Virus record (IMG/VR): IMGVR_UViG_3300045303_000132
Location: 1 to 55,699 of that record
DNA: 55,699 bases
Reading direction: 5' to 3' (one strand)
Source of the DNA: a virus
Lineage: Duplodnaviria; Caudoviricetes
The position numbers and the translations under genes were made by a program. Positions 1 through 55,699 of the stretch are shown in pieces. A model generated the notes under the pieces. The model was given only the letters and a program-made list of their open reading frames with translations. It did no database searches and was not told where the DNA came from. Numbering within the stretch: position 1 is the first letter of the stretch; every line of letters begins with the position of its first letter.

Positions 1-30
1 CGCTGTTATCCCCACCCACACACCCCCGGG
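1..30. repeat. Terminal direct overlap (assembly circularisation), copy 1
   Basis: cgctgttatccccacccacacacccccggg at 1..30 is identical to 55670..55699. Confidence 0.95.
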
Positions 31-64
31 TTTGTACCACCCGTACCGTCCGTACCCCCCAAAC
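26..64. repeat. 39-bp perfect inverted repeat arm (partner 55506..55544) across the circular junction
   Basis: ccgggtttgtaccacccgtaccgtccgtaccccccaaac is the exact reverse complement of 55506..55544. Confidence 0.93.
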
Positions 65-213
65 CGACTCATGGGTGGTACGTCAGATTCGCCTAGCACG
101 CGGCGCCCGACCGACTCCCCTAGAAGAGCACCGACCGGCCCGAAGAGCCGGACCACCCCCAACTCGCAGAAAACAAAACGACTCAAGCCCTTTCTTTTGA
201 CCGCCCTGGCTGC

Positions 214-247
214 TAGGCTAGCCGTAGGCAGCCCACAAGGGGTCGCC
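214..247 (+). promoter_or_regulatory. Phage promoter/leader repeat copy 1 (TAGGCT -10-like plus 5' hairpin)
   Basis: taggctagccgtaggcagcccacaaggggtcgcc, then RBS and ATG 271; TAGGCT fits the actinobacterial TANNNT -10. Confidence 0.75.
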
Positions 248-270
248 TCTCACCAGAAAGTAGGTCCGTC

Positions 271-690
271 ATGGCAACCGCCACGGCTCGCAAGACCAGC
301 ACCAAGAGCAAGGCCGCCCGCTTCAACCCCGACACCCTGCCCCAGACGGGCACGGGTCAGCTCCGCCAGGGCGGCGACTACAAGCCGTCCATCCGGGCGC
401 TGGGCACCTTCGCCAAGGGCGACCCCAAGAACGCCGCCCACGTCAAGGCCCTGATCCACCTGGGCTGGGTGAAGCCCGGTGGCGTCAACGCCGCGAGCAA
501 GAGCCCGGCGTTCTCCACCGCCAACGAGGCGGGCCTCCCCGCCGAGTGCTGGACCGTGGACGCCCCGGCTGGCCCGCAGATCAGCGCCAACCTGCTCGCG
601 CTGGCGGAGGCGGGCGCGCCCGCGGAGGCCCTGGACAGCCTGTGGAGCGCCTACCTCGGCTCCGGCAAGGCCGAGGCGGACGTGCTCTAG
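271..690 (+). CDS. Early hypothetical protein; normally coded paralog of 53105..53521
   Basis: High-GC codon usage, follows the promoter repeat; shares LPxTGT, ALxHLGW and PQxxAxLxALAxAGAPAxAL..W..Y.G with the 53105 protein. Confidence 0.85.
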   Translation: MATATARKTSTKSKAARFNPDTLPQTGTGQLRQGGDYKPSIRALGTFAKGDPKNAAHVKALIHLGWVKPGGVNAASKSPAFSTANEAGLPAECWTVDAPAGPQISANLLALAEAGAPAEALDSLWSAYLGSGKAEADVL

Positions 691-697
691 AAGCACC

Positions 698-731
698 GGG
701 CTCGCCCTCGCTGGGGGGTGAGGGCGAGCCC
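698..731 (+). terminator. GC-rich hairpin, probable intrinsic terminator
   Basis: gggctcgccctc ... gagggcgagccc 12-bp stem just after stop 690; no U tract. Confidence 0.55.
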
Positions 732-790
732 ACCCGCTCCGTGGTCGCGTAGGCGACGCCGACGTCATGGTCGGGCGGGGCACTCCGGCA

Positions 791-809
791 AGGGATCAGC
801 CCTCGCCAC
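791..809 (+). promoter_or_regulatory. Leader-hairpin repeat without TAGGCT (copy A)
   Basis: agggatcagccctcgccac before RBS gaaagg; 18/19 identical to 1558..1576. Confidence 0.55.
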
Positions 810-827
810 CACGAAAGGTACGACAGC

Positions 828-1112
828 ATGCAGATCAAGTTCTCCACCGGCGAGTGGGCCATGATCGAGGCCCTGGACGGGCTGCGCCGCGACGCGAACG
901 CCCTGGACGGCGGACACGCCCAGCAGGACAAGACCTACGGCGCGATTTCTGACGCTTTGGAGGTCGCCGTCACCACCGCGATCACCGACGCCGAGCCCAT
1001 GTTCTGGACCGAGGCCCGCGCAATCGCCAAGCGGCTCTGCTACGAGGCCGTGAACAACGGCGAGAACATCTCGTACCAGGTCGCCCTGTGGAACGGAGGG
1101 TTCTTCTCATGA
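828..1112 (+). CDS. Hypothetical protein
   Basis: RBS gaaagg, typical codon usage, ATGA overlap with next gene. Confidence 0.8.
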   Translation: MQIKFSTGEWAMIEALDGLRRDANALDGGHAQQDKTYGAISDALEVAVTTAITDAEPMFWTEARAIAKRLCYEAVNNGENISYQVALWNGGFFS

Positions 1113-1501
1113 CCACGTACGACGAGTGGGTCGCGGAGATGCACCGGCTCTGCGGGGCGAGCGTGACCCTCGGGGGCAGCGACCCGTACGGCGCGGAGTG
1201 CGAACTGGAGACAGGGCACCGCGGACCTCACGTCAGCGCCAACCCGTTCGGCGGGGACGGCACCTACGAGTGGACCGGCGGAGGGTACTGCGCCGGAGAC
1301 CCGCTCCCCGTCCACAACGCTCGCTTCAACGACCGGCCCTGCGACCGGGAGTTCGGCCCCCACGAGCACGACGACGCCGAGTGCGCCCGCATTCTGCACG
1401 ACATGAGCGGCGGGGACGACGGGTCGTGGCTGGCCGATGCCCTGAACCGCGAGGCCGAGGAGAGCAGCCTGGGCCGTCCCCTGTTCCCCAACGAGTACTA
1501 A
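1109..1501 (+). CDS. Hypothetical Cys/His-containing protein
   Basis: ATGA coupling; C..GH.GPH and other C/H clusters. Confidence 0.75.
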   Translation: MTTYDEWVAEMHRLCGASVTLGGSDPYGAECELETGHRGPHVSANPFGGDGTYEWTGGGYCAGDPLPVHNARFNDRPCDREFGPHEHDDAECARILHDMSGGDDGSWLADALNREAEESSLGRPLFPNEY

Positions 1502-1557
1502 GCACGACCGCCCGACAGGCAGGCTCTCCGGTTCAAGCCCGGAGCGGGCACGAGGCG

Positions 1558-1576
1558 AGGGAACAGCCCTCGCCAC
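1558..1576 (+). promoter_or_regulatory. Leader-hairpin repeat without TAGGCT (copy B)
   Basis: agggaacagccctcgccac before RBS aaggag. Confidence 0.55.
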
Positions 1577-1593
1577 AACCGAAGGAGAACAAG

Positions 1594-1902
1594 ATGCTGC
1601 ACGCTCACATGACCGGAAGCAGCCGCGACTGCGACGGGGACTACTCCCGCGGTCACGTCTACGAGATGACCACCCAGGAGAAGGACGACCAGTTCGGCGA
1701 GCACCACTTCAAGCGGCGGGTGATCGGCAACACGATCTCCATCTACGGGACCGGCACTCTCGAGGTCTCGCCGGACGGGATCCACTGGCACGAGGACACG
1801 GACGAGGGATACCGCGCCGCAGACGTCCGCTGGTGCGAGGACGAGTGCCCCACCGAGCGGACGTGGCAGCGGGATCACCGCGCCGAGAGCATGGGCTACT
1901 AG
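1594..1902 (+). CDS. Hypothetical protein
   Basis: RBS gaaggag, ATG 1594 (MLHAHMTG...). Confidence 0.8.
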   Translation: MLHAHMTGSSRDCDGDYSRGHVYEMTTQEKDDQFGEHHFKRRVIGNTISIYGTGTLEVSPDGIHWHEDTDEGYRAADVRWCEDECPTERTWQRDHRAESMGY

Positions 1903-1921
1903 GGATGGACACCCCGCGTGC

Positions 1922-1955
1922 TAGGCTAGCCATAGGCAGCCCAGGAAGGGTCGCC
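1922..1955 (+). promoter_or_regulatory. Promoter/leader repeat copy 2
   Basis: taggctagccataggcagcccaggaagggtcgcc. Confidence 0.75.
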
Positions 1956-1975
1956 ACGACAAGAAGGAGAACGAC

Positions 1976-2245
1976 ATGAACGACAACGAATGGTCAGTGG
2001 ACCTGCCGAACTGGCACGGTCAGCCCGACCCGGAGATCGCCGGGTCCACCGTCTGGGTTCTCACGGACTACGACGGCAAGCCGATCCTTGCCATCGCCGC
2101 CGTGATCGGCGACCCGACCCAGGTCTCGGTGGTGGAGAACCCCATGATCCTCCCGGGAGAGATTGACGGGTGCGAACTCGGCACCTTCCCGGACTGGGAC
2201 ACGGCGCTGGACTTCGCCCTCGCGCACGAGGAGGGGACGGAATGA
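1976..2245 (+). CDS. Hypothetical acidic protein
   Basis: RBS aaggag downstream of the repeat. Confidence 0.8.
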   Translation: MNDNEWSVDLPNWHGQPDPEIAGSTVWVLTDYDGKPILAIAAVIGDPTQVSVVENPMILPGEIDGCELGTFPDWDTALDFALAHEEGTE

Positions 2246-2556
2246 AGATTGCAATCGCAGGGGCCGTAATCGTCGCGGTCGCCGCCGTCGGGGCCGTGAC
2301 CACCGACGCCCACGCGAGCACACCCGACCCCCTGTTCCCTCGGGGCCTGCCGTACGCGCCGACGGACAGCGAGTGCTACACGTACCGATGCGTCTGGGAC
2401 GCGAAGCATCAGGGGAACGGGCAGGGACTGTCCCTGATCCTCACCCGATACCACGGGGACTACATCCCCAAGGAGATCACCCACCGACGCGCCCACCGGC
2501 TCCAGGCTCTGTACTGCGCCCGCCCGACCGTGACCTGTGGAGGCTACGATGACTGA
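2242..2556 (+). CDS. Putative secreted or membrane-anchored protein
   Basis: Signal-peptide-like MKIAIAGAVIVAVAAVGAVTTDAHA; ATGA overlap. Confidence 0.75.
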   Translation: MKIAIAGAVIVAVAAVGAVTTDAHASTPDPLFPRGLPYAPTDSECYTYRCVWDAKHQGNGQGLSLILTRYHGDYIPKEITHRRAHRLQALYCARPTVTCGGYDD

Positions 2557-2800
2557 GGAGCCGAAGGGAGCGCAGCCGCCGCGCAGCCTCCACCACCGGA
2601 TCTACCCGTACATGGACGAGATGGTGCAGTACGCGACGGAGACGGCGGACGAGGTCTCCGACCCGGACGCCCGCCCTTGGATTGTCCGGGACCGGAGCAC
2701 CGCCCTGCGGAACGAGCGACAGGGTCGGGGGCGGGCGCTGGTCCGCGTGTGGATCCCCACGTCCTGGGAGTACGTCAACGTCGAGGAGGAGGACAAGTGA
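2549..2800 (+). CDS. Hypothetical protein
   Basis: RBS ggagg; coupled to neighbours. Confidence 0.7.
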   Translation: MTEEPKGAQPPRSLHHRIYPYMDEMVQYATETADEVSDPDARPWIVRDRSTALRNERQGRGRALVRVWIPTSWEYVNVEEEDK

Positions 2801-2901
2801 GGTACGGCTGGTGGAAGTCGCCCGACTTCTGGAACCTTGTCATCCCAGCGATCCTGATCGGAGGTGTCGCCTTCTTCCTGTTCTGGGCGTGGTTTCTGTA
2901 G
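2797..2901 (+). CDS. Small single-TM membrane protein (34 aa)
   Basis: GTGA overlap, RBS ggagga; MRYGWWKSPDFWNLVIPAILIGGVAFFLFWAWFL. Confidence 0.65.
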   Translation: MRYGWWKSPDFWNLVIPAILIGGVAFFLFWAWFL

Positions 2902-2934
2902 ATCCCACCCCTACTCTGCGGACTGGCCGCCTGC

Positions 2935-2975
2935 TAGGCTAGCCGTAGGCAACGCGGGGGGAGGTCCCTCGCTAC
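2935..2975 (+). promoter_or_regulatory. Promoter/leader repeat copy 3 (variant B leader)
   Basis: taggctagccgtaggcaacgcggggggaggtccctcgctac. Confidence 0.75.
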
Positions 2976-2994
2976 CAGAGAGAAAGGCAAGAAC

Positions 2995-3105
2995 ATGATT
3001 GCGAAGTGTGTTCAGTGCAAGAAGCAGCGTCCCGTCTTCCACGGCATTCGGGACTTCCGTCTCTGCCGGGCGTGCTGGCTCGTGTGGCGCGGGACGGTGG
3101 GCTGA
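2995..3105 (+). CDS. Micro zinc-ribbon protein (36 aa)
   Basis: RBS gaaagg; MIAKCVQCKK...LCRACW has two CxxC; below the ORF-track cut-off. Confidence 0.6.
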   Translation: MIAKCVQCKKQRPVFHGIRDFRLCRACWLVWRGTVG

Positions 3106-3108
3106 CCC

Positions 3109-3279
3109 ATGAACCAGACCTGCGAAATCCACACCACCGTGGACGACACCGACGCGGGGGGTCCGTACGACTTCACCCCCTGCACGAACGAGGCCACCAC
3201 CACGATCGAGTGGGTGACCCCGGGAGGCAGGACCCTCACCCTCGGGGTGTGCGCCTTCCACGCGACAGGAGAACTGTGA
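3109..3279 (+). CDS. Small hypothetical protein (56 aa)
   Basis: MNQTCEIHTT...VCAFHATGEL; stop overlaps next ATG. Confidence 0.6.
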   Translation: MNQTCEIHTTVDDTDAGGPYDFTPCTNEATTTIEWVTPGGRTLTLGVCAFHATGEL

Positions 3280-3467
3280 TGTACTGCGAGGACTACCCGA
3301 GCTGCGGACACACCCCGCAGGACCCGTGCGAGCGACAGCCGTACGACGAGCCGGGATACTACGACACCAGCATCCCGGGCCAAGAGCACCGCCTCTGCGA
3401 CCACGAGAACGGAGAGTGCGACGTGTGGTACGACGAGGAGGACGAAGAGGAGGAGGAGGACAAGTGA
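3279..3467 (+). CDS. Small Cys/His-rich acidic protein
   Basis: MYCEDYPSCGH...CDHENGEC..EEDEEEEEDK; TGATG coupling. Confidence 0.7.
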   Translation: MYCEDYPSCGHTPQDPCERQPYDEPGYYDTSIPGQEHRLCDHENGECDVWYDEEDEEEEEDK

Positions 3468-3694
3468 TCATCCACTTCTTCAAGGCGAAGCGGCTGCACG
3501 CGACCACCGCCAAGCCGCTTCGCTCGGTGGAGTTCTTCACGTTCGCCGAGCGGGACGACCACATCAATCTGTGGTTCGAGGAAGCCCGATCGAGGATCGG
3601 CTACTCGGTCTCGCGTGCCGATCTCACAGCGGCGTTGGAGTACGCCGAGAAGCACCGCGTGAGTGAGCAGGCGGGGGACGACGATGACGAATGA
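3464..3694 (+). CDS. Hypothetical protein
   Basis: GTGA overlap, RBS ggagga. Confidence 0.7.
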   Translation: MIIHFFKAKRLHATTAKPLRSVEFFTFAERDDHINLWFEEARSRIGYSVSRADLTAALEYAEKHRVSEQAGDDDDE

Positions 3695-3947
3695 CTTCCG
3701 GAAGTGCGAGGGCAGCGGGGGGATGCAGATGCTCGACTGGTTCCCGGACAAGGACTACGCCGGGGCGGTGGTCTGCATCCACTGCTCCTTCGGCGTGATG
3801 ATCGTGAAGAACAGCGATCACAACGCGGTCTCCCAGTCTGGTGTTGACGGCCGAGCGGGCAAGGTCCGCGTCCACTACGTCACTCGGGGCACCCGCACCG
3901 AGGAGCCGCGCATGAAGTACGCCACGACGAAGGGAGTACCGTCATGA
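3684..3947 (+). CDS. Hypothetical Zn-binding protein
   Basis: CEGSG...CIHC motifs. Confidence 0.7.
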   Translation: MTNDFRKCEGSGGMQMLDWFPDKDYAGAVVCIHCSFGVMIVKNSDHNAVSQSGVDGRAGKVRVHYVTRGTRTEEPRMKYATTKGVPS

Positions 3948-4294
3948 GTGACTACGGATACACGGATCGCTTCCTCGACATCACCGCGCCGATGGGGCAG
4001 GTGGAGATCGAGGTCAAGGACGACGGCTCGGTGGTCTGGGTCCACACGGACGGGCGCACGGTCCTGCGGCTCTGCCGCATCACCGACAGGGTGATCCTCA
4101 ACGACCACCGGCCCGACGAGCGGCTGATCGAGGATGCCTGCAAGGTGATGCACGACGCCTACGAGAAGGCCGCGCTCGGGGCCGGGTGGGAGACGAACCC
4201 CGCCAGCCGGAAGCCGTGGGCCGACGTGCCCGAGGCGAACAAGGAGACCATGCGCGCAGCGGTGATCGCCCTGCTGGGGTGGCTCGATGAGTGA
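3944..4294 (+). CDS. Hypothetical protein
   Basis: ATGA overlap; C-terminal MHDAYE..PWADVPEANK motif recurrent in phage proteins. Confidence 0.75.
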   Translation: MSDYGYTDRFLDITAPMGQVEIEVKDDGSVVWVHTDGRTVLRLCRITDRVILNDHRPDERLIEDACKVMHDAYEKAALGAGWETNPASRKPWADVPEANKETMRAAVIALLGWLDE

Positions 4295-4379
4295 CGAGCG
4301 GTGGGTGCGAGCCGGGTTCATCGCATGGTACGTCGCCGTCCTGGTCCTCATCCTCATCGGGTGTCAGCGATGGGCATAG
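4287..4379 (+). CDS. Small single-TM protein (30 aa)
   Basis: MSDERWVRAGFIAWYVAVLVLILIGCQRWA fills the gap between coupled genes. Confidence 0.5.
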   Translation: MSDERWVRAGFIAWYVAVLVLILIGCQRWA

Positions 4380-4528
4380 ACTACGAGGAGTTGGCCGCAA
4401 GCGTCGAGGCCATGCGGGAGATCTACCGGGCGATGGTCGCCGCCCTCGTGGCCGACGGCTTCACCGACGAGCAGGCCCGCGCCCTCATCGTCGCGATCAC
4501 CACGAACCAGGGAGGCGACGATGAGTGA
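4370..4528 (+). CDS. Hypothetical protein
   Basis: MGIDYEELAAS...LVADGFTDEQA. Confidence 0.7.
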   Translation: MGIDYEELAASVEAMREIYRAMVAALVADGFTDEQARALIVAITTNQGGDDE

Positions 4529-4721
4529 CGAGGTAGTCGACGAGGCCACCCTGCTTCTCCTTCGCATCAGCGACGAGGGCTTGCTCCGGACCTTCGCGGC
4601 CCTGACCCACCGACTGCACGCTGCCGATCGCCTACGAGGCCCCCAGAGCGAGTTGCTGGCTCTCCGAGTGCGATCACAGCGCGACCGCGTGCAGGTCGAG
4701 ATCCTCAGGAGGATGCAGTGA
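4521..4721 (+). CDS. Hypothetical protein
   Basis: RBS ggagg, coupled. Confidence 0.65.
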   Translation: MSDEVVDEATLLLLRISDEGLLRTFAALTHRLHAADRLRGPQSELLALRVRSQRDRVQVEILRRMQ

Positions 4722-4999
4722 CCGAACTCCACGACTCACACCGCTGGGGTGAGAAAGACTACGAGGGTGACCGGCTGGCGTACTGCGTCAACTGTCTGGT
4801 GGAGGGCTACGAGGATGAGCCCGCCGCCTTCGCTCCCTGCCCCGGACCACCGAGCAAGCCCACCGCCAAGCCGACGACCTTGTGCTGGCGGACCTACGAG
4901 TCTCAGTACCTCCCGGGCCACACCCATCTCTGCGAACTCGCGCCGCACGAGGGAGACCACATCTGCGACGACTGCGGGCGGAGGTTCGGCAAGCGATGA
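4718..4999 (+). CDS. Hypothetical Cys/His-rich protein
   Basis: CVNC, HLC..PHEGDH.CDDC; GTGA overlap. Confidence 0.7.
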   Translation: MTELHDSHRWGEKDYEGDRLAYCVNCLVEGYEDEPAAFAPCPGPPSKPTAKPTTLCWRTYESQYLPGHTHLCELAPHEGDHICDDCGRRFGKR

Positions 5000-5268
5000 G
5001 AGAGAATCATGTAGAGAAGACCCTGCGACTCCGGGTCAAAGACCGCGGAGGCTGGGCCATCAAACTCCTGCCCTCCGTGTCCGGCCTGCCTGATCGAATG
5101 GTCCTCCTCCCCGGAGGGCGGATCTACTTCGTGGAACTGAAGTCGCCGACGGGCACCGTCCAGCCTCACCAGACGGTGATTCACACTCGGCTGCGGACTC
5201 TCGGGTTTTCCGTAGAGGTCCTGAAGGATCCTCAAGCCGTGGAAGCCTGGGTCAACAGCCTCCCCTGA
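4996..5268 (+). CDS. VRR-NUC domain nuclease (PD-(D/E)XK; resolvase-like)
   Basis: SGLPDRMVLLPGGRIYFVELKSPTG..Q motif. Confidence 0.88.
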   Translation: MRENHVEKTLRLRVKDRGGWAIKLLPSVSGLPDRMVLLPGGRIYFVELKSPTGTVQPHQTVIHTRLRTLGFSVEVLKDPQAVEAWVNSLP

Positions 5269-5460
5269 CCCGCGTACAGCCCCTCTCAGACTCGCACACC
5301 CACGGGTGGCAGTAAGGCCCCACCCCGCCTCCCGCGACGCCCCACGCCGCCTCTCCGAGTCGCTGGCGGCGCACCCTGCCTTCACCCGCGTACGCGCACG
5401 CGGGGGGCGAGGCCCGCCAACAAAACGAGTCCGGCCCTGGGGCGCGACACGCCCGGCTGC

Positions 5461-5494
5461 TAGGCTAGCCGTAGGCAGCCCATCAGGGGTCGCC
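5461..5494 (+). promoter_or_regulatory. Promoter/leader repeat copy 4
   Basis: taggctagccgtaggcagcccatcaggggtcgcc. Confidence 0.75.
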
Positions 5495-5514
5495 ATCACA
5501 GGAAGGTCTTAGCC

Positions 5515-5736
5515 ATGGATCAGTACGAAGGTGCAGAAGTCTACCCCCCGAAGTCCTGGGTGGATCAGTGCAGGGCGCTCGTGCCGAACGAGCAGGTGTG
5601 GGTGCTCTTGGCCGGGTGGTCCTGGCTGGAGGCGTGGGACACCGGCGTCGCCCCGGCGCTGGCCGTCCGGTGCGCTCTGCTCGACGTTCTGGCCCCCGAG
5701 GTCGGCGCGAACTACGTGATCGACCCGCGAGCCTGA
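5515..5736 (+). CDS. Hypothetical protein
   Basis: RBS ggaagg after the repeat. Confidence 0.7.
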   Translation: MDQYEGAEVYPPKSWVDQCRALVPNEQVWVLLAGWSWLEAWDTGVAPALAVRCALLDVLAPEVGANYVIDPRA

Positions 5737-5737
5737 G

Positions 5738-5914
5738 ATGGATCTCTGCAAGCGCCTCATCCTCATTGCGATCGAGGACAACACCTCGCCGGATCGGGTG
5801 ACGTGCGGCCACCCCGTCGGTCACTCCGGGTGGCACCTCGGCACGTTGACCGACGGACGCCAGTACGAATGGACCCTTCCGCGTGGGGAAGCCGCACTCG
5901 GTCGTTTCGTCTAG
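5738..5914 (+). CDS. Small Cys/His protein (58 aa)
   Basis: MDLCKRLI...TCGHPVGHSGWH; C..GH.G.H motif as in 1109..1501. Confidence 0.6.
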   Translation: MDLCKRLILIAIEDNTSPDRVTCGHPVGHSGWHLGTLTDGRQYEWTLPRGEAALGRFV

Positions 5915-5961
5915 CCCACAACTGATGGAGCCTACGGCTAGCCCGGCGATGCCCCGCCTGC

Positions 5962-6003
5962 TAGGCTAGCCACAAGGCAACGCGGGGGGAGGTCCCTCGC
6001 TAC
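5962..6003 (+). promoter_or_regulatory. Promoter/leader repeat copy 5 (variant B)
   Basis: taggctagccacaaggcaacgcggggggaggtccctcgctac. Confidence 0.75.
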
Positions 6004-6022
6004 TGAAGAGAAAGGCACCATC

Positions 6023-6169
6023 GTGTTCACACTCCGCTACCGCGCCGACGCACCAATCCAGCCTCGGCCGCACGCACCCACCATCGCCAAGTTCACCACT
6101 CACGCCGAAGCCGCGGCTCACCTCGACGACCAGCCGAACGCCGAGTTCTTGGAGGTGGTGGAGCGATGA
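6023..6169 (+). CDS. Small hypothetical protein (48 aa)
   Basis: RBS gaaagg, GTG start, ATGA overlap with 6166. Confidence 0.6.
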   Translation: MFTLRYRADAPIQPRPHAPTIAKFTTHAEAAAHLDDQPNAEFLEVVER

Positions 6170-6462
6170 CCACCACGAACCCGTGGTTCGACACCCTGCC
6201 CGGTCCGCGTATCGAGCAGATGATCGAGAAGCACGGCGCTGCCCTGAAGGAGCGCTACTACACCAACGACGTGTACTTCGCCCTCTGGCTGCACGCCCTC
6301 AACCGCGCAGTCCAGCGGCGGGTGCTCGTGTCGTTCGACGACCTCGAGGACTGGAACTACCGGGACAACTACGACGCGGGCATGATGCCCGTGGACGCCG
6401 CGAAGGAGATGCTCGCGGACAACGGGTGGGACAGCGCCTACGACGTGGGCGTGATCGGATGA
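6166..6462 (+). CDS. Hypothetical protein
   Basis: Coupled, typical codon usage. Confidence 0.8.
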   Translation: MTTTNPWFDTLPGPRIEQMIEKHGAALKERYYTNDVYFALWLHALNRAVQRRVLVSFDDLEDWNYRDNYDAGMMPVDAAKEMLADNGWDSAYDVGVIG

Positions 6463-6704
6463 CCACCTGTCAGCACGAGGCCGGGATGGTGCCGAACGAC
6501 GCGGCGGGCACGTGGGAGTGCGAGTTGGGCTGCGGCCACTCGGTCCCCCCGAAGGAGAAGCAGTACCTCGTCTGCATCAACTGCGGCGAGGCGTTCGACA
6601 GCATCACCGCCGCGCACGAGCACGGCGTCTTCATCCCCGGACCGGACCCGTCCTGGTGCGGCGAGGACGGGTTCAACATCCTACCAGAGAGTGAGGCATT
6701 CTGA
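6459..6704 (+). CDS. Zn-binding hypothetical protein
   Basis: CQH..CELGCGH, CINC..H..C. Confidence 0.7.
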   Translation: MTTCQHEAGMVPNDAAGTWECELGCGHSVPPKEKQYLVCINCGEAFDSITAAHEHGVFIPGPDPSWCGEDGFNILPESEAF

Positions 6705-6847
6705 TGTTCAAGGAAGACCTGGAGTACTACGTCGGGCGCAAGGTGTCCGACGTGGAGTTGGCGGAGGCCGACGAGTGGCAGATGGACCACCCCGGCGTTG
6801 ACCTCTCGGAGTACGTGTCCGCGATGCGCGAGATCGGAGCGTTGTGA
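6704..6847 (+). CDS. Small acidic protein (47 aa)
   Basis: TGATG coupling on both sides; MFKEDLEYYVGRK... Confidence 0.65.
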   Translation: MFKEDLEYYVGRKVSDVELAEADEWQMDHPGVDLSEYVSAMREIGAL

Positions 6848-7038
6848 TGGACGAGACCACCGAGTGGACCACCAAGGAGATGCAGGAGGAGTTCGAGGTC
6901 ATGGGCTTCGCCGCTGGCTTCTGCGTGGTCAAGCGCAAGAGCGACGGGGTGGTGGGGTCGCTGACCTTCCACGCCACGTACGACGACGAGGGCCACCTCG
7001 GCCAGCGTATCTACACCGGATGGACGGAGGACAAGTGA
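6847..7038 (+). CDS. Hypothetical protein
   Basis: WTT.E.QEEFEV.GF.A.F.VV.RKSDG..GSL.F.H conserved-looking motif. Confidence 0.75.
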   Translation: MDETTEWTTKEMQEEFEVMGFAAGFCVVKRKSDGVVGSLTFHATYDDEGHLGQRIYTGWTEDK

Positions 7039-7178
7039 AGAAGCGAGTGACCTGCGACTGGTGCGGGTATCCCTTCGTCATCGGCACCGTCGACGCCGAC
7101 GGCGTGCTGATCGGCGACCCGTGCCCGAAGTGCGGGTACTACGTGACGAGATACCTACCGGGACAGGAGCCGAAGTGA
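7035..7178 (+). CDS. Zinc-ribbon protein
   Basis: CDWC...CPKC; GTGA overlap. Confidence 0.65.
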   Translation: MKKRVTCDWCGYPFVIGTVDADGVLIGDPCPKCGYYVTRYLPGQEPK

Positions 7179-7489
7179 GCGCGTTCGACCACCTCACCCT
7201 GGAGGAGAAGCAGGCCCTCGAGCGGGAGTTCGAGGACAAGAGCACCACGCGGGAGCGCAGGATCGAACTGCTCACGCTGCTGCAAGAGGGGGCGAACGAG
7301 GCCAAGATGGGACGGCCCTGCCCCCGCTGCAAGAACTACCTGTTCTACGCACCGCACGACGAGGCGCTCATCGAGGGCCACGTCTACAGCCGCGACGGGT
7401 TGGCAGAGATCCGGATCACCGGGTACTGCGAGTGGTGTTTCGATCTCATCACCCAGGAGCACGACGAAGAGGAGAACGACAGTGAGTAG
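7175..7489 (+). CDS. Zn-finger-containing hypothetical protein
   Basis: CPRC...SRDGLAE..ITGYCEWCFD. Confidence 0.7.
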   Translation: MSAFDHLTLEEKQALEREFEDKSTTRERRIELLTLLQEGANEAKMGRPCPRCKNYLFYAPHDEALIEGHVYSRDGLAEIRITGYCEWCFDLITQEHDEEENDSE

Positions 7490-7691
7490 CGGCAGCGTGC
7501 GATACCCGGACGTCGCGGTCCAGTTGACCGGCGAGGACGGGAACGCCTACGCGATCATGGGCGCGGTGGAAGCCGCACTCCGGCGGGCCGGTGTGTCGGC
7601 CGAGGAGATCGCGAAGTACAGGGAGGAGAGCATGTCGGGTGACTACGACAATCTCCTCGTCACGGCGATGCGCTGGGTGGACGTGTCGTGA
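7482..7691 (+). CDS. Conserved small phage protein
   Basis: VQLTGEDGNAYAIMGAV..ALRRAG...SGDYDNLL motif seen in many phages. Confidence 0.8.
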   Translation: MSSGSVRYPDVAVQLTGEDGNAYAIMGAVEAALRRAGVSAEEIAKYREESMSGDYDNLLVTAMRWVDVS

Positions 7692-8887
7692 CCACTGATC
7701 AGGCACAGGCGACGTACGCCGCCGAGGATCTGTGGGAGAAGGAGGAGCCGCAGGCCCGGATCAAGTTCGGGGACTGGCACGAGGTCCAGCCCTTCTACGC
7801 CAGACTTGCGGCCATGTTCCGCGACGCCGGCGACGAGGTCTATCCGCCGACCGTGTACCCCCGGAGGGGTGCGCTCAACGCCCACTACGACGCGGCCACC
7901 TCCGCGGTCTACATCCCGCCGTACGACCAGGGCGGGTCGTGGGCGCTGATGACCAGCACCGCGATCCACGAGTTCGCGCACCACCTCACGCCGGGCGCGG
8001 GTCACGGACCGGACTTTCGGGCTGCGATGATCGAGTGCCTGGAGGTGATGGGCTGGAACGCCGAACTGCTGGCCGACTGCTACGCGCAGGCCGGTCTGTC
8101 GACCAGCGACAAGGTGGACGGGATCACCGACAAGGTGGCTCGGCTGATCACTCACGCGGAGGGCAAGGGCCGCACCCTGGAGGAGAAGAAGACCTTCCTC
8201 GAGAAGGCCGAGCGGCTGGCCGCCGAGAACTCCATCAACCTCGCGCTCATCCGGAAGCGGCAGGCCGACGCGGACGGGGAGGGGAAGAACGGGCGAGACC
8301 GACCCATGACCGGCAAGTTGTTCTCGCTGACCGCCCTGTCCAACGTGACGTACCGCAATCTCGCGGTGGAGTTGGGCAGCGCGATCAGCCGGGCGCACGG
8401 CGCGGAGTGCGCCATCCGGGGAAAGTCTCAGTGGCTGACGTTCTACGGGTTCCCCGAGGACGTCCACCTGACCGAGCTCATGCTCACCCGCGTCACGCCC
8501 ATGATGTTCGAGGCCGCGGATGAGTATCTCCGGTCCCCCGAGCACCGCGTCTCCGGGGCGGCAACGGTCAGCGCACGGATCACCTTCTGCAAGAACTTCT
8601 CGTGGGAGGTGGGCAAGCGGCTGAGGGAGGCGGTGAGGCAGGCCGAGCGCGACGTGGTGGAGACACTGGAACTCACCGACGGCAACGCCAGCGTGAGCAC
8701 CGAACTCGTCCTGCGGGAGAAGGCCGTCGAGGTGAGGGACTACGTCTTCCACGAGTTCAAGCGTCAAGGCGTGAAGGGTTCCTGGAAGGGAAGCAGCACG
8801 AACTCCTGGAGCGGCGGGGCAGCCGACGCGGGCCGGTCTGCCGCGAAGAGTGCCAATCTGTACGGAAGGAAGGAACTAGGATCATGA
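7688..8887 (+). CDS. HEXXH metallohydrolase fused to DUF2786-like domain
   Basis: HEFAHH...GHGPDF Zn motif at the N-terminus; KVARLI..AE...EE...F..KA..L helical motif typical of DUF2786; G..AA..ANL C-terminus. Confidence 0.75.
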   Translation: MTTDQAQATYAAEDLWEKEEPQARIKFGDWHEVQPFYARLAAMFRDAGDEVYPPTVYPRRGALNAHYDAATSAVYIPPYDQGGSWALMTSTAIHEFAHHLTPGAGHGPDFRAAMIECLEVMGWNAELLADCYAQAGLSTSDKVDGITDKVARLITHAEGKGRTLEEKKTFLEKAERLAAENSINLALIRKRQADADGEGKNGRDRPMTGKLFSLTALSNVTYRNLAVELGSAISRAHGAECAIRGKSQWLTFYGFPEDVHLTELMLTRVTPMMFEAADEYLRSPEHRVSGAATVSARITFCKNFSWEVGKRLREAVRQAERDVVETLELTDGNASVSTELVLREKAVEVRDYVFHEFKRQGVKGSWKGSSTNSWSGGAADAGRSAAKSANLYGRKELGS

Positions 8888-9099
8888 CAACCGAGCACCT
8901 GAGTGACCAGCAAATCGCCCGAGTGGAGGCACTCCAGGCGGCGAAGGCGGTGGGCGTCAAGACCACTGGTCCGTTCGGGGGCTCCACCCCGCCGGACACC
9001 ACGGACCTCGTGAACCTCGCCGAGTACATCCTCAACGGGACCCACCCGATGGACCGATACGGGAAGAAGGAGGAAGAGAAGAATGGAGACCATGCCTGA
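8884..9099 (+). CDS. Hypothetical protein
   Basis: ATGA overlap; DLVNLAEYILNG motif. Confidence 0.7.
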   Translation: MTTEHLSDQQIARVEALQAAKAVGVKTTGPFGGSTPPDTTDLVNLAEYILNGTHPMDRYGKKEEEKNGDHA

Positions 9100-9334
9100 G
9101 AACCTGCGGGGGCGACGGGCCGGGGGTGAGGAGGCCCGCTTCAAGTGGGCGTTCTACGAGTGCCTCCGGCGCGAGCCGAACAAGGCCCCCAGCCCCACGG
9201 CGATCAACCTGCTGCTGGACAAGCCGCCGCCCCTGAACGTACTGACCGGGCGCAAGTCGGTACTTCGTCGCGAACTCCTCGTCAAGGAGGGCTTCGTCCA
9301 GGAACGGAAGTTCTCCCGGTGGTACAGACGATGA
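9083..9334 (+). CDS. Basic hypothetical protein
   Basis: ORF in the coupled series; start could be 9092. Confidence 0.65.
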   Translation: METMPENLRGRRAGGEEARFKWAFYECLRREPNKAPSPTAINLLLDKPPPLNVLTGRKSVLRRELLVKEGFVQERKFSRWYRR

Positions 9335-9501
9335 CCGAGAACATCTACTTCCTCCAGACGGTGGACGGCAAGTCGTATCGTCACACCACGCGGGAGAAGG
9401 TCAACGCAATGATCGAGGCAGGTAAGGCCGAGTGGGTCGGCACCGACGGCGACGAGGAGACCAACATCGTCGCCCACTATGCAGATAGGATCGAGGAGTG
9501 A
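9331..9501 (+). CDS. Small hypothetical protein
   Basis: ATGA overlap (MTENIYFLQ...). Confidence 0.65.
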   Translation: MTENIYFLQTVDGKSYRHTTREKVNAMIEAGKAEWVGTDGDEETNIVAHYADRIEE

Positions 9502-9719
9502 AGAAGATGTCAAGGGACGCCAGCCTGCACGAGAAGACGGTACAGAAGGCAGCCGCCATCGACCAGCCGAGGCGCAGGCGGGCCGCGCCCACCCGACGCG
9601 CAGTCACTACCCGCGTGGTGAAGGTCGATCGGCGTGTGATGGCGACAGCCCGTAGGCTCGCCGGTGGGGACATGACCCGCATCGAGATCCGTAACTCACA
9701 GGAGGTGATTGTCCGATGA
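9498..9719 (+). CDS. Basic hypothetical protein
   Basis: GTGA overlap, Arg/Lys-rich. Confidence 0.65.
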   Translation: MKKMSRDASLHEKTVQKAAAIDQPRRRRAAPTRRAVTTRVVKVDRRVMATARRLAGGDMTRIEIRNSQEVIVR

Positions 9720-9979
9720 GCCACTGCCCATCGTGCGGCCAGGACGAGGGCGTGCCCGTGGAGGTATCCTGCCTCGACGAAGAAGGCGAGCCGATGGTGT
9801 TCATGGTCTGCCGGAACTGCGACTACGGGATCAACGAGCACACCGAGGGAGTCTGCGACTGCGCGCCCCGGTGCGAGGCCACCGTCATCAAGGGGGGCGA
9901 GTCCGCGTTCTGCGATAGGCCGCTCGACGAGCGGGGATACTGCGGCCACGAGCGGAGCCACGTCGATGCGCGAGACTGA
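9716..9979 (+). CDS. Cys-rich Zn-binding protein
   Basis: CPSC, CRNC, CDC and further C/H. Confidence 0.7.
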   Translation: MSHCPSCGQDEGVPVEVSCLDEEGEPMVFMVCRNCDYGINEHTEGVCDCAPRCEATVIKGGESAFCDRPLDERGYCGHERSHVDARD

Positions 9980-10250
9980 ACGAACGCATTATCGCAGCCA
10001 GTACGGACCGCCTGTCGTCGTGGTCAATCCGAAGCGGTTCTGGCTCAGTTGCGGGATCGTGGGTGGGTTTGACGTGAAGGTCGCCATCGGACCTAAGCCT
10101 AAGAGCGATTACGGGGTGGTGGCTTCCGTGACAGTGAGCAACGGTGGCCCGATCACCTACGGCTCCACTACTGACGACCCCGCCGTACTTCGGGAAGCCG
10201 CTCGAAGGCTACTATCGGCGGCTCGTCTACTGGAGCGCGAACGTGGTTGA
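9966..10250 (+). CDS. Hypothetical protein
   Basis: Fills the gap; codon usage less typical. Confidence 0.55.
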   Translation: MRETERTHYRSQYGPPVVVVNPKRFWLSCGIVGGFDVKVAIGPKPKSDYGVVASVTVSNGGPITYGSTTDDPAVLREAARRLLSAARLLERERG

Positions 10251-11685
10251 GCACACGTCCGCTGTGAGAGAACCACTGATCGACCCGATGGATGCGCTCC
10301 AACTCGCGCTGGATGTCGCCGCCGTTCCGCATCACCCGCTGGATCCGCGGCTGCACCCGTATCAGGTGGACGCGGTGGCTCACCTGCACGCGCACCCTCG
10401 AGCCGGACTGTTCCTGATCCCCGGCCTCGGCAAGACTGCGATCTGTCTGTCGGCCATGACTGAGGTCCACTTCCCGGTGCTAGTCGTCGCGCCGAAGAAG
10501 GTGGCCGAGGAGGTGTGGCCTGTGGAGATCGCCAAGTGGAGACCCGACCTGACGTACAGCCTGATCCGCGGCAACCCCGAGCAACGGCAGGCTCGGCTCC
10601 GGGAGGACACCGACATCCACATCATTACCCGCGACACCTTCGGCGGTGACCTGATCAGCAGGAAGAAGCCGAGGTACAACACGGTCATCCTCGACGAGTT
10701 GTCCGGCTTCAAGAACCGGGCGTCGCAGCGGTGGAAGCACGCGAACCGACTGGTGAAGAACATGCCCTACGTCTGGGGCCTGACCGGCACGCCCACCCCG
10801 AACAGCCTGCTCGACCTTTGGCCTCAGGTGTATCTCCTGGACAGGGGCGCTCGGCTGGGGCGTACTCTCACGGCCTACCGGACCCACTACTTCGCGCCGG
10901 GGAAGCGCCTGCCCAACGGGATCATCACGAACTGGACGCTGCGACGCGGCTCCCAGAAAGCGATCGAGGGCTTGGTCAAGGACCTCTGCGTCTCGGTCGA
11001 CAAGAGCAACGTGAAGATGCCCTTGCAGAACGACGTCTACCACCGCTTCGATCTCCCGGCTGCGGCTCGCAAAGCGTACGACAAGATGAACGAGGACTTC
11101 GTGGCTGACATCGGGGAGACCCTCGCCAGCGTGGAGCACGCCGCCGCGAAGACGAACAAGTTGAGCCAGATCGCCAGCGGCTTCATGTATCACAGCGGAC
11201 TGGTGGGTGCGGAGGAGTCAGACGAGGCTGAGATCACGCACCATCACATGCTCCGCATGGAGATGATCCACGAGATCCTCGACGACGCGCAGGGTGCCCC
11301 GGCCCTCATCTTCTACCGCTTCCAGGAGGACCGGCGCAGGCTGCTCCACCTGGACGGGGCGGTGGACATCAAGACGCCGAACTCAGTCGAGCGATGGAAC
11401 CGGGGCAACATCCCCATCCTCCTCGCGCACCCGGCGTCCGCGGGTCACGGGCTCAACCTTCAACATGGCGGTAGCCTACTCATCTGGTACGGCATGACGT
11501 GGTCCAGCGAGGAGTACGTCCAGGGCACCGGGCGACTGGTCCGTCAGGGGCAGCCGTCGCCAGTGGTGGCTGTCCATCACATCCTCGCGAACGACACCGT
11601 GGACGAGCAGGTGCTCGACGTAGTGCAGGGCCGCATCACCCGACAGGACGCACTCCTGGAAGTGCTGAAGAGGGGGAAGCGGTGA
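10243..11685 (+). CDS. SNF2-family (SF2) DNA helicase
   Basis: PYQ Q-motif, PGLGKT Walker A, ILDELS, GLTGTP, SAGHGLNLQ, QGTGRLVRQGQ; start uncertain. Confidence 0.93.
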   Translation: MVEHTSAVREPLIDPMDALQLALDVAAVPHHPLDPRLHPYQVDAVAHLHAHPRAGLFLIPGLGKTAICLSAMTEVHFPVLVVAPKKVAEEVWPVEIAKWRPDLTYSLIRGNPEQRQARLREDTDIHIITRDTFGGDLISRKKPRYNTVILDELSGFKNRASQRWKHANRLVKNMPYVWGLTGTPTPNSLLDLWPQVYLLDRGARLGRTLTAYRTHYFAPGKRLPNGIITNWTLRRGSQKAIEGLVKDLCVSVDKSNVKMPLQNDVYHRFDLPAAARKAYDKMNEDFVADIGETLASVEHAAAKTNKLSQIASGFMYHSGLVGAEESDEAEITHHHMLRMEMIHEILDDAQGAPALIFYRFQEDRRRLLHLDGAVDIKTPNSVERWNRGNIPILLAHPASAGHGLNLQHGGSLLIWYGMTWSSEEYVQGTGRLVRQGQPSPVVAVHHILANDTVDEQVLDVVQGRITRQDALLEVLKRGKR

Positions 11686-11888
11686 GGGAGCTCGCCATCC
11701 TACTGGACGACGGCGTGGTCATCCGGGACTCGGGCTGGCGATGCATCGCCGACGTGATGAAGTCCTACCATGCGTTCGACTGCACTCTGGCCTACGGAGT
11801 CATCGTGGACGCGGAGACACTGGTGCAAGTCTACCCCAAAGTGACTGAGGCCAGCCCTACTCACAGGACAGCCCACCCGCTAGGCTAG
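11682..11888 (+). CDS. Hypothetical protein
   Basis: GTGA overlap; stop lies inside promoter repeat copy 6. Confidence 0.55.
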   Translation: MRELAILLDDGVVIRDSGWRCIADVMKSYHAFDCTLAYGVIVDAETLVQVYPKVTEASPTHRTAHPLG

Positions 11889-11920
11889 CCGTTGGCAACG
11901 CGCCGGGGGACGTCCTCGGC
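11881..11920 (+). promoter_or_regulatory. Promoter/leader repeat copy 6 (variant C)
   Basis: taggctagccgttggcaacgcgccgggggacgtcctcggc. Confidence 0.72.
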
Positions 11921-11941
11921 GGGACAACAGAAAGGCAAGAA

Positions 11942-12160
11942 ATGATCATCGTCATCATCCTTCTAGTGGCGGCTCTCGCCCTCATCTCCGGGTGGGCCGC
12001 ACGCCAGATGCAGGCCGATCGGGAGAACACTGCCCTGATCGAGCAGCAGCGGCTTGAGAATGAGCGTCTGGTCCGCGAGAACGAGGGCCTGCGCCGCGAC
12101 AAGCGGGACCACGAGGCCAGCCTCGAGATGGTGCTCACCGAACTCGGCACTTCCGCCTGA
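11942..12160 (+). CDS. Membrane-anchored coiled-coil protein
   Basis: N-terminal TM, heptad-like C-terminus; RBS gaaagg. Confidence 0.75.
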   Translation: MIIVIILLVAALALISGWAARQMQADRENTALIEQQRLENERLVRENEGLRRDKRDHEASLEMVLTELGTSA

Positions 12161-12189
12161 CCGCCCACTACCCCCCGAGGAGCACGCTG

Positions 12190-12599
12190 TGACGTCGATG
12201 TCCAACGAAGAGTGGAAAAGCGTGCAGGAGGCCCTCGTGATCGGGGGCCTCCGGGCGTGTATCGACGACATCATCGCCAGTCGGTTCCAAGCGTCGTGCC
12301 TCGTGTCCATCAGCGATGCGAACCGTTGGATCCTCGATCAGGCGTACGACGATGGCGACGGCAACACCATCACCCTCGAGTCGACGAACGACAGTCCGTG
12401 GTTCGCGGGTATGTACGACGACAGCGAAGTGATGCTGGGCATGGAGCACAACGGCACGCTCTACTCCATCGTCTCCCTCAGTGGCGGGGGCATGGTCGCC
12501 GTGATCGTGGGGAACGGTTTGATCGAGAACGAGATGGGCGTCGCGTTTCACGGAACCGCCGAAGCCAAGGCATACGTCCAGGGCCTGACGGCGAAGTGA
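12190..12599 (+). CDS. Hypothetical acidic protein
   Basis: RBS gaggag before GTG 12190; TGATG coupling to the primase. Confidence 0.7.
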
Positions 12600-14857
12600 T
12601 GTCGATGCCGGTGCCCGCACCCGATGCCCCGACCCTGAGTTGGTCAACGGGGCGCAATCGGACGACCGCGACTTGGTCTCAGGTACACGACAAGTCGTGG
12701 TCGTCTTTCGTTGAGTGGCTCTGCCCTGAGAAGCCAGCAGCGAGCAAGGAGGTCCGACCTTACGTGGGCGGCACCCTCGAGCATGGGCGACGCACCATCC
12801 GCACGGTGGAGCAGCGGTTCTTCCTGACTCTAGACGCGGACTATGCCAACGCGCTCTTCCCGACCGATGTGGGACTCGAGTTCCTGGACACGCCCTACCT
12901 GATCCACACGACGTGGAGGCACACCCCCGAGGCGCACCGCTACCGGCTGATCATTCCGCTGTCGCGAGGCATCACCCCTAACGAGTACAAGGAACTCACC
13001 TGGACGGTGATGAACCGGCTGGACGGGGACCGGTTTGACAAGACCACCGCGCAGGCGGAGCGGTTCATGTGGAGTCCGTCCAGCGCAGACCCGTCGACGT
13101 ACTTCTGGATGTCGGCCAACGCGGGCGCGCCGTACCTGCCCGTGGACACGTGGCTGGACGGCCAGCACGGTACTTCTGAGACTCCCGCAGCCAACGGGCG
13201 GGCCAACCCCCCACCCACCCCTCCTGCGACCGGCTCCGAGGCTTACACGGCTTCGGCTGAGGATAAGGAACGGGCCGCGGAAATCCTCGGGTCCGCGGTG
13301 AACTCTGTGCTGCACCTGAACGAGAGGGACGAGTTCGCCGGGCGGAACGAGGCGGTCTTTCACCTGATGCCCATGCTTCTCCGGTTCGCAGACGCTGGAG
13401 CACTGGACGAGGATCTGGTGCTGGACAGTCTCTTCAACGCGGCACAGAGTGTCCCCGCGGACGAGGCGTACACGCGACAAGAGTTCGACGCCAGCGTGCG
13501 GTCGGCCCGGCAGTACGCCGACGAGACCGGGCCGGTGCTGCCGGAGACCACCCCGACCAAGAACGCGCAGCGGGACTTTGAGGACGTGGAGCCGGAACCG
13601 GAGATCGACATCTGGTCCCGCACGCCGCAACTCCGCAACATCGCGCAGGCGGCAGACGCGATGGGCCGGAACCGGCTGGCTCTGCTCGCCGTGGTGCTCA
13701 CGCGTGTCCTGGTCGAGGTAGATCCAGGTGTGTGCCTCCCCGGTGTCCGGGACGGGGCTATCGGCTCTCGTGCCCCGCTCAATCTCGGCGTGGCGATGGT
13801 CGGGGCCAGCGGTCAGGGCAAGACCACTTTCTCCGACGAGAGTGCGGCGGTGCTAGGGCGAGATCAGAAGGATCAGACCAAGATCCCGTCCACCGGGCAG
13901 GGTTTGGTCCAGTCATACCTGTATTGGGACGCGGATGCCGGCGAGAATCGACTCATTGCAGAGCCACGACGCATCTTCATAGTCGACGAGATCGACAAAC
14001 TCGGCGCATTGACCAAGGATCAGGGCAGTACGCTCATGGCAGAGCTCCGTACTCTCTTGTCAGGCGGCTTGACGGGTTCTACGAACGCGAGAAAGGAGTT
14101 GGACCGGACCTTGCACGCCCGGACGTACAACTTCCAGATCGTGATCGGTGTTCAGCCCGCCCGCGCAGAGCCACTGCTCTCGGGGCGGGATGCGGGCACC
14201 CCGCAGCGGTTCATCTGGGTGAACGTCACCGACCCGAAGACTGCGCTGCACCCCAACGAGCGACCCCCGTCCCCCGAACCACTCAACTGGAACTCCGACT
14301 TCCTGATGCACTTCGAGTTCTTCGATCCGATCGTGGATTACCCGAAGTGGCTGAAAGAGGAGTTGCTGGACTACGACCACAAGGTCAGCCTCGAGACGTC
14401 GCAGGGCGGTGAGATGAGCCGCTTCGGCCACCAGAACCTCCTCCGGTTGAAGGTAGCAGCGGGGATCGCATTCTTACACGAGTCAGTCCGCATTGAGGAC
14501 GAGCACGTGGAGATCGCAGACCAGATCGTAGCCGCGAGCAGGCGGGTCCAGGTCGAGTGTGAGAGGGTAGTGGCCGAGAAGAACTTCCTGTCTAAGAAAC
14601 TCCAGGCCAGGACTGAGGAGCGTGTACGTGACGAGGTCGGTCAGGAGAGGTTGACACGGCTTCTCAAGGTCACGAGGGACAAGATCGTCGCGGCGGGCGG
14701 TGAGTGGGTGTTCGGGCGCGACCTGAGACTGGCCCACCGTGACCGGGAGGAGTACACGGATTCGGTGTGGGAGGCGCTCTCCAAGGACGAGACCATCGAG
14801 GTCGAGATGCACGAGACACCCAGACAGGTAGAGAAGAAAGCGAGGTTGAAGAAGTGA
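12599..14857 (+). CDS. DNA primase-polymerase/helicase fusion
   Basis: AEP-like LTLDAD, HTT..H....RYRLIIPLSR; P-loop GASGQGKTT and IVDEID. Confidence 0.88.
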   Translation: MSMPVPAPDAPTLSWSTGRNRTTATWSQVHDKSWSSFVEWLCPEKPAASKEVRPYVGGTLEHGRRTIRTVEQRFFLTLDADYANALFPTDVGLEFLDTPYLIHTTWRHTPEAHRYRLIIPLSRGITPNEYKELTWTVMNRLDGDRFDKTTAQAERFMWSPSSADPSTYFWMSANAGAPYLPVDTWLDGQHGTSETPAANGRANPPPTPPATGSEAYTASAEDKERAAEILGSAVNSVLHLNERDEFAGRNEAVFHLMPMLLRFADAGALDEDLVLDSLFNAAQSVPADEAYTRQEFDASVRSARQYADETGPVLPETTPTKNAQRDFEDVEPEPEIDIWSRTPQLRNIAQAADAMGRNRLALLAVVLTRVLVEVDPGVCLPGVRDGAIGSRAPLNLGVAMVGASGQGKTTFSDESAAVLGRDQKDQTKIPSTGQGLVQSYLYWDADAGENRLIAEPRRIFIVDEIDKLGALTKDQGSTLMAELRTLLSGGLTGSTNARKELDRTLHARTYNFQIVIGVQPARAEPLLSGRDAGTPQRFIWVNVTDPKTALHPNERPPSPEPLNWNSDFLMHFEFFDPIVDYPKWLKEELLDYDHKVSLETSQGGEMSRFGHQNLLRLKVAAGIAFLHESVRIEDEHVEIADQIVAASRRVQVECERVVAEKNFLSKKLQARTEERVRDEVGQERLTRLLKVTRDKIVAAGGEWVFGRDLRLAHRDREEYTDSVWEALSKDETIEVEMHETPRQVEKKARLKK

Positions 14858-15372
14858 GACTTATCGACCGTGATGACTTCAACGCGCTAGGGACGCACAG
14901 TCTCGCGGTGAGCGTCACCATGAATGAGGACGGCACCCAGGATCCGGGGCCGTATCTCTACTGCGTGAACGACACCGGGGCGTGGGTGAGTCGCATGATC
15001 GGTGACGACATACCCGGCATGGAGTCCCACCTCCTTACCATGCCGATCGACACGGCCACGGTGGACAAGGACGTGCGGTGGCAGCGGGCGGTGGACCTCT
15101 GGCTCCGGGATGCGCCGATCAACAGGAGCGCCATGCTCCGGCGATACAAGTCGATCAGGCGGCATCTTGAGAAGGTGGGGCCGAAGACGTGGTCTCCCTG
15201 GGACGAGGTGTATCACTGGCCCGAAGCGTCCGACCTGATGTGGGACGGCCTCGCGATCCACACCTTCATCACACGGCGCGAGATCAACGGTGTGCGAGAA
15301 GTCGTGATCTCCGGAACCATCTGGGACAAGCGGCTCCGTGAGCGAGAGGAACGCGAACGTGTCAGCGCGTGA
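14854..15372 (+). CDS. Hypothetical protein
   Basis: GTGA overlap. Confidence 0.7.
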   Translation: MRLIDRDDFNALGTHSLAVSVTMNEDGTQDPGPYLYCVNDTGAWVSRMIGDDIPGMESHLLTMPIDTATVDKDVRWQRAVDLWLRDAPINRSAMLRRYKSIRRHLEKVGPKTWSPWDEVYHWPEASDLMWDGLAIHTFITRREINGVREVVISGTIWDKRLREREERERVSA

Positions 15373-15856
15373 TGACCGGCTTGAGTTCGTAGCCGAACTG
15401 ACCTTGCTGGGGTTCAGCCCCGAGAAGATCGCGGAGCGGCTGGGGGTCAGCGTAGGCGTCGTGAAGAGCGACCTGGAGCAGATCCGCATCCGGTGGCAGA
15501 AGAACCGCCAGAAATCCTACTCGCAGTTCATCGAGGAGGAGTTGGCGACCCAGCAGATGCTGATGCGCTCTCTCGAGGACGGCATCAAGTTGGGATCGTG
15601 GAAGCACGTCGAGACGGCTCTCAAGATCACCGAGCGCCGCGCTCGAGTGTTTGGCCTGGACCACACCGATCGTATGGAGCAGGCGCGGGTGGAGATCGAG
15701 GCACGGCAACTCGACATGATCAGTCGTGCGCTGGAGCGCGTGATGGAGGTGCTGGGGCTGACTGACGAGCAGCGTGAACTCGCCACGGAGACACTGATTC
15801 TGGAACTGGAGGAGGGCGACATCGTAGTCGACCCAGATGGAGAAGAGGACGAATGA
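15338..15856 (+). CDS. HTH DNA-binding protein, terminase-small-subunit-like
   Basis: GFSPEKIAERLGVS HTH and LKITERRARVFGLD motif typical of actinophage TerS-like proteins; start may be 15359. Confidence 0.65.
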   Translation: MSERNANVSARDDRLEFVAELTLLGFSPEKIAERLGVSVGVVKSDLEQIRIRWQKNRQKSYSQFIEEELATQQMLMRSLEDGIKLGSWKHVETALKITERRARVFGLDHTDRMEQARVEIEARQLDMISRALERVMEVLGLTDEQRELATETLILELEEGDIVVDPDGEEDE

Positions 15857-16785
15857 GTGTACTGACGGTCATCTCAACCACGTCGCAGCGGAAGAACCAT
15901 GCTGCGATCGCGTGTGCGAGATACAACGCGGATCACGGGTCGGTGGTGGTGCTCGATCAAGGGGGCGGCACCGTGCTCGACGGGTACGTGGAGGGGGACA
16001 CGTGGGTCCGCACGAAGCACGACAACCTCCTCGCGCAGTTGAGGACAGGGTGTGACCTCGCGCTCCTCGACGGCCACGACTACGTCGTCCTTCTCGATGA
16101 CGATGTCACCTACCTGACCCCGATCGAGCCGTCGGGCAACTCGTACCGCATCCGTTCGAAGAAGAACGTACCGGACGACCCGGACTGGCGGGGTGCCCTC
16201 ACGTACGAGAGCCTCTCATTCATCGACGACAACGTGGACACGTGGTTCCCCGGCGATCAGTCCATGCTGGTGGTGTCGTCCCGCCTGTTCTTCCCGAAGC
16301 CGAACGAGGTGGTCCCGCACTTCACTCCACTCACCATCGAGCGGTTCCCGTCCGTATTCAACGATCACGTCGTATGGAAGACTTCCAGGCTGGACGAGGT
16401 GCTCGGCGTGTTCGAGGACCTCGGGGTGCTGAACTACTCCGCGGGCGTGGACAAGGCGGGCGCGCTGGTGAACAACATCCTCGGCTACACGGTGGGTCGG
16501 CTCCAGTGGATCCGTGCCACGAAGTGGGACATCACCGGCAACGACGACTCCACGATCTACGACTTCGAGGACATCCCTGTCGACCAGAGGAACGTGTACC
16601 GGAACCAGGAGGATGCGAAGGCGCTGTTCAAGTTGCGCCCGTTCGTCGAGGAGAGCGGCCTGTCGTTCAAGGCGTCGATCACCAAGAACGGCAGCCTGAA
16701 CTCCTTCACCCGTACGACAGGCGTGTCTCTGGACAAGATGGTGGCGGACTATGTCCGCGGATCTGAGATGAAGGCGCTCATCTAG
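15853..16785 (+). CDS. Putative GT-A fold glycosyltransferase
   Basis: N-terminal strand VISTTSQR and DYVVLLDDDV (DxD) motif. Confidence 0.55.
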   Translation: MSVLTVISTTSQRKNHAAIACARYNADHGSVVVLDQGGGTVLDGYVEGDTWVRTKHDNLLAQLRTGCDLALLDGHDYVVLLDDDVTYLTPIEPSGNSYRIRSKKNVPDDPDWRGALTYESLSFIDDNVDTWFPGDQSMLVVSSRLFFPKPNEVVPHFTPLTIERFPSVFNDHVVWKTSRLDEVLGVFEDLGVLNYSAGVDKAGALVNNILGYTVGRLQWIRATKWDITGNDDSTIYDFEDIPVDQRNVYRNQEDAKALFKLRPFVEESGLSFKASITKNGSLNSFTRTTGVSLDKMVADYVRGSEMKALI

Positions 16786-16830
16786 TGCAACTGATGGACG
16801 CCAGCCCTAGCGTGAGGATAGCCCACCCGC

Positions 16831-16870
16831 TAGGCTAGGCATAGGCAACGCGCCGGGGGACATCCTCGGT
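16831..16870 (+). promoter_or_regulatory. Promoter/leader repeat copy 7 (variant C)
   Basis: taggctaggcataggcaacgcgccgggggacatcctcggt; upstream 30 nt also resemble copy 6. Confidence 0.72.
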
Positions 16871-16893
16871 GGACCAGAGAAAGGTGAAGCCAG

Positions 16894-17220
16894 ATGGCGA
16901 CTATCAGAGCCGTGATCGTAGACCCCGACGGCACCGTCCGAGACACCGAGATCGAGAGCAGCCTCGGCGCTTTCCAGGCCGTCGTTGGCGGCTACATCGA
17001 GGGTGTGTTCGGCAGGGTGGCGACGATGTACGTGAACGAGGAGGGCCTGCTTCTGCGGCTCCCGTTCAACCCTTCCGCGACCCTGTTCGCGCAGCACATC
17101 CTGGGGTTCGCCGAGATGCAACTCTTCGGCACGGCCCTGATCCTGGGGACGAGTGACGAAGAGGGTAACGACACACCTGTTCGGCCAGCCGTGGTCGAAT
17201 ACTTCACGAAGGAGAACTGA
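16894..17220 (+). CDS. DUF3846-like protein
   Basis: LGAFQAVVGGYIE...MYVNEEGLL..LPFN..AT motif. Confidence 0.8.
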   Translation: MATIRAVIVDPDGTVRDTEIESSLGAFQAVVGGYIEGVFGRVATMYVNEEGLLLRLPFNPSATLFAQHILGFAEMQLFGTALILGTSDEEGNDTPVRPAVVEYFTKEN

Positions 17221-17639
17221 TGCACATCTCGATCAACACCGCCGAGGAAATCAGCGACCTGGACCGTCAGGTCTTGGGGCTGCTGGCCGGAGGTTCCTTC
17301 AGTCTCGGTGCCGTGGCGGAGACCTTCGAGGACGAGCCGGAGCCGGAGCCGGAGCCGGAGCCTAAGAAGGCACCGGCCAAGAAGGCGGCGGCGAAGAAGG
17401 CCGAGCCCACGCCGGAGCCGATGGCGGAGGAGCCGGTCGAGGATGACGACGTCCTGGGCGAGGACCCCGACGAGACCTCCGACGAGGACCTCCTGGCGCT
17501 GGCCGTCAAGAAGGCGACCGAGATGGTGGCCGCTGGTGAGGCCGCGAAGGTGCGCGAGGCGCTGGACGCCGCTGGCGCAGGTCGGGTCCGCGAACTGAAC
17601 GCCGACAACGTGCGGGCGTTCTTCGAGGCGCTGCCGTGA
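17220..17639 (+). CDS. Low-complexity acidic protein preceding the nuclease/SSB/Pol module
   Basis: EPEPEP and KKAPAKK linkers; C-terminal GA.RV.EL motif. Confidence 0.75.
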   Translation: MHISINTAEEISDLDRQVLGLLAGGSFSLGAVAETFEDEPEPEPEPEPKKAPAKKAAAKKAEPTPEPMAEEPVEDDDVLGEDPDETSDEDLLALAVKKATEMVAAGEAAKVREALDAAGAGRVRELNADNVRAFFEALP

Positions 17640-17842
17640 AGGTAGCCGTCTACCTCCGAGACGAGTTCACGGATGCCCATCGCGAGCAGATCGCCGTCAT
17701 CAACGACGACGCTCGGCTTGACCGGCTGGCGACGCGTGACGAGATCAAGGAGTTCTACGAGCAGCACGGGAACCAGTGGCGGGCGGTGCTGGAGATGCAG
17801 TTCGCCAAGTATGTCCAAGCCGACCTGGAGGACTTGATATGA
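17636..17842 (+). CDS. Hypothetical protein
   Basis: GTGA overlap. Confidence 0.7.
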   Translation: MKVAVYLRDEFTDAHREQIAVINDDARLDRLATRDEIKEFYEQHGNQWRAVLEMQFAKYVQADLEDLI

Positions 17843-18003
17843 AGGCGCTCTTCGTTATCAGTGTGGACCTGCCCAACCCGGAAGCGACGTTGGATGTCAT
17901 GGAGTATCTGGACCCGCCTGCCATCCCTTACTTCACGGGAGACGTGCGCGTGGTGGTAGGCCCCGAAGTGGACAACACGATCAAGTTCCTGGACGAGGGG
18001 TAG
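17839..18003 (+). CDS. Small hypothetical protein
   Basis: RBS ggagg, ATGA overlap. Confidence 0.6.
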   Translation: MKALFVISVDLPNPEATLDVMEYLDPPAIPYFTGDVRVVVGPEVDNTIKFLDEG

Positions 18004-18005
18004 CG

Positions 18006-19181
18006 GTGACGGACAACGGCCACGCGATCCTCGGCCCGAGTGCCAGCGGCAGGTGGATTCAGTGCCCCGCCTCGGTGCGGATGGTACGGGATCTGCCTCC
18101 GCAGGTCGACAGCGTGTACGCCCGAGAGGGCACTCAGTTCCACACGCTCTGCGAGGTCGTGGCCTCTCGGCGCATCCTGGACAAGGAGCCGAGCGACTAC
18201 GCGGTGGGCTACCTGGAGTGGGCGCTCGAGACTGAGGAGGACTGGCACGAGGACCAACTCATCTACGTCGAGAAGTGGATCACTCTGCTGAAGGAGTACC
18301 TCGCCGAGGAGGAGGGTGCCCAACTCTTCCTGGAGGTCGTCGTGGACACGGGCATCCCAGGATGCTGGGGCACCGCCGATGCGATCATCCTCTACAGCGA
18401 TCGCATCCGCGTGATCGACATCAAGTACGGCGCGGGCATCCGGGTCTCGGCGATCAAGAACAGTCAGGCTCGTCTCTACGGGGTGGGTGCGCTCGAGACG
18501 CTGGTCAAGGACCCGCTGACCATCAGGGAGATCACGAACACGATCTGGCAGCCCCGGATGAACAACCTGTCCGAAGAGACGCTGACGCGGATAGAACTCG
18601 TACAGTGGCGGGACGAGATCCGGCCCATCGCGCTGCTCGCGCTGACTGACGATGCGCCGTTCGGCCCTAGCGAGGATGCGTGCCGGTTCTGCCCCATCGC
18701 CGGGGAGTGCGTCCCGCGCACGCGGTTCATGCTGGCGCAGGACTTCGGTGACCCGAACATCCTTACTGGCGAGGAGTTGGCCGACGCCTACGACCGAACG
18801 TCACACCTGAAGCGGTGGATCACCGACATTGAGGACACCGCGCTGAAGCGGGCCTACGAGAAGGATGGGTCGGTGCCCGGCTTCAAGGTCGTGCGGAGCG
18901 GTGGCCGTCGCGGTATCACCGACAACGAGGCGGCGGTGGATCGGTTGCTCGAAGAGGGCTACCCGCCCGACAAGGTCTTCAGCCGCAAGCCCGCGACCCT
19001 CGGTCAACTGGAGAAGTTGGCAGGGTCGTCCGAAGAACTCCAACAGGTCTTGGGTGACCTGCTGGTCAAGAGTGAGGGACGCCTGTCCCTTGCCAAGGAT
19101 AGCGATCCTCGGCCACCGGCCGACGCTATTCACGACGCGAAGAGTGACTTTGCGTTGATCACCGATGAAGGAGAAGCCTGA
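18006..19181 (+). CDS. DUF2800 / Cas4-like PD-(D/E)XK exonuclease
   Basis: HAILGPSASGRWIQCPAS, EGTQFH, WGTAD, VIDIKYG, QARLY, CRFCP...C. Confidence 0.9.
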   Translation: MTDNGHAILGPSASGRWIQCPASVRMVRDLPPQVDSVYAREGTQFHTLCEVVASRRILDKEPSDYAVGYLEWALETEEDWHEDQLIYVEKWITLLKEYLAEEEGAQLFLEVVVDTGIPGCWGTADAIILYSDRIRVIDIKYGAGIRVSAIKNSQARLYGVGALETLVKDPLTIREITNTIWQPRMNNLSEETLTRIELVQWRDEIRPIALLALTDDAPFGPSEDACRFCPIAGECVPRTRFMLAQDFGDPNILTGEELADAYDRTSHLKRWITDIEDTALKRAYEKDGSVPGFKVVRSGGRRGITDNEAAVDRLLEEGYPPDKVFSRKPATLGQLEKLAGSSEELQQVLGDLLVKSEGRLSLAKDSDPRPPADAIHDAKSDFALITDEGEA

Positions 19182-19702
19182 TGGCGAAGGTAGTTACGAA
19201 GAAGCCGGTGCGGCTGACGTTCACGTTCTTGCCGGACGAGGACGGTATGTTCCGCACCAGCGCGTTGATCCCCAAGAAGGACAAGGCGCAGATCGCCCAG
19301 ATCGAAGAGGCGATCGAGGAGGCCAAGGACTACGGCAAGACCGCGAAGTGGGGCGGCAAGATCCCGCGCAACCTGAAGATCGCGTTCCAGGACGGCGACG
19401 ACACCGACCTCGACAAGTACCCGGAGAACGAGGGGCACTTCCTCCTCAACTGCCGGTCCAAGAAGAAGGTGGGTCTGGTCGACATCGACCGCCAGCCCAT
19501 CCTCGACGCGAGCGAGGTCTACTCGGGATGCTGGGCCTACCTCAGCGTCACGTCATTCGCGTACGACAACGAGAGCAAGGGTGTCTCGTTCTTCCTGAAC
19601 AACATCATGAAGGCTCGTGACGACGAGAGCTTCGGCGGCACCACGTCCACGCCGGACGAGGACTTCGCCGACATCGAGGTCGACGAGGACGACCTGATCT
19701 GA
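19181..19702 (+). CDS. DUF2815-family ssDNA-binding protein
   Basis: DGD, EVYSGCW, GVSFFLNNIMK.RD motifs, acidic tail; sits between DUF2800 and PolA. Confidence 0.88.
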   Translation: MAKVVTKKPVRLTFTFLPDEDGMFRTSALIPKKDKAQIAQIEEAIEEAKDYGKTAKWGGKIPRNLKIAFQDGDDTDLDKYPENEGHFLLNCRSKKKVGLVDIDRQPILDASEVYSGCWAYLSVTSFAYDNESKGVSFFLNNIMKARDDESFGGTTSTPDEDFADIEVDEDDLI

Positions 19703-19725
19703 GCCAAGGTCAGGTAGCATAGACC

Positions 19726-19818
19726 GCAGCCGGGGCGGGGTCGTTCAGTCCGCGGGGAGTTGCCCCCCAACGACAGCCCATGATGATCGGGCGAGCCTTT
19801 CTCCCCCGCCCCGGCTGC
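19726..19818 (+). other. Predicted multibranched RNA structure in intergenic region
   Basis: 15-bp perfect closing stem gcagccggggcgggg/ccccgccccggctgc enclosing further hairpins. Confidence 0.5.
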
Positions 19819-19842
19819 TCTTCCGTTTGAGAGGAGAGCAGT

Positions 19843-19956
19843 ATGAGCGACCAACATGATTGTCTGGAAGATGGTTGCCAGTACGACGGCGCAGACAGCA
19901 ACCGGGCGTCGATGTTCTGCATCTGGTGCGGGCTGACCAGAGAAGACCTGGAGTGA
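19843..19956 (+). CDS. Micro Zn-binding protein (37 aa)
   Basis: RBS gaggag; HDC...C...CIWC; GTGA overlap with the polymerase. Confidence 0.55.
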   Translation: MSDQHDCLEDGCQYDGADSNRASMFCIWCGLTREDLE

Positions 19957-21989
19957 GCACGACACTCGAGATCAACAGCGTGACCCTCTCGGACACGGCA
20001 AAATCCATCATCCGCACGGCGTCCACCGCTGTCCTGGGTGGCCCGCTCCGGGTGACCCGCACCAAGGGGGACGCCGATCTTGCGTTTGACCTCCAGGACC
20101 AGAACGCCGCCGTGCGTACTCTCGGCCCGAAGCAGTTCCACGACACGGTCTGGATCGCCGGCAACGACGGGCAGGGCTTCCGCAAGGAGGTCGGCTACCC
20201 GAACGCTCAGTACTACGTCCGGTTCGCGCTGAAGCAGGCGTTCGGCATGGACCTGCACCTGTTCGACGACGACGTTCTCATCCTGGATACGGAGACGTTG
20301 GGGTCGGAGCACCGCTGGAACACCCATCCCCGTGACTTCTTCCGGCTGGGTCAGTACGCATGGGGCGAGGGTGAGGTAGTGCTCACCGAGGATTTCGACG
20401 AGGTGATCGAGGCGCTACGGTCGGCCCGGTTGATCATCGGGCACCAGATCCACACCTACGACCTGTCCTACCTGATGGGCGACGAGGCCCTCCACCTTCC
20501 GGTGTTCGACACCTTCGTCCACGCAACCTGCGTCACCCCCGCGCCCGACCGCTTTCTCAACGCGAAGGGTGTGACCCAACTCTCCAACTCGCCAGGGTCC
20601 GCGCTGGCGTTCCACTCGCTCGAGAACACCTGCTTCACCTTCGGCATCCCGGGGAAGCACGGCAACCTGAAAGAGATGGCGAAGCGCCACGGTTGTGACA
20701 TAGGCGAGATCCCCATGGACGACGAGTACCGCGACTATGCGCGACAGGACGTGGTGGCGAATCGGGAGTTGGCGCGGGCCATGTTCAGCGTTGCCGAGCC
20801 CACGGACTACGAGTGGCGTGAGCAGGAGGTAGCAGCGATCAACGCGCAGATCAGCCGTAACGGGTTCCGCGTGGACCGGGCGGTGGCCGAGGCGCGGGTG
20901 GAGGAACTCCAGCACCGGAAGAACGCCCTGCTCGTGGACCTCGCGCTGGACCACGGGTTCCCGATGACGGGGAAGCAGCCGTGGCGGAGCAACGCGGGGA
21001 AACAGGCGATCCTCGACATCCTGGGGCCGGACGCGAAAAGGCTGCCCAAGACGAAGAAGGGCGCACCGTCCCTGTCCGGTGACGCGATCAAGTCCGTGAC
21101 CGTAGGCACCGCGAACGAGGAGATGGGGGAGGCGCTCGGCGAACTGCTGGGTCAGCGGTCGCTGGCACAACTCGCGCTGGACAACGTGCAGGACGATGAG
21201 TTCGTCCACCCGGAGATCACCTCACTTCAGCGGTCACGGCGGTTCTCGGTGTCTGCCCCCGGCCTGTCCGTCTGGACAGCGCACGGCCCCGGCGCGATTG
21301 AGAAGTCCTACTTCGTGGCGGACGACGAGGACCACGTCCTGTACGAGATGGACTTCTCCGCGGCTGACGCTCGCGTGGTCGCGGCGTACAGCGGCGACAA
21401 GCGGTATCTCCGGGACATGACCAACCCGATGTTCGACGCTCACATCCAAACAGCGAGATGGTGCTTCGGGGCGAAGTTGGACGAAGACCCTAAGAAGTAC
21501 CGTCAGATCGCGAAAGACGTCACCCATGCCATCCCCTACGGCGCGGGAGGCAAGCGGGTCAGCGAGACGGTGGGCATCCCGGTGTCCCAGGGCCACGAGG
21601 TGATCAAGAGGTTCGGGAGCACCTACCCGTCGGTGGCTCGGTGGATGAAGCGCTCTCGTGAGGAAGGGAAGACCGGCACTCTGAAGAACGCATGGGGTGG
21701 GGTGCTCTACCTGGAGCCGGGCCGCGAGTACACGCAATCGCCCGCGCTGTTCGGTCAGAACGGCACCCGCGAACTCCTGGTGGACGGGATGATCCGGTGC
21801 CGGGATGCGGGGCTGCTCTGCTACTTGAAGATCACAGTCCACGACGCCGTGGTCTTCTCGTTCCCCAAGAGCAACCATGAGGCGATGAAGGCGAAGGCCG
21901 AGGCCTGCTTCACCACGAAGTTCCGGGAAGTTCCCTTCCCATTGACGAGCGGAAAGCCCGCTCATGACTGGTACAGAGCGGGGCATTAG
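19953..21989 (+). CDS. polA: Family A DNA polymerase with 3'-5' exonuclease
   Basis: ExoI LDTET, ExoII GH....YD, ExoIII YARQD; motif A DFSAADAR, motif B RQIAKDVTHAIPYG, motif C VHDA. Confidence 0.93.
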   Translation: MSTTLEINSVTLSDTAKSIIRTASTAVLGGPLRVTRTKGDADLAFDLQDQNAAVRTLGPKQFHDTVWIAGNDGQGFRKEVGYPNAQYYVRFALKQAFGMDLHLFDDDVLILDTETLGSEHRWNTHPRDFFRLGQYAWGEGEVVLTEDFDEVIEALRSARLIIGHQIHTYDLSYLMGDEALHLPVFDTFVHATCVTPAPDRFLNAKGVTQLSNSPGSALAFHSLENTCFTFGIPGKHGNLKEMAKRHGCDIGEIPMDDEYRDYARQDVVANRELARAMFSVAEPTDYEWREQEVAAINAQISRNGFRVDRAVAEARVEELQHRKNALLVDLALDHGFPMTGKQPWRSNAGKQAILDILGPDAKRLPKTKKGAPSLSGDAIKSVTVGTANEEMGEALGELLGQRSLAQLALDNVQDDEFVHPEITSLQRSRRFSVSAPGLSVWTAHGPGAIEKSYFVADDEDHVLYEMDFSAADARVVAAYSGDKRYLRDMTNPMFDAHIQTARWCFGAKLDEDPKKYRQIAKDVTHAIPYGAGGKRVSETVGIPVSQGHEVIKRFGSTYPSVARWMKRSREEGKTGTLKNAWGGVLYLEPGREYTQSPALFGQNGTRELLVDGMIRCRDAGLLCYLKITVHDAVVFSFPKSNHEAMKAKAEACFTTKFREVPFPLTSGKPAHDWYRAGH

Positions 21990-21991
21990 CG

Positions 21992-22858
21992 ATGAGCGAT
22001 GAGACAATGGACCTCTACCGAGGGATGGTGGTGGAGCGGCACAACATCTGGTGCGCCCGCCAGATGGGCGAGCCCCAGCCGTGGACTCACGACGTGGTGC
22101 TGGCGAACCGGAAGTTCACCAATATGTTCCGCGTCCTCGACCCCGGCTCGCAGTTCGTGTTCGACCTTGACAACGAGGACCCGGTGACCGTGATCGCCCG
22201 GCTGGTCTTCTACCGGATCACGAACCTGCCGTCTACGTGGTACGCGATGCGGGCCGCGCACGGACGCTACCCCACCGCCAATGACTTCACCCACTCGTCG
22301 GCATTCCTGTTCCAGATTCTCGACGCGCACCGGCTGAGTGGGAATCGCATCTTCAGCGGGGCGTACATCATCGTCCCTGAGCCCGGAACCGCGAACGACA
22401 AAGTGAGCGGGGCGCTACGCCTGACGGCCCTGTTCGTCAGGGAGAGGGCCGAGGCGTTCCTGGACGCCACCACTCAGGACGAGCGGTTCGACGTGCTGCG
22501 GTCCACCCCTGGTCTCGGGCCGTTCCTCTCGATGCAGATCCTCACCGATTGGGGCTACCTCCAGACCGCGGAGCCGGACCTGTCGTTCATCGTGGCTGGC
22601 CCCGGTGCTCGCCGTGGTGCCGCGCTGCTCTACCCGGCCAAGAAGCCGGAGGACGTGATCTACGACCTCGCCTTCGACTGGATGGATCATCCTTCCGTTA
22701 GGCTGGTCGGTCGCTCCCTCACGCTGATGGACGTGCAGAACACTCTCTGCGAGTTCAGCAAGTACGCGCGAGAACTCGTCGCCCCCCGCAAGAAGACGAC
22801 GTACCAGCCCTCGCACCCCGGCGCTCAGCCGGTCCCCGTTATCCCCCGATGGTGGTAG
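21992..22858 (+). CDS. 5-hydroxymethyl-dU DNA kinase family protein (aGPT-Pplase1 / HMUDK helical domain)
   Basis: ERHNIW..R..G.PQPWT.D.VL...KFTN.FR..D, FSGAY, HhH-like PGLGPFLSMQI..D, GPGARRG, DVQNTLCEFSKY. Confidence 0.82.
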   Translation: MSDETMDLYRGMVVERHNIWCARQMGEPQPWTHDVVLANRKFTNMFRVLDPGSQFVFDLDNEDPVTVIARLVFYRITNLPSTWYAMRAAHGRYPTANDFTHSSAFLFQILDAHRLSGNRIFSGAYIIVPEPGTANDKVSGALRLTALFVRERAEAFLDATTQDERFDVLRSTPGLGPFLSMQILTDWGYLQTAEPDLSFIVAGPGARRGAALLYPAKKPEDVIYDLAFDWMDHPSVRLVGRSLTLMDVQNTLCEFSKYARELVAPRKKTTYQPSHPGAQPVPVIPRWW

Positions 22859-22894
22859 TGGAACACCCGACCACCACGAGCCTAGCCTGCCTGC

Positions 22895-22920
22895 TAGGCT
22901 AGGGGTACGGCAACGCCCCT
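22895..22920 (+). promoter_or_regulatory. Promoter/leader repeat copy 8 (degenerate)
   Basis: gcctgctaggctaggggtacggcaacgcccct then RBS gaaagg. Confidence 0.6.
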
Positions 22921-22935
22921 AGAGAAAGGTGACAC

Positions 22936-24459
22936 ATGACCCAGACATACACGTTCGCCACGGCAAGCGAGGCGCTCCCATTCATCTGCTCTCGTATCCT
23001 GGACGTCGGCGACGAGGTCGGCAGCAGGAACGGGCGGGTGAAGGAATTCCTGAACACCCAGATCGTGCTGACCGACCCGCAGCGGCGGGAGATCCTCACT
23101 CTCAACCGCAAGGCCAACGTCTTCGCGCAGATTGCTGAGACGATGTGGGTGCTGGCCGGGCGCAACGACATCGAGTGGCTGAGCGCCTACCTCCCACGCG
23201 CCAAGGACTACAGCGACGACGGGGAGACGTGGAGGGGCGGCTACGGCCCGCGGATCCGCGACTTGACCTTGTTCAACGGACACCGGCTTGATCAACTCGC
23301 CTACGTCGTGGACGTACTTCAGGCCGACCCACTGTCCCGGCGTGCGGTGATCGCGATCTACGACCCTGCCGTGGATACGGAGCCGGGTAAGGACATTCCC
23401 TGCAACGACTTTCTCCAGTTCCAGAGTCGCCTCGGTGCCCTGCACATGACGGTGACCGTGCGGTCGAACGACCTGATGTGGGGCTGGTCGGGCATCAACG
23501 CATTCGAGTGGAGCACCATCCAGGAGATTGTGGCCCACCTGCTCGGCATCGCCGTGGGCACGCTGACGTTCAACATCGGCAGCCTGCATCTCTATGACCG
23601 GCATTGGGACAAGGCCAGTCGTCTCAAGTACGAGGCCGACCCGTGGGCGATCACTCCGTTCCAGATACCGGACGCGGTGGATCGGACGTTGGAGTGGGTG
23701 GACATCTACATCGACCGTTGGTTCGAGTGGGAGGCGTTGTGCCGGAAGGGCGAGGCCACGCTGGAGGGTCTGGGTGAGATCGAGGAGCCGCTGTTCCAGT
23801 CCTGGGCGGCGGCGATTGCGTACTTCTGGCAGCGCGAGGACCACTGGCTCCAGATGCTCCGGCGCACGGCGTTGGCAGCAGCCATAGCCAGGACCCCTGC
23901 CAGCGTGCTCTCAGAGGCCCGTACAGCGTCGTCCAGCGGTGCGCCGGGGGTAACCCACAACCTAGCCGCGCACGAGCGCACACGGGCGTTCTACGCCTTC
24001 GTTACCGACCTGCACGCCAAGAAGCACGCGTCGTACGGGAACTCGTGGATGAAGCGGGGCGAGAAGCTCTCCATTCTGGCGAACATGGCTCGTAAGGTGG
24101 ACCGGCTGGGGGTCGGCGATGAGTACGACAGTTCGGCGGACACCCTGATCGACCTCCTGGTCTACGCGAGCAAGTATCACTGCTGGCTCCTCGGCTGTGA
24201 GGCGAGCCCGGAGAACGTGAATCAGGGGCTGGCCGTGGCTTTGGCAGAAGAAGAGGAGACCGTGGGGCAGGCGGCGGACATCGCCATCGTGGACATCGTC
24301 GACGACTTCAACCTCTACTGCAACAACATCGACACGTACATCACCGACGAGAAGGTGGACTTCATAGGCGAGCTGATCCTCCGAGTGACGCCCATCGCCC
24401 GCGATGTCTGGTACGAAGAGACCCACGGCACCGAGTACCGCGGAGCGGACGTAGACTGA
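22936..24459 (+). CDS. Thymidylate-synthase-family protein (likely dUMP hydroxymethylase) fused to an Nmad1/DUF1599-like helical domain
   Basis: GYGPR, SRRAV, DIPCN catalytic Cys, RSNDLMWG...N, GSLHLY; C-terminal KKHASYGNSW...KVDRL...DTLIDLLVYA. Confidence 0.82.
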   Translation: MTQTYTFATASEALPFICSRILDVGDEVGSRNGRVKEFLNTQIVLTDPQRREILTLNRKANVFAQIAETMWVLAGRNDIEWLSAYLPRAKDYSDDGETWRGGYGPRIRDLTLFNGHRLDQLAYVVDVLQADPLSRRAVIAIYDPAVDTEPGKDIPCNDFLQFQSRLGALHMTVTVRSNDLMWGWSGINAFEWSTIQEIVAHLLGIAVGTLTFNIGSLHLYDRHWDKASRLKYEADPWAITPFQIPDAVDRTLEWVDIYIDRWFEWEALCRKGEATLEGLGEIEEPLFQSWAAAIAYFWQREDHWLQMLRRTALAAAIARTPASVLSEARTASSSGAPGVTHNLAAHERTRAFYAFVTDLHAKKHASYGNSWMKRGEKLSILANMARKVDRLGVGDEYDSSADTLIDLLVYASKYHCWLLGCEASPENVNQGLAVALAEEEETVGQAADIAIVDIVDDFNLYCNNIDTYITDEKVDFIGELILRVTPIARDVWYEETHGTEYRGADVD

Positions 24460-24776
24460 TGACGACCTACACCGCACTTCTTGCGCTGCCGGACGGGCTC
24501 ATGGCGGCAGATGCTGCCGCCCGTATCCCCGGAGCAGTGGTCGTCGACAACGTCCAGGCTGGTGTGTGGGTGTCTTGGAGCACCGAGGCCGACACCGACA
24601 ACGAGGGGATCCAGGCCCTCCAGGAAATCCGGCTTCGGGCTGAGATGTTCGCCGAGTTCGCGGATGGAGGCGTCACCCCGTCCGGTGCCGATCCCTCCTT
24701 GTTCCAGACTACCCCGTTCATCATCCTGCGAGGTGCTGCATTCATCGTCCACACGGAAGAGGTGCTATGTCTGTGA
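24459..24776 (+). CDS. Hypothetical protein in the modification cluster
   Basis: TGATG coupling. Confidence 0.65.
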   Translation: MTTYTALLALPDGLMAADAAARIPGAVVVDNVQAGVWVSWSTEADTDNEGIQALQEIRLRAEMFAEFADGGVTPSGADPSLFQTTPFIILRGAAFIVHTEEVLCL

Positions 24777-25015
24777 CGATCAACCACGGCACGAGAAGCG
24801 GGTACTACGCTCATCGCCGCCTGAGCGAGCCGCCGTGCGACGACTGTCGTGCGGCGATCAACGAGTACATCCGGGAGTACCGGAGCAGGACTGGCCTATC
24901 CCGCAATCGGGCTGGTGAGAAGATCCGGCGGAAGGCGTTGGCCGCGCTGCGGGACCGACACCGCGAGGAGTACGAGGATCTCCTGGTCGAGTTCCGTGCG
25001 GAAGAGATGATCTGA
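24767..25015 (+). CDS. Small Zn-binding DNA-binding-like protein
   Basis: HGTRSGY..HRR..E.PC..CR motif common in actinophages. Confidence 0.7.
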   Translation: MSVTINHGTRSGYYAHRRLSEPPCDDCRAAINEYIREYRSRTGLSRNRAGEKIRRKALAALRDRHREEYEDLLVEFRAEEMI

Positions 25016-25209
25016 TGGACCATCCGACGTTTGTCACCATCGAATACTGGCACCAGATGACTGCTTCCTGGGAGACCGGGCACGCCGGGATCAACCTGAT
25101 GAACCCTGCCACCTACGTCCAGAAGTTGGCGAAGCGCGGGGTCATCGCACGAGCCGTCGAGAAGGACACCGGGGTGACCGTGTACGGCGAAGGTGCAGAC
25201 CTCCTCTGA
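25015..25209 (+). CDS. Hypothetical protein
   Basis: TGATG coupling on both sides. Confidence 0.65.
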   Translation: MDHPTFVTIEYWHQMTASWETGHAGINLMNPATYVQKLAKRGVIARAVEKDTGVTVYGEGADLL

Positions 25210-25907
25210 TGGACGTGGTCTACGTGTGCCGAAACGGGGACAACCCCGAACTCCGGTACTCCCTCCGCACGCTGGCGAACGTGGATCACGACCGCGTGTG
25301 GATCTTCGGCGGCGCGCCCACCTGGATCGACTTCACCGCCGTCACTCACCAGAAGCGAGCGCAGTGTGGGACCCCGTACTCCTCCACCCGGAGCCATATC
25401 GCAGCCGCGTGCAACACCCCAGAGGTGAGCGACCCCTTCGTACTCTGGAACGACGACTTCTTCGCGATGCACCCGGTCGGCACCGTGCCGCTCTACCACC
25501 GTGGCCCGCTGGAGCCCCTACTCGAGAAGTACGTCAAGATCAGGACGCCGTGGGGGAAGGGGTTACTCCAGACAGCCGCGATGATGGGAGGGCGCGGACT
25601 GCTGGCGGGCGCGATGTGCTACGACGTTCACCTCCCACTGGTTGTCTGCAAGGCAGAGATGCGGGAGGCGCTGCGGTTGGCGAAGAACGCTTCGACCGAC
25701 GCCATTCACGTGAGGACGTTGTACGGGGCCTTGTCAGGGCTGGACGGAGTGGAGCACCATGACCCGAAGTTGATGCGTCGAAGCGACCCGTTCCCGCGTG
25801 GTGCGTGGCTGTCTTCCAGCGACGACACATTCCGTTCAGCCGTGGAGCCGGTGCTGAGATACCTGTTCCCGGACGCATCACTCTACGAGAAAGCGATGTT
25901 CAGGTGA
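25209..25907 (+). CDS. Stealth-like sugar-1-phosphate transferase (GT-A fold)
   Basis: MDVVY (CR1-like), ELRYSLR...VWIFGGAPTW, FVLWNDDFF (CR2-like), H.P (CR3-like), SSSD (CR4-like). Confidence 0.75.
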   Translation: MDVVYVCRNGDNPELRYSLRTLANVDHDRVWIFGGAPTWIDFTAVTHQKRAQCGTPYSSTRSHIAAACNTPEVSDPFVLWNDDFFAMHPVGTVPLYHRGPLEPLLEKYVKIRTPWGKGLLQTAAMMGGRGLLAGAMCYDVHLPLVVCKAEMREALRLAKNASTDAIHVRTLYGALSGLDGVEHHDPKLMRRSDPFPRGAWLSSSDDTFRSAVEPVLRYLFPDASLYEKAMFR

Positions 25908-26581
25908 CCCTCGGGATCCTACTCCCCACGCGGGGACGACCAGATAACCTCCACCGCTTCCTCTCGGCCACCGAGGACACTGCCGACGACTGGCACTTGT
26001 ACCTTCGGCTCGATTACGACGACCCGCAGGCACCCGCGTACGACGAAGTCATCGGGCGGGCGTACCGGCGCATCACGGTCCGCCACGGTCCCCGAGTCGG
26101 TTTCGGGGCGTCCCTGAACGAACTCGCCTTCCGGGCCGAGCGGGACGGGGTGTCGCACCTCGGCATGTTCGGCGACGACGTAGTGCCGGAGACCCCGCAT
26201 TGGGACACCCGGCTGGTCGAGGCGCTGGGCGACGACCTCGGCATCGCCTACGGTGACGACGGCCTACGGCACAAGCATGGACGCGACCTGCCGACGCACT
26301 ACGTCACCCACGCGGAGGTCTACCGCCGCCTCGGCTACCTGTCGCCACCCACGATCCGTCACCTGTATCTGGACAACGTGGCGAGGGACGTGGGTCTGTA
26401 TCTGAAGAACTTCGTGTTCGTGCCGGTCAGCATCAGGCACCTCCACCCGTGGGCCGAGGGCGAGCAGATCCACGACTCCACCTACGCCGAGGGCGGGCGC
26501 AACGCCGACCTCCGCCTCGCCGACCGGAGGGCGTACATCCAATGGACGCAGGACCGTGAGTGGAAGCGCCGCCTTCGGTGA
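25904..26581 (+). CDS. Glycosyltransferase family 2 (GT-A)
   Basis: ILLPTRGRP, D.DD, MFGDDVVP, H.Y.D, H.HP. Confidence 0.8.
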   Translation: MTLGILLPTRGRPDNLHRFLSATEDTADDWHLYLRLDYDDPQAPAYDEVIGRAYRRITVRHGPRVGFGASLNELAFRAERDGVSHLGMFGDDVVPETPHWDTRLVEALGDDLGIAYGDDGLRHKHGRDLPTHYVTHAEVYRRLGYLSPPTIRHLYLDNVARDVGLYLKNFVFVPVSIRHLHPWAEGEQIHDSTYAEGGRNADLRLADRRAYIQWTQDREWKRRLR

Positions 26582-27549
26582 CACTGACCGCGTTCCTCCA
26601 CGGCTACCCGCCGCTCTGGTCCATGGGCGGAGAGATGTCTACGCACCGCACCCTCCGCGCCGTGCCGGGTTCCATTGTTTACACGAAGACGCTCGAGGAC
26701 TATCAGTTCGACGGGGTCTCGGTGAAGCCAGCGACGGGTACGTCCTTCCAGTGCATCAAGGACGACGCAAGATCCGCCGGGGCGACTGTCCTGTTCGGGC
26801 ACTCGACATTGTCCATGGACACTATCCGGGCTGCGAGGCAGTTGAAACTCCCGTCCATCCTCGCCGTCCACGCGCCACGCCGATTCGGGGCAGACCTGCA
26901 TCGGGCGAAGTCGTCAGCCACCGTGCGTCTCTACAACACGGAGGCCGCTCGGAAGGACTGGCACGACCCGAGGGGGTGGCTGCTGCACCCGCCTGTCGGT
27001 GGTCCGTCCGACTTGCCGGAGGGGCCGGGCAACGCGATAACGCTGACCTCGTCTCTCGTGAACAAGGGGGCGGCTCGCGTGCTCAAACTGGCGACACGGC
27101 GCTGGGACCAGAGGTTCATCATCGTGGAATCGCCTGCGCATCCCACCCACGGCGACCCTGACTTCTGGCACGATGCGCAGAAACTCGACAACGTGGAGAT
27201 CTGGCCGCGCCTGCACCCCGACGAGATGGGCAAACTCTGGGCCGAGACTCGCGTGCTGCTGGTCCCATCGCGGTACGAGACCTACGGCATGGCCGCGATG
27301 GAGGCGGCGTGGCACCATATCCCCTCGGTACACGTGGACACCCCCCACGTCCGCGAGGGAATCGGCACGGCGGCGTGCCTCATCAAGACGACGCATCTCG
27401 AGGAACTGGACCACGCGCTCACCGAGGTAGAACTAGAGCACGACGTCTGGGCAGACCGGGCCTTCCACCGCGCTGAAAGCCTCGCGCAGCGAGAATCAGA
27501 TGAGTTGGCCCTGTTTGCGGCGGGTGTGGCCGGGCTCACACCCCTGTAG
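26578..27549 (+). CDS. Glycosyltransferase, GT-B fold (GT4-like)
   Basis: HGYPP...GGE, NKG, VLLVPSRYETYGMAAMEAA (EX7E). Confidence 0.85.
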   Translation: MTLTAFLHGYPPLWSMGGEMSTHRTLRAVPGSIVYTKTLEDYQFDGVSVKPATGTSFQCIKDDARSAGATVLFGHSTLSMDTIRAARQLKLPSILAVHAPRRFGADLHRAKSSATVRLYNTEAARKDWHDPRGWLLHPPVGGPSDLPEGPGNAITLTSSLVNKGAARVLKLATRRWDQRFIIVESPAHPTHGDPDFWHDAQKLDNVEIWPRLHPDEMGKLWAETRVLLVPSRYETYGMAAMEAAWHHIPSVHVDTPHVREGIGTAACLIKTTHLEELDHALTEVELEHDVWADRAFHRAESLAQRESDELALFAAGVAGLTPL

Positions 27550-27551
27550 AC

Positions 27552-27645
27552 GGCTCTCAGAGGCCCTCAGAACGCTCGCGGGGCCGGTAGTGGGGCACGG
27601 GTGCCCACCGCCAGCCCCGCGACGCTGTACGGGCCTCTGAGAGCC
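27552..27645. terminator. Long hairpin between the convergent genome arms (bidirectional terminator-like)
   Basis: ggctctcagaggccc/gggcctctgagagcc 15-bp outer stem plus inner tcgcggggc/gccccgcga stem. Confidence 0.65.
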
Positions 27646-27700
27646 ACCCCCGACCCCTGCTGCCTACTCGAGTTCACAACGGTGGGGCCGAGGGTGGGGT

Positions 27701-28528
27701 CTAGATGAGGGGACGCACCCTGAACTCGGCCTCGATGACGTAGTGGTCGCCGTGCTGGAAGAACTCCTTGTCGTCCAGAGCACGAGCAGCCTTCGCCGTC
27801 ACGCGTCCGTCCGCCTTGTAGGAGGCGATCACGTCGATGTTCCCGTGGCCGGTGTTCTCCCACTTCTTCAATTCATCCCACGCGGACGTGAACGGCTGGC
27901 CGAAGAACGTGTCGTCCTCGCGGTCCACGATGTTCTGGTCTCCACCGTAGAAGGCGAGGGCCTTGCCCTTCCCGTGCTCACGGCCCCAATCGCCGATCAC
28001 CTTGGCGAGCTTCTGGTTCCACTCGTAGTGGTTCACACCCTTGATCGGCTGGCCCTTGGGACTCCGGCCTTTCGTGAGGTAGTGGGCAGCGGCCACGCTG
28101 ACGCGGCCGACGTCCACGTTCGCGAAGGACACCCAGACGACGCCCTTCGGTCCCCAGCGAGGGAACTCGGCGTTCACGCCCGCCTGCGCGTAGAGCGCCT
28201 TGGAGCCGGGGATCCCTGGCTCGAAGCCGGTCTTCCACGAGTCCTTCTTGATGCGTCTGGTGTCGACCGCGACCCACGAGTCGGTGGCACCTTCCACACC
28301 CTTACCGTTCTCGCTCGGAACCCAGACCTTGTAGCCCATCGCCTTGCCCACGCGAAGCAGGAGTTGACCGGTCGGATCGGCACCAGGACCGGCCTCGGTG
28401 CCGGTGACCCACCAGATGTCGCGCTTCTTGGCGCGCTCGAACAGATCGGTGATATCCGCTTCTTGCTGCTTCGGCGTGTCGCTGAACTGGAGAGAGGCGT
28501 GCATCGCCCTGACGATGAAGTCCGTCAC
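27701..28528 (-). CDS. Endonuclease/exonuclease/phosphatase (EEP) family protein
   Basis: GTE, AAAHY, GGDQN, IDVI, GDH motifs of the DNase I-like fold. Confidence 0.7.
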   Translation of the reverse strand: MTDFIVRAMHASLQFSDTPKQQEADITDLFERAKKRDIWWVTGTEAGPGADPTGQLLLRVGKAMGYKVWVPSENGKGVEGATDSWVAVDTRRIKKDSWKTGFEPGIPGSKALYAQAGVNAEFPRWGPKGVVWVSFANVDVGRVSVAAAHYLTKGRSPKGQPIKGVNHYEWNQKLAKVIGDWGREHGKGKALAFYGGDQNIVDREDDTFFGQPFTSAWDELKKWENTGHGNIDVIASYKADGRVTAKAARALDDKEFFQHGDHYVIEAEFRVRPLI

Positions 28529-28746
28529 AGCGATTCTCCCTTCGGGTATTGAGGCCCGGTCACCGGCGTGACGAACATCCGAGCGATGATTGCCAGAATC
28601 ACCGTGGTGACGGCCATGATCGCGCCAACCGCCTCGTTGCTGATGTCTACCCCGAAAGCGAGGAACAGTCCCAGGATCGCCTCCACCAGACCGATGATCA
28701 ACACCGGCTCGTTGCGTATCACGTTGCCTTGGAATGGACTTGCCAT
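28525..28746 (-). CDS. Holin
   Basis: Two TM helices, RNEPV...AFGVDIS...R..VTP; next to the endolysin. Confidence 0.75.
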   Translation of the reverse strand: MASPFQGNVIRNEPVLIIGLVEAILGLFLAFGVDISNEAVGAIMAVTTVILAIIARMFVTPVTGPQYPKGESL

Positions 28747-28748
28747 GA

Positions 28749-29156
28749 TCACTCCCTATTGAAGACAGGCTTGCGGTGGTTCCAGTAGCCGAAGGGCGAC
28801 TTCCGCTCTTCGTAGTGGAGGTGAGGCCCTGTAGAGTTCCCGGTGTTGCCCGAGTAGCCGATGATCTGGCCCTTCTTCACACGCTGACCGGCCTTGACCT
28901 TGATCGAAGACAGGTGGCAGTAGCCGACCTTGATCGCGCCGCCCGGTGCCTTCGGGTGGCGGATGACGATGTGATTGCCGTAGGACGATCCCCAGGCGTT
29001 GTTGACCGAGTCGATCGTGCCGCTTCGGGAGGCTCGGACCGGGACGCCGGTCTTACCATGCGTGGAGTAGTCGTCGCCGGTGTGATAGCCCGCCATCCAC
29101 GAGCCCGGCTTCCCGAAGGGCGTGGTGATCGTGTACGGCGGGATCGGGTTACTCAT
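28749..29156 (-). CDS. M23 peptidase endolysin
   Basis: HTGDD, YGN, YCHL, GNTGNSTGPHLHYE. Confidence 0.9.
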   Translation of the reverse strand: MSNPIPPYTITTPFGKPGSWMAGYHTGDDYSTHGKTGVPVRASRSGTIDSVNNAWGSSYGNHIVIRHPKAPGGAIKVGYCHLSSIKVKAGQRVKKGQIIGYSGNTGNSTGPHLHYEERKSPFGYWNHRKPVFNRE

Positions 29157-29388
29157 CCTTGTCCTCCCACTCGATGTGTGTCTGTCCGTTGTGGCCGTGG
29201 AGATGCTCAACGTTGGCGATATTGGGGTGGAGAACGGTGGTCGGCTCGATCAGGCCCCACGGCTGCTGGATTGGACCTTCCCACCGCATCGCGACTGTGC
29301 CGTCGTCGAACTCCACGCCCTCTGCGACGGATCCGGTGCCCGAGATGCCGGTGACGTCGGTATCGCGGATCAACCGGAACGTCCTCAC
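29149..29388 (-). CDS. Conserved actinophage hypothetical protein
   Basis: DVTGISGTG.VAEGVEF.DG...HGHNG.T motif. Confidence 0.8.
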   Translation of the reverse strand: MRTFRLIRDTDVTGISGTGSVAEGVEFDDGTVAMRWEGPIQQPWGLIEPTTVLHPNIANVEHLHGHNGQTHIEWEDKDE

Positions 29389-29486
29389 GAGGGCTTGTCT
29401 TCCTCGTCGTCAGGCCCTTCGAACCCGGTGGTGTCGTCGTCCGGGTCGTCCAGGTTCGGGTCGTATTCGGGATTCTGCTCGCTCAT
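29385..29486 (-). CDS. Small acidic peptide (33 aa)
   Basis: RBS gaaagg; MSEQNPEYDPNLDDPDDD...; GTGA overlap. Confidence 0.55.
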   Translation of the reverse strand: MSEQNPEYDPNLDDPDDDTTGFEGPDDEEDKPS

Positions 29487-29537
29487 GTTGCCACCTTTCT
29501 CGTAGTGCCTTAGACCTTACCATAGCAGGCGTGCTAG

Positions 29538-30050
29538 TCACTGTCCGTCTTGAACACACACCTGGATGACGAGGTCCCTGTCGATCGGTGCTCGCTGGTG
29601 GACAGCCACCACCTGGAAGGTGAATCCAGGGGGACAGGCTCCTGGAGGCTGCGCGGGGCCGGGTGGTCCTCGCCGTCCTCGTGGCCCTTCCTGTCCGGGC
29701 TTACCTCGTGGTCCTGTCACGCTGCGGCCACGAGGACCAGGGCGACCATCACGCCCGTCAGCACCACTGCGCCCAGGAGCGCCAGTGTCACCAGTACGAC
29801 CATCAGTGCCTGGAGGCCCAGGAACACCAGCACGACCCGGAGGGCCGGGAGGACCCACCTCACCTTGGATTCCTTGCGGCCCCGGTGGGCCGGGCTCTGG
29901 TGTCGTGTCATGGGTGGGAGTGCTGACCGCGCTGATGGAGTCCCCGGTGTCGGCTCGGGCTACTGCGATCGTCCCGGCGAAGGCCACGAGCATCAGGACG
30001 CCGGCGAGGCCGTAGCCGATGATCGGGTTACCGTAGACTCTCTGCATCAT
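29538..30050 (-). CDS. Membrane-anchored collagen-like protein
   Basis: N-terminal TM and a long Gly-X-Y run. Confidence 0.8.
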
Positions 30051-30301
30051 GTCGGCGGGTCGTCTTCTTTCTTAGCCGTCATTGTCGACCCGGTCTTGCC
30101 CGCCAGGAACCCGGCGATCAGACCGATCATGGTGTTGATGATCCCCGTGATGCTCTGTAGTCCATCGGTGGTGTCCGTCTTAGGGTTGACGATCTCCACG
30201 ATCACGATGGTCACCCCACTGGCGAAGATGGCGAGGCAGACGGTAGCCGTTACCATCAGCACCAGCAAGTCTCCCGTGCTGCGATCCCGAAGTCGCGACA
30301 T
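30047..30301 (-). CDS. Two-TM membrane protein (holin-like)
   Basis: Two hydrophobic helices; ATGA overlap. Confidence 0.7.
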
Positions 30302-30302
30302 C

Positions 30303-32195
30303 TCAGACCTTGATCAAGTAGTTCACAGTCACGAACGGAGGCCGGTTGTCATCCGGAAGCGGACCGGATCCCTCGGTAGCAGTGTGTCCCCCGATGGTGT
30401 GATCGTGACCACTGCCGGACGTGCCGGTGTTGTCGTCGGCCTGAGCGGCGCCGCCGCCCTGAGCAGCGCCGGTGCCGGGGCCGGTGGTGGCGCGACGGGT
30501 GTAGTTGTGGAAGTGCCCACCGGCAGAAACAGTGACGAGGGTTCCGTCGCTGCCGTTGGGTCCGGTGGCCGCCGAGTGCCAGTGTTTCGGCATCTTGGCC
30601 TGACCACCCGTAGCACCGAGAACGTTTACCGGACCTGCGCCCTGCGGGAACGTGTCCTGGAGGTTCGGCAGGCTGAAGTGCGTGCTGTCGACCGCGCCGT
30701 ACACCGTGCCGATCACCCCGAACAGATCCAGATAGTCAGCCCGCAGAAGCGACTGCCCTTGACAGAGCATCCACCCGGACGGAGCCGCCGCACCGCCGAA
30801 CATCACCATCGAGCCGATCGGTGGGAGCACGCCGACCGTCGCAGTCTCCGGCTTGCCGGTCTCCAGATTCATCCGCATGACGCGCTTCTGCTCGCGCAGC
30901 GCGTTCGGGTCGCCGACGGTCTTGAACTCCGCGATGGCAGAATACGGGCCGAATGTCCCGTTGGCTCCTCGGGTGGCGACTTGCCACTCAATCGTGGAAG
31001 TGTCTGGGAACGTGTTCGAAGGAGCAGCCCACACGGCGTTCGCCGACGAGACCGGGGCCAAGACTGTGAACGACGGAGCGCCCTTCACCCGCCACCCGAT
31101 CTGATACTGCGTCTGGGCCGTGGTGTCCGAGGAGTTGTATTGCCACGTGAAGTTACGAGCCTGCGTCGGGTTGATGATCGCGTCGTTCGTGGGCGCGAGG
31201 TTCGTTGGCGCGAGAGGCGGCGTCGTGACGCCAGCGGTCTCCGTCGTCTCGTTCGAGTACGCCGAGTAGAGCGTGCCCTGCACTCCGCTCACCGCACGGG
31301 TCCGGACGCGATACTTGAACTTGATCGACGGGTTCGCTGCCGGGAACGTGTCAGTCCACGTCTCGACGTTCTTCGCCAGCGTGACGATGACCGCCCACGG
31401 TCCACCGTTGTCCGACCGCTCGATCTGGTTCTGTGTTCCGGGTGCGACCGCCGAGTTGTCGGTGAACGTGATGACCTGATTCGCTCCGTTGTTCCCCGTT
31501 CGTAGAGCGTTCGTCGGCGCAGCGGGAGTGGTGTAGATCAGATCGCCCTCAACCCACGCTGAGTTCCCGAGCCCGTTCGAGGACCGGACTCGGTAGCGAT
31601 ACGCCGCGTTCGGCCCCGTTGTCGAGTCGGTGAACGAGGACGCCGAGCCGGACGGCGTTCCCACGAACGAGTTCCACACGTCGTTCGCGCCATCGTCGCG
31701 CTGGACGTCGATGTTGTTCCACGGCTCACCAGCCGTGTCCCTGTTCGTCCACGTCGTCTTGATCGAGCCATCCGAGATACGGGTGGTATTGACGTTCGTG
31801 GGGGGCGCTGGAGGACCGTACGGACGACCGGGGATCGCCTTCGTGACCGACTTGCTCGGGGTCGCTCCGTTGTACGCACCGGACAGGCTCGCGCCGAAGG
31901 TCCGGGTCCCGGGACTAGAGCCGTACGACGACGCGGGATAGGTGTACGTATACGTGTCGGTCTTGCGGAGGACCGAGTTGTTGTTCTGATTGTTGGAGAA
32001 GGTTGTCGAGCCGCTGGCCGAGCCAGTCAGGGTGATCGTCTGGGTGTCCGACCACTGGCCGTCCACGTCGAGGTAGACCTTGATCGTCGCCGTTGCACCG
32101 GGCTCGCCGTGGGTGATCGCCTCCCACGACACGTCGATCCCGATGCGAAGTTGCTGGTTGGTCCCACCCTCCCACGGTCCCCACTCAATCGGCAT
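30303..32195 (-). CDS. Minor tail protein with FN3 repeats and tail-collar domain
   Basis: FN3 motifs (YRYRVRSSN..G.S); PIGSMVMFGGAAAPSGWMLCQGQ...F.LPNL tail collar. Confidence 0.85.
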   Translation of the reverse strand: MPIEWGPWEGGTNQQLRIGIDVSWEAITHGEPGATATIKVYLDVDGQWSDTQTITLTGSASGSTTFSNNQNNNSVLRKTDTYTYTYPASSYGSSPGTRTFGASLSGAYNGATPSKSVTKAIPGRPYGPPAPPTNVNTTRISDGSIKTTWTNRDTAGEPWNNIDVQRDDGANDVWNSFVGTPSGSASSFTDSTTGPNAAYRYRVRSSNGLGNSAWVEGDLIYTTPAAPTNALRTGNNGANQVITFTDNSAVAPGTQNQIERSDNGGPWAVIVTLAKNVETWTDTFPAANPSIKFKYRVRTRAVSGVQGTLYSAYSNETTETAGVTTPPLAPTNLAPTNDAIINPTQARNFTWQYNSSDTTAQTQYQIGWRVKGAPSFTVLAPVSSANAVWAAPSNTFPDTSTIEWQVATRGANGTFGPYSAIAEFKTVGDPNALREQKRVMRMNLETGKPETATVGVLPPIGSMVMFGGAAAPSGWMLCQGQSLLRADYLDLFGVIGTVYGAVDSTHFSLPNLQDTFPQGAGPVNVLGATGGQAKMPKHWHSAATGPNGSDGTLVTVSAGGHFHNYTRRATTGPGTGAAQGGGAAQADDNTGTSGSGHDHTIGGHTATEGSGPLPDDNRPPFVTVNYLIKV

Positions 32196-32208
32196 ACGTC
32201 ACCCCCTC

Positions 32209-34683
32209 TCAGTAGAGCAGAACGGACTGCTTCGGGTTGAAGTGGATAGTGGTGACATCGCTTGCCGTGCCGAGGTCCTGGATGAACTGACCGGCCACGT
32301 TCGGGACCGCCGAGGTCGCCCGGCCCGGCTGTGTCGCGGAGAGGAACACCGTGCCCGGTGACTGCGCGGTCCCATACGGATTGTACCCCCACGTATAGAC
32401 CGCGACTGCCACGCCCACCGCCGCGTCTTGGAGCACGAAGCCATGAGCCTCCATGCCCGGCGTGTCCGCACGGGCGGGGCGGAGAAGGAACAGGCCCCCG
32501 TTGTTCCAGATGTTGACGAACATGCCCTGAGTCACCGCCGTCGAGCACTTGACGATGTTGGTCTTCGACTTGCCGATTGCGATGGACTGCTCGCCAATCC
32601 GTGCAGCCGGGAGAATGCCCTGTGTCAGATCGCTGGCGTCACCGTCGTACTGCGTCGATCCGGTGAAGTCCAGCCGCACCCAGCCACCGTCAGTCAGTTC
32701 GTAGACCGAGATGATCTTGCCACCGAACATCGTGGAAAACGACGCGTGCGGAGCGCCGAGACCGGGCTTCTTACCGGGGTGCGCCGGGTCCTCCTCGCCC
32801 CACACCGCATCGTAGGAGTCGCCGTCGAAGTACCTTCCTGTGTACTCCGCCGCCTCGACCAACGCCGCGTCCACAATCCACTGAGCACTCGGGTTCGGGT
32901 TGTGCAGGTTGATCGGCGAGACGAAGGCCGCGTTGTCTGGCACCGTGCAGGTCACCTTCAACTCGGTCCACTCCGTCGTCGAGAGCGCGACAGCCTGCCC
33001 CTCGACCTCATCGATGAACGCGCCGCCGGAAGTGTAGAAGCGAACCGAGGCAAACGCCCCCGCGCCAGAGCCCGTCTCCAACAGCGCGTAGCCGGTCGCC
33101 GAGTACGACTCGGCAGGGCTGACCGGCATCCCCGGAGCGCCTCCGGCAAACTCGACCCGGTGATCGCCCGCCGCTGCGGAGTTCACCACACGGATCACGT
33201 ACTGACCGGTCTGTTCGACCATCAACTCGTCAGGGTCTACACGGGTGAACGGGGCCGCAACGTGGGACCAGCCGGTCGTGTCCAACTCGAAGGACGGGTT
33301 CGTCACGAGGTTCTTGCGAGCGCGGGTCCGGGTGAACCAGATCGAACCCTCGACGCGAGCCTGGATGATCGTGTTGAAGCCGAAAGCGTTGTCCGGTGCG
33401 TCATGCATCGCGACGTTAGCCTCATTCGGGATGAGATACTGCACCGCATAGAGGCTCGCCGTACCGATCGCCGGCTGCGACGCAACGTTCGCCGGGCTGC
33501 CCGCCACCGCGTAAGTGATCGAGGTTCCGGTGACGGCGGTCAGGGTGACCTCGCCATCGAAGATCGGGTCCACACCGGAGACGATGATGTTCTGGCCGAC
33601 CACCCACGGGTGAGCGGCGGTCAGGTCCAACGTCGCCACCCCGGAGGTAAGCGCCATGTTCGACACGTCACGAGTCGTCTCAGCGTAGGCGTCCACGATG
33701 TGCTCACCGTCGAACGGGAAGCCAAGGCCGAGAATAACGATGTACTCGCCGACACTCATGGACATACCCGCATCGCCGACCCGGAGTCCGGCCACACCAT
33801 TCTGGAGTTCGGCCTGTAGAATCGCCCACGCCGTACCCCGTGCCAGCGAACCGTCACCGTTCTCGACGTAGTACGACATATCGTCGGCGGTCGGGTCGTA
33901 GTCGCTGAACGACACGCGACCGTCAGCCGTAGAAGCGAGACTACGGGCGTTGTCGGCAGTCGCGCTTGCGCCGATCGCTACGATGCCGATCGCACCGACG
34001 GTAGTGTCCCCGACAGGGGCCTGCGTCAAGTCGTCGAGGAGGTCCAACTTTGGGTCGCTCACGTCCACCCAGATCAGACGATCGGTATCCCAGATGAACG
34101 GAACCGTGACGTCCGGGTCTTGCGTGTTGTACCAGATCGCGTCGGGGTGACCAGCCTCGCCGTCCGACCACGGAGGAGTCGGACCGGAGTAGACTTCCTG
34201 CGAACCGATTGGCAGAGACTCGGGCGGGATGTAGATCCCGTCGACGACCGGCAGTGATCCGGGCAGGTTCTCTACGTGCTCAAGATCGTCCGACAGGACA
34301 ATGACAACGGGAGGGTCGTAATGGCCCTCGGGCATGACAGAGAGGTCGTGGATCGTGAGTGGAACCTCGATGGGCGCGTCAGCGTCGGCAAGAATGACCT
34401 CGCACACCCACGCCCGACCCGGCTGGCCGCCGATGTCGTTCGCCACCTCGGTCCCGCTGTCCACGTCAATCTCGAGTCCCGGCGTGATGGTAAAGGTGGA
34501 CGCGTCCACGTCCGCCATGACGATCTCGTAAGGCCCGGTCCCCGCAATCCAGACGGACTCGTCCTCTGTAATAGACTCAGGGTCGAGGACGGGGATGACG
34601 GTCGTGCCGATGGTCAGGTCCGCGGTGGTCTCGGTGCCCGTCCATTCCCAGCGGACGTCCGTGAGAAGACCGTTGACTCCCAT
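32209..34683 (-). CDS. Minor tail protein / receptor-binding protein with carbohydrate-binding-like module
   Basis: NLVTNPSFE...TGW and YFDGD motifs; position in the tail module. Confidence 0.78.
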   Translation of the reverse strand: MGVNGLLTDVRWEWTGTETTADLTIGTTVIPVLDPESITEDESVWIAGTGPYEIVMADVDASTFTITPGLEIDVDSGTEVANDIGGQPGRAWVCEVILADADAPIEVPLTIHDLSVMPEGHYDPPVVIVLSDDLEHVENLPGSLPVVDGIYIPPESLPIGSQEVYSGPTPPWSDGEAGHPDAIWYNTQDPDVTVPFIWDTDRLIWVDVSDPKLDLLDDLTQAPVGDTTVGAIGIVAIGASATADNARSLASTADGRVSFSDYDPTADDMSYYVENGDGSLARGTAWAILQAELQNGVAGLRVGDAGMSMSVGEYIVILGLGFPFDGEHIVDAYAETTRDVSNMALTSGVATLDLTAAHPWVVGQNIIVSGVDPIFDGEVTLTAVTGTSITYAVAGSPANVASQPAIGTASLYAVQYLIPNEANVAMHDAPDNAFGFNTIIQARVEGSIWFTRTRARKNLVTNPSFELDTTGWSHVAAPFTRVDPDELMVEQTGQYVIRVVNSAAAGDHRVEFAGGAPGMPVSPAESYSATGYALLETGSGAGAFASVRFYTSGGAFIDEVEGQAVALSTTEWTELKVTCTVPDNAAFVSPINLHNPNPSAQWIVDAALVEAAEYTGRYFDGDSYDAVWGEEDPAHPGKKPGLGAPHASFSTMFGGKIISVYELTDGGWVRLDFTGSTQYDGDASDLTQGILPAARIGEQSIAIGKSKTNIVKCSTAVTQGMFVNIWNNGGLFLLRPARADTPGMEAHGFVLQDAAVGVAVAVYTWGYNPYGTAQSPGTVFLSATQPGRATSAVPNVAGQFIQDLGTASDVTTIHFNPKQSVLLY

Positions 34684-35915
34684 CAGTTCTTATTCCCACC
34701 CTTCTTCTTGTCGCGCTTCACGGTCGTCTTCGACTTGATCCGCTTGACATTCGTCGGCTTGCTGACCCACTGGTGTGCGCCGATGCTCATGTTGCCACCC
34801 GTTCCTAGCGGTACGGAGGCACCACCGGCAAGCAGGACGTTCCCCACGCCCTCGGGCAACTTCAGGTAGTCGAAGGGATCCAAGTGGAATATCGGGATGA
34901 TCTCGAAGGTCTTGGCCGCGTCCAGTCCCGAGTGGTTCTTCAACTCGTTGGTCGCTGACGTCAGGGTGTCCTTGAGCGACTTGAGATCATCGTTGGTGAC
35001 CACGAGAGGGAGCGTCCTCGGGATGCCGTTGCGCTGGAGGCTCTGCTCAGAGAGTTCGTTGCCAGCAGGCAGCGCGACGATGCTGTCGTAGGTGTAGTGG
35101 ATACGAGACTCGTCCACCTTCTTCGTGGACTTCTTGTTGACCGGGGTGCGATGACTGGTGACCCGGACGTAGTTCGAGAGGTCCGTGAAGGGAGTGCCCG
35201 CTGCGGGGAGCGCCAGCAGAGAGTGGACGTCGACCGGGTTCTTGGCGTTCGAGATCGAATCCGCCACGGCCCATCCCAGGCCGTCGTAGTAGGCCCTCCA
35301 GTTCATCTCCTGCTCGGCGATGCGCTTGAACAGATCCCACGGGGTGAGCGAGTCCTCACCCATCCCGACCGCGTAGGTCCGGCTCAGGGTCTTCTTGGTC
35401 TTAGGGATTCGCATGTGCTTCTCACCCGTGCAGTCCCCCAGGATCGAGCGCAGGACGAGGTCCACGCGCTGGCCCTTCTTGTAGGTGCGGGGACGAACAC
35501 CGTGGTCAGCGAGCAGCGACTTGTCCCCCAACTCGAAAGAGACCTCCGCGCCTGAGCGGGAGACCGACATAGGCAGCCCCACGATGCAGGACGTGGTGAA
35601 GTCGCTATAGCCCGGGACGCTGATCTCGTGCCAGACCTGGATCAGCCGGTTGATCCAGATGATGCCCTTCGGGTCGCGCATGTAGTCGGCCCCGTAGTTG
35701 AACGCGCCGTCGGGGTCAGACACGGTGACGGAACCCGTGCGGCACGGCCCGTCGTTTCCGTTCGAGTAGTTGATCTGCCCGTCAAGCAGTTCCATCGTCC
35801 CGACGTACGTCTGCTCGATCGTGAGGATGTCGACCCAGACCCGATAGTCATGGTCAGACTGGAGGTGTTCGTGATAGGCCGTAAGAGCCTCCAGCGTGCG
35901 GCCCTGATGCTGCAT
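34683..35915 (-). CDS. Minor tail protein (baseplate hub-like)
   Basis: Position, second gene after the tape measure. Confidence 0.7.
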   Translation of the reverse strand: MQHQGRTLEALTAYHEHLQSDHDYRVWVDILTIEQTYVGTMELLDGQINYSNGNDGPCRTGSVTVSDPDGAFNYGADYMRDPKGIIWINRLIQVWHEISVPGYSDFTTSCIVGLPMSVSRSGAEVSFELGDKSLLADHGVRPRTYKKGQRVDLVLRSILGDCTGEKHMRIPKTKKTLSRTYAVGMGEDSLTPWDLFKRIAEQEMNWRAYYDGLGWAVADSISNAKNPVDVHSLLALPAAGTPFTDLSNYVRVTSHRTPVNKKSTKKVDESRIHYTYDSIVALPAGNELSEQSLQRNGIPRTLPLVVTNDDLKSLKDTLTSATNELKNHSGLDAAKTFEIIPIFHLDPFDYLKLPEGVGNVLLAGGASVPLGTGGNMSIGAHQWVSKPTNVKRIKSKTTVKRDKKKGGNKN

Positions 35916-35917
35916 CG

Positions 35918-37708
35918 CTAGTCGTCCAGCCTCTCCCACCAGTTGAGCGCCACGAGGACGAGGGTGTCGTCGCACTTGGGATCTGGGTGGGCGTAGAAGA
36001 CGTCAGTCGGGCTGTAGTCGCCGAAGATGATGGGCCAGTTCACCTTGCCGAAGATCAGCCGGTACTTCAAGCCCGAGTCAGCGAGCGCCCATGAGTTGAG
36101 CCTCCCCTCGTGGCCATTGAGGACGAGACCCTCGACGCTGCCCGAGCGGGTGGTCCGCATCAGCCTGCGACGCACCGGCTCGACCACGAGATTGCCGTGG
36201 ACCGGAGTGTGCAGGATGGACCCTTCCTCCGTGATCTGTGCCACGACGGGTCGATCGTTGTTTCCGAGAATCTCGATCTTGTTGCCTGTCCTCGGGTTCA
36301 CCATCCACACGCTCGCGGTGGTGAAGGTGTCCTTGACCTGAGGACCCATCACTGAGGTTACGCCGTCGATCCGGGTCAGCACGTTCCAGGTGTGCTCCAC
36401 GCGGAGGTCCGCGGTGATGTCCCGGATGCTGAAGTTCGTGCCAATGAAGAAGTCAGTGGCAGGAGCCCACTTACGAGGAACACCGTCAGCATCCCAGATT
36501 GTGACCGCCACCCCGTCACGCCAGAGCGAGATCTCGTCGGGAGTGCCGAGAACACGGGTGCCGGTGATGACGGGGAAGGGGTCGCTGAACGTGACGGCGA
36601 GATTCGTGACCGCCGGACCGTTGCCAGTGTGAACGGTGTCGAACTCCTTCTCCACGTACGACCAGATAGGCGCTTCTTCTGCCGCCACACGCGGATGGAT
36701 GGAGTCGGTCGTCCGCAGAACCACCTTGCCGTGACCACCTGGCACGGGCACACCCTTGGACGGGAACCAGTCGCGAGTTGCAGAGTCCACATCCCACGTC
36801 GACTTCGCGATGGTATCGGAACCCTGATGGAGTTCGGCCTGCCACGACACCTGATCGGCCACTGTCCAGGTCACGGTGGGGCTGCCGTCGTCAGTGACCG
36901 AGGGCGGGTTGACGATCACCGGCTGAACGATGGGCCGGTAGGAGTACGAAACCCACGGGCTCCAAGGACTCGTGCCGCCCCCTCCAGTGGTCATGACACG
37001 CCAGTAGGTGGATGCCCCCGACGCCAGCACCGGAGCGCCCGCAGCGGGCACGTAGCGACCTGAGGGAGCCGGTATCGAGCCGGTGTCGAAGGTGATGCCG
37101 CCGACCGTGCCGTCCGAGGAATACTGGATCTGCTGGTGATCCATATCCTCATCGCCCGTATAGGACAAGATGGGAGTAGGCACCGAGACCGCCCCGCCCT
37201 GCGGAGAGAGGCCGACAGGCTGTGAGTTCGGCGTGTAGTAGTCCACGACCATGACCGGCTTGTTGAGAGCCGCCGACGAGCCCCTGAGGGCGATCGCCGT
37301 GGTGAGGGTGGTGTCGAGCGCCAGACCGAGACGACTCCGGGTGTTGGCCCACGCCGTGACGGAGAAGGAGTAGGGCTGGTCCACGACCGGGGCGGTGATC
37401 GAGGTCGTGGTGATGACAGCACCGAGTGGAGGTCGGTTAGACCACGTGACCGAAGACTTCCACGCCGCCGTGATCGGGAAGATGCGAATGGGCACCGCAC
37501 CCGTCTTGGCCGCAGCCGTCCAGAACTGGACGTTCGCCGCCGTGACCACGGCCCCCTCGGGGATCTGGTCAATGGGGACACGTATCAGAACGCGCTGAAC
37601 AGCGTTGCTCGTGTTCTGGATGGTCAAGGTGCCCGGCGACCCGATAGGGTACGCGGGTCGGTTCTGCTTGATCAGGTAGGTCGTCAGCGGGATGATGATC
37701 TGTGGCAT
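35918..37708 (-). CDS. Minor tail protein (distal-tail-like)
   Basis: Immediately after the tape measure; beta-rich, W.SSVTWSNRP module. Confidence 0.72.
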   Translation of the reverse strand: MPQIIIPLTTYLIKQNRPAYPIGSPGTLTIQNTSNAVQRVLIRVPIDQIPEGAVVTAANVQFWTAAAKTGAVPIRIFPITAAWKSSVTWSNRPPLGAVITTTSITAPVVDQPYSFSVTAWANTRSRLGLALDTTLTTAIALRGSSAALNKPVMVVDYYTPNSQPVGLSPQGGAVSVPTPILSYTGDEDMDHQQIQYSSDGTVGGITFDTGSIPAPSGRYVPAAGAPVLASGASTYWRVMTTGGGGTSPWSPWVSYSYRPIVQPVIVNPPSVTDDGSPTVTWTVADQVSWQAELHQGSDTIAKSTWDVDSATRDWFPSKGVPVPGGHGKVVLRTTDSIHPRVAAEEAPIWSYVEKEFDTVHTGNGPAVTNLAVTFSDPFPVITGTRVLGTPDEISLWRDGVAVTIWDADGVPRKWAPATDFFIGTNFSIRDITADLRVEHTWNVLTRIDGVTSVMGPQVKDTFTTASVWMVNPRTGNKIEILGNNDRPVVAQITEEGSILHTPVHGNLVVEPVRRRLMRTTRSGSVEGLVLNGHEGRLNSWALADSGLKYRLIFGKVNWPIIFGDYSPTDVFYAHPDPKCDDTLVLVALNWWERLDD

Positions 37709-37709
37709 C

Positions 37710-40700
37710 TCAGGCTCCCTGCCATGCGAGGCTGTCCGAGGCGCTGATCCGGTTGTCTGCCAACTCTTCGACGTACGCCTCGAAGTCTCGAGAACCGATG
37801 CGGAGGATCACGCGCTTCGGGAGGCCGTTACCCATCATCTTCTTGCTGTCGGCGTTCGAGTGGACTCGCGATCCACGGGCGAGGTTCACGAGTTCAGGAC
37901 CACCCTCACCGACGAGGGCCATGCCACCTGGAACGATGCCGCCCTTCTCGAAGCCTGGGATGGTGAACCCGATCGACTTACCCAGCACCTTGAAACTCAG
38001 CGACTTCGGCAGTCCGATCGCGTTGTTGATGCCGGTCTTCAGGCTGGAGGCGATGCTCCCGGCCATATCGCCGATCGCGGAGATGCCGCTGCGGATACCC
38101 TCGAGGATCTTGCCGCCCAACGTCTTCCCGGCCGAGAGCAGTTCCCCACCGAGGCCGAGCAACTTCCCGGGGAGGCCCTTGATGATGTTCACCACTGAAG
38201 TGACGACGTCGCTCGCGATGCGCTTCAGGGCACCGATCCCACGGCTGATGGCGCTTCCCAACTTCGAGACAGACTGCTGGCCCAGAGTCGACAGGCGACC
38301 AGGCAACTTCACGATCCAGTTGATGACACCCGCGACGATCCTGCCCGCTGCCGCCAGGATCTTCGGCGTGCCCTTGATGACGGCGTTGCCCAGGAACTTG
38401 ATCGCCCGCACACCGAGGCTGAGCAACTTCCCGGGGAGACTGATGTACCACTTGAGGAAGCCGACGACCAGACGGCCCGCTGCCCTCAACACGACCGGCG
38501 CGTACTTGACGACGGCCTTGCCCAGCGCCACGATCGCCTCGCCGCCGAGTTTCGCCAACTTGGGGACCAACTCCAAGAATCCCTTGCCAATGAAGACGAG
38601 GAACCGACCGAGCCCCTTCAAGATCGCAGGCATGGCTGCCTTCATCCCAGCGCCGAGACCCTTGAGCGCGAAGAGACCCAACTTCAGGAACTTCGCAGGG
38701 GCGAAGAACGTGATGAACAGGCCGAACAGTCCCTTCAGCAGCGGCCAGACACCGCTCGCCATCTGCTTGATCCCCTTCCACATCATCCCCCAATCCAGGG
38801 TGAACAGGGCGATCAGGAAGGTGATGAGACCGGCGATGATGTGACCCAGACCCTCGATCACGAGCCCCAACGACTTGAAGCCGTAGATCATCATGTCGAG
38901 GACCACGCCGATAGCGAGTGTGGCGATCTTGTCGATGATGTCGAAGACGAAGCCGAGCGCCTTGCCCACGCCCTTCGCAACCGGGGCGAGAGGCTTGAGC
39001 GCCGTACCGATCTCGCTGAAGGCCCCGCCGAGCGAGGAGAACACGCCTTTGATCGAGTCCCAGAGTTCGCCCAACTTCGCCTGAAGAGCCTTGGACTTCG
39101 CTATGAGGATGACGATCCAGACCACGAAGCCAGCCCAGCCAGCGAACTTCGCGATCTTAGTGAGAACCCCCGTCATCGGCTTGAAAGCGGAGACAAGCCT
39201 TCCGACCTTGGACGACGTCTCTCCCGTGGCCGCGTTGGTCTTCCCGAAGAAGCCGAGAACCTTGCTGACAGCGCCCTTCACCTTTTCGAAGACCTTGAGG
39301 ATCAGTTCCCAGGCCCGCCGCAGAAGGCCGACCTTCTTCGTCGCCTCCCCGGCAGGGCCGCCCATGTTCTTGAGGATGTTCGTGAGGATCTTGAACCGGA
39401 TGATCTTGGCGATGATGCTGACAAAGCCGCCCATCTGGCCGATCAGGCTGCCGATCATGATGTTGACAGCCACACCCGCAATGATGAAGGCGAGGAAGAA
39501 ACTGCTGATCGGCTGGAGCGCGTCCGAAACCTTGAGGAAGGCGTTGACCATCGCCTCCAACGGCAACTTGTTGAGAAGTTTGAACGCGCCCTCCACCGTC
39601 TTCAGGAACGACCCCATCACGCGAGGATCAGAGAGTTTCACCATGACCGGCCAAATCGCCTCGATGGTGTGGCCGACCTGCTTCATCATCTCGTTCGCGG
39701 CATCGGCCCACTTCGCGATGGTGTTCTGCCCGCCAACGCTCTCCGTCCAGTCCTGGAACCTCTGGGTGATATCGATGATCATGTCAAGGAAGTTGTTCGT
39801 GGACGGGTTCGCGGCGTTGAAGACATTGGTGAGCGCCGAGGTGAGGTTGCCCAGGATCTCCCAGAGTTTGCCCGCCGTCTTGGCCGCGCCCTTCATCGCG
39901 GTGTCGATCCGCTTGTTGAAGCCCTCGCCCTTCGTCCATTCCTGGAACTGCTCAGCGACCTTCTGGATGGCCCCGGCGAGCCGAATGGCTGAAGGCGTGA
40001 GCGCGTTGGTGAGACGGAGGAATCCATCGAGGAACGGGACGGCGATCTTGGACAACGCTGCGAAGACATCCGCGTTGTTCTTGAAGAACTTGTTGAGGGT
40101 CTTGGTCCCCTCCGCCGAGTTGGCGTACCGGAGGACTGACTTCGCCAGCCCGTTCAACGACTCTGCCATGAGGCCGAGACCGCGCTGGATCACTCCCGTG
40201 TTGCGGAGATTCTCGATCCCGTCCGACAGCCCCTTGAACAGCACCGGCCAGACAGCCGCCCGCATCTCATTGGAGAGTTTGCGGGTCGCCATGACCGCGT
40301 CCTGCATGGACTTCGGCATCCCCTTGAGAAGGAGTTCCAGTTTCTTCGGGTCGACCTCAGACACGGCAGCGGCGAAGTTCCGCATACCGATCTTCAGGGT
40401 GAGGCCCGCGACGCCGAGGCTGGTGAAGATGGGGAGCAGGGCACCCGACTCCTGGCCTACGGAGTAGAGCGCTCCAGCCAACTCAGTCGCGACCCCTGTA
40501 ATCCCGCTGATCGCGCCGCCGATGAGCGGGGCACCCGTGATAGCCGCGCCGACCGCTGCTCGCCACGCGGTGACCGCGTTTTGACCGATCCCACGGTAGA
40601 CCTTCGTGTTCTGCTGGCCGACCTTTTCGAGTTGCTTCGTCAGGCTGGTGAGTTGCCGCTTGATGTCCTTGCCGACTTGCTTGAGCGAGTTGTCATCGAA

Positions 40701-40754
40701 CCTCATGTTGACGTCGACGTGTGCCCCGCCGACGCGTGGCCCGAGGGCTACCAT
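37710..40754 (-). CDS. Tape measure protein
   Basis: 1014 aa, Ala/Gly/Leu-rich amphipathic repeats, C-terminal GG.V.G..LVGEGGPEL. Confidence 0.92.
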   Translation of the reverse strand: MVALGPRVGGAHVDVNMRFDDNSLKQVGKDIKRQLTSLTKQLEKVGQQNTKVYRGIGQNAVTAWRAAVGAAITGAPLIGGAISGITGVATELAGALYSVGQESGALLPIFTSLGVAGLTLKIGMRNFAAAVSEVDPKKLELLLKGMPKSMQDAVMATRKLSNEMRAAVWPVLFKGLSDGIENLRNTGVIQRGLGLMAESLNGLAKSVLRYANSAEGTKTLNKFFKNNADVFAALSKIAVPFLDGFLRLTNALTPSAIRLAGAIQKVAEQFQEWTKGEGFNKRIDTAMKGAAKTAGKLWEILGNLTSALTNVFNAANPSTNNFLDMIIDITQRFQDWTESVGGQNTIAKWADAANEMMKQVGHTIEAIWPVMVKLSDPRVMGSFLKTVEGAFKLLNKLPLEAMVNAFLKVSDALQPISSFFLAFIIAGVAVNIMIGSLIGQMGGFVSIIAKIIRFKILTNILKNMGGPAGEATKKVGLLRRAWELILKVFEKVKGAVSKVLGFFGKTNAATGETSSKVGRLVSAFKPMTGVLTKIAKFAGWAGFVVWIVILIAKSKALQAKLGELWDSIKGVFSSLGGAFSEIGTALKPLAPVAKGVGKALGFVFDIIDKIATLAIGVVLDMMIYGFKSLGLVIEGLGHIIAGLITFLIALFTLDWGMMWKGIKQMASGVWPLLKGLFGLFITFFAPAKFLKLGLFALKGLGAGMKAAMPAILKGLGRFLVFIGKGFLELVPKLAKLGGEAIVALGKAVVKYAPVVLRAAGRLVVGFLKWYISLPGKLLSLGVRAIKFLGNAVIKGTPKILAAAGRIVAGVINWIVKLPGRLSTLGQQSVSKLGSAISRGIGALKRIASDVVTSVVNIIKGLPGKLLGLGGELLSAGKTLGGKILEGIRSGISAIGDMAGSIASSLKTGINNAIGLPKSLSFKVLGKSIGFTIPGFEKGGIVPGGMALVGEGGPELVNLARGSRVHSNADSKKMMGNGLPKRVILRIGSRDFEAYVEELADNRISASDSLAWQGA

Positions 40755-40755
40755 C

Positions 40756-41145
40756 TCAGCCCCCCGCCATCGCGCTAAGCGCGTCCCGGAGGAACGGCTG
40801 CGCGGGTGTTCCGGGGTGCATGACGAAATCGCGGTAGACGATGTCGCCAGCCGACCCGCGGAACTTCATCACCTTCCGGTTGGTCGGCCAGCGGGGAGAA
40901 GGGCCGGTTCCCTCGTGGACGTAGTATCCGTACGAGGTCCCGGCGGAGACCTTGAAGCCGAAGGCGAATCGACCCTTCTCGTCTCGGTTCCGGTCGACTG
41001 AGATGGAAGACTTCAGCCGCCCGGTCCGAACGGGAGCGAGAACGCGAGCCAGAGCCGCCACGGCCTCTGTCTTCTTGCGGAGGTGACGGTCGGGGCCAGA
41101 GCCCGTGAAGAAGACCTTCAAGTAGACGATGGGAGCCGGGTCCAT
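40756..41145 (-). CDS. HK97 gp10-like tail completion protein
   Basis: APVRTGRLKSSI, Y.YYVHEGT, HPGT..QPFLRDAL; start uncertain (up to 41193). Confidence 0.8.
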   Translation of the reverse strand: MDPAPIVYLKVFFTGSGPDRHLRKKTEAVAALARVLAPVRTGRLKSSISVDRNRDEKGRFAFGFKVSAGTSYGYYVHEGTGPSPRWPTNRKVMKFRGSAGDIVYRDFVMHPGTPAQPFLRDALSAMAGG

Positions 41146-41208
41146 GATGACGACCACGCCGCCTCCGGCGTAGACGCCCCCTGCGCCTGCCATGAACCCA
41201 CCTCCCGC

Positions 41209-41472
41209 CTACTTGTCTTTCGAGTCCTTCAGTTGAGACTTGTCCCACTCACGTAGCGCAGTGTAGTCCTTGGTCTGGGTGAGGTACATGCGAACCTGAT
41301 TGGGCTTGTCTTCCTTCAGCCGTTCGATGGTTGACAGGTGTACCATCCAGAGCACTTCTGCGAATGAGAACTCCCTCCACTTCACACCGTTGAGGTTCCA
41401 CGATGTGACCAGGCTTATCCAGTTGCTTTCGATCCCTTCCCAGACGGCGATTGCCGCGTCGTAGGGAACCCC
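41209..41472 (-). CDS. Tail assembly chaperone C-terminal extension (predicted -1 frameshift product)
   Basis: Open -1 frame without its own start overlapping the end of 41415..41798. Confidence 0.55.
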   Translation of the reverse strand, partial: GVPYDAAIAVWEGIESNWISLVTSWNLNGVKWREFSFAEVLWMVHLSTIERLKEDKPNQVRMYLTQTKDYTALREWDKSQLKDSKDK

Positions 41473-41798
41473 GTCCAGATCCCCATGAGCGCCTCCGAGA
41501 TCGCCTGCTGGGGGCCGAGTCCGTACTCCTTCTTGATCCACTGCTTCTGCTGAGCGGCACCGACCAGCATCTTCGACATCGCCTCTGTGAAGCCGGCGAG
41601 AGCGGACTTGAAGGCCTCTCCCCCGAAGTCGTCGTCCTCGAACTTCGTGAACTGCTTCAGGGCGTCCACGAGGGTGGCCCACTGCTCGGGCGTGGGGTCC
41701 GGGTCGAACTCCCACTCGATGCCGTCGCCCAGATCGACCGGAATAGCCCGGAAGTCGAGGCCCAACTTGACTACGTCACGGCGTACTTCGTCGGTCAT
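41415..41798 (-). CDS. Tail assembly chaperone
   Basis: RBS aaggag, MTDEVRRD...; position before the tape measure; ends in G.PT. Confidence 0.72.
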   Translation of the reverse strand: MTDEVRRDVVKLGLDFRAIPVDLGDGIEWEFDPDPTPEQWATLVDALKQFTKFEDDDFGGEAFKSALAGFTEAMSKMLVGAAQQKQWIKKEYGLGPQQAISEALMGIWTGFPTTRQSPSGKGSKATG

Positions 41799-41886
41799 CG
41801 CTGTTCTCCTTTGTTCTAGCGATTGAGCCGTAAGCCGGGGAGAACTGAAGGAGAACCCCCGGCCCACGGTGACCGCAGCGTAGCAA

Positions 41887-42405
41887 TCATGCTGACTCGT
41901 CGACGGAGAGCGCAGGGATCTGCACCTGTACCGTCAGATCCACGAACGTCACCGAGCACATGCCGGGTTCGCTGAGGTCGGCGGAGACATCGTCGATCCG
42001 GACGTCCATGCCGCAGCACGCGAGGCTCTGCCAGAGCAATTCCACGTCACGGAGTTGGTCCTGGGTGTGGTCGGTGAGTTCCTCAGGTGTTGGGATCTCA
42101 CCCTTCTCGTCGATGATGGGGCGGCACCGAGCCAGCACGATCCGGAACTGAGCGGCTGTCACCCCGCCCTTGCACGGACGGATGCGACGTACCTCGTCGA
42201 GCGAGTTGGCCTCCGCGTCGTAGAGGCGGCGGAAGTGGATGCTGACCTCGCCGTTGGCCCCCTCTTCGTCGCACTCACAGCACATGAAGATCACCGGAAT
42301 GCCATGCGTCTGGTACACCTTGCAGACCGGACGCAGGTCCGCGGCCAGCGCATCCGCCACCGCGTCCAGCAGGGTGCCAGCCACTACCGCCAAGGGTTCA
42401 GCCAT
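41887..42405 (-). CDS. Putative tail terminator / head-tail joining protein
   Basis: Position; Cys-rich. Confidence 0.55.
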   Translation of the reverse strand: MAEPLAVVAGTLLDAVADALAADLRPVCKVYQTHGIPVIFMCCECDEEGANGEVSIHFRRLYDAEANSLDEVRRIRPCKGGVTAAQFRIVLARCRPIIDEKGEIPTPEELTDHTQDQLRDVELLWQSLACCGMDVRIDDVSADLSEPGMCSVTFVDLTVQVQIPALSVDESA

Positions 42406-42467
42406 AACGACCCCCTGAGGGCCTCTGACAGCGTCCTGAGGTCTCTACGGGGCGGCGGGTGGGGTAC

Positions 42468-43190
42468 TTACCCACAACGGCACCCCGAGCCGCTCAGAGC
42501 GCCCATACGGGCCGCAGCGAGGTCGGGGCTGAACACGGCACCGGGCAGCCGAGCGTCGTGGGGGTTGACAGCGTGCATCCACGCTCCGAGTTCCGGGATG
42601 AAGGTGTTGACCTCGTCGTCTCGGAGGCGGACCGTGATGCCCTGACTGGTGACCGAAGTGACGTTGGTCGGCAGACGGCACTTCCCGCCCGTGCAGGACA
42701 GGTAGAGTTCCTTCGTCAGCCGAGCGGCTACGTCCAGTGCCCATGCGTCCGGCGGGACACCGATCTCGGCGTCCACCACGAACGCCTCGCCCTCGCCTGC
42801 GTCGGACCACTTCTCGTCCTTCTTCGGCCAGACATCGGGCGGCACCCGGTATAGCGTGGACGAGTCGCGGTCGAACCGCCACGAGGTGTCCGGGTACTCG
42901 TCCGCGCCCAGCCGAACACGAGTGACGTCCCAGACAGAGATGCTGTACGGTCCTCGAATGGCGATGGCGTCACCGCCACCGCAGCACCACGAGCGGCACT
43001 CGGGGCACAGATTCAGCGGGCGGATCTCGGCCTCGCACAGCCCGACCGTATACGCCGACAGCCTCGTCATGATCGACGAGGCTGTCGCAACGGAAGCGAT
43101 GAAGATCGGGTCCTCGGCGTCGAGTTCGGCCAACCCGCAACTGTCAGCGTCTACGGGCCAAGGACACGAGGCCTCGCTCAGGAGAGCCAT
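42468..43190 (-). CDS. Head-to-tail adaptor
   Basis: C.LP.NVTSVT.QG.T...NP...SPD motif of actinophage adaptors. Confidence 0.7.
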   Translation of the reverse strand: MALLSEASCPWPVDADSCGLAELDAEDPIFIASVATASSIMTRLSAYTVGLCEAEIRPLNLCPECRSWCCGGGDAIAIRGPYSISVWDVTRVRLGADEYPDTSWRFDRDSSTLYRVPPDVWPKKDEKWSDAGEGEAFVVDAEIGVPPDAWALDVAARLTKELYLSCTGGKCRLPTNVTSVTSQGITVRLRDDEVNTFIPELGAWMHAVNPHDARLPGAVFSPDLAAARMGALSGSGCRCG

Positions 43191-43203
43191 CGTGTCCCCC
43201 TGC

Positions 43204-43884
43204 TCAGGCCGAGCCGGGGTCGACGGTGGTGACCGCGCCGCAGCCGTCGGGAGCCACGCCGCCGACGAAGCGGAAGCGGTGGGTGCCGTCCGGCAGTTCG
43301 TCGGACAGCCACTCGGCGTCGCCGGTCGTGGTGTCCAGCGCCAGCGGGATCGGACCGAAGCCGATGTTGTGACTGTCGGAGGTCGAGCCGGTGATGCGGA
43401 CGTAGTTGTCCTCACTGCCCGGCGTGCCCTCTTCGGTGACCGTCGCGCCCTTGACCGGGTAGATCCGGACGAAGTCGCCGGTGACGCCACCGCCGCACTC
43501 GCCGAGGATCTCCTGCCACACGACGACCACCACGTTGAAACGATCGGCCTTGCCGTCCGCCCAGCCGATGACCTCGCTGTCGTGCTCGATCGCCGTGGCA
43601 CCGCCCGCGTTCGCAATCCACTCAGGGTCGAGCCAGTGGAGGTCGACGTTCACCTCGATGGACTGGAGGCTCTTCACGCCCGGGATGTACCGCTTGATAG
43701 AGCCGTCGGCGCAGCGGCGAGTGAACTCCTCACCGTCGTCCACGTTGTCGCTGGTCTCGAAGGCTGCGGGACAATCATCAAGATAGCCCATATCGGCCCC
43801 GTACAGCGGGGTCAAGCACTCGTCGGCGAGGAACAGCCCCACCTTCTTGATTCGGCCCAGATCGGGCGTGGTGCAGGTTCCCAT
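43204..43884 (-). CDS. Major tail (tube) protein
   Basis: DDGEEFTRRCADG motif, size and position. Confidence 0.7.
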   Translation of the reverse strand: MGTCTTPDLGRIKKVGLFLADECLTPLYGADMGYLDDCPAAFETSDNVDDGEEFTRRCADGSIKRYIPGVKSLQSIEVNVDLHWLDPEWIANAGGATAIEHDSEVIGWADGKADRFNVVVVVWQEILGECGGGVTGDFVRIYPVKGATVTEEGTPGSEDNYVRITGSTSDSHNIGFGPIPLALDTTTGDAEWLSDELPDGTHRFRFVGGVAPDGCGAVTTVDPGSA

Positions 43885-43930
43885 TGTGTCACTCGCTTCC
43901 GAAGTGGGGGTATGTGGTAAACTGCCCGGT

Positions 43931-44371
43931 ATGCCTCGACCCGCTGGAAGCATCCCGGAGATCTTGCTGGAGACCGCCAAGACGGTCACTGACGAATGCC
44001 TCTACCCGCTGGATCGCGGGAAGCGAACACCCGTTTCCTACGACGGCCATGTGACTCCGGCGTCGAGGCTTCAGTGGGAACTCGTGACTGGCGAGTCTCC
44101 CGGTCCGCTGATGGTTCTGCACACCTGCGGGAATGGATCGTACGGATGCCTGAACTTCGGGCACCTGTACCTCGGCACTCAGGCCGACAACCATCTCGAC
44201 CGCTGTCTCGACGGACTGGCTGCCCGAGGACTGGATGAAGATCGGGTCCGCGCCATCCGCAGCCGAGCGGCCGAGGGCGTAGGCACGATGGCCCTCACTC
44301 GGGAGTTCGGCGTAACGAAGCGCACTATCCGGCAGGTCGTGACCCGCAAGACGTGGGCTTGGCTGGACTGA
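43931..44371 (+). CDS. HNH homing endonuclease with C-terminal HTH (antisense to the structural operon)
   Basis: VLHTCGN....CLNFGHLYLGTQADN..D; V..IR...LTREFGVTKRTI..VV.RKTW. Confidence 0.85.
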   Translation: MPRPAGSIPEILLETAKTVTDECLYPLDRGKRTPVSYDGHVTPASRLQWELVTGESPGPLMVLHTCGNGSYGCLNFGHLYLGTQADNHLDRCLDGLAARGLDEDRVRAIRSRAAEGVGTMALTREFGVTKRTIRQVVTRKTWAWLD

Positions 44372-44382
44372 CATCTTCAACC

Positions 44383-45141
44383 TCACGGACTGGCCGGAAC
44401 AGTGACATCGATGTGGAGATTGATGCAGGGGTCGAACGCAACGATGGCGCTGCGATTGGCGAAAGCCTCGTCCGTGTTGCTACGACGGTCCAGGTCGTTG
44501 AGGACGAAGGGCTCGTCCACCCCCGCCCACACTGAGCCGGTGGCCCAGAGACGGACGGTGGTTGCTCCCTGGACCGGGTAGCCGACGCTGATGACCCACG
44601 GAGCGCCGGTTGGAGAAACCTTCCCGAGAAGGGAACGCGACTCCGTGAGGAACGCCGCTGCCAAGACCGGACCGTGGAGCCACCACTGAGTGCCGAAGCC
44701 AGCATCGGCCGCAGCCTGCTCCAGCGTTCCCACGGCTAGAGCGAAGTTCCCGTCCGCAACGGTGCCGAGGCTGGTCCCATCTTCGAAGGACGGGCTGCCG
44801 AGGCCTACACCGTCCGTCGCCAGTTGACGGGCGACAGCCCACTCGGTCGTCGAGTCGAGCCGCCCCGTCGCGTGTTTCTTCTGGTCGAGCCTGGACAGGC
44901 TGCTGCACGCCGCGCTCTGCGTGATGCCGAACGGCATGAACTCCGCGACAGAAGGCTTGTTCAGCGGGAGGGTGTCATCGGCCGTGACACACCGATCCAT
45001 GAGCACCGGCTCGCCACACCCGTAAAACGGGATGGAAAGGCCCTGCCTCCAGCCCTGCGGAACAGGGAGCGCACGGTCGAGGATGCCACCGGATCGAGTG
45101 TCAACCTCGACCTCGACGCCCTCCATGAGACCTTGAGACAT
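44383..45141 (-). CDS. Capsid protein, probable pentamer-forming subunit
   Basis: Directly after the major capsid gene; size and arrangement as in actinophages with separate hexamer/pentamer genes. Confidence 0.55.
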   Translation of the reverse strand: MSQGLMEGVEVEVDTRSGGILDRALPVPQGWRQGLSIPFYGCGEPVLMDRCVTADDTLPLNKPSVAEFMPFGITQSAACSSLSRLDQKKHATGRLDSTTEWAVARQLATDGVGLGSPSFEDGTSLGTVADGNFALAVGTLEQAAADAGFGTQWWLHGPVLAAAFLTESRSLLGKVSPTGAPWVISVGYPVQGATTVRLWATGSVWAGVDEPFVLNDLDRRSNTDEAFANRSAIVAFDPCINLHIDVTVPASP

Positions 45142-45173
45142 CAGGGCCTCTCCTTCCTAGTAGAGCCGGCGAT

Positions 45174-46808
45174 TCAGGACGGGCAGGCGACGTTGTCGCA
45201 GATCTCGACCGGGATGTCCAGGCCGAGGGAGTTGCACCCACGGGCCAGGATACCCTCGTAGGACTCGGCGAACGCCGCGACCTTGTTCTGGCGGTTGAGG
45301 TTGTGGTCCCGGATCTCGGTGCCGAGGTCCAGCGTGCCACCGTCGAGGAAGGTGAAGAACCCGTTGGGGGCCAGCACCGAACCGAGGGTGAGCGGGAACT
45401 GCGGGTCCGTGCCGCCGGAGCCGAAGGACACCGGGTCCAGGTCCTGCGAGTAGACCACGTTGATGCCCTCGTTGGAGAACGCCGTGGAGAGCAGGCTGGC
45501 CGCGATGTTGGGGTCATCGACCGCCGAGGAGAAGACTCGACGGTTGATGAGGTCGAGCCGGACCGCCGTGAGCAGCGACTCGCCCACGAAGTAGTCCAAC
45601 TGGATGTCGCCGAGGCGCTGGTCCGAGCGGAGCGCGGCAGCGGCGGTGCCGACACCGTTCACCACGTTGGCGAAGACGGAGCCGAGGGCCTCGACCGTGT
45701 AGGTCGACATGACCGCGTCCCGCATCTTCTCGAAGAGCAGGACCTCACCGCGCCGGGCGTTCTGAATCGCCAGAGCGGCGAGGTAGCCCTGCCACTGCTC
45801 GGGGGCGAACCGGGTCTGGTAGTTTCCGACGGTGACGCAGGAGTAGACCGCGTCGACGCCGACCTCGTCGGTGTCACCGCAGTCGACATCGGCACACACC
45901 TTCCAGGTGTCGGGGTCAGCCTCGTCCACGAGCTCGTCGTCCTCACAGGTCCACACACCGAAGCCGTCCACCGGGAGGCAGATGGCGTTGAAGAACGTGA
46001 ACTTGCCGTGCGTCGCACCCAACGTCGGCAGCGCGTCCCGGATCGGACGAGCCGTGCTGCCCTGCACCGGGTTCGTGTAGATCGGCTGCGGCAGCGAGCA
46101 GCAGCCACCCGACGCGACCACGGCCTCCGGGCTGACGAACGCGTCCACCATCCGGGTGTCGGCGTTGATCTTGCCGGTGAGCGTGCGGTCCTCGGCGAAC
46201 GAGGTCTCGAAGCGGGCGACCCGCTCCTTGCCGGTCTTCAGGCTGCGACCCGAGGAGTCACGGAAGGCCTCGGCCAGCATGTAGAGCGTGGCGTCCTGGA
46301 GGGTGTCCCCGTTGACGATCACGCGGGTCGTGGTGGTGGCGAGGTCCTTCGCCGGCTCGTTGACGGACAGACCGGGGGTGCCGGTGAGGCCGAGGCGGGC
46401 GACCGCCTCCTGGACGGAGAGCATCTTGCCCTTCTTCGGCTTGGACGAGAGGGACTTCTCGGCGGGGTCCTTCTCCGGGTCTTCCTCGTCCTCAGGGTCG
46501 GCCTCGGGGTCCTCCTCCTCGGGGTCCTTCTCGGTGGCCTCCTCGTCCGGGTCGGGGATGTCGGCCAGCGCGGCGTCCACGTCGTTCGCGGCTGCCTGCT
46601 CCTGCTCGGCGACGGCCTTGACGGCGGCGTCAGCGGCGAAGTAGGACTCGCGGAGGGTGGTCAGAGCGTCGAGGTCCGGGGCCGAAGCACCGCGGAGCGA
46701 GTGGAGTTGGCGGGCGATGACGTCGCGTGCCTGAGTGAGTTCGGACAGCGAGAGAGTCTCTCCCGCGCCAACCCGACCCAGAATGCTGAGAGCCTGCTGG
46801 AGATCCAT
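45174..46808 (-). CDS. Major capsid (hexamer) protein with N-terminal scaffold-like region
   Basis: Helical/acidic N-terminus, VVASGGCCS.P...Y motif, LDLG.EIRD..LN..N....FAE..EG C-terminus. Confidence 0.82.
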   Translation of the reverse strand: MDLQQALSILGRVGAGETLSLSELTQARDVIARQLHSLRGASAPDLDALTTLRESYFAADAAVKAVAEQEQAAANDVDAALADIPDPDEEATEKDPEEEDPEADPEDEEDPEKDPAEKSLSSKPKKGKMLSVQEAVARLGLTGTPGLSVNEPAKDLATTTTRVIVNGDTLQDATLYMLAEAFRDSSGRSLKTGKERVARFETSFAEDRTLTGKINADTRMVDAFVSPEAVVASGGCCSLPQPIYTNPVQGSTARPIRDALPTLGATHGKFTFFNAICLPVDGFGVWTCEDDELVDEADPDTWKVCADVDCGDTDEVGVDAVYSCVTVGNYQTRFAPEQWQGYLAALAIQNARRGEVLLFEKMRDAVMSTYTVEALGSVFANVVNGVGTAAAALRSDQRLGDIQLDYFVGESLLTAVRLDLINRRVFSSAVDDPNIAASLLSTAFSNEGINVVYSQDLDPVSFGSGGTDPQFPLTLGSVLAPNGFFTFLDGGTLDLGTEIRDHNLNRQNKVAAFAESYEGILARGCNSLGLDIPVEICDNVACPS

Positions 46809-46913
46809 GGTGGACTTCTTTCGCGTCTGGTGTGTTCAGGGACGCGGTGCCACCGCCAGGAGGCTCTACACAGAGCCGATTGCCCGAAGGGTAGCCCCCC
46901 TTCAGGTTTCGCG

Positions 46914-49190
46914 CTACTCCTTGGGAGAATCTTCTGGAACCGGGACGTCCGTGAGCAGGTCTTCGGCAAGCATGGCGACCGCCTTCTCGATCCGCTTCAG
47001 GCTCGCCATGACCTCATCCATGCTAGGCGATTTCTCATCTGGCTTGTCACCCTCAGACGGGAACTCGAAGTGCTCGCTGTGCTCACCACACTCAGCGCAG
47101 AAGCCGCCCTCCGGGTTGAGGACGTGGACGTGCTCCGGCCCGGTCAGGATCTGTGCGTCGCCGCCCGCGCTGGCCGCGACGGGCCATGCGGGAGTGGGGA
47201 CAAGGTGGAGGCCGACCAGCGTGCGACCACGCCCAGCGGGCCACAGTTCCACGCTCGGGGCGGACGCGGCGGCACGGAGCAGGGCGTCCCGGTCCACACC
47301 GGGCATCACAACGCCGCTGATGGCGAGGCCGAAGGGGGTCTCCCACGCCCGGACCATCGCGAAGATGGTGTTCGCGTCGTCACGATGACGACCCACCTCC
47401 AGCGCACCCACGCCCTGACGAGCGAGTGCCGGGTCGAGGTGCCGCCCACCAAGGGTGAGCGCACCCGGCTGGAACGTAGTGCCGTCGGAGAGCGTGATCA
47501 ACTGCCCCGTGTGGAAGCCCCGGTGCCGAGAGTCCACGTCGCCGGGGTACTGGAAGCACGCGCCCATGTCGCTTCGGTGACACACGCCCTTCGGTGCGGC
47601 GATGCCGTAGATGCGACGAAGGCCGTTGGCGTCCTCATCGCCGACGGAGAGCGGCACCAACTTCTTCGGCTTGAAGTCGGCGAAGTACTCCGCCGGGAGA
47701 GACGTCGAGCCAGCCGCAGCCGTCACCGCCTCGACGTCCTCCCCGGTGAGTGCCTCTGGGCGGACGGCGGTCTCCATGCCGTCGACCCGCTCGAGGGCGC
47801 TGATGGACCCGACCACCACGCCGTCGTGATCGTTGTTGTCCGGGTCCCAGATGATTGGGATGGGGAGGAGGTCGTCGTCCCAGGTGAGGCTGCCGTACTT
47901 CAGCGTCCGGACGTCGCCGGTGTAGACGCCCTCGAACGTCACCGGGCCAGACACGCCGTAGCCGTCCTCGTTGAGGGCGAGGCGGGCGTTGCTGAACGCC
48001 GCCGTGTCGACGATCGCGACGTGGCGCGGGCGGATCTCGGCGTTCTCGAAGATGTCATTCGCCTCCGCCATCTTCGCCGCCATCGCCTCCTCATCGTCGT
48101 CCGGGCTGGGCTCCAGCGCGGCCAACTTCTCGGCGACCTCGGGCGTGAGGTCGTGTTTGATGGACACCGCCACCGCACCCTCACGGAGGAGTTCCTGCAC
48201 ACGGGCCACCAGAGCCTGAGTGCGAGGATCCTCAGACAGAGACAGGGTGCCCGTGCCGATGATGCCTGCGGTCTTCTTCTCGTCAGCCACGGGGGGCTCC
48301 TCTGTCTCTTCGGTGGTCCAGCCGTCCGGAAGATCGACATCACACTTGAGGGCGCTCCTCCGCTTCTTGATGTGAGCCTTCGCCTTGGCCGGGTCACTCG
48401 CCCGACCGATGGCCTGAATCGCGTTCTTCAGGTCAGCGCAGTCGCCGATCGGGAACGACCCGTCCGGAAGCGCCCTGCCGTCCTTCGCCATCGCCTTCCG
48501 GGCCTCGGGGGAGTAGTCCTTGAAGTCCACGCCATCGCCTTCCGTGTCGTTGCGACGTTCCTTGCGCTCGGGGCGCGTGCCGTCCGGACTGAACGGGCAG
48601 TCGGGCCAGTCGTCGTACTTCTCGACGATCCGAACGTAGATCGTACAGATCTTCCGCTTGATCGCGTCTTTCTCGGCCTTGGACGCGCCCGTCATCTTGT
48701 CGACGCCATGCCCTCCGGACACGGCCGACATTCCACGAGGGACGATATGCAATCCGGCGTCGGCTACGTCGGTGAAGGGGAGTTTGTACGCCTGTCGGGT
48801 GTGGAGGTCCTTCGACGTGTCGATGAAAAAGAACGCCTGACGGAGTTTGTCCGGGTCAAGCGTACCGTCTTCCTCCGTGGCCCACTCGAACACACGATTC
48901 GTTGCGGCCTCGCCGTCCCACGGCTCGTCACGCCCGCCAATGGGGAGTTCGACACTCCCTCCGATCTTGAACTCGGTGGCATCCATCTCCAACCACTCCA
49001 TCAGAGCCTTGAGACTGCGAGGTCCGGGGAGCCTGCCCTGCTTCAGACGGCTGAAAGCGGCCTGATGGATCCCTACTTCCTCTGCAACCTCGCTCCAAGA
49101 GAGCGGAATGCCCGATCCTCGGGTCACACGGGCGTCCTCGAGGGCTGCCAGTAGCGCATAGACGTCCATGGGACGCAGGGTAGGGCTCAA
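46914..49190 (-). CDS. Multidomain capsid maturation protease-like protein
   Basis: Between portal and capsid; N-terminal HTH, WDG...AYKLP.D module, R..MAK.G.ALPDGSFPI module, C-terminal protease-like region; start could be 49169. Confidence 0.65.
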   Translation of the reverse strand: MSPTLRPMDVYALLAALEDARVTRGSGIPLSWSEVAEEVGIHQAAFSRLKQGRLPGPRSLKALMEWLEMDATEFKIGGSVELPIGGRDEPWDGEAATNRVFEWATEEDGTLDPDKLRQAFFFIDTSKDLHTRQAYKLPFTDVADAGLHIVPRGMSAVSGGHGVDKMTGASKAEKDAIKRKICTIYVRIVEKYDDWPDCPFSPDGTRPERKERRNDTEGDGVDFKDYSPEARKAMAKDGRALPDGSFPIGDCADLKNAIQAIGRASDPAKAKAHIKKRRSALKCDVDLPDGWTTEETEEPPVADEKKTAGIIGTGTLSLSEDPRTQALVARVQELLREGAVAVSIKHDLTPEVAEKLAALEPSPDDDEEAMAAKMAEANDIFENAEIRPRHVAIVDTAAFSNARLALNEDGYGVSGPVTFEGVYTGDVRTLKYGSLTWDDDLLPIPIIWDPDNNDHDGVVVGSISALERVDGMETAVRPEALTGEDVEAVTAAAGSTSLPAEYFADFKPKKLVPLSVGDEDANGLRRIYGIAAPKGVCHRSDMGACFQYPGDVDSRHRGFHTGQLITLSDGTTFQPGALTLGGRHLDPALARQGVGALEVGRHRDDANTIFAMVRAWETPFGLAISGVVMPGVDRDALLRAAASAPSVELWPAGRGRTLVGLHLVPTPAWPVAASAGGDAQILTGPEHVHVLNPEGGFCAECGEHSEHFEFPSEGDKPDEKSPSMDEVMASLKRIEKAVAMLAEDLLTDVPVPEDSPKE

Positions 49191-50881
49191 TCAGTGGAGT
49201 TTGCAAGCCCTTGCAGCAGATTTGCAAGATCTTCGTCCTGCAAAGCGACCGGATCGACGCTGTCCAGCGTTGCCAGCACATGCTCGGTCAGCCCGTCGAC
49301 GAGGTTGTCCCCAGCGCAGGACCGTGGACCCAAGAACAGGAGGCTGTCGGACACCACCGAGGCGGCGTCGATCCCCGCGCTCTCGAGCGCCTGAAGTCCC
49401 AGATGCGCTGGCACCGCGTCATTGGACAGGGAGGTCGGCAGCACGTCCCTCAGAGACGAGTGCGTACGGGCCTTGGCTCCCAGCCGGTCTCTCGCTCGGA
49501 ACGTGGCGACATCGATCTTGCCGCGCCACTCCGCGAGGACGGTGGGGTCGATCGACTTCTGGTCAGCGGGGGCACCGCTGGGGTCTTCTCGGTCGGAGCG
49601 TGCGGCCCGCTGGCGGGGGGTCTCGGTGGTCGGACTGTGCGCGCCTTCGCCCTGGTTCTCGGGCTTGTCCACTCCAATGGTCTGGCGGCGTGCCCGCTCC
49701 TCGTCCGACGGTGCTGCCCACGCCGGGATTCCGAGCACCTCGCGGAAGTAGTCGCCGCTCACCTCGCCTCGGTCGTAGGCGTCCTTGACGTCCTGGACCG
49801 TCGACCTCTTCGCCAGCAGCAGCGTCGGGTCCGGCTTCACCAGGATCTCCACGTCGGGGAACAGAGTGTTCAGAACGTCGGTCGCGACCTGCGCGACGAT
49901 GTTGGCCGGAGGCTCGATGTGCGCCCGGTACGAGTTCTCCTCGACCTGGAAGGCGGTGGCCCGCGACTGCGCCGACAGCCCCAGCAGGATCTCCGGCGGG
50001 ATGGGCAGGCCGTACGCCAGCCGGTGGATCATGGCCTCCATGCGACCCTCGACGCGGGCGTCGTAAGGGAAGTCAGGCACGACCCAGGACAGCCCGCCCA
50101 TGCCCCGGCCACTCGCCATCGGCTCGACGAGTTCCTTCGCGCCGCGGAGATGCACCGGCCCCACGTCAGTCGGGTCGGTCATCTTGGCCCGGAGCGACTT
50201 GTCCCACTCCTCCCAGAAGTCCCCGCCCCCGGCGAAGTTCAGGCCGTCGGCAGAACCGAGAATGCCGCGCATCCCCACTCGGTTCGCGGACTGAGCACGG
50301 CTCAAGCGGCCAAGCCAGTCCATGTCGGAGAGGATGGACAGGACCCCGAACAGGGGCGCGTCCGGCTGCGACGGGTCGATCGGTGACGGCCAGAGCCCGC
50401 GGAGAACGTGCTCTGCCTCCTTGAACCAGGAGTTCTGGTCGGGGTGGATCACGGACAGGACGTGCCAGCATTCGTCCTTGTAGACGTAGAACAACTCCCC
50501 CGCGACGTACAGGTTCGTCGTGACGAGCCGGACCATGCCGACCGTCCAGCCGATGGATTTCAGCACCTCAGCAGACGCCTTGCCGTGCGGGTTCTTCTTC
50601 TCGCCCTGACCACCGGACACGACGACGGTGCCGTCGGCGAGTTCCAGTTCCCAATCCGTGCTCCCGTCGACGAAGACGTCCCACTGCATCCGGGACATCT
50701 GGTCCGCGGCCCACCCCACGATGTAGCGCACTTCGCCGACGGCCTCGGTCTGCGGGATGGCCCCGTAGATGCTGGTCTTCGGCGTGGCAGCCGCAGCCGC
50801 CGCCGCTCCGTAGGCTCCGTAGTATCCCCACGCCTGGATCTGTTGAGTCCGGACAAGAGATGTCGGCGGTGCATAGGCCAT
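49187..50881 (-). CDS. Portal protein
   Basis: VGEVRY.VGW, RLAYGL.IPPEILLG, HIEP motifs; 564 aa; position. Confidence 0.85.
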   Translation of the reverse strand: MAYAPPTSLVRTQQIQAWGYYGAYGAAAAAAATPKTSIYGAIPQTEAVGEVRYIVGWAADQMSRMQWDVFVDGSTDWELELADGTVVVSGGQGEKKNPHGKASAEVLKSIGWTVGMVRLVTTNLYVAGELFYVYKDECWHVLSVIHPDQNSWFKEAEHVLRGLWPSPIDPSQPDAPLFGVLSILSDMDWLGRLSRAQSANRVGMRGILGSADGLNFAGGGDFWEEWDKSLRAKMTDPTDVGPVHLRGAKELVEPMASGRGMGGLSWVVPDFPYDARVEGRMEAMIHRLAYGLPIPPEILLGLSAQSRATAFQVEENSYRAHIEPPANIVAQVATDVLNTLFPDVEILVKPDPTLLLAKRSTVQDVKDAYDRGEVSGDYFREVLGIPAWAAPSDEERARRQTIGVDKPENQGEGAHSPTTETPRQRAARSDREDPSGAPADQKSIDPTVLAEWRGKIDVATFRARDRLGAKARTHSSLRDVLPTSLSNDAVPAHLGLQALESAGIDAASVVSDSLLFLGPRSCAGDNLVDGLTEHVLATLDSVDPVALQDEDLANLLQGLANSTD

Positions 50882-50882
50882 G

Positions 50883-51155
50883 TCATTCTCCTTGGACGTA
50901 CATGCCGACGATTCCGGCGATGGCGGCAGCGGCGAAGGCGGTGATGATGGAGTGGCTCCAGTCCGGGTGGTACAGGATCAGCGACGGAATGATGGCGAAC
51001 CATGCGCCGGAGCACCACGGACACATCAGCCACTTCTCCGACCACGGGTGTCGGTAGAGCAGGCGGGGCACGGGCGCGAACATGCCGTCCTCGTCGTTCA
51101 GGTTCGCGTGCCACCAGACGCTGAACAGCCCGCAGATCACGGCGATCGTGATCAC
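50883..51155 (-). CDS. Small membrane protein (DUF1360-like)
   Basis: L.CPWCSG.W motif with TM helices. Confidence 0.7.
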   Translation of the reverse strand: MITIAVICGLFSVWWHANLNDEDGMFAPVPRLLYRHPWSEKWLMCPWCSGAWFAIIPSLILYHPDWSHSIITAFAAAAIAGIVGMYVQGE

Positions 51156-51478
51156 AGCAGGTCCTCGAGGATCTCGTCCTCGGTCTTCAGCGAGTCGTTC
51201 CATCGCTGCGTCATCGTCTCGGTGGAGACCTTGCACTTCGCGAGTTTGTACTGACACGAAGACCCGCGCCGACGCCACGTGATCTCGCCGTCGGCGGTGT
51301 TGCCGGTGCCCCGCGACGTGCTGGAGTTCTGCACGGTGAACGAGGCGTAGGGCTTGTCCGAGCCGGCGATGAACACCACCCCCTCGCCTTCGTCGTTGAC
51401 AAGGATGCGACTCAGCCCGAACTTCCAGCCGGGTCCGGTCACGGCGGCGATGATGTCATGTGTCACGTTCATGAACAA
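51152..51478 (-). CDS. Hypothetical protein
   Basis: RBS gagagga; GTGA overlap. Confidence 0.7.
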   Translation of the reverse strand: MFMNVTHDIIAAVTGPGWKFGLSRILVNDEGEGVVFIAGSDKPYASFTVQNSSTSRGTGNTADGEITWRRRGSSCQYKLAKCKVSTETMTQRWNDSLKTEDEILEDLL

Positions 51479-51484
51479 GTCCTC

Positions 51485-52843
51485 TCAGAACCGGCCCATT
51501 CTCACAGAACTGAGGGCCGAGGGAAGCCCGACAGGCCCCGGTGCCGGAACCATACTGCCACGGACGGTCGCCGTGTGCCGCGACCGCAGATACCACATCG
51601 CCCAGACGAGCGCGTCCACCCGGTCGGGAGACGCTCCGACCCCCGGCACCCACTCGCACATCTGGTCCCAGAGCGGCGTGCTCTGCGTCACCATGTGGAC
51701 GATCTGCTCCTCGACCTCCCAGAGCAGGGCGATCGGCTCGGCTCGCGTCTTCTTCGACTTCGTCGCGTTCACCGTGTGAATCGGGAGCGCGTGACCCGCG
51801 GAGTTGATCACCTCCTTCACCATCTGCCCGCCCTGATTGATCTCCGCGACCACGATCCCGTCGTACGAGTCGGCAGCGGACTTCACCCGCGCCGCCCAGA
51901 CGTGCGGCGACGCCTCTTCCACGCTCCGGTCGTCCAGGACATACATGTGACCTCCGGCGTCTTGCCCCACGACGACGATGCCGCACGTCCCGTTTCCGGT
52001 GGGCGGGTCAACACCCACCACGACCCGATCGCAGATCGCGGCCACGGCCGACCCCGGTCCGTTGACCCGACTCCTCTCGAGGTCGTTCGCCTTCCAGAGC
52101 GCCCCCTCGACGTCCTCGATGACTTCACCCAGAACCTCCTGTCGGTACAGCCGAGTTCCGTAGTAGAGCGTGTTCAGGGTGTGCAGCCAGTCCAGCGGGA
52201 TGTGCTTGTTGTCCATCGACGTGCCACGTCGGACAACAACGTTCGGGTCAGCCTCCCACTTCTTGATCAGATGGTGGGGCCGGGGCGTACTCGAAATCAG
52301 CCATCGCCGGGAACCACGTCGTCTACTCAGCGATGCCTGCTCGAACGCCTTCTCGGCACAGGGATTCGCGAAGAACTCCTCGAACACGTCGAAGTCTACG
52401 TTCGTCAGAGCACGAAGCCTGTCCACGTCCTTCTCGGTGGGTGTCCCAACGATCCACACCCGAGACCCGTTCGGGTAGCGCACACAGGCTCCTCCGGGGG
52501 CACTCGGGAGCCACTTCGCCTGATTCTTCGACAGAGTCAGCAGTCCGTTCGGCCCGTCGACCGCAGCCGCGATTCCGTCACCGAGTGTCGGAGCAATGAC
52601 CCGCGCTCGGACGTTGCTGGTCTCGGACAAGGTGAGGTGGAGCTCCCACATCGCTGCGAAGGACTTGCCCGCTCCTCGTCCGGCCATCATGGCGAAGCCG
52701 AGGGCGTTGGGGTTCTCTCCCGGATCGCGGGCAGAGCCAGGGGAGACTCTCCACGGGGGGATTTGGTGGTGCTGGAGAATCACTCTGCCCGCTAGGCGCT
52801 CTCTCAGTCCGTCCGCGAGGGCGGTGGACGAAAGGGAGGCCAT
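51485..52843 (-). CDS. terL: Terminase large subunit
   Basis: AGRGAGKS Walker A, DVFEE Walker B-like, STPR, YRQEVLGE, VVVGVDP, SPDRVDALVWA nuclease motifs; start uncertain. Confidence 0.93.
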   Translation of the reverse strand: MASLSSTALADGLRERLAGRVILQHHQIPPWRVSPGSARDPGENPNALGFAMMAGRGAGKSFAAMWELHLTLSETSNVRARVIAPTLGDGIAAAVDGPNGLLTLSKNQAKWLPSAPGGACVRYPNGSRVWIVGTPTEKDVDRLRALTNVDFDVFEEFFANPCAEKAFEQASLSRRRGSRRWLISSTPRPHHLIKKWEADPNVVVRRGTSMDNKHIPLDWLHTLNTLYYGTRLYRQEVLGEVIEDVEGALWKANDLERSRVNGPGSAVAAICDRVVVGVDPPTGNGTCGIVVVGQDAGGHMYVLDDRSVEEASPHVWAARVKSAADSYDGIVVAEINQGGQMVKEVINSAGHALPIHTVNATKSKKTRAEPIALLWEVEEQIVHMVTQSTPLWDQMCEWVPGVGASPDRVDALVWAMWYLRSRHTATVRGSMVPAPGPVGLPSALSSVRMGRF

Positions 52844-52904
52844 GCGGGCAGTGTAGGTCCATGTGTGGGTCGGAGATAGTGGGACGGATGATCGGATATT
52901 CGGT

Positions 52905-52965
52905 CCATGCGCGTAGATCGGCCATTCGCGTGAAGAAAAGCGGATCCATGCGCGTGACGAAAAGC
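52905..52965. repeat. Short direct repeats upstream of terL
   Basis: ccatgcgcgt (52905), ccattcgcgtgaagaaaagc (52922), ccatgcgcgtgacgaaaagc (52946). Confidence 0.6.
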
Positions 52966-53049
52966 CGGTGAGGTCTACCACGGTGATTCTCCGCGCGCAA
53001 ATAAGATGCCGCGCGGCGCCATTTTCCTTGGGTTTGGCCGGGCGCCGGG

Positions 53050-53083
53050 TAGGCTAGCCATAGGCAAGCCAACGGGGCCTGCC
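53050..53083 (+). promoter_or_regulatory. Promoter/leader repeat copy 9, recoded to be TC/GA-free
   Basis: ttgggt-16 nt-taggctagccataggcaagccaacggggcctgcc; RBS tagggg. Confidence 0.75.
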
Positions 53084-53104
53084 ACTAGTAGTTAGGGGCC
53101 ACCA

Positions 53105-53521
53105 ATGGCCAGCACACCCAAGCCGCGCGCACCGCGCGCACCCAAGGCACCCGCGTACGCGGTTGCCAGCCTGCCCACCACGGGCACCCAATACCGGCTT
53201 GCCAGCGGGGGCACGGGCACCGCGCAGCAAACCGCCTACCAGCAGGCGGTGCGCACCCTGCACGCATGGGGTGGTGGCCCCACCACCGCCAACGGCCCGC
53301 TTGTGTTTGCGCTTGTGCACCTTGGGTGGTGCGCAGGTGGCGGTGCCCGTGCCTTGTGTAAGGCCAGCAGCAGCGCAGCCTGCCAACACGGCACGCCGCA
53401 CCTGCAGCATGGCAAGCCTGCCGCGCCACAGGTGTGCGCCACGCTGGCAGCGCTGGCAGCCGCCGGGGCACCCGCTGCCGCGCTGGCAACCGTGTGGGCC
53501 ACCTACACGGGCAAGGCATAG
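53105..53521 (+). CDS. Asp/Glu/Ile-free early protein, paralog of 271..690
   Basis: Promoter repeat and RBS upstream, hairpins downstream, clear homology to the 271..690 protein. Confidence 0.85.
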   Translation: MASTPKPRAPRAPKAPAYAVASLPTTGTQYRLASGGTGTAQQTAYQQAVRTLHAWGGGPTTANGPLVFALVHLGWCAGGGARALCKASSSAACQHGTPHLQHGKPAAPQVCATLAALAAAGAPAAALATVWATYTGKA

Positions 53522-53540
53522 CCCGGCAGGTGCAACAACC

Positions 53541-53669
53541 GGCCCGGCCCGCCCCCACGGCGGGCCGGGCTACCCGCCTAGCACGCCAGCTAGGCGCCCG
53601 GCCCGGCCCGCCCCCCCACGGCGGGCCGGGCCACCCCCGGCCCGGCCCGCCCCCACGGCGGGCCGGGCC
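53541..53669 (+). terminator. Three tandem GC-rich hairpins
   Basis: ggcccggcccgccccc(cc)acggcgggccggg at about 53541, 53600 and 53639. Confidence 0.6.
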
Positions 53670-53844
53670 GGATCTGCGCGCCCGACGGACGCCCCGCGAC
53701 TCTCCGAGACCGCGCCGGAGGCGCGACTCTCCGAGACGCGGCCGGACGGCCCCGACTCTCCGAGACGCGGCCCGACGGCCCCGACTCTCGGGGAGCCCGC
53801 CCACTCTGCCGAGTCCGGCCCTTGGGTGCGACCAGCCCACCGGG

Positions 53845-53878
53845 TAGGCTAGCCGTAGGCAGCCCACCGGGGGTCGCC
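53845..53878 (+). promoter_or_regulatory. Promoter/leader repeat copy 10
   Basis: ttgggt-17 nt-taggctagccgtaggcagcccaccgggggtcgcc. Confidence 0.78.
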
Positions 53879-53895
53879 ATCACGAAAGGCTCACC

Positions 53896-54045
53896 ATGAC
53901 AGACTGTGACTTCCCGCAAGACGTGGACGCCGCTGGGAACCTGACGCACGCCGAGTGCGCCTGCCCGACGCCGGGGGCCGGGCCGTGCCCCTGCGAGGTG
54001 GAGAACGAGGTGTCCTGGCGCGCCAGCGCGCACCCGCTGTCGTAA
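53896..54045 (+). CDS. Small Cys-rich protein (49 aa)
   Basis: RBS gaaagg; MTDCDFPQ...ECACP..GPCPCE. Confidence 0.6.
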   Translation: MTDCDFPQDVDAAGNLTHAECACPTPGAGPCPCEVENEVSWRASAHPLS

Positions 54046-54168
54046 GTCCGCCCGGCCCCGGCCCTCGTACGCGAGGTCCGGGGCCGCTTTCGTACGTTCG
54101 TACGCGATTCTCCGAGAGGGTCGTACTCTTTGAGGAGCAGAGCCCTTGGGTGCGACTAGCCCGCCGGG

Positions 54169-54202
54169 TAGGCTAGCCGTAGGCAGCCCACCAGGGGTCG
54201 CC
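54169..54202 (+). promoter_or_regulatory. Promoter/leader repeat copy 11
   Basis: ttgggt-17 nt-taggctagccgtaggcagcccaccaggggtcgcc. Confidence 0.78.
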
Positions 54203-54221
54203 ACTCACCGGAAGGTCCATC

Positions 54222-54455
54222 ATGGCCCTCAAGTCCAAGCGGGACAACGTCTCCGCCAGCACCACCATTGTCACCACTGTCGTTGTCCACGTCGACCTCG
54301 CCGCGCTGCTGGCCGCGTACGACGTGACGGACAACGTGGTCCTGATGCTCGCCACCCCCAGCGGCCGCGACAAGCGTGTCGTTCTCGGCGGGAACTTCCT
54401 GGTGCCGCCGCACCAGGACCTGAACCTGGACGTGGAGTACCGGGGCACCTACTGA
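54222..54455 (+). CDS. Early hypothetical protein
   Basis: RBS ggaagg after the repeat; hairpin after the stop. Confidence 0.75.
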   Translation: MALKSKRDNVSASTTIVTTVVVHVDLAALLAAYDVTDNVVLMLATPSGRDKRVVLGGNFLVPPHQDLNLDVEYRGTY

Positions 54456-54567
54456 TCCACACGGGGGCGGCGGCTGGGGGGCCGTCGCCCCTTTCGTGGC
54501 CCCCGGCCCGCGATTCTCGGAGACCACAAAACCGAGTCCGGCCCTTGGGTGCGACTAGCCCACCGGG

Positions 54568-54601
54568 TAGGCTAGCCCTAGGCAGCCCACCAGGGGTCGC
54601 C
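54568..54601 (+). promoter_or_regulatory. Promoter/leader repeat copy 12
   Basis: ttgggt-17 nt-taggctagccctaggcagcccaccaggggtcgcc. Confidence 0.78.
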
Positions 54602-54621
54602 ATCACAGTAAGAGGTCCATC

Positions 54622-54843
54622 ATGATCCACATCCACGCGGGTGGCACCACCCGCACCCTTTGCGACCAGCCGCTCGTGCTGGGCACCAACGTGTCGTGGG
54701 AGCAGGCCACCGACGCGACCTGCACCGTCTGCGCCTCCCACTTCGGGCGGCGCGTGCCGCAGTACGGACCCGAGTGGGTGGCCCACGCCACCGGCGGCGG
54801 GCGGATCCTCGACGGGAACCTCCTGGTTGGCGGTGCCGCGTGA
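54622..54843 (+). CDS. Early Zn-binding hypothetical protein
   Basis: H...LC...ATCTVC motif; RBS agagg. Confidence 0.72.
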   Translation: MIHIHAGGTTRTLCDQPLVLGTNVSWEQATDATCTVCASHFGRRVPQYGPEWVAHATGGGRILDGNLLVGGAA

Positions 54844-54935
54844 TCCGCCGGGTGCGGGCGTGGTGGTGGTGCCGCCGGGAGTGTGGCGTCACTGACATCG
54901 CGGTCTACACCTGCGACCGGTGCCGGGTGCGCTGA
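54840..54935 (+). CDS. Micro zinc-ribbon protein (31 aa)
   Basis: GTGA overlap; CREC...CDRC. Confidence 0.5.
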   Translation: MIRRVRAWWWCRRECGVTDIAVYTCDRCRVR

Positions 54936-54981
54936 CCGACACGAGGGGCGGGGCCTGCGGGCTCCGCCCCTTCCGCGGGGC

Positions 54982-55064
54982 CGGGGCCGCGATTCTCCGA
55001 GAACTCACGGCGGGGCCGCGATTCTCGGAGAACTCACGGCGGGGCCGCGATTCTCCGAGAACTC
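54982..55064. repeat. 29-bp tandem repeat, nearly three copies
   Basis: cggggccgcgattctc(c/g)gagaactcacgg units at 54982, 55011, 55040. Confidence 0.88.
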
Positions 55065-55277
55065 GCCCGAGGCCCCCGGCAGGAGCGACAGCCCGCCGGT
55101 CTACGGCGGCGACTCTCCGAGAGGAGCCCGCGCCGCGACGAGCGCGCGCCGCGAAGAGCGGCGGGCCGCGACTCTCGGAGACCTCAGGGCGGGCCGGGTC
55201 TTCGCGCCGACGAGCGGCCCCTCCTCACCGCAGGGAGGAGCAACGCTCGTCGGGAGCGGCCCAGCCGCGGAGGTCGC

Positions 55278-55356
55278 GGGACACTCGGAGAATCGCCCCC
55301 GCTGCCCCGCCGATCCTCGGCTGGCGGGGCAGCGGTGGCGATTCTCCGAGTGTCCC
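55278..55356. repeat. About 33-bp inverted repeat (one mismatch)
   Basis: gggacactcggagaatcgcccccgctgccccgcc / ggcggggcagcggtggcgattctccgagtgtccc. Confidence 0.85.
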
Positions 55357-55505
55357 GGCGAGACCGCGCTGACGACGCCCGTCGTACGTCGTACGTCGGG
55401 TGGTACGGGTGGTACACTCGCCCCGCGTGTCGTACGCCTAACATCGTAAGCGAAGTCGTAAGCCCGACTCTTGGCGATGTCTGGGTGGTACACGGAATGA
55501 TAGGC

Positions 55506-55544
55506 GTTTGGGGGGTACGGACGGTACGGGTGGTACAAACCCGG
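55506..55544. repeat. 39-bp perfect inverted repeat arm (partner 26..64)
   Basis: gtttggggggtacggacggtacgggtggtacaaacccgg. Confidence 0.93.
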
Positions 55545-55669
55545 AGGTGTGTGGGGGGCCATATGTCGCGGGTGGTACGGGATCAGGGTCCAGAACGGAT
55601 TTCTCTGGGGGAAGGTGATCTCTCTCTTACCTCTCACGCCCCCTACGGCTAGCGGATTCTCCACTAACA

Positions 55670-55699
55670 CGCTGTTATCCCCACCCACACACCCCCGGG
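55670..55699. repeat. Terminal direct overlap, copy 2
   Basis: Identical to 1..30. Confidence 0.95.

What the first reader, a model, noticed from the sequence alone, without database searches (positions are those of the whole stretch)
271..690. Paralog pair: a normally coded copy and a recoded D/E/I-free copy of the same unknown protein
Seen: 271..690 (139 aa; 11 Asp/Glu, 3 Ile) aligns with 53105..53521 (138 aa; none). The aligned substitutions are the ones that remove GAN and ATC codons: SIRAL to AVRTL, ALIHLGW to ALVHLGW, PQISA to PQVCA, and LAEAGAPAEALDSLW to LAAAGAPAAALATVW. Both sit behind the same promoter repeat, about 2.8 kb apart on the circle. Inference: a two-stage system in which a sequence-constrained starter copy acts first and an unconstrained copy takes over. 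The product is a candidate anti-defence protein, RNAP-assisting factor or de-modifying factor.
Basis: partly seen in the sequence, partly recalled or inferred. Interest (0 to 1): 0.9.

Follow-up and report, generated by a model that had tools for sequence, protein, structure and literature searches.

The report
Recoded acid-free twin phage gene
A soil phage carries two copies of one small early gene, one of them rewritten, with its promoter and terminators, so that its DNA never contains the step TC or GA; the same protein domain is fused to DNA-cutting defence enzymes in soil bacteria, which points to an undescribed move in the contest over chemically marked phage DNA.

Summary
ORFs 271..690 (A) and 53105..53521 (B) are paralogs (39% identity, E 5e-9). 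A has 11 Asp/Glu and 3 Ile; B has none. B lies in a 645-bp unit (53026-53670), running from the -35 hexamer to the third terminator hairpin, with no GA or TC on either strand. The next longest such run in the genome is 45 bp.

Selection maintains the purge. A relative differs at 131 of 519 island columns and still has none, against a mean of 26.7 created in simulations. In the B family, 33 of 70 members lack Asp/Glu; in the A family, 0 of 83 do. The five genes from B to A have the lowest GA/TC density of the 54 genes.

New here: the A/B domain is fused to GmrSD-type, HNH and NOV_C nuclease domains in Actinomycetota (Nocardioides, Aeromicrobium).

Best reading (about 0.45): the phage marks thymines in TC context, and B is a mark-free, immediately readable cassette. 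It would encode a free copy of the targeting domain of host modification-dependent nucleases, that is, an anti-restriction factor. The starter/takeover timing was not tested.

This scan has noted GA/TC-free cassettes and recoded twins before, on other phage DNA. My searches found no paper describing one.

The parts
53026..53670 (.). GA/TC-free island: one complete transcription unit
   Evidence: No GA or TC on either strand; the next longest free run genome-wide is 45 bp. It still holds 38 TG, 15 TA and 12 TT, so T is present but is never followed by C.
53028..53055 (+). Promoter of B (read by eye): TTGGGT, 16 nt, TAGGCT. This is a copy of the repeated early promoter with a GA-free spacer
   Evidence: Sequence; repeat element. 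Other copies carry GCGAC in the spacer. The E. coli-consensus scan finds nothing here, so the promoter is an inference from the repeat and from the actinobacterial TANNNT -10, which I recall rather than tested.
53105..53521 (+). Gene B: 138 aa, no Asp/Glu/Ile, pI 10.1, RBS AGGGG instead of a GA-containing one
   Evidence: 70 homologs. AF2 pLDDT 89, pTM 0.80, helical. Unusual codons: GCA 11, CTT 4, CAA 3, TTT 1.
53541..53669 (+). Three copies of a GC-rich hairpin (terminators without a T run), still inside the island
   Evidence: Sequence. RNA fold -133.6 kcal/mol, z -7.46. No T-tail terminator found by the simple scan.
271..690 (+). Gene A: the normally coded paralog, 139 aa, 11 Asp/Glu, mildly GA/TC-depleted
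   Evidence: 83 homologs, all with 6-17 Asp+Glu. 95 GA/TC per kb, tied second lowest of 54 genes. Observed/expected 0.80, z -2.7. AF2 pLDDT 81.4 with the same order of five helices as B.
214..230 (+). Promoter repeat in front of A
   Evidence: Exact match to TAGGCTAGCCNTAGGCA.
53896..54843 (+). Three small early genes between B and A (53896-54045, 54222-54455, 54622-54843), each behind its own promoter repeat and each GA/TC-poor
   Evidence: 107, 120 and 95 GA/TC per kb against 135-189 for the other 49 genes. Observed/expected 0.86, 0.87 and 0.84 against a median of 1.04. Promoters at 53845, 54169 and 54568.
21992..27549 (+). Presumed thymidine-modification module: HMUDK_hel-domain protein, 507-aa thymidylate-synthase homolog, Stealth-like protein and two glycosyltransferases
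   Evidence: PF18723 E 1.7e-46; PF00303 E 1.8e-25; GT4 E 3.1e-8. phrog_14945 glycosyltransferase E 3.2e-33. Stealth_CR2 E 2.5e-4, below Pfam's cut-off.

Best explanation
The phage probably replaces thymine by 5-hydroxymethyluracil and decorates it where T is followed by C. Gene B is the first gene of the early arm. It is kept, with its promoter, ribosome site and terminators, free of every 5'-TC-3' on both strands, so this one unit stays undecorated in an otherwise marked genome. An undecorated unit would not be recognised by host nucleases that cut marked DNA, and the host RNA polymerase could read it at once. Its product B, and its normally coded twin A, would be free-standing copies of a small helical domain. 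Soil actinobacteria attach that domain to GmrSD-type, HNH and NOV_C nucleases. I read the domain as the targeting (DNA- or partner-binding) module of modification-dependent restriction enzymes. On that reading A and B are anti-restriction proteins that compete with or poison those enzymes. Shown: the purge, its conservation under divergence, the gradient over the first five early genes, the paralogy and the nuclease fusions. Inferred: that the DNA is modified, that TC is the context, that the fused domain is a targeting module, and that A/B inhibit anything.
For: (1) 53026-53670 has 0 GA/TC, from 2 nt before the -35 hexamer to the last hairpin. L004 shows the same boundaries. (2) Purifying selection. 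The window and L004 differ at 131 of 519 aligned island columns with no GA/TC in either. The same substitutions placed at random create a mean of 26.7 (minimum 12), and 0 of 20,000 trials stay at zero. A co-occurring variant contig with 28 listed changes also stays at zero. L037 has 3 sites in 541 bp. (3) Both GA and TC are banned, that is, one asymmetric step on either strand of duplex DNA. (4) The genome carries HMUDK_hel, a thymidylate-synthase homolog and glycosyltransferases. In M6, ViI and phiW-14, restriction-resistant sites implicate the dinucleotides TG/TC as the hypermodification context (PMC6449724, passages). 5-hmdU is converted 'in sequence-specific contexts' (PMC8989533). (5) Bulky or phosphorylated 5-hmU in templates turns E. 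coli RNA polymerase transcription down: none with the photocage, and 37% of unmodified after 5-HMUDK treatment (PMC6457204). (6) The five genes with the lowest GA/TC density, and also the lowest observed/expected ratios, are the five contiguous genes from B to A, out of 54. (7) In relatives L017, L021 and L024 the same slot next to the terminase holds a different Ala-rich ORF with 217-250-bp free runs. The slot is purged, not just this protein. (8) Fusions. P0155/P0159 (780 aa) is GmrSD_N 9-254, GmrSD_C 450-598 and an A-like domain at 652-773 (56% identical to A, E 4e-44). It matches PADLOC mREase_IV over 1-606, and a member is a Nocardioides MAG protein on a 155-kb contig. P0163 of Aeromicrobium panaciterrae has an A-like domain at 108-233 (hhalign 98.7%) plus HNH at 572-605, on a 2.8-Mb contig. 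P0169/P0177 has an A-like domain at 5-133 (97.3%) plus NOV_C, on a 365-kb contig. GmrSD-family enzymes cut modified DNA (PMC12409352 passages). Phage proteins that bind and inactivate them are known (TifA, PMC11322646 abstract).
Against: There is no direct evidence that this DNA is modified, or that TC is the context. Only the HMUDK_hel domain was found. No P-loop kinase or aGPT-Pplase2 domain appeared among the 29 of 54 ORFs I scanned with Pfam, and the phage homologs of the HMUDK_hel protein are annotated aGPT-Pplase1/pyrophosphorylase. G001 is a 99%-complete relative with the HMUDK_hel gene (62% identity). It has no A/B homolog and no purged gene; its free runs are simple tandem repeats. 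The closest relative by terminase (94%) keeps B normally coded, with 56 GA/TC in 423 nt. So do L008, L009, L010 and L018-L020. Microbacterium phage Nucci carries a homolog of the HMUDK_hel gene and has no motif-free island. The purged state is scattered on the B tree (13 parsimony changes on a quick, poorly resolved tree). Replication genes that must also be read early have ordinary GA/TC density. A cleavage anywhere else in the genome would still be lethal, unless entry is stepwise or B acts fast. The fusions are few: three architectures, each from one cluster. The targeting role of the domain is inferred from architecture only, and no fold or family match supports it.
Confidence: 0.45

Rival explanations
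1. Clean template only. Decorated thymines hinder the host RNA polymerase. B is written without decoration sites so that it can be made first, and it then helps transcription or handling of the marked genome. A takes over once undecorated or replicated templates exist. There would be no link to restriction.
For: The purge runs from promoter to terminator. GA/TC density is graded over the first five early genes. In vitro, bulky 5-hmU derivatives inhibit E. coli RNA polymerase (PMC6457204). A and B share one promoter type.
Against: Polymerase, primase-helicase and other genes needed before replication have normal GA/TC density. A relative keeps both copies normally coded. The model does not explain why the domain is fused to three kinds of nuclease in bacteria. 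For T7 RNA polymerase, natural thymine hypermodifications had only moderate effects, positive or negative (PMC11550810 abstract).
Confidence: 0.2
2. A host reader of the bare dinucleotide. Something in the host cell that is unrelated to the phage's own modification (a nuclease, a deaminase with TC preference, or a DNA-binding silencer) acts at GA/TC in duplex DNA, and the first-expressed gene is cleared of its sites.
For: The strand-symmetric ban and its conservation. The purge state varies among close relatives, as expected if it tracks different hosts. G001 has the modification-type gene but no purge.
Against: I know of no cellular DNA reader with only two-base specificity (recalled; I did not search for one). 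The rest of the genome has 8565 such sites, so it would need separate protection. Dinucleotide specificity is documented for thymidine hypermodification itself (PMC6449724).
Confidence: 0.17
3. RNA-level escape. The B messenger avoids GA and UC so that an endoribonuclease (a host toxin or a phage-encoded shut-off RNase) cannot cut it.
For: Most of the island is transcribed. The ribosome site is AGGGG rather than a GA-containing one.
Against: The two banned steps are exact reverse complements, as expected for duplex DNA and expected by chance for only about 1 in 15 pairs of RNA words (my arithmetic). The untranscribed promoter spacer is purged too, whereas other copies carry GCGAC there. The second and third hairpins lie beyond the first terminator and are also clean.
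Confidence: 0.06
4. Chance, a mutational footprint (for example TC-directed deamination) or a non-gene.
For: CTT and TTT codons replace CTC and TTC, which is the direction a TC-to-TT process would give.
Against: log10 P is about -43. Asp/Glu positions became Ala/Thr, not Asn/Lys. The island is 75% G+C with only 12 TT and 16 AA. The zero count persists through 131 substitutions. There are 70 homologs and a confident fold.
Confidence: 0.01

Closest known systems
Dinucleotide-context thymidine hypermodification from 5-hmdU (Pseudomonas phage M6, Salmonella phage ViI, Delftia phage phiW-14; PMC6449724, PMC8989533, PMC5889632)
   Same: The genome carries a thymidylate-synthase homolog and a PF18723 HMUDK_hel protein. 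In those phages the mark is placed post-replicatively on T in a two-base context, TG/TC. That is the only documented process with the two-base resolution seen here.
   Different: Here only TC is banned; TG occurs 38 times in the island. Glycosyltransferases stand where amino-acid transferases sit in the studied phages. No P-loop kinase was found among the ORFs scanned. No mark-free cassette is described in the passages and abstracts I read or in the listings of my searches.
Phage inhibitors of GmrSD-type type IV restriction enzymes: T4 IPI* and enterococcal phage TifA (PMC12409352, PMC11322646)
   Same: A small phage protein aimed at a modification-dependent nuclease of a host that faces a modified phage. 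This is the proposed role of A/B.
   Different: IPI* is injected with the DNA (reference titles), whereas B would have to be made after entry. No sequence or fold relation to either was found or specifically tested. A/B are homologous to a domain of the nuclease itself, which I have not seen reported for IPI* or TifA (recalled, not searched).
Reader-nuclease type IV enzymes (the SRA-HNH family TagI/ScoA3IV, PMC6212794 abstract in the listing; others recalled: PUA/EVE- and YTH-nuclease fusions)
   Same: One small domain joined to several unrelated nuclease domains (GmrSD, HNH, NOV_C). This is the architecture typical of modification readers.
   Different: The A/B domain is all-helical and matches no Pfam family or solved fold. 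Base or DNA binding is untested.
Leading-end early anti-restriction genes (T7 gene 0.3/Ocr, T5 first-step-transfer DNA); recalled, not read here
   Same: The first gene of the early arm sits next to the terminase/packaging region, behind a host-type promoter and is insulated by terminators.
   Different: The entry polarity of this phage is unknown. Those phages are not reported to purge a dinucleotide or to keep a recoded twin.
Restriction-site and short-motif avoidance in phage genomes
   Same: Selection removes a short DNA word.
   Different: Known cases are genome-wide and concern 4-6-bp sites. Here the word is two bases, the purge is local (645 bp of 55.7 kb) and absolute, it costs three amino acids, and it is paired with an unpurged twin.

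Membership tests
5-hmdU-derived thymidine hypermodification system | dUMP hydroxymethylase (thymidylate-synthase homolog) | tested here: inconclusive
   PF00303 E 1.8e-25 on the 507-aa protein 22936-24459. Hydroxymethylase versus methylase specificity was not tested.
5-hmdU-derived thymidine hypermodification system | 5-hmdU DNA kinase (P-loop kinase) | tested here: inconclusive
   Only the PF18723 HMUDK_hel domain was found (21992-22858, E 1.7e-46). Its phage homologs are annotated aGPT-Pplase1/pyrophosphorylase. No P-loop kinase hit in the 29 of 54 ORFs scanned.
5-hmdU-derived thymidine hypermodification system | Group transferase acting on phosphorylated 5-hmdU (aGPT-Pplase2/AADT) or an equivalent | tested here: inconclusive
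   No aGPT-Pplase2 hit. Glycosyltransferases and a weak Stealth_CR2 match lie beside the module.
5-hmdU-derived thymidine hypermodification system | Modified thymidine present in virion DNA in a defined sequence context | not testable with these tools
   Only assembled contigs were available. This needs LC-MS or native long reads.
Anti-type-IV-restriction proteins (IPI*, TifA) | Binds and inactivates a GmrSD-family enzyme | not testable with these tools
   Only indirect evidence: the A/B domain is fused to a GmrSD-family protein.
Anti-type-IV-restriction proteins (IPI*, TifA) | Sequence or fold relation to IPI* or TifA | tested here: inconclusive
   No PDB or BFVD match at E <= 0.001 for either model, and best VIA Z 6.1 to unrelated helical proteins. 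No direct comparison with IPI* or TifA was made.
Modification-reader domains of type IV restriction enzymes | The same domain fused to several unrelated nuclease domains | tested here: met
   GmrSD_N+GmrSD_C (P0155/P0159), HNH (P0163) and NOV_C (P0169/P0177).
Modification-reader domains of type IV restriction enzymes | Binds modified DNA or a flipped modified base | not testable with these tools
B is basic (pI 10.1) and A has pI 9.1, which is compatible but not specific.
Restriction-site / motif avoidance | Word under-represented against expectation | tested here: met
   0 seen against 27.2 expected from B's protein and the genome's codon usage. log10 P about -43.
Restriction-site / motif avoidance | Genome-wide extent | tested here: not met
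   The genome has 8565 GA/TC sites. Only 53026-53670 is free, and the four neighbouring genes are mildly depleted.
Leading-end (first-entering) early DNA as in T5/T7 | Lies at the genome end that enters the cell first | not testable with these tools
   The record is a circular-type assembly with a 30-bp end overlap. Contig ends in four runs fall at repeats and show no physical ends.

The most novel reading that the evidence does not exclude
Phages that chemically mark their own DNA keep a 'safe-mode' cassette written without the marking context. Here its cargo is a captured copy of the targeting domain of the host's mark-dependent restriction nucleases. The banned dinucleotide would then report the phage's modification motif directly from sequence. 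The A/B fold would be a new family of modified-DNA readers shared by host nucleases and phage counter-defence.
Probability: 0.35. Interest if true: 0.9.

Novelty: new variant of a known kind. Interest (0 to 1): 0.8.

Why it matters
If the reading is right, three things follow. First, the sequence context of a phage DNA hypermodification could be read from a genome alone, as the word that is banned in one early cassette. That would make the many uncultured phages with modification genes tractable. Second, it would show a counter-move to modification-dependent (type IV) restriction that is not in the papers I searched: the gene for the countermeasure is kept unmarked. Third, the A/B domain has no Pfam family and no fold match, and it is fused to GmrSD, HNH and NOV_C nucleases. 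It would be a new candidate reader or targeting module, testable with one isolate protein (Aeromicrobium panaciterrae, WP_309969501.1). Even if the mechanism is wrong, a promoter-to-terminator unit that keeps a two-base word at zero through 25% sequence divergence, at the cost of all acidic residues, demands a reader that works at two-base resolution.

Tried and rejected
**Family and fold searches**
- No PHROG, Pfam or PADLOC family matched A or B.
- The ESM Atlas gave nothing usable.
- Foldseek against PDB and BFVD gave no match at E <= 0.001 for either model.
- VIA-align wide gave a best Z of 6.1, to unrelated helical proteins. That is below the noise level the tool states for helical models.

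**A-B complex**
- Complex prediction returned no verdict (score 0.02). It says nothing for or against binding.

**Expression**
- No RNA holder was listed among the 6 runs found, so there is no evidence on expression.

**Searches for relatives**
- INPHARED phages: no match for the first 6 kb of the window, for A or for B. The tool states that the window's own record or one very near it may be left out.
- A3 profile in 401 genomes of G006's class: only G006 itself matched, 1 of 401.
I therefore had no DNA for most of the 70 B-family and 83 A-family proteins, and the proposed co-occurrence test with modification clusters was not possible.

**Does the island occur in other phages with related modification genes?**
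- Microbacterium phage Nucci: none.
- G001: only simple tandem repeats.

**General restriction-site avoidance:** rejected, because the ban is on a two-base word.

**TCTCSGAGA arrays as partners of the purge:** rejected. They occur beside both purged and normally coded B genes.

**P0071** (the ORF in the same slot in L017): not detectably homologous to A/B (hhalign probability 0.3%).

**P0174** (1958 aa, LRR): I take it as a spurious profile hit.

**Tree:** the careful tree search did not finish, so the tree I quote is the quick one.

**Supplements:** supplementary files of the papers were closed. The restriction tables of PMC6449724, which I could not see, may refine the TG/TC claim.

Full report
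**What the window is.** It is a complete 55.7-kb IMG/VR virus record with a 30-bp end overlap and 64.9% G+C. Near-identical contigs occur in soil metagenome runs. Structural genes run leftwards from the large terminase (51485-52843/52981, minus strand). Early and replication genes run rightwards from 53,050 across the junction to about 27,500. The repeat TAGGCTAGCCNTAGGCA occurs 10 times on the + strand, against 0.14 matches expected. I read it as a promoter with a TAGGCT -10. Two of the copies lie at 214, before A, and at 53050, before B.

**The observation.**
- A (271..690, 139 aa) and B (53105..53521, 138 aa) are paralogs: 39% identity over 126 residues, E 5e-9.
- A has 6 Asp, 5 Glu and 3 Ile. 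B has none of the three.
- The quoted substitutions are in the alignment.
- The start-to-start distance is 2835 bp on the circle.

**What lies behind it.**
- B sits in a stretch, 53026-53670, with no GA and no TC dinucleotide. The genome has 8565 such sites, and its next longest free run is 45 bp.
- The stretch starts 2 nt before the -35 hexamer (TTGGGT, 16 nt, TAGGCT). It ends at the foot of the third of three GC-rich hairpins. It is therefore one transcription unit.
- T is present (38 TG, 15 TA, 12 TT) but is never followed by C on either strand.
- The promoter spacer lacks the GCGAC of the other copies, and the ribosome site is AGGGG.
- Given B's own protein and the genome's codon usage, 27.2 GA/TC would be expected. 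None is seen (z -6.8). Rare codons such as GCA, CTT, CAA and TTT are used.

**Selection.**
- Two IMG/VR relatives (L003, L004; B 74% identical) have free runs of 547+ and 604 bp with the same boundaries.
- The window and L004 differ at 131 of 519 aligned island columns. The same substitutions placed at random create 26.7 GA/TC on average, never fewer than 12 in 20,000 trials.
- A variant contig in run X3 with 28 listed changes also creates none.
- A contig binned with an Actinomycetales MAG (L037; B 71% identical) has 3 sites in 541 bp.
- Asp/Glu positions became Ala/Thr, not Asn/Lys, and the island is 75% G+C. This is not a deamination footprint.

**Family picture.**
- B has 70 homologs. 33 lack Asp+Glu, 30 also lack Ile, and 52 have at most two of the three.
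- A has 83 homologs, all with 6-17 Asp+Glu.
- The two families are sister clades. On the quick tree the purged state is scattered within B.
- A and B co-occur. They share one contig in L012 and have neighbouring locus tags in one NCBI MAG.
- Normally coded B genes exist (L006/L012, L008, L009, L010, L018-L020), including in the relative whose terminase is 94% identical. Those carry Glu where A has an invariant Glu (EAGAP), while purged B has Ala. The purge therefore overrode a protein-level preference.

**Position matters.**
- The five genes with the lowest GA/TC density are B (0), 54622-54843 (95), A (95), 53896-54045 (107) and 54222-54455 (120 per kb). The other 49 genes have 135-189.
- The same five have the lowest observed/expected ratios after allowing for their proteins.
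- They are contiguous and form the head of the early arm, next to the terminase.
- In L017, L021 and L024 the same slot holds a different Ala-rich ORF with 217-250-bp free runs.

**What could read a two-base word in duplex DNA.**
- The genome encodes a PF18723 HMUDK_hel protein, a thymidylate-synthase homolog and glycosyltransferases.
- In M6, ViI and phiW-14, thymidine hypermodification is post-replicative and context-specific, and resistant restriction sites implicate TG/TC (PMC8989533 and PMC5889632 passages; PMC6449724 passages).
- Bulky 5-hmU derivatives depress transcription by E. coli RNA polymerase in vitro (PMC6457204).
- I therefore infer that TC is this phage's marking context and that the cassette stays unmarked.
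- Against this: no chemistry is available, no P-loop kinase was found among the 29 of 54 ORFs scanned, and G001 and Nucci lack any purged gene.

**What the protein is.**
- There is no family or fold match.
- Both copies give confident helical models with the same helix order.
- A search for longer relatives found a 780-aa protein. It has GmrSD_N, GmrSD_C and a C-terminal A-like domain that is 56% identical to A (E 4e-44). It is seen in two full-length variants and four shorter calls, one from a Nocardioides MAG on a 155-kb contig.
- A profile search of 1.84 billion representatives gave 19 clusters. Among them are an Aeromicrobium panaciterrae chromosomal protein with an A-like domain plus HNH, and a 296-aa protein with an A-like domain plus NOV_C.
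- One small domain on three kinds of nuclease is the architecture of targeting or reader modules of modification-dependent restriction enzymes. GmrSD enzymes cut modified DNA (PMC12409352), and phages are known to inhibit them (PMC11322646 abstract).
- Hence my reading: A and B are free copies of that module that act against such nucleases.

**Verdict.** The mechanism is inferred, with confidence about 0.45. The closest known systems are TS-context thymidine hypermodification, type IV restriction with its inhibitors, and leading-end early anti-restriction genes. None of them includes a mark-free recoded twin. Earlier notes of this scan report similar cassettes and twins in other phages; I did not test those. 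My paper searches found no description in print.

Noticed in passing
window 53697-55185: The near-palindrome TCTCSGAGA occurs 10 times against 1.2 expected, all intergenic among the early genes. The same arrays occur in relatives with purged B and with normally coded B (L004, L037, L005/L012, L010, L019, L020). It may be an operator for an early regulator.
   Followed up: partly
window 52844-53025: The gap between the terminase and the island carries repeats of the type (G/A)TCCATGCGCG...GAAAAGC. Similar repeats stand at the same place in L037 and, as GGAGAAATCCATGTG arrays, in G001. These are candidate packaging (cos/pac) or late-promoter control sites. Contigs of four runs break there.
   Followed up: partly
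G001 (L034-L036) 36000-37650: A relative with a 77% identical terminase has about 1.6 kb of non-coding tandem arrays beside its terminase. Some are saturated with GA/TC (GACTCCTCCGGCGAG units). Others are free of it (GGCAGGCCAGGGCAG and CTTGCTTGCTGG units).
   Followed up: partly
L017 4654-5001 (also L021, L024): An Ala-rich 115-aa ORF sits in the slot of B. It is not detectably homologous to A/B. About 6 GA/TC lie in about 465 bp from promoter to terminator (my count from the printout).
   Followed up: partly
window 22936-24459: The thymidylate-synthase homolog is 507 aa. The Pfam domain covers only residues 17-229, and the C-terminal half has no match.
   Followed up: no
window 21992-22858: The PF18723 'HMUDK_hel' protein is all helical domain. 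Its 52 phage tblastn hits (42 in Microbacterium phages) are annotated hypothetical, aGPT-Pplase1 or pyrophosphorylase, often next to a small kinase gene. Calling it 'the kinase' may be wrong.
   Followed up: partly
proteins P0155, P0163, P0178; genome G006: Cellular carriers of the A/B domain are all Actinomycetota (Nocardioides, Aeromicrobium, Phycicoccus). Phage contigs with A and B were binned with an Actinomycetales MAG. This hints at the host group of the phage clade.
   Followed up: partly
window 690-760: A strong hairpin (GGGCTCGCCCTC...GAGGGCGAGCCC) follows gene A. The mildly purged block ends there, and the next gene (828-1112) has ordinary GA/TC density.
   Followed up: no

What the first reader, a model, noticed from the sequence alone, without database searches (positions are those of the whole stretch)
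21992..27549. Thymidine hypermodification cluster in which glycosyl/phosphoglycosyl transferases stand in for the usual amino-acid:DNA transferase
Seen: PolA, a 5-hmdU DNA kinase-family gene, a TS-family gene and then Stealth-like, GT2 and GT-B genes in one co-oriented block. Established: in characterised hypermodifying phages a dUMP hydroxymethylase supplies 5hmdU, the kinase phosphorylates it in DNA, and an amino-acid/amine transferase displaces the phosphate. I see no such transferase, PLP enzyme or radical-SAM gene here. Inference: a possibly new sugar or sugar-phosphate modification of 5hmU. Alternative: the GTs glycosylate virion proteins, as known for some mycobacteriophages.
Basis: partly seen in the sequence, partly recalled or inferred. 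Interest (0 to 1): 0.78.

Follow-up and report, generated by a model that had tools for sequence, protein, structure and literature searches.

The report
Phage 5hmU genes beside glycan cassette
This phage probably replaces thymine with 5-hydroxymethyluracil, but the three sugar-transferase genes next door look like a separate, mobile cassette that elsewhere sits among tail and capsid genes, so they most likely decorate virion proteins and not the DNA.

Summary
Two corrections apply.

1. The "5-hmdU DNA kinase-family" gene holds only the helical PF18723 domain, which GenBank records call aGPT-Pplase clade 1. It has no P-loop. The genome lacks the 5-HMUDK kinase family, the amino-acid:DNA transferase family, TAGT and radical SAM.

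2. The mini-Stealth, GT-A-like and GT4 genes form a cassette that occurs without 5hmU genes:
- 0 of 74 non-clade mini-Stealth loci carry Pplase1 or TS homologues within 10 kb.
- 0 of 50 whole records carry PF18723, PF00303 or PF20691.
- 16 of 74 lie directly after a major-tail-protein gene.
- The same three genes recur in low-GC contigs.

In Pplase1 phages, the glycosyltransferase that alternates with kinase/AADT is TAGT: 14 versus 23 of 50 records, never both. Four close relatives carry TAGT; this window does not.

Verdict: a real, kinase-less 5hmU module sits next to a probable virion-glycosylation cassette. DNA glycosylation by the trio is unlikely (about 0.1) but not excluded.

The parts
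19860..21989 (+). Family A DNA polymerase. It closes the replication module (SNF2 helicase, primase/helicase, DUF2800 nuclease, Enc34-type SSB).
   Evidence: PF00476 E 2.5e-24; phrog_17 E 3e-68; module genes; 80-85% identical in relatives L016 and L069.
21992..22858 (+). P0001: HMUDK_hel / aGPT-Pplase clade 1 protein. It is HhH DNA-glycosylase-like, has an invariant Cys253-Glu254, and is not a kinase.
   Evidence: PF18723 E 1.7e-46. No P-loop. GenBank homologues are named aGPT-Pplase1 or 'pyrophosphorylase'. C253, E254 and K257 are invariant in 42 sequences. Model pLDDT 93. VIA Z 9.2-9.6 to HhH-superfamily entries (mostly DNA glycosylases), including PaMx11 gp46 8z2m; Foldseek E-values are weak, 0.2-1.
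22936..24459 (+). P0002: TS-family, dUMP-hydroxymethylase-like domain (about residues 1-300) fused to a C-terminal region of about 200 residues that remains unassigned.
   Evidence: PF00303 E 1.8e-25. Best PDB hit is MilA CMP hydroxymethylase, 3e-28; Cys and Asn align with TS residues. SPO1 gp29, ViI-like and M6-like phages are the best cultured-phage hits. The C-terminal part has no Pfam, PDB or DUF1599 hit.
24459..25209 (+). Three small ORFs between the two modules: 24459-24776 (unknown), 24767-25015 (WhiB-like) and 25015-25209 (unknown).
   Evidence: phrog_12112 WhiB-like E 7.5e-9. Conserved in relatives. In four relatives a TAGT gene sits between TS-long and these ORFs.
25209..25907 (+). 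P0003: mini-Stealth (232 aa), a predicted hexose-1-phosphate transferase.
   Evidence: Stealth_CR2 sub-threshold; phrog_7999 E 4e-50. Model pLDDT 96; the top folds are CpsY and GNPTAB. The family has 392 relatives in IMG/VR.
25904..26581 (+). P0004: GT-A-like glycosyltransferase with PTRGRP and GDD motifs. The start is revised to the GTG that overlaps the Stealth stop.
   Evidence: phrog_14945 'glycosyltransferase' E 3e-33. No Pfam family. 71 GenBank phage records match, and those listed are annotated glycosyltransferase. Alignment A3.
26560..27549 (+). P0005: GT-B fold, GT4-type glycosyltransferase.
   Evidence: PF13692 E 3.1e-8, above the cut-off; PF00534 and PF20706 are weaker. Homologous to TurkishDelight gene 20, which lies between its capsid and tail genes: E 1e-14.
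27550..27700 (.). Convergent intergenic spacer with a long inverted repeat. It marks the end of the + strand block and of the - strand late block.
   Evidence: Read directly from the sequence; gene layout. The simple terminator scan did not list it.
15853..16785 (+). P0009: orphan protein with an LLDDD motif, in the slot where relative L016 has a TAGT gene. It is a candidate DNA-base glycosyltransferase, unproven.
   Evidence: No Pfam hit. ESM Atlas lead: a cluster in which 30% of members carry PF00535, score 0.96. hhalign to TAGT: probability 17-36%. BLAST matches only around the DXD motif, 11 of 18 identical. Slot mapping. No distant relatives among 1.84 billion representatives.
43204..43989 (-). 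Major tail protein, a proposed acceptor of the glycan cassette.
   Evidence: phrog_792 E 7e-10. Homologous to the TurkishDelight major tail protein, E 1.2e-7. 61% identical to the tail protein of L101, whose late operon carries the nearest non-clade mini-Stealth.
45174..46808 (-). Major capsid protein, a possible second acceptor.
   Evidence: phrog_777 E 1.2e-28. Homologous to the TurkishDelight capsid protein, E 9e-14.

Best explanation
Two functionally separate modules abut at the end of the phage's early/replication operon.

Module A (21992-24459) is a thymidine-replacement core. A dUMP-hydroxymethylase-like TS homologue makes 5hmdUMP, which the phage PolA would incorporate. A clade-1 aGPT-Pplase/HMUDK_hel protein, with an HhH glycosylase-like fold and an invariant Cys-Glu pair, then acts on 5hmU in DNA by a still unknown reaction. 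This would happen without the usual P-loop 5-hmdU DNA kinase, AADT, PLP or radical-SAM partners.

Module B (25209-27549) is a mobile three-gene glycan cassette: a mini-Stealth hexose-1-phosphate transferase, a GT-A-like transferase and a GT4 transferase. It most likely builds a glycan, possibly phosphodiester-linked, on virion proteins (major tail and/or capsid protein), as known for some mycobacteriophages. It probably does not act on 5hmU.

Shown: gene identities, folds, absences and co-occurrence statistics. Inferred: the 5hmU content of the DNA, the reaction of Pplase1, and the acceptor of the cassette.
For: Module A:
- PF18723 E 1.7e-46 and PF00303 E 1.8e-25.
- Hydroxymethylase affinity and Asn at the base-specificity position.
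- Cys253-Glu254 invariant in 42 sequences.
- HhH fold, including the AADT structure 8z2m at Z 9.2.
- The PolA-Pplase1-TS-long order is conserved in cultured phage Montesquieu, and the same genes occur close together in LuckyBarnes and in IMG/VR relatives.
- Kinase, AADT, TAGT and radical SAM are absent from the complete genome.

Module B is separate:
- Mini-Stealth homologues occur in 49 GenBank actinophage records. 0 of 5 checked (OneUp, Gaia, Rasputia, TurkishDelight, Fionnbharth) have a TS or Pplase1 gene.
- Of the best 80 of 392 IMG/VR relatives, 74 lie outside the window's clade. 0 of 74 have Pplase1, TS, kinase, Pplase2 or TAGT homologues within 10 kb. 16 of 74 have a major-tail-protein homologue ending at most 400 nt upstream on the same strand. 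30 of 74 have some structural homologue.
- 0 of 50 whole records carry PF18723, PF00303 or PF20691; 0 of 10 among those at least 90% complete.
- In TurkishDelight the GT-B and Stealth homologues flank the major tail protein, downstream of the capsid gene. The window's capsid, tail, GT-B and Stealth proteins all have homologues there.
- The nearest non-clade Stealth (47% identity, L101) is co-oriented with tail genes whose major tail protein is 61% identical to the window's.
- GT-A + GT-B + Stealth recur together in 8 of 9 low-GC contigs (L178-L186) with no TS or Pplase1 nearby or in 5 of 5 whole records checked. In the one contig examined (L180) a methyltransferase gene lies inside the cassette.
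- Capsid and tail-tube glycosylation by phage glycosyltransferases is reported for Che8, Corndog and Myrna (passages of PMC12363180 citing Freeman 2023).
Against: - In Montesquieu-type relatives the Pplase2+PLP+kinase set occupies the same end-of-operon position downstream of TS-long. A module swap is therefore conceivable.
- One unrelated contig (L048) has a P0004-family GT directly upstream of Pplase1, followed by an FkbM methyltransferase.
- In the window the cassette is on the early strand, not in the late operon.
- 44 of the 74 non-clade Stealth loci had no context I could classify with my limited query set. Many records are fragments, so whole-record absences are weaker than they look.
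- The capsid and tail proteins show no obvious Ser/Thr-rich tails (my reading).
- No glycan on any virion protein of this clade has been observed.
- The reaction of clade-1 Pplase is uncharacterised in the papers I read. M6 gp55 was dispensable in vitro; that gp55 is the clade-1 paralogue is my assumption.
Confidence: 0.55

Rival explanations
1. The trio acts on DNA: a GT or the Stealth enzyme transfers a sugar or sugar-1-phosphate to the hydroxymethyl group of 5hmU, and the other transferases extend it. This would replace the kinase+AADT route.
For: - The cassette lies within 750 nt of the hydroxymethylase gene, co-oriented, with overlapping reading frames.
- It is conserved with the 5hmU genes in clade relatives down to 57-69% identity (L069).
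- Kinase and AADT are absent, so something else may tailor 5hmU.
- In the wider Pplase1 set, GTs of the TAGT family do alternate with kinase/AADT: 14 against 23 of 50 records, none with both.
- L048 has a P0004-like GT adjacent to Pplase1.
- Sugar- and phosphosugar-bearing T derivatives are reported in SP-15-like phages (PMC13697223 abstract, conclusion and reference list).
Against: - None of the three families tracks 5hmU genes outside this clade: 0 of 74 and 0 of 77 loci by tblastn; 0 of 50 records by Pfam; 0 of 5 cultured phages.
- Many Stealth-bearing records are proviruses.
- Stealth and GT-B typically flank tail and capsid genes.
- Four close relatives carry TAGT genes right after TS-long in addition to the cassette, so the cassette is not what fills the DNA-GT role there.
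- Relative L047 keeps Stealth but lacks the GT-A and GT-B genes.
Confidence: 0.12
2. The cassette modifies a host cell-envelope glycopolymer, such as a teichoic-acid-like polymer, arabinogalactan or capsule. Stealth proteins do this in bacteria. The purpose could be to block superinfection or to alter the receptor during infection.
For: - The closest solved folds are an exopolysaccharide phosphotransferase (CpsY) and GNPTAB, which act on glycans.
- Many relatives are proviruses.
- Rasputia and L180 combine the family with further GTs, an acetyltransferase and methyltransferases, like polysaccharide loci.
- P0004 homologues in large Streptomyces phages sit beside a gene annotated 'bifunctional heptose 7-phosphate kinase/heptose 1-phosphate adenyltransferase', noted there as a nucleotidyltransferase.
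Against: - 16 of 74 loci sit immediately after the major tail protein gene inside late operons. That is an odd place for a lysogenic-conversion or early host-modifying function.
- I noticed no signal peptide or membrane segment when reading the three translations (not tested with a predictor).
Confidence: 0.15
3. The DNA is glycosylated, but by P0009 (15853-16785), an orphan GT-A-like protein that sits where relative L016 has a TAGT gene. The trio is unrelated to this, or only extends the sugar.
For: - L016 and L017 have a TAGT ORF (333 aa) between the g15338 and DUF3846 homologues, exactly the P0009 slot.
- The window and L069 have P0009 and no TAGT.
- The DXD region is similar: 11 of 18 identical, E 0.001 for the single comparison.
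- hhalign probability 36%.
- ESM Atlas lead to a cluster in which 30% of members carry PF00535.
Against: - No Pfam hit at E<=10.
- hhalign probabilities are low (17-36%) and cover only the N-terminal third.
- The family has no relatives beyond this clade.
Confidence: 0.2

Closest known systems
Thymidine hypermodification pathway of phages M6, ViI, PaMx11, PhiW-14 and SH-Ab 15599 (dUMP hydroxymethylase, 5-HMUDK P-loop kinase, AADT/aGPT-Pplase2, tailoring enzymes)
   Same: A TS-family hydroxymethylase-like gene and an aGPT-Pplase-superfamily gene lie next to the polymerase. A Cys-Glu pair is conserved, as reported essential in clade-2 enzymes (passages of PMC8989533).
   Different: There is no P-loop kinase (PF18751), no clade-2 AADT (PF18724), no radical SAM, and no homologue of Montesquieu's PLP enzyme. 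Only the clade-1 paralogue is present. None of the passages I read assigns clade 1 a role: 'clade 1' and 'aGPT-Pplase1' returned no occurrence in PMC8989533, and 'Pplase1' returned none in PMC13458397.
TAGT (PF20691, TET/JBP-associated glycosyltransferase) DNA-base glycosylation, as in Brevibacterium phage LuckyBarnes-type clusters
   Same: Close and distant Pplase1 phages place TAGT genes beside TS-long and Pplase1 and lack the kinase.
   Different: The window has no TAGT at E<=1. Its three GTs belong to other families, with no tblastn hit to the LuckyBarnes locus and therefore none to its TAGTs, and hhalign probability 19% for the P0004 family against TAGT.
Virion glycosylation of actinobacteriophages (Che8, Corndog, Myrna)
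   Same: Phage-encoded GTs with capsid and tail-tube proteins as acceptors (passages of PMC12363180). Here the GT-B and Stealth homologues flank tail and capsid genes in TurkishDelight and in many IMG/VR contigs.
   Different: Homology of the window's GTs to Che8 gp110 or Corndog gp38 was not tested. P0005 hits only TurkishDelight among GenBank phages at E<=1e-3. A Stealth-type sugar-phosphate transferase is not mentioned in the passages I read, and a search for 'Stealth', 'bacteriophage', 'phosphotransferase' and 'CpsY' listed no paper on a phage Stealth among the 10 shown of 39. The primary paper (Freeman 2023) is not held.
Stealth proteins (CpsY of M. tuberculosis, GNPTAB, capsule polymerases)
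   Same: Fold and conserved blocks.
   Different: The protein is only 232 aa, about half the size of the GNPTAB catalytic domains matched (419-446 residues; CpsY chains 239-263). Pfam CR2 scores below its cut-off. It is phage-encoded and its acceptor is unknown.

Membership tests
5-hmdU DNA kinase (5-HMUDK) | P-loop (Walker A) kinase domain, Pfam PF18751 Ploopntkinase3 | tested here: not met
   P0001 has no Walker A motif. PF18751 is absent from the whole genome at E<=1. The same model hits the Montesquieu and BouleyBill kinases and 22 of 50 Pplase1 records.
HMUDK_hel / aGPT-Pplase clade 1 (PF18723) | Pfam model above its gathering score over its full length | tested here: met
   159.3 bits against a cut-off of 25; profile positions 3-275 of 281; confirmed on the DNA.
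HMUDK_hel / aGPT-Pplase clade 1 (PF18723) | Helix-hairpin-helix DNA-glycosylase-like fold, as predicted for aGPT-Pplases | tested here: met
   Model pLDDT 93. VIA Z 9.2-9.6 to HhH-superfamily entries (AGOG, Ogg, a queuine-salvage enzyme) and to AADT 8z2m, with 213 residues aligned at rmsd 4.2. Foldseek E-values are only 0.2-1, and Z below 13 is weak for helical proteins.
HMUDK_hel / aGPT-Pplase clade 1 (PF18723) | Enzymatic activity on 5hmU or 5-PmdU in DNA | not testable with these tools
The role of clade 1 is not stated in the passages read.
Amino-acid:DNA transferase (AADT, PF18724, formerly aGPT-Pplase2) | Pfam model match | tested here: not met
   No match in the genome at E<=1. P0001 hits only PF18723 at E<=10.
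dUMP hydroxymethylase (TS superfamily) | TS fold with the catalytic Cys, and Asn (uracil) rather than Asp (cytosine) at the base-specificity position | tested here: met
   PF00303, 90 bits against a cut-off of 24.3. In the PDB alignments the query 'PC' Cys aligns with the TS Cys, and the query Asn aligns with the TS Asn where MilA has Asp. The residue roles are recalled from the TS literature.
dUMP hydroxymethylase (TS superfamily) | Closer to known hydroxymethylases than to thymidylate synthases | tested here: met
   MilA 3e-28 against the best TS at 9e-18. SPO1 gp29 3e-36 and ViI-like about 1e-38 against T4-like td about 1e-9. That SPO1 gp29 is a dUMP hydroxymethylase is recalled.
dUMP hydroxymethylase (TS superfamily) | Product is 5hmdUMP rather than dTMP | not testable with these tools
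   Needs an enzyme assay or nucleoside analysis.
Stealth (hexose-1-phosphate transferase) | Pfam Stealth CR models above their cut-offs | tested here: inconclusive
   CR2 scores 21.6 bits against a cut-off of 39.4; no CR1, CR3 or CR4 hit.
Stealth (hexose-1-phosphate transferase) | Stealth catalytic fold | tested here: met
   The top 10 Foldseek rows shown are all Stealth proteins: CpsY E 7e-9, GNPTAB 5e-8 to 1e-6. ELRYSLR- and NDD-type blocks are conserved in 40 sequences.
GT-B / GT4 glycosyltransferase | Pfam Glyco_trans_1_4 or Glycos_transf_1 match | tested here: met
   PF13692 scores 34.4 bits against a cut-off of 27. PF00534 scores 25.0, just below 26.4.
GT2 (PF00535) | Pfam model match | tested here: not met
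   0 Pfam families for P0004 at E<=10. 0 of 6 family members hit a GT family. Only phrog_14945 'glycosyltransferase' matches.
TAGT DNA-base glycosyltransferase (PF20691) | Pfam model match anywhere in the genome | tested here: not met
   0 matches at E<=1. The model hits 14 of 50 Pplase1 records, including 4 close relatives.
Phage virion-glycosylation system | Glycan detected on capsid or tail proteins | not testable with these tools
   Only genomic context is available.

The most novel reading that the evidence does not exclude
A kinase-independent thymidine hypermodification. The mini-Stealth enzyme transfers a hexose-1-phosphate from a UDP-sugar onto the hydroxymethyl group of 5hmU in DNA. 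The phosphodiester-linked sugar either stays, extended by the GT-A and GT4 enzymes into a phosphoglycan-modified thymine, or acts as the leaving group that the Cys-Glu clade-1 Pplase needs, doing the job of the missing 5-hmdU DNA kinase.
Probability: 0.08. Interest if true: 0.85.

Novelty: new variant of a known kind. Interest (0 to 1): 0.42.

Why it matters
If the best reading holds, the headline claim of a new sugar-phosphate thymine modification falls away. Three testable points remain.

1. A phage clade seems to make 5hmU DNA and keeps only the clade-1 aGPT-Pplase, with no kinase or AADT. In the passages I read, no role is given for clade 1, so this clade isolates the question of what that enzyme does.

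2. Among Pplase1 phages, TAGT glycosyltransferases and the kinase/AADT route were never found in the same record (0 of 50). This predicts base-J-like glycosyl-5hmU in cultured actinophages: LuckyBarnes and probably some Microbacterium phages. Two TAGT-positive IMG/VR records have the same lengths as GenBank phages Neferthena and Pajaza. My searches found no report of glycosyl-5hmU in phage DNA. These phages can be tested directly by LC-MS.

3. A compact Stealth-type sugar-phosphate transferase family with at least 392 IMG/VR relatives often sits right after the major tail protein gene. This suggests phosphoglycosylation of virions, which would matter for phage immune recognition and therapy design.

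Tried and rejected
Megablast of the whole region against GenBank phages found nothing.

P0001 has no PDB relative by sequence at E<=10. The Foldseek hits were all weak, E 0.2-1.

The C-terminal part of P0002 has no Pfam hit (residues 241-507), no PDB hit (residues 301-507) and no DUF1599 hit (whole genome). The MazG/Nmad1-like label from another first-stage note is therefore untested; only two weak PHROG hits of unknown function exist.

P0008 (27701-28528) has no Pfam or PHROG hit. I thought it resembled an EEP nuclease from motifs I recalled, but I have no support for that.

P0009 was pursued as a possible DNA glycosyltransferase. It has no Pfam hit. Its 74 homologues are all close or fragments, and an exhaustive profile search returned only 5 hits. 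hhalign probabilities to TAGT are 17-36%. This remains inconclusive.

The simple promoter/terminator scan found 0 promoter-like sites and 3 terminator-like sites, fewer than in shuffles (mean 4.1), so operon structure is inferred from gene spacing only.

I looked for Ser/Thr-rich tails on the capsid and tail proteins as glycosylation hints and saw none. This was my own reading, not a test.

I considered that the end-of-operon position shared with Montesquieu's Pplase2/PLP/kinase genes shows a functional swap. I rejected it as decisive because the same spot is a generic place for accessory genes, and the cassette occurs without 5hmU genes elsewhere.

The primary paper on mycobacteriophage virion glycosylation is not held, so I rely on passages of PMC12363180.

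No complex prediction, sequencing-run or read-laying job was run.

Papers, and what I saw of each:
- PMC8989533, PMC13458397, PMC13229309, PMC13697223, PMC11955845, PMC12363180 and bioRxiv 10.1101/2023.12.21.572611: passages found by term search only.
- All other papers: search listings only.

Full report
**What the window is.** The window is a complete IMG/VR virus record of 55,699 bp with direct terminal repeats and about 64% G+C. Genes on the + strand up to 27549 are early and replication genes: SNF2 helicase, an 881-aa primase/helicase-like ORF, DUF2800 nuclease, Enc34-type SSB and PolA. Genes on the - strand from 27701 onward are lysis and structural genes: M23-type endolysin, tail fibre-like proteins, tape measure, major tail protein, major capsid protein, a portal/MuF-like protein and terminase. 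A WhiB-like gene and the nearest cultured relatives point to an actinobacterial host.

**Checking the observation.**
- PolA, the TS-family gene and the GT-B gene pass Pfam's own thresholds.
- The Stealth-like call rests on a sub-threshold CR2 hit. A confident model (pLDDT 96) has Stealth enzymes as its best PDB matches: M. tuberculosis CpsY at E 7e-9 and GNPTAB at E 5e-8. I accept the Stealth assignment.
- The 'GT2' gene has no Pfam family at all. It is GT-A-like only by PHROG annotation and motifs.
- The 'kinase-family' label is wrong in substance. The 288-aa protein is entirely the PF18723 helical domain and has no Walker A motif. GenBank annotators call its homologues aGPT-Pplase clade 1 or 'pyrophosphorylase'. 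In Pfam's current naming PF18723 is HMUDK_hel and PF18724 is ADDT, the amino-acid:DNA transferase.
- The real kinases of relatives belong to PF18751. That family is absent from this complete genome.
- AADT, TAGT and radical SAM are also absent.

**The 5hmU module.**
- The TS-like domain of the 507-aa protein is more similar to the CMP hydroxymethylase MilA (E 3e-28) than to any thymidylate synthase in the PDB (best 9e-18).
- Among cultured phages it is closest to Montesquieu (44% identity). Next come SPO1 gp29, ViI-like phages and M6-like phages (E 1e-30 to 1e-39). T4-type td genes score about 1e-9.
- In the alignments the catalytic Cys is kept. The residue that is Asp in cytosine-specific MilA is Asn here, as in uracil-specific thymidylate synthases. 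The residue roles are recalled from the literature.
- I therefore read the protein as a dUMP hydroxymethylase. The C-terminal 200 or so residues stay unassigned.
- P0001 folds with high confidence (pLDDT 93) into a helix-hairpin-helix glycosylase-like structure. VIA-align Z-scores of 9.2-9.6 tie a queuine-salvage enzyme, several DNA glycosylases and the PaMx11 5-PmdU glycinyltransferase 8z2m. The Foldseek E-values are weak.
- Across 42 diverse homologues, Cys253, Glu254 and Lys257 are invariant. A Cys with a neighbouring Glu is what the NEB group found essential in clade-2 enzymes (passages of PMC8989533).
However, the gene taken for a kinase is itself a paralogue of the transferase family, and what is missing is the kinase.

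**What relatives carry.** A profile of P0001 homologues found 235 relatives in IMG/VR, and I examined the best 80.
- The window's own clade shares PolA, Pplase1, TS-long, WhiB and the three transferase genes. It comprises L015-L018, L047 and L069, plus L008, which the mini-Stealth search found.
- A sister group at 36-46% identity has the Montesquieu arrangement, with Pplase2, a PLP enzyme and a kinase.
- I took 50 of the 80 records through whole-record Pfam searches. 22 have the kinase, 16 have ADDT and 14 have TAGT.
- No record combines TAGT with kinase or ADDT. The split is 23 with kinase or ADDT, 14 with TAGT and 13 with neither.
- Fisher's exact test gives p = 2e-5, not corrected for relatedness.
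- Among the 24 records at least 90% complete the split is 10, 10 and 4.
- TAGT is the TET/JBP-associated glycosyltransferase family. The two 'HMC glucosyltransferase' genes of LuckyBarnes, lying between TS-long and Pplase1, belong to it.
It is carried by TAGT.

**TAGT in the window's clade.** Four close relatives have a TAGT ORF directly after TS-long: L007 at 6053-7075, L016 at 12546-13604, L017, and L047 at about 2408-2674. The coordinate mapping is mine. L016 and L017 have a second TAGT ORF, at L016 3775-4776.
- The window has none, and neither do G001 and G050 (L069).
- In L008 there is no room for one between TS-long and the next gene.
- Where L016 has its second TAGT, the window and L069 have P0009 (15853-16785).
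- P0009 is an orphan with an LLDDD motif and only weak GT-A-like signals. It may or may not be the DNA glycosyltransferase of this phage.

**The three transferase genes.** Mini-Stealth homologues occur in 49 GenBank actinophage records: Mycobacterium 34, Gordonia 7, Microbacterium 6 and Streptomyces 2.
- In TurkishDelight the homologues of P0005 and P0003 flank the major tail protein gene, downstream of the capsid gene. The window's capsid, tail, GT-B and Stealth proteins all have homologues there.
- In Fionnbharth the gene lies two genes upstream of the small terminase gene, at the left end of the genome. In Rasputia it heads a run of three GTs, an acetyltransferase and a methyltransferase.
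- None of five such phages has a TS-family or Pplase1 gene.

The IMG/VR results agree.
- A family profile found 392 relatives. Of the best 80, 74 lie outside the window's clade.
- None of the 74 has a homologue of Pplase1, TS-long, Pplase2, kinase or TAGT within 10 kb.
- 16 have a major-tail-protein homologue ending within 400 nt upstream on the same strand. 30 have some recognisable structural gene and 14 have another GT.
- The remaining contexts were not classifiable with my query set.
- Whole-record searches of 50 of the 74 found PF18723, PF00303 and PF20691 in none. Ten of these records are at least 90% complete, and 12 are proviruses by IMG/VR's classing.
- The nearest non-clade homologue (47% identity, L101) is co-oriented with tail genes whose major tail protein is 61% identical to the window's.

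The GT-A-like family is large, with at least 547 relatives.
- Among its best 80, nine low-GC contigs (L178-L186) carry GT-A and GT-B homologues together, and eight of these also carry the Stealth homologue. No TS or Pplase1 homologue lies nearby, and none was found in five whole records, which are fragments.
- In L180 a methyltransferase gene lies between the GT-A and GT-B genes.
- None of the 77 non-clade loci has a 5hmU-module homologue.
- The trio therefore behaves as an autonomous cassette.
- Relative L047 keeps the Stealth gene but has lost the other two. Several cultured phages also have Stealth alone.

**Evidence for the DNA reading.**
- The cassette is tightly packed behind the 5hmU genes and is conserved with them in the clade.
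- It occupies the position that Pplase2, PLP enzyme and kinase hold in the sister group.
- One unrelated contig, L048, has a P0004-family GT directly upstream of Pplase1, followed by an FkbM methyltransferase.
- Glycosylated and phosphosugar-bearing thymine derivatives exist in SP-15-like phages (PMC13697223).
- Many records are fragments.

I therefore keep about 0.12 for the trio acting on DNA, including extension of a sugar started by another enzyme.

**Mechanism proposed.**
- Module A: the hydroxymethylase converts dUMP to 5hmdUMP. Host kinases and the phage PolA put 5hmU into DNA. This step is inferred from characterised systems (PMC8989533 and PMC13458397 passages).
- The Cys-Glu clade-1 Pplase then flips out 5hmU and modifies it by a reaction that is not known. 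No phage-encoded kinase supplies a phosphate leaving group.
- Module B: the GT-A-like and GT4 enzymes and the Stealth enzyme use nucleotide sugars to build a glycan. The Stealth step adds a sugar-1-phosphate on the major tail and/or capsid protein.
- All acceptor assignments are inferred from gene context only.

**Novelty and score.**
- The headline claim is not supported for these three genes.
- What remains is a kinase-less, AADT-less 5hmU phage clade and a Stealth-containing cassette. Both are variants of known kinds.
- My literature searches found no report of glycosyl-5hmU in phage DNA or of a phage Stealth enzyme. They cover only the held library, and supplements were closed.
- Interest is 0.42.

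Noticed in passing
Loci L015-L069 (50 IMG/VR records with a Pplase1 gene): TAGT (PF20691) and the kinase/AADT pair (PF18751/PF18724) were never found together: 14 records with TAGT, 23 with kinase or AADT, 13 with neither. This predicts glycosyl-5hmU in TAGT-type phages, including cultured LuckyBarnes. Two TAGT-positive records have the same lengths as Microbacterium phages Neferthena (41706) and Pajaza (39307); Pajaza's match is below the family cut-off (E 5e-5).
   Followed up: partly
L007 6053-7075; L016 3775-4776 and 12546-13604; L047 about 2408-2674: Close relatives of the window carry one or two TAGT-family ORFs. One lies directly after TS-long and one lies in the slot where the window has P0009. 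The window itself has none.
   Followed up: yes
window 15853-16785: P0009 is an orphan 310-aa protein with an LLDDD motif. It is confined to this phage clade: 74 close homologues and no distant ones among 1.84 billion representatives. It may be a divergent GT-A or TAGT-like enzyme.
   Followed up: partly
L048 9228-11597: In an unrelated contig (51% G+C), a P0004-family GT, a Pplase1 gene and an FkbM-type methyltransferase lie in a row. L039 also has an FkbM methyltransferase just upstream of Pplase1.
   Followed up: partly
L178-L186 (low-GC IMG/VR contigs), for example L180 9971-13068: The same GT-A, GT-B and mini-Stealth genes recur as a cassette in phage contigs of 36-44% G+C. In L180 a methyltransferase gene lies between the GT-A and GT-B genes and the Stealth gene is on the opposite strand.
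   Followed up: partly
L047/L099 4264-6126: A close relative (Pplase1 78% identical over the 69 residues that lie on the contig) keeps the mini-Stealth gene but lacks the GT-A-like and GT-B genes. About 1.2 kb of other sequence lies before the endolysin gene.
   Followed up: no
window 27701-28528 (- strand): The last gene of the late strand encodes 275 aa and is conserved in relatives (36-76% identity). It has no Pfam or PHROG match. It faces the GT-B gene across a spacer of about 150 nt with a long inverted repeat (27553-27650).
   Followed up: no
window 23836-24459: The C-terminal 200 or so residues fused to the hydroxymethylase domain have no Pfam, PDB or DUF1599 match. The same long form (513-563 aa) is found in Montesquieu, LuckyBarnes and many IMG/VR relatives.
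   Followed up: partly
L039 10090-10536: A small protein with weak dual-specificity-phosphatase-like matches (PF00782, E 3.5e-4, below the cut-off) lies between a weak ADDT match and the kinase in a Pplase1 locus.
   Followed up: no

What the first reader, a model, noticed from the sequence alone, without database searches (positions are those of the whole stretch)
53026..53671. A whole expression cassette purged of GA and TC dinucleotides on both strands
Seen: from 53026 to 53671 there is no GA and no TC (each is the reverse complement of the other, so both strands are clean). The region covers the promoter, leader hairpin, RBS, a 138-aa gene and three terminator-like hairpins, with sharp borders. 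At about 67% GC, roughly 70 such dinucleotides would be expected in 645 steps, and the rest of the genome relies heavily on GAC, GAG, ATC, CTC and GTC codons. The gene instead uses codons rare here (CTT, GTT, TTT, TGT, Ser only as AGC) and encodes no Asp, Glu or Ile. Inference: strong selection against a double-stranded TC/GA-directed process in what is probably the first-expressed gene. Model A: the phage's own thymidine hypermodification (21992..27549) decorates T in 5'-TC and blocks host RNA polymerase, so a modification-free bootstrap gene is needed. Model B: escape from host defences whose targets contain TC/GA (DarT-type TNTC ADP-ribosylation, DddA-like TC deaminases, GATC/GANTC restriction, Dnd GAAC/GTTC). 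The mRNA GA-targeting toxin CmdT would explain only the GA half. I know of no description of such a cassette.
Basis: partly seen in the sequence, partly recalled or inferred. Interest (0 to 1): 0.97.

Follow-up and report, generated by a model that had tools for sequence, protein, structure and literature searches.

The report
Phage gene unit purged of TC/GA
An uncultured soil phage that carries thymine-modification genes keeps one small, self-contained gene completely free of the DNA step TC/GA, at the cost of every aspartate and glutamate in its protein, most likely so that this stretch stays chemically unmarked DNA.

Summary
In detail: 53026..53671 holds no GA and no TC (646 bp; the next-longest such run in 55.7 kb is 45; 59-99 sites expected). 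The purge acts on amino acids, synonymous sites, codon junctions and non-coding flanks. The ORF is a true gene, a diverged paralog (39%) of the normally coded gene at 271..690. It has its own family of 69 metagenomic relatives, also nearly free of Asp/Glu. Related contigs carry equally clean cassettes (605 bp, at least 549 bp). A natural variant with 28 substitutions creates no GA/TC. dN/dS is about 0.3.

Best reading (0.45): TC is where the phage's 5-hmdU-kinase-initiated thymidine hypermodification is placed, so this unit stays unmodified and freely transcribed. Papers report TG/TC or NTC preference for such enzymes, and reduced E. coli RNAP transcription after 5-HMUDK phosphorylation.

Against: one ortholog has normal composition, and three relatives with the same modification module lack any cassette. 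No direct evidence shows what is modified. The contig is a circular assembly, so "first-entering DNA" is unsupported.

I found no published description. This scan has noted similar cassettes in at least 21 other genomes (AI notes, not checked here).

The parts
53026..53671 (.). GA/TC-free zone (646 bp) covering one whole transcription unit
   Evidence: 0 GA/TC where 59-99 are expected; the borders are the TC at 53025-26 and the GA at 53671-72.
53028..53055 (+). Promoter-like element: TTGGGT (53028-53033), 16-nt spacer, TAGGCT (53050-53055). Inferred, not shown.
   Evidence: One of 12 + strand copies of TAGGCTAG upstream of genes. The consensus sigma-70 scan does not call it. The clean zone begins 2 nt upstream of the TTGGGT.
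53056..53104 (+). Leader with a GA-free ribosome-binding-site-like AGGGG (53094-53098)
   Evidence: the 11 other copies carry 4-11 GA/TC from the -35 region to the start codon (for example GGGGTCGCC, GAAAGG); this copy carries none after the border TC.
53105..53521 (+). Recoded gene, 138 aa, no Asp/Glu/Ile, basic; predicted helical bundle; function unknown
   Evidence: Paralog of 271..690 (39% identity, E 2e-17). Own family of 69 other proteins. 0 GA/TC against 28 expected for the same protein with the genome's codon usage. dN/dS 0.29-0.32.
53541..53671 (+). Three copies of a G+C-only hairpin (GGCCCGGCCCGCC..GGCGGGCCGGGCC); terminator-like, no U tract
   Evidence: -129.1 kcal/mol, z -8.7; no consensus terminator. 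The clean zone ends at the last stem.
271..690 (+). Normally coded paralog (139 aa; 40 GA/TC), about 2.8 kb downstream on the circular map, behind a copy of the same promoter element (TAGGCTAG at 214)
   Evidence: (83 relatives at 57-86% identity).
53896..54843 (+). Three small genes (53896-54045, 54222-54455, 54622-54843). Together with 271..690 they have the four lowest GA/TC densities of the other 66 genes.
   Evidence: densities 0.091-0.117 against at least 0.132 elsewhere; z -1.4 to -2.8 given their protein sequences.
53697..55351 (.). Intergenic array of GA/TC-rich near-palindromes CGA(C/T)TCTC(C/G)GAGA; operator-like, role unknown
   Evidence: the 10 exact TCTCSGAGA sites lie only in 53701-55181, and three of the one-mismatch sites (53786, 55283, 55343) lie in the same stretch. 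Also present beside L013's cassette.
21992..27549 (+). Thymidine-modification module: 5-hmdU DNA kinase (21992-22858), TS-like 507-aa protein (22936-24459), Stealth-like (25209-25907), GT4-like (26560-27549)
   Evidence: PF18723 E 1.7e-46; PF00303 E 1.8e-25; PF11380 E 2.5e-4 (below Pfam's cut-off); PF13692 E 3.1e-8.

Best explanation
The cassette is a hypermodification-free island.

Shown: one complete gene unit has no TC on either strand, and selection keeps it that way. The phage encodes a 5-hmdU DNA kinase, a thymidylate-synthase-like enzyme and glycosyl/phosphoglycosyl-type transferases.

Inferred: the phage replaces T by 5-hmdU. The kinase and the following transferases then decorate only those 5-hmdU that are followed by C. 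That would be 41-46% of all T in this genome. With no TC on either strand, the unit from its -35 region to its last hairpin stays plain (5-hmdU-only) DNA in an otherwise bulky, marked genome.

Inferred benefit: host RNA polymerase can bind and read this unit at full rate from virion DNA, and/or host factors that recognise the modified base cannot touch it. Either way the phage gets an assured supply of a small basic helical protein of unknown function.

The price is the loss of every Asp and Glu. That would explain why a normally coded paralog is kept 2.8 kb downstream, and why lineages that lost the constraint put Glu back into the shared EAGAPAE motif.
For: (1) The constraint is on nucleic acid, not protein. 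There are 0 GA/TC where 28 are expected for the same protein (minimum 13 in 20,000 simulations). There are 0 junction sites where 12.9 are expected (0 of 5,000 simulations gave zero). The 229 non-coding bp have 0 where 35 are expected. The leader and RBS are rewritten relative to the 11 other copies.

(2) It is symmetric (GA and TC are both absent) and ends at the unit's edges in the window and in L013. That fits a double-strand DNA feature tied to the transcription unit.

(3) It acts at the dinucleotide level. Longer motifs cover only 39% of GA/TC. TG/CA is not avoided but nearly doubled (101-103 against 55-61).

(4) Selection is ongoing. Clean cassettes occur in L013 (605 bp) and L012 (at least 549 bp), and L015 has 5 sites in about 600 bp, despite dS of 0.64-0.82. 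A natural variant contig with 28 substitutions creates none (null mean 5.4-5.7, P about 0.0006). Of the 70 family proteins, 33 have no Asp or Glu at all.

(5) The only DNA-modifying system found among the 50 proteins scanned is the 5-hmdU kinase module.

(6) In print: TG/TC preference inferred for 5-HMUDK-dependent hypermodification (PMC6449724); NTC preference of a phage T-dioxygenase (PMC13229309); 5hmU templates transcribed at 250-350% and 5-HMUDK-phosphorylated ones at 37% of unmodified DNA by E. coli RNAP (PMC6457204).

(7) A graded depletion in the next four genes fits a cost of TC in the first block of the rightward arm.
Against: There is no direct evidence that any base of this phage is modified, or that TC is the context.

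G002, G003 and G005 carry the kinase (61-72% identity), Stealth-like (58-68%) and GT4 (63-74%) genes. They have neither the paralog family (0 of 5 records; positive control 3 of 3) nor a purged gene cassette. G005 is rated 99% complete.

M6, Nucci and Golden, which also carry a kinase, have no island.

The ortholog in L014 has the same layout but normal GA/TC. Kinase homologs occur on contigs whose lengths match both a relaxed (47,511) and a purged (53,876) genome (matched by length only).

The other early promoters drive genes of ordinary composition, so TC cannot simply block transcription.

The purge of non-transcribed DNA rests on only about 25 bp per cassette. The published in vitro data are for the phosphorylated intermediate and E. 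coli RNAP, not for this adduct or host.
Confidence: 0.45

Rival explanations
1. Escape from a host enzyme that acts on DNA at TC/GA irrespective of the phage's own modification (a TC-specific deaminase, ADP-ribosyltransferase, nickase or similar). The cassette would encode the counter-measure, which must itself stay undamaged.
For: The on/off distribution fits a host-dependent pressure: an unpurged ortholog in L014, relaxed proteins at 3 or more places in the tree, and relatives with the same modification module but no cassette. Both strands and the whole unit are clean.
Against: The known candidates need longer motifs: strict TNTC covers 14% of sites, and all four motifs tested cover 39%. There is no TC-to-TT footprint: AA 16 and TT 12, against 14-17 and 6.5-16 expected. 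The rest of the genome is GA/TC-rich (0.154), with no sign of general avoidance. No defence of dinucleotide specificity is known to me (recalled). The protein has no known family.
Confidence: 0.2
2. Self-immunity to a phage-encoded nuclease that cuts unmodified TC-containing DNA, used to destroy host DNA. The cassette would stay intact whatever its modification state.
For: By analogy only (recalled): T4 endonuclease IV is described as cutting at dC in a TC context and sparing modified phage DNA. The phage has a PD-(D/E)XK/DUF2800 nuclease and a weak HNH-like small gene.
Against: Freshly replicated, not yet modified phage DNA would be equally exposed everywhere, so a single protected gene gives little benefit. 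The nucleases found are of the recombination type. No specificity data exist.
Confidence: 0.08
3. An RNA-level constraint: the transcript must lack GA and UC to escape an RNA-targeting toxin or RNase (for example a GA-directed mRNA ADP-ribosyltransferase).
For: Almost the whole clean zone is transcribed. Only about 35 bp lie upstream of the likely start.
Against: It needs two unrelated specificities, or an antisense transcript, to explain the strand symmetry. L015's leaks are symmetric, 3 TC and 2 GA. The spacer GA conserved in the three closest promoter copies is absent here. No RNA data exist.
Confidence: 0.07
4. No function: a mutational or compositional accident, or a foreign insert of odd composition.
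For: None found. All six frames are open only because TGA and TCA cannot occur.
Against: P about 1e-26 to 1e-47. It is conserved across diverged cassettes with dS 0.64-0.82. Population variants avoid GA/TC. The borders coincide with the unit's edges.
Confidence: 0.02

Closest known systems
Context-specific thymidine hypermodification from 5-hmdU (Pseudomonas phage M6, Salmonella ViI, Delftia phiW-14; PMC6449724) and the NTC-preferring phage T-dioxygenase 5mYOX97 (PMC13229309)
   Same: A 5-hmdU DNA kinase family gene and a TS-like gene are present. A dinucleotide-level context (T followed by C or G) is what those papers infer or measure. 'Up to half of thymidines' are modified there (abstract of PMC8989533), and 41-46% of T here lie in TC.
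   Different: Neither paper, in the passages I read, reports a region kept free of the context. M6 itself has no dinucleotide-free island. Here TG is not avoided. The downstream enzymes look like glycosyl/phosphoglycosyl transferases, and no amino-acid:DNA transferase was detected.
Switching bacterial RNAP transcription by 5hmU and its phosphorylation with 5-HMUDK (PMC6457204)
   Same: It gives the mechanistic link assumed here: 5hmU templates are read better, and kinase-treated ones much worse.
   Different: That was an in vitro system with E. coli RNAP, the Pveg promoter and fully substituted templates. It did not use a natural phage, this adduct or this host.
Target-motif avoidance in viruses: restriction-site avoidance in phage genomes, and CpG depletion of RNA viruses against ZAP (recalled, not looked up)
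   Same: Selection removes a short target sequence from nucleic acid, at a cost to coding.
   Different: Those are genome-wide and statistical. This is local, absolute, bounded by one transcription unit, removes two amino acids from the protein, and is backed by a normally coded paralog.
Base J (glucosyl-hydroxymethyluracil) of kinetoplastids (PMC7055916, abstract in search listing)
   Same: It is a glycosylated 5-hmU that affects RNA polymerase progress.
   Different: It is eukaryotic, involves Pol II termination, and is made by oxidation of T in DNA.
Earlier notes of this scan on GA/TC-free or TG-free cassettes in other uncultured phages
   Same: The notes describe the same kind of island, often with thymine-modification genes, and once with a recoded twin of a normal gene.
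   Different: They are AI notes on other DNA that I did not check. Gene contents differ. The one checkable claim (E. coli phage ECML-117) gave only a weak CA/TG-poor 303-bp ORF in my hands.

Membership tests
5-hmdU-derived thymidine hypermodification system (M6/ViI type) | 5-hmdU DNA kinase (5-HMUDK) | tested here: met
   PF18723 HMUDK_hel, E 1.7e-46, 159 bits against a cut-off of 25, residues 5-262.
5-hmdU-derived thymidine hypermodification system (M6/ViI type) | dUMP hydroxymethylase that supplies 5-hmdUTP | tested here: inconclusive
   A TS-family domain is present (PF00303, E 1.8e-25; NCBIfam hits are all far below their cut-offs). Hydroxymethylase was not distinguished from methylase.
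5-hmdU-derived thymidine hypermodification system (M6/ViI type) | Amino-acid:DNA transferase (aGPT-Pplase) acting on the phosphorylated base | tested here: inconclusive
   None was detected among the 50 proteins scanned. Stealth-like and GT4-like genes follow the kinase instead. Not every ORF was scanned.
5-hmdU-derived thymidine hypermodification system (M6/ViI type) | Modified thymidines present in virion DNA, in a defined sequence context | not testable with these tools
   Only assembled contigs of the holding runs were available.
Genome-wide restriction-site or motif avoidance | Under-representation of the motif across the genome | tested here: not met
   GA/TC is the second most frequent pair genome-wide (0.154). 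Late genes have an observed/expected ratio of 1.10. The purge is local.
DarT-type TNTC avoidance | Only TNTC (GANA) sites need to be absent | tested here: not met
   Strict TNTC-type sites are 14% of GA/TC, yet all contexts are absent.
DNA-mimic anti-restriction proteins (Ocr/ArdA type) | Highly acidic surface | tested here: not met
   0 Asp and 0 Glu, with 5 Lys and 5 Arg.
Canonical sigma-70 promoter and intrinsic terminator | Consensus hexamers; G+C stem followed by a T run | tested here: not met
   0 promoter-like and 0 terminator-like sites in 52850-53950. The labels rest on recurrence and folding.
Known RNA families (Rfam 15) | Match at the gathering score | tested here: not met
   There are only two chance-level miRNA hits, at 19-20 bits against gathering scores of 68-93.

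The most novel reading that the evidence does not exclude
Phages with context-specific base hypermodification use the modification as a genome-wide brake or shield, and exempt chosen genes by deleting the target dinucleotide from a whole transcription unit. Such 'blank' cassettes would then reveal the sequence specificity of an uncharacterised DNA-modifying pathway from sequence alone (here T in 5'-TC). They would also mark genes that must work on fully modified incoming DNA. The on/off pattern among close relatives would mean that the exemption is gained and lost quickly, in step with host or enzyme changes.
Probability: 0.35. Interest if true: 0.9.

Novelty: new variant of a known kind. Interest (0 to 1): 0.85.

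Why it matters
If the reading is right, a plain sequence statistic reveals two things that normally need mass spectrometry and single-molecule sequencing: which dinucleotide a phage's hypermodification pathway targets, and which gene the phage cannot afford to have modified.

It would show that DNA hypermodification has a transcriptional cost large enough to remove two amino acids from a protein. It would also give a natural, testable case of gene-level exemption from an epigenetic mark in a virus.

The recoded and normal paralog pair, and the purged and unpurged orthologs, offer ready-made controls for experiments.

Tried and rejected
Deamination footprint (TC to TT): rejected, because AA/TT is not raised.

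tRNA- or codon-level explanation: rejected by the junction and non-coding purge.

Non-coding RNA: no Rfam match, and the ORF has a paralog and dN/dS of about 0.3.

Function of the protein: nothing found. No Pfam or PHROG hit. Foldseek against the PDB gave no match at E <= 1e-3. The VIA wide search gave a best Z of 7.2 to bestrophin-type helices, which the tool's own notes treat as non-specific for helical models. The ESM Atlas gave no usable hit.

Cultured relatives: no DNA match and no tblastn match of the paralog in 50,697 phage records. TerL is at most 35% identical.

Genome termini: the contig is a circular assembly, so no terminus argument is possible. Read laying showed contigs only and listed no places where many molecules begin or end.

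Expression: no RNA holder was listed among the 6 runs.

Kinase neighbourhoods: 28 IMG/VR loci (450 kb, +-10 kb around the kinase) hold no island at E < 1e-4. This test has low power, because the window's cassette lies about 24 kb from the kinase.

G005's multi-dinucleotide gaps at 36.0-37.6 kb are tandem repeats, not a purged gene. Its 138-aa gene next to TerL is not a detectable homolog (hhalign probability 0.5%).

Alternative purge in the unpurged ortholog: none.

Tree: my L014 row was translated one base out of frame and must be ignored. I placed L014 by BLASTP instead. The root and the order of gain and loss remain unresolved (31 of 76 forks open, compositional bias flagged).

The gradient is suggestive only. 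The genes are small, and the normal paralog is GA/TC-poor in other loci too (0.114-0.129).

Supplementary files of the papers were closed. The restriction tables of PMC6449724 and the oligo data of PMC13229309 may bear on the TC against TG question.
Full report
OBSERVATION

The window is a complete 55,699-bp phage contig. It has a 30-bp suffix-prefix overlap, so it is a circular assembly, and the record is classed as having direct terminal repeats and 100% complete. It holds 8565 GA/TC dinucleotides (0.154 per step).

The longest stretch without either is 646, running from the TC at 53025-26 to the GA at 53671-72. The next longest is 45. Local base composition predicts 59 sites and the genome rate predicts 99. 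The lowest count in 20,000 shuffles of the region was 37. No other dinucleotide pair behaves like this.

Contigs from three further soil metagenome runs cover all or part of the stretch without a difference. Its G+C figure is not: the region is 75% G+C.

ANATOMY

Genes on the + strand run from about 53.0 kb across the arbitrary contig end to 27.5 kb. Genes on the - strand run from 52.98 kb (large terminase, at most 35% identical to actinophage terminases) down to 27.7 kb. The cassette is therefore the first unit of the rightward arm, divergent from the terminase gene.

It begins 2 nt upstream of a TTGGGT-N16-TAGGCTAGCC element. That element recurs 12 times on the + strand in front of genes. 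The cassette then has a leader with an AGGGG ribosome-binding-site-like sequence, a 138-codon ORF, and three copies of a G+C-only hairpin (-129 kcal/mol, z -8.7). It ends at the last stem.

'Promoter' and 'terminator' are inferences: the consensus scans call neither.

THE ORF IS A REAL GENE, AND IT IS A RECODED PARALOG

BLASTP confirms it: 39% identity over 126 residues, E 2e-17. That copy has ordinary composition (40 GA/TC, GC3 0.96) and 83 metagenomic relatives at 57-86% identity.

The recoded copy has a family of its own, 69 other proteins at 53-76% identity. The normal family averages 5.5 Asp, 5.4 Glu and 2.7 Ile. The recoded family averages 0.6, 0.9 and 0.4. Of its 70 members, 33 have no Asp or Glu, 20 have one or two, and 17 have three or more.

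Both families occur on contigs of identical length (7790, 47511, 53876, 4228, 6016), so the pair is a lineage trait.

The AlphaFold model, built on 149 sequences, is a helical bundle with a disordered basic N-terminus (pLDDT 80.6). No family, fold or language-model neighbour gives a function.

THE CONSTRAINT ACTS ON NUCLEIC ACID, AND SELECTION MAINTAINS IT

- For the very same Asp/Glu/Ile-free protein, the genome's codon usage predicts 28 GA/TC (minimum 13 in 20,000 draws). The observed number is 0.
- Codon-junction sites alone should number 12.9, and no draw of 5,000 had none.
- The 79-bp and 150-bp non-coding flanks have 0 where 12 and 23 are expected.
- The other 11 copies of the promoter/leader element carry 4-11 sites each. 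This copy has none after the border TC, and the conserved GGGGTCGCC and GA-containing RBS are rewritten.
- Related cassettes are just as clean: L013 for 605 bp with the same edges, L012 for at least 549 bp up to the contig end, and L015 with 5 sites (3 TC, 2 GA) in about 600 bp.
- Between these genes dS is 0.64-0.82 and dN/dS is 0.29-0.32. Synonymous sites have turned over heavily without ever creating the dinucleotide, and the protein is under purifying selection.
- A variant contig in one metagenome differs at 28 listed positions within 53326-53500 and creates no GA/TC. Random changes at the same sites, or with the same spectrum, create 5.4-5.7 on average and none in 0.06% of trials.
- AA/TT is not raised, so this is not a deamination footprint.
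- CA/TG is nearly doubled in both clean cassettes, so TG is not avoided.

A GRADED EFFECT

After the cassette, the four lowest GA/TC densities among the other 66 genes belong to exactly the next four genes downstream: 53896, 54222, 54622 and the normal paralog. Their densities are 0.091-0.117, against at least 0.132 for all others, and each is also below expectation for its protein (z -1.4 to -2.8).

The homolog of the 73-aa gene is likewise poor in L013 (0.089). The genes are small, and the normal paralog is somewhat poor in other loci too, so I treat this as suggestive.

WHAT COULD IMPOSE IT

The phage encodes a 5-hmdU DNA kinase (PF18723, E 1.7e-46), a 507-aa thymidylate-synthase-like protein, a Stealth-like protein and a GT4-like glycosyltransferase in one block. 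No other DNA-modifying enzyme was found among the 50 proteins scanned.

Three published results bear on this.
- Flodman et al. inferred from restriction resistance that the kinase-dependent hypermodifications of M6, ViI and phiW-14 sit on T in TG/TC (PMC6449724, passages).
- A phage thymidine dioxygenase strongly prefers NTC (PMC13229309, passages).
- With E. coli RNA polymerase, 5hmU templates give 250-350% of normal transcription. After 5-HMUDK phosphorylation they give 37% of unmodified DNA, or 10% of the 5hmU template (PMC6457204, passages). Bulkier major-groove groups are said to block promoter interaction (PMC11550810, introduction).

In this genome 41% (+ strand) and 46% (- strand) of T are followed by C. 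That is in the range of 'up to half of thymidines' reported as modified in such phages (abstract of PMC8989533).

Together these make a TC-specific thymidine hypermodification the most economical cause, with a cassette that escapes it. The unit would then carry only 5hmU and be fully readable by host polymerase, or be invisible to host factors that recognise the adduct.

WHAT SPEAKS AGAINST A SIMPLE VERSION

(a) The ortholog in L014 (56% identical; nearest relative P0098 at 80%) has the same promoter, leader and hairpin layout but ordinary GA/TC (70 in 613 bp). No other dinucleotide is purged there. Its protein still has only 6 acidic residues, and several sit in the EAGAPAE motif shared with the normal paralog. 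This looks like a secondarily relaxed constraint with partial reversion. Relaxed proteins sit at 3 or more separate places in the tree (ignoring my mistranslated L014 row).

(b) Kinase homologs occur on contigs whose lengths match both a relaxed (47,511) and a purged (53,876) genome (matched by length only).

(c) Three IMG/VR relatives that carry the kinase (61-72%), the Stealth-like gene (58-68%) and the GT4 gene (63-74%) have neither the paralog family nor any purged gene cassette. These are G002 (94% complete), G003 (79%) and G005 (99%) (positive control 3 of 3).

(d) M6, Nucci and Golden have no island.

So the module does not by itself demand a cassette. Either its specificity or adduct differs between relatives, or the selective agent is partly on the host side.

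RIVALS

A host enzyme acting at TC/GA regardless of modification fits the on/off pattern. It lacks a known agent of dinucleotide specificity: TNTC, GATC, GANTC and GAAC/GTTC together cover only 39% of sites. The rest of the genome shows no avoidance either.

An RNA-level cause would need two specificities or an antisense RNA. A phage nuclease model does not explain why only one gene is protected. Chance is excluded.

COMPARISON AND NOVELTY

Target-motif avoidance is a known kind of adaptation. A local, absolute, unit-bounded purge of a dinucleotide, one that strips two amino acids from a protein and is backed by a normal paralog, is something I could not find in print. Searches found nothing, and neither did the passages I read of PMC6449724, PMC8989533, PMC5889632, PMC13229309 and PMC11990801.

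This scan has recorded similar cassettes in at least 21 other genomes. Those are unchecked AI notes, and I used them only as leads. The one claim I tested, E. coli phage ECML-117, gave a weak effect: the two longest CA/TG-free runs, 118 and 78 bp, both lie in one 303-bp ORF.

VERDICT

The mechanism is inferred, not shown.

Noticed in passing
window 52850-53025: The intergenic stretch between the terminase gene and the cassette holds three to four copies of (G/A)TCCATGCGCG. Similar repeats stand at the same place in L013, L014 and L015. It could be an operator, a pac site or a divergent promoter region.
   Followed up: no
window 51485-52981 (-): The first 45 or so codons of the listed terminase ORF look non-protein-like. 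The true start is probably near 52846 (MASLSST...).
   Followed up: no
window 55380-55699 and 1-110: There is a dense set of direct and inverted GGTGGTAC(G/A) repeats in a roughly 0.9-kb non-coding region upstream of the normal paralog. It is a candidate origin or packaging region.
   Followed up: no
window 53675-53802: Directly after the GA/TC-free zone comes the longest CA/TG-free run of the genome (127 bp, E about 0.001). It is built of four GA/TC-rich repeat units, so its significance is doubtful.
   Followed up: partly
window 27701-52846 (- arm): Late or structural genes carry more GA/TC than their protein sequences and pooled codon usage predict (ratio 1.10, z up to 6.4). Early genes have a ratio of 1.00 and middle genes 1.03.
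   Followed up: no
window 53665-55535: In run X1 the contig covering this stretch has about twice the depth (21.5) of the contig covering 52000-53568 (11.8). This is not so in X2 or X3. It could be a second strain sharing the region, or a repeat.
   Followed up: no
window 54622-54843; L013 6508-6732: A conserved 73-74-aa Cys-rich protein with a weak HNH_5 hit (E 0.08) is GA/TC-poor in both genomes (0.091 and 0.089).
   Followed up: partly
window 7688-8887: A 399-aa protein combines a HEXXH metallohydrolase-like N-terminus (TIGR04338, E 1.3e-12, below cut-off) with DUF2786 and DUF7168.
   Followed up: no
L054 (G005) 36000-37620: Next to the terminase gene of a 99%-complete relative lie long tandem arrays. 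First come GA/TC-rich units (GGAGGAGTCCTCGCC and GGCTC types), then a 287-bp GA/TC-free array (CTGCCCTGGCC type), and then an AGCAAGCC array inside a 138-aa gene.
   Followed up: partly
L020 (Escherichia phage ECML-117) 7144-7446: One 303-bp ORF holds the two longest CA/TG-free runs of the genome (118 and 78 bp, E about 9e-5).
   Followed up: partly
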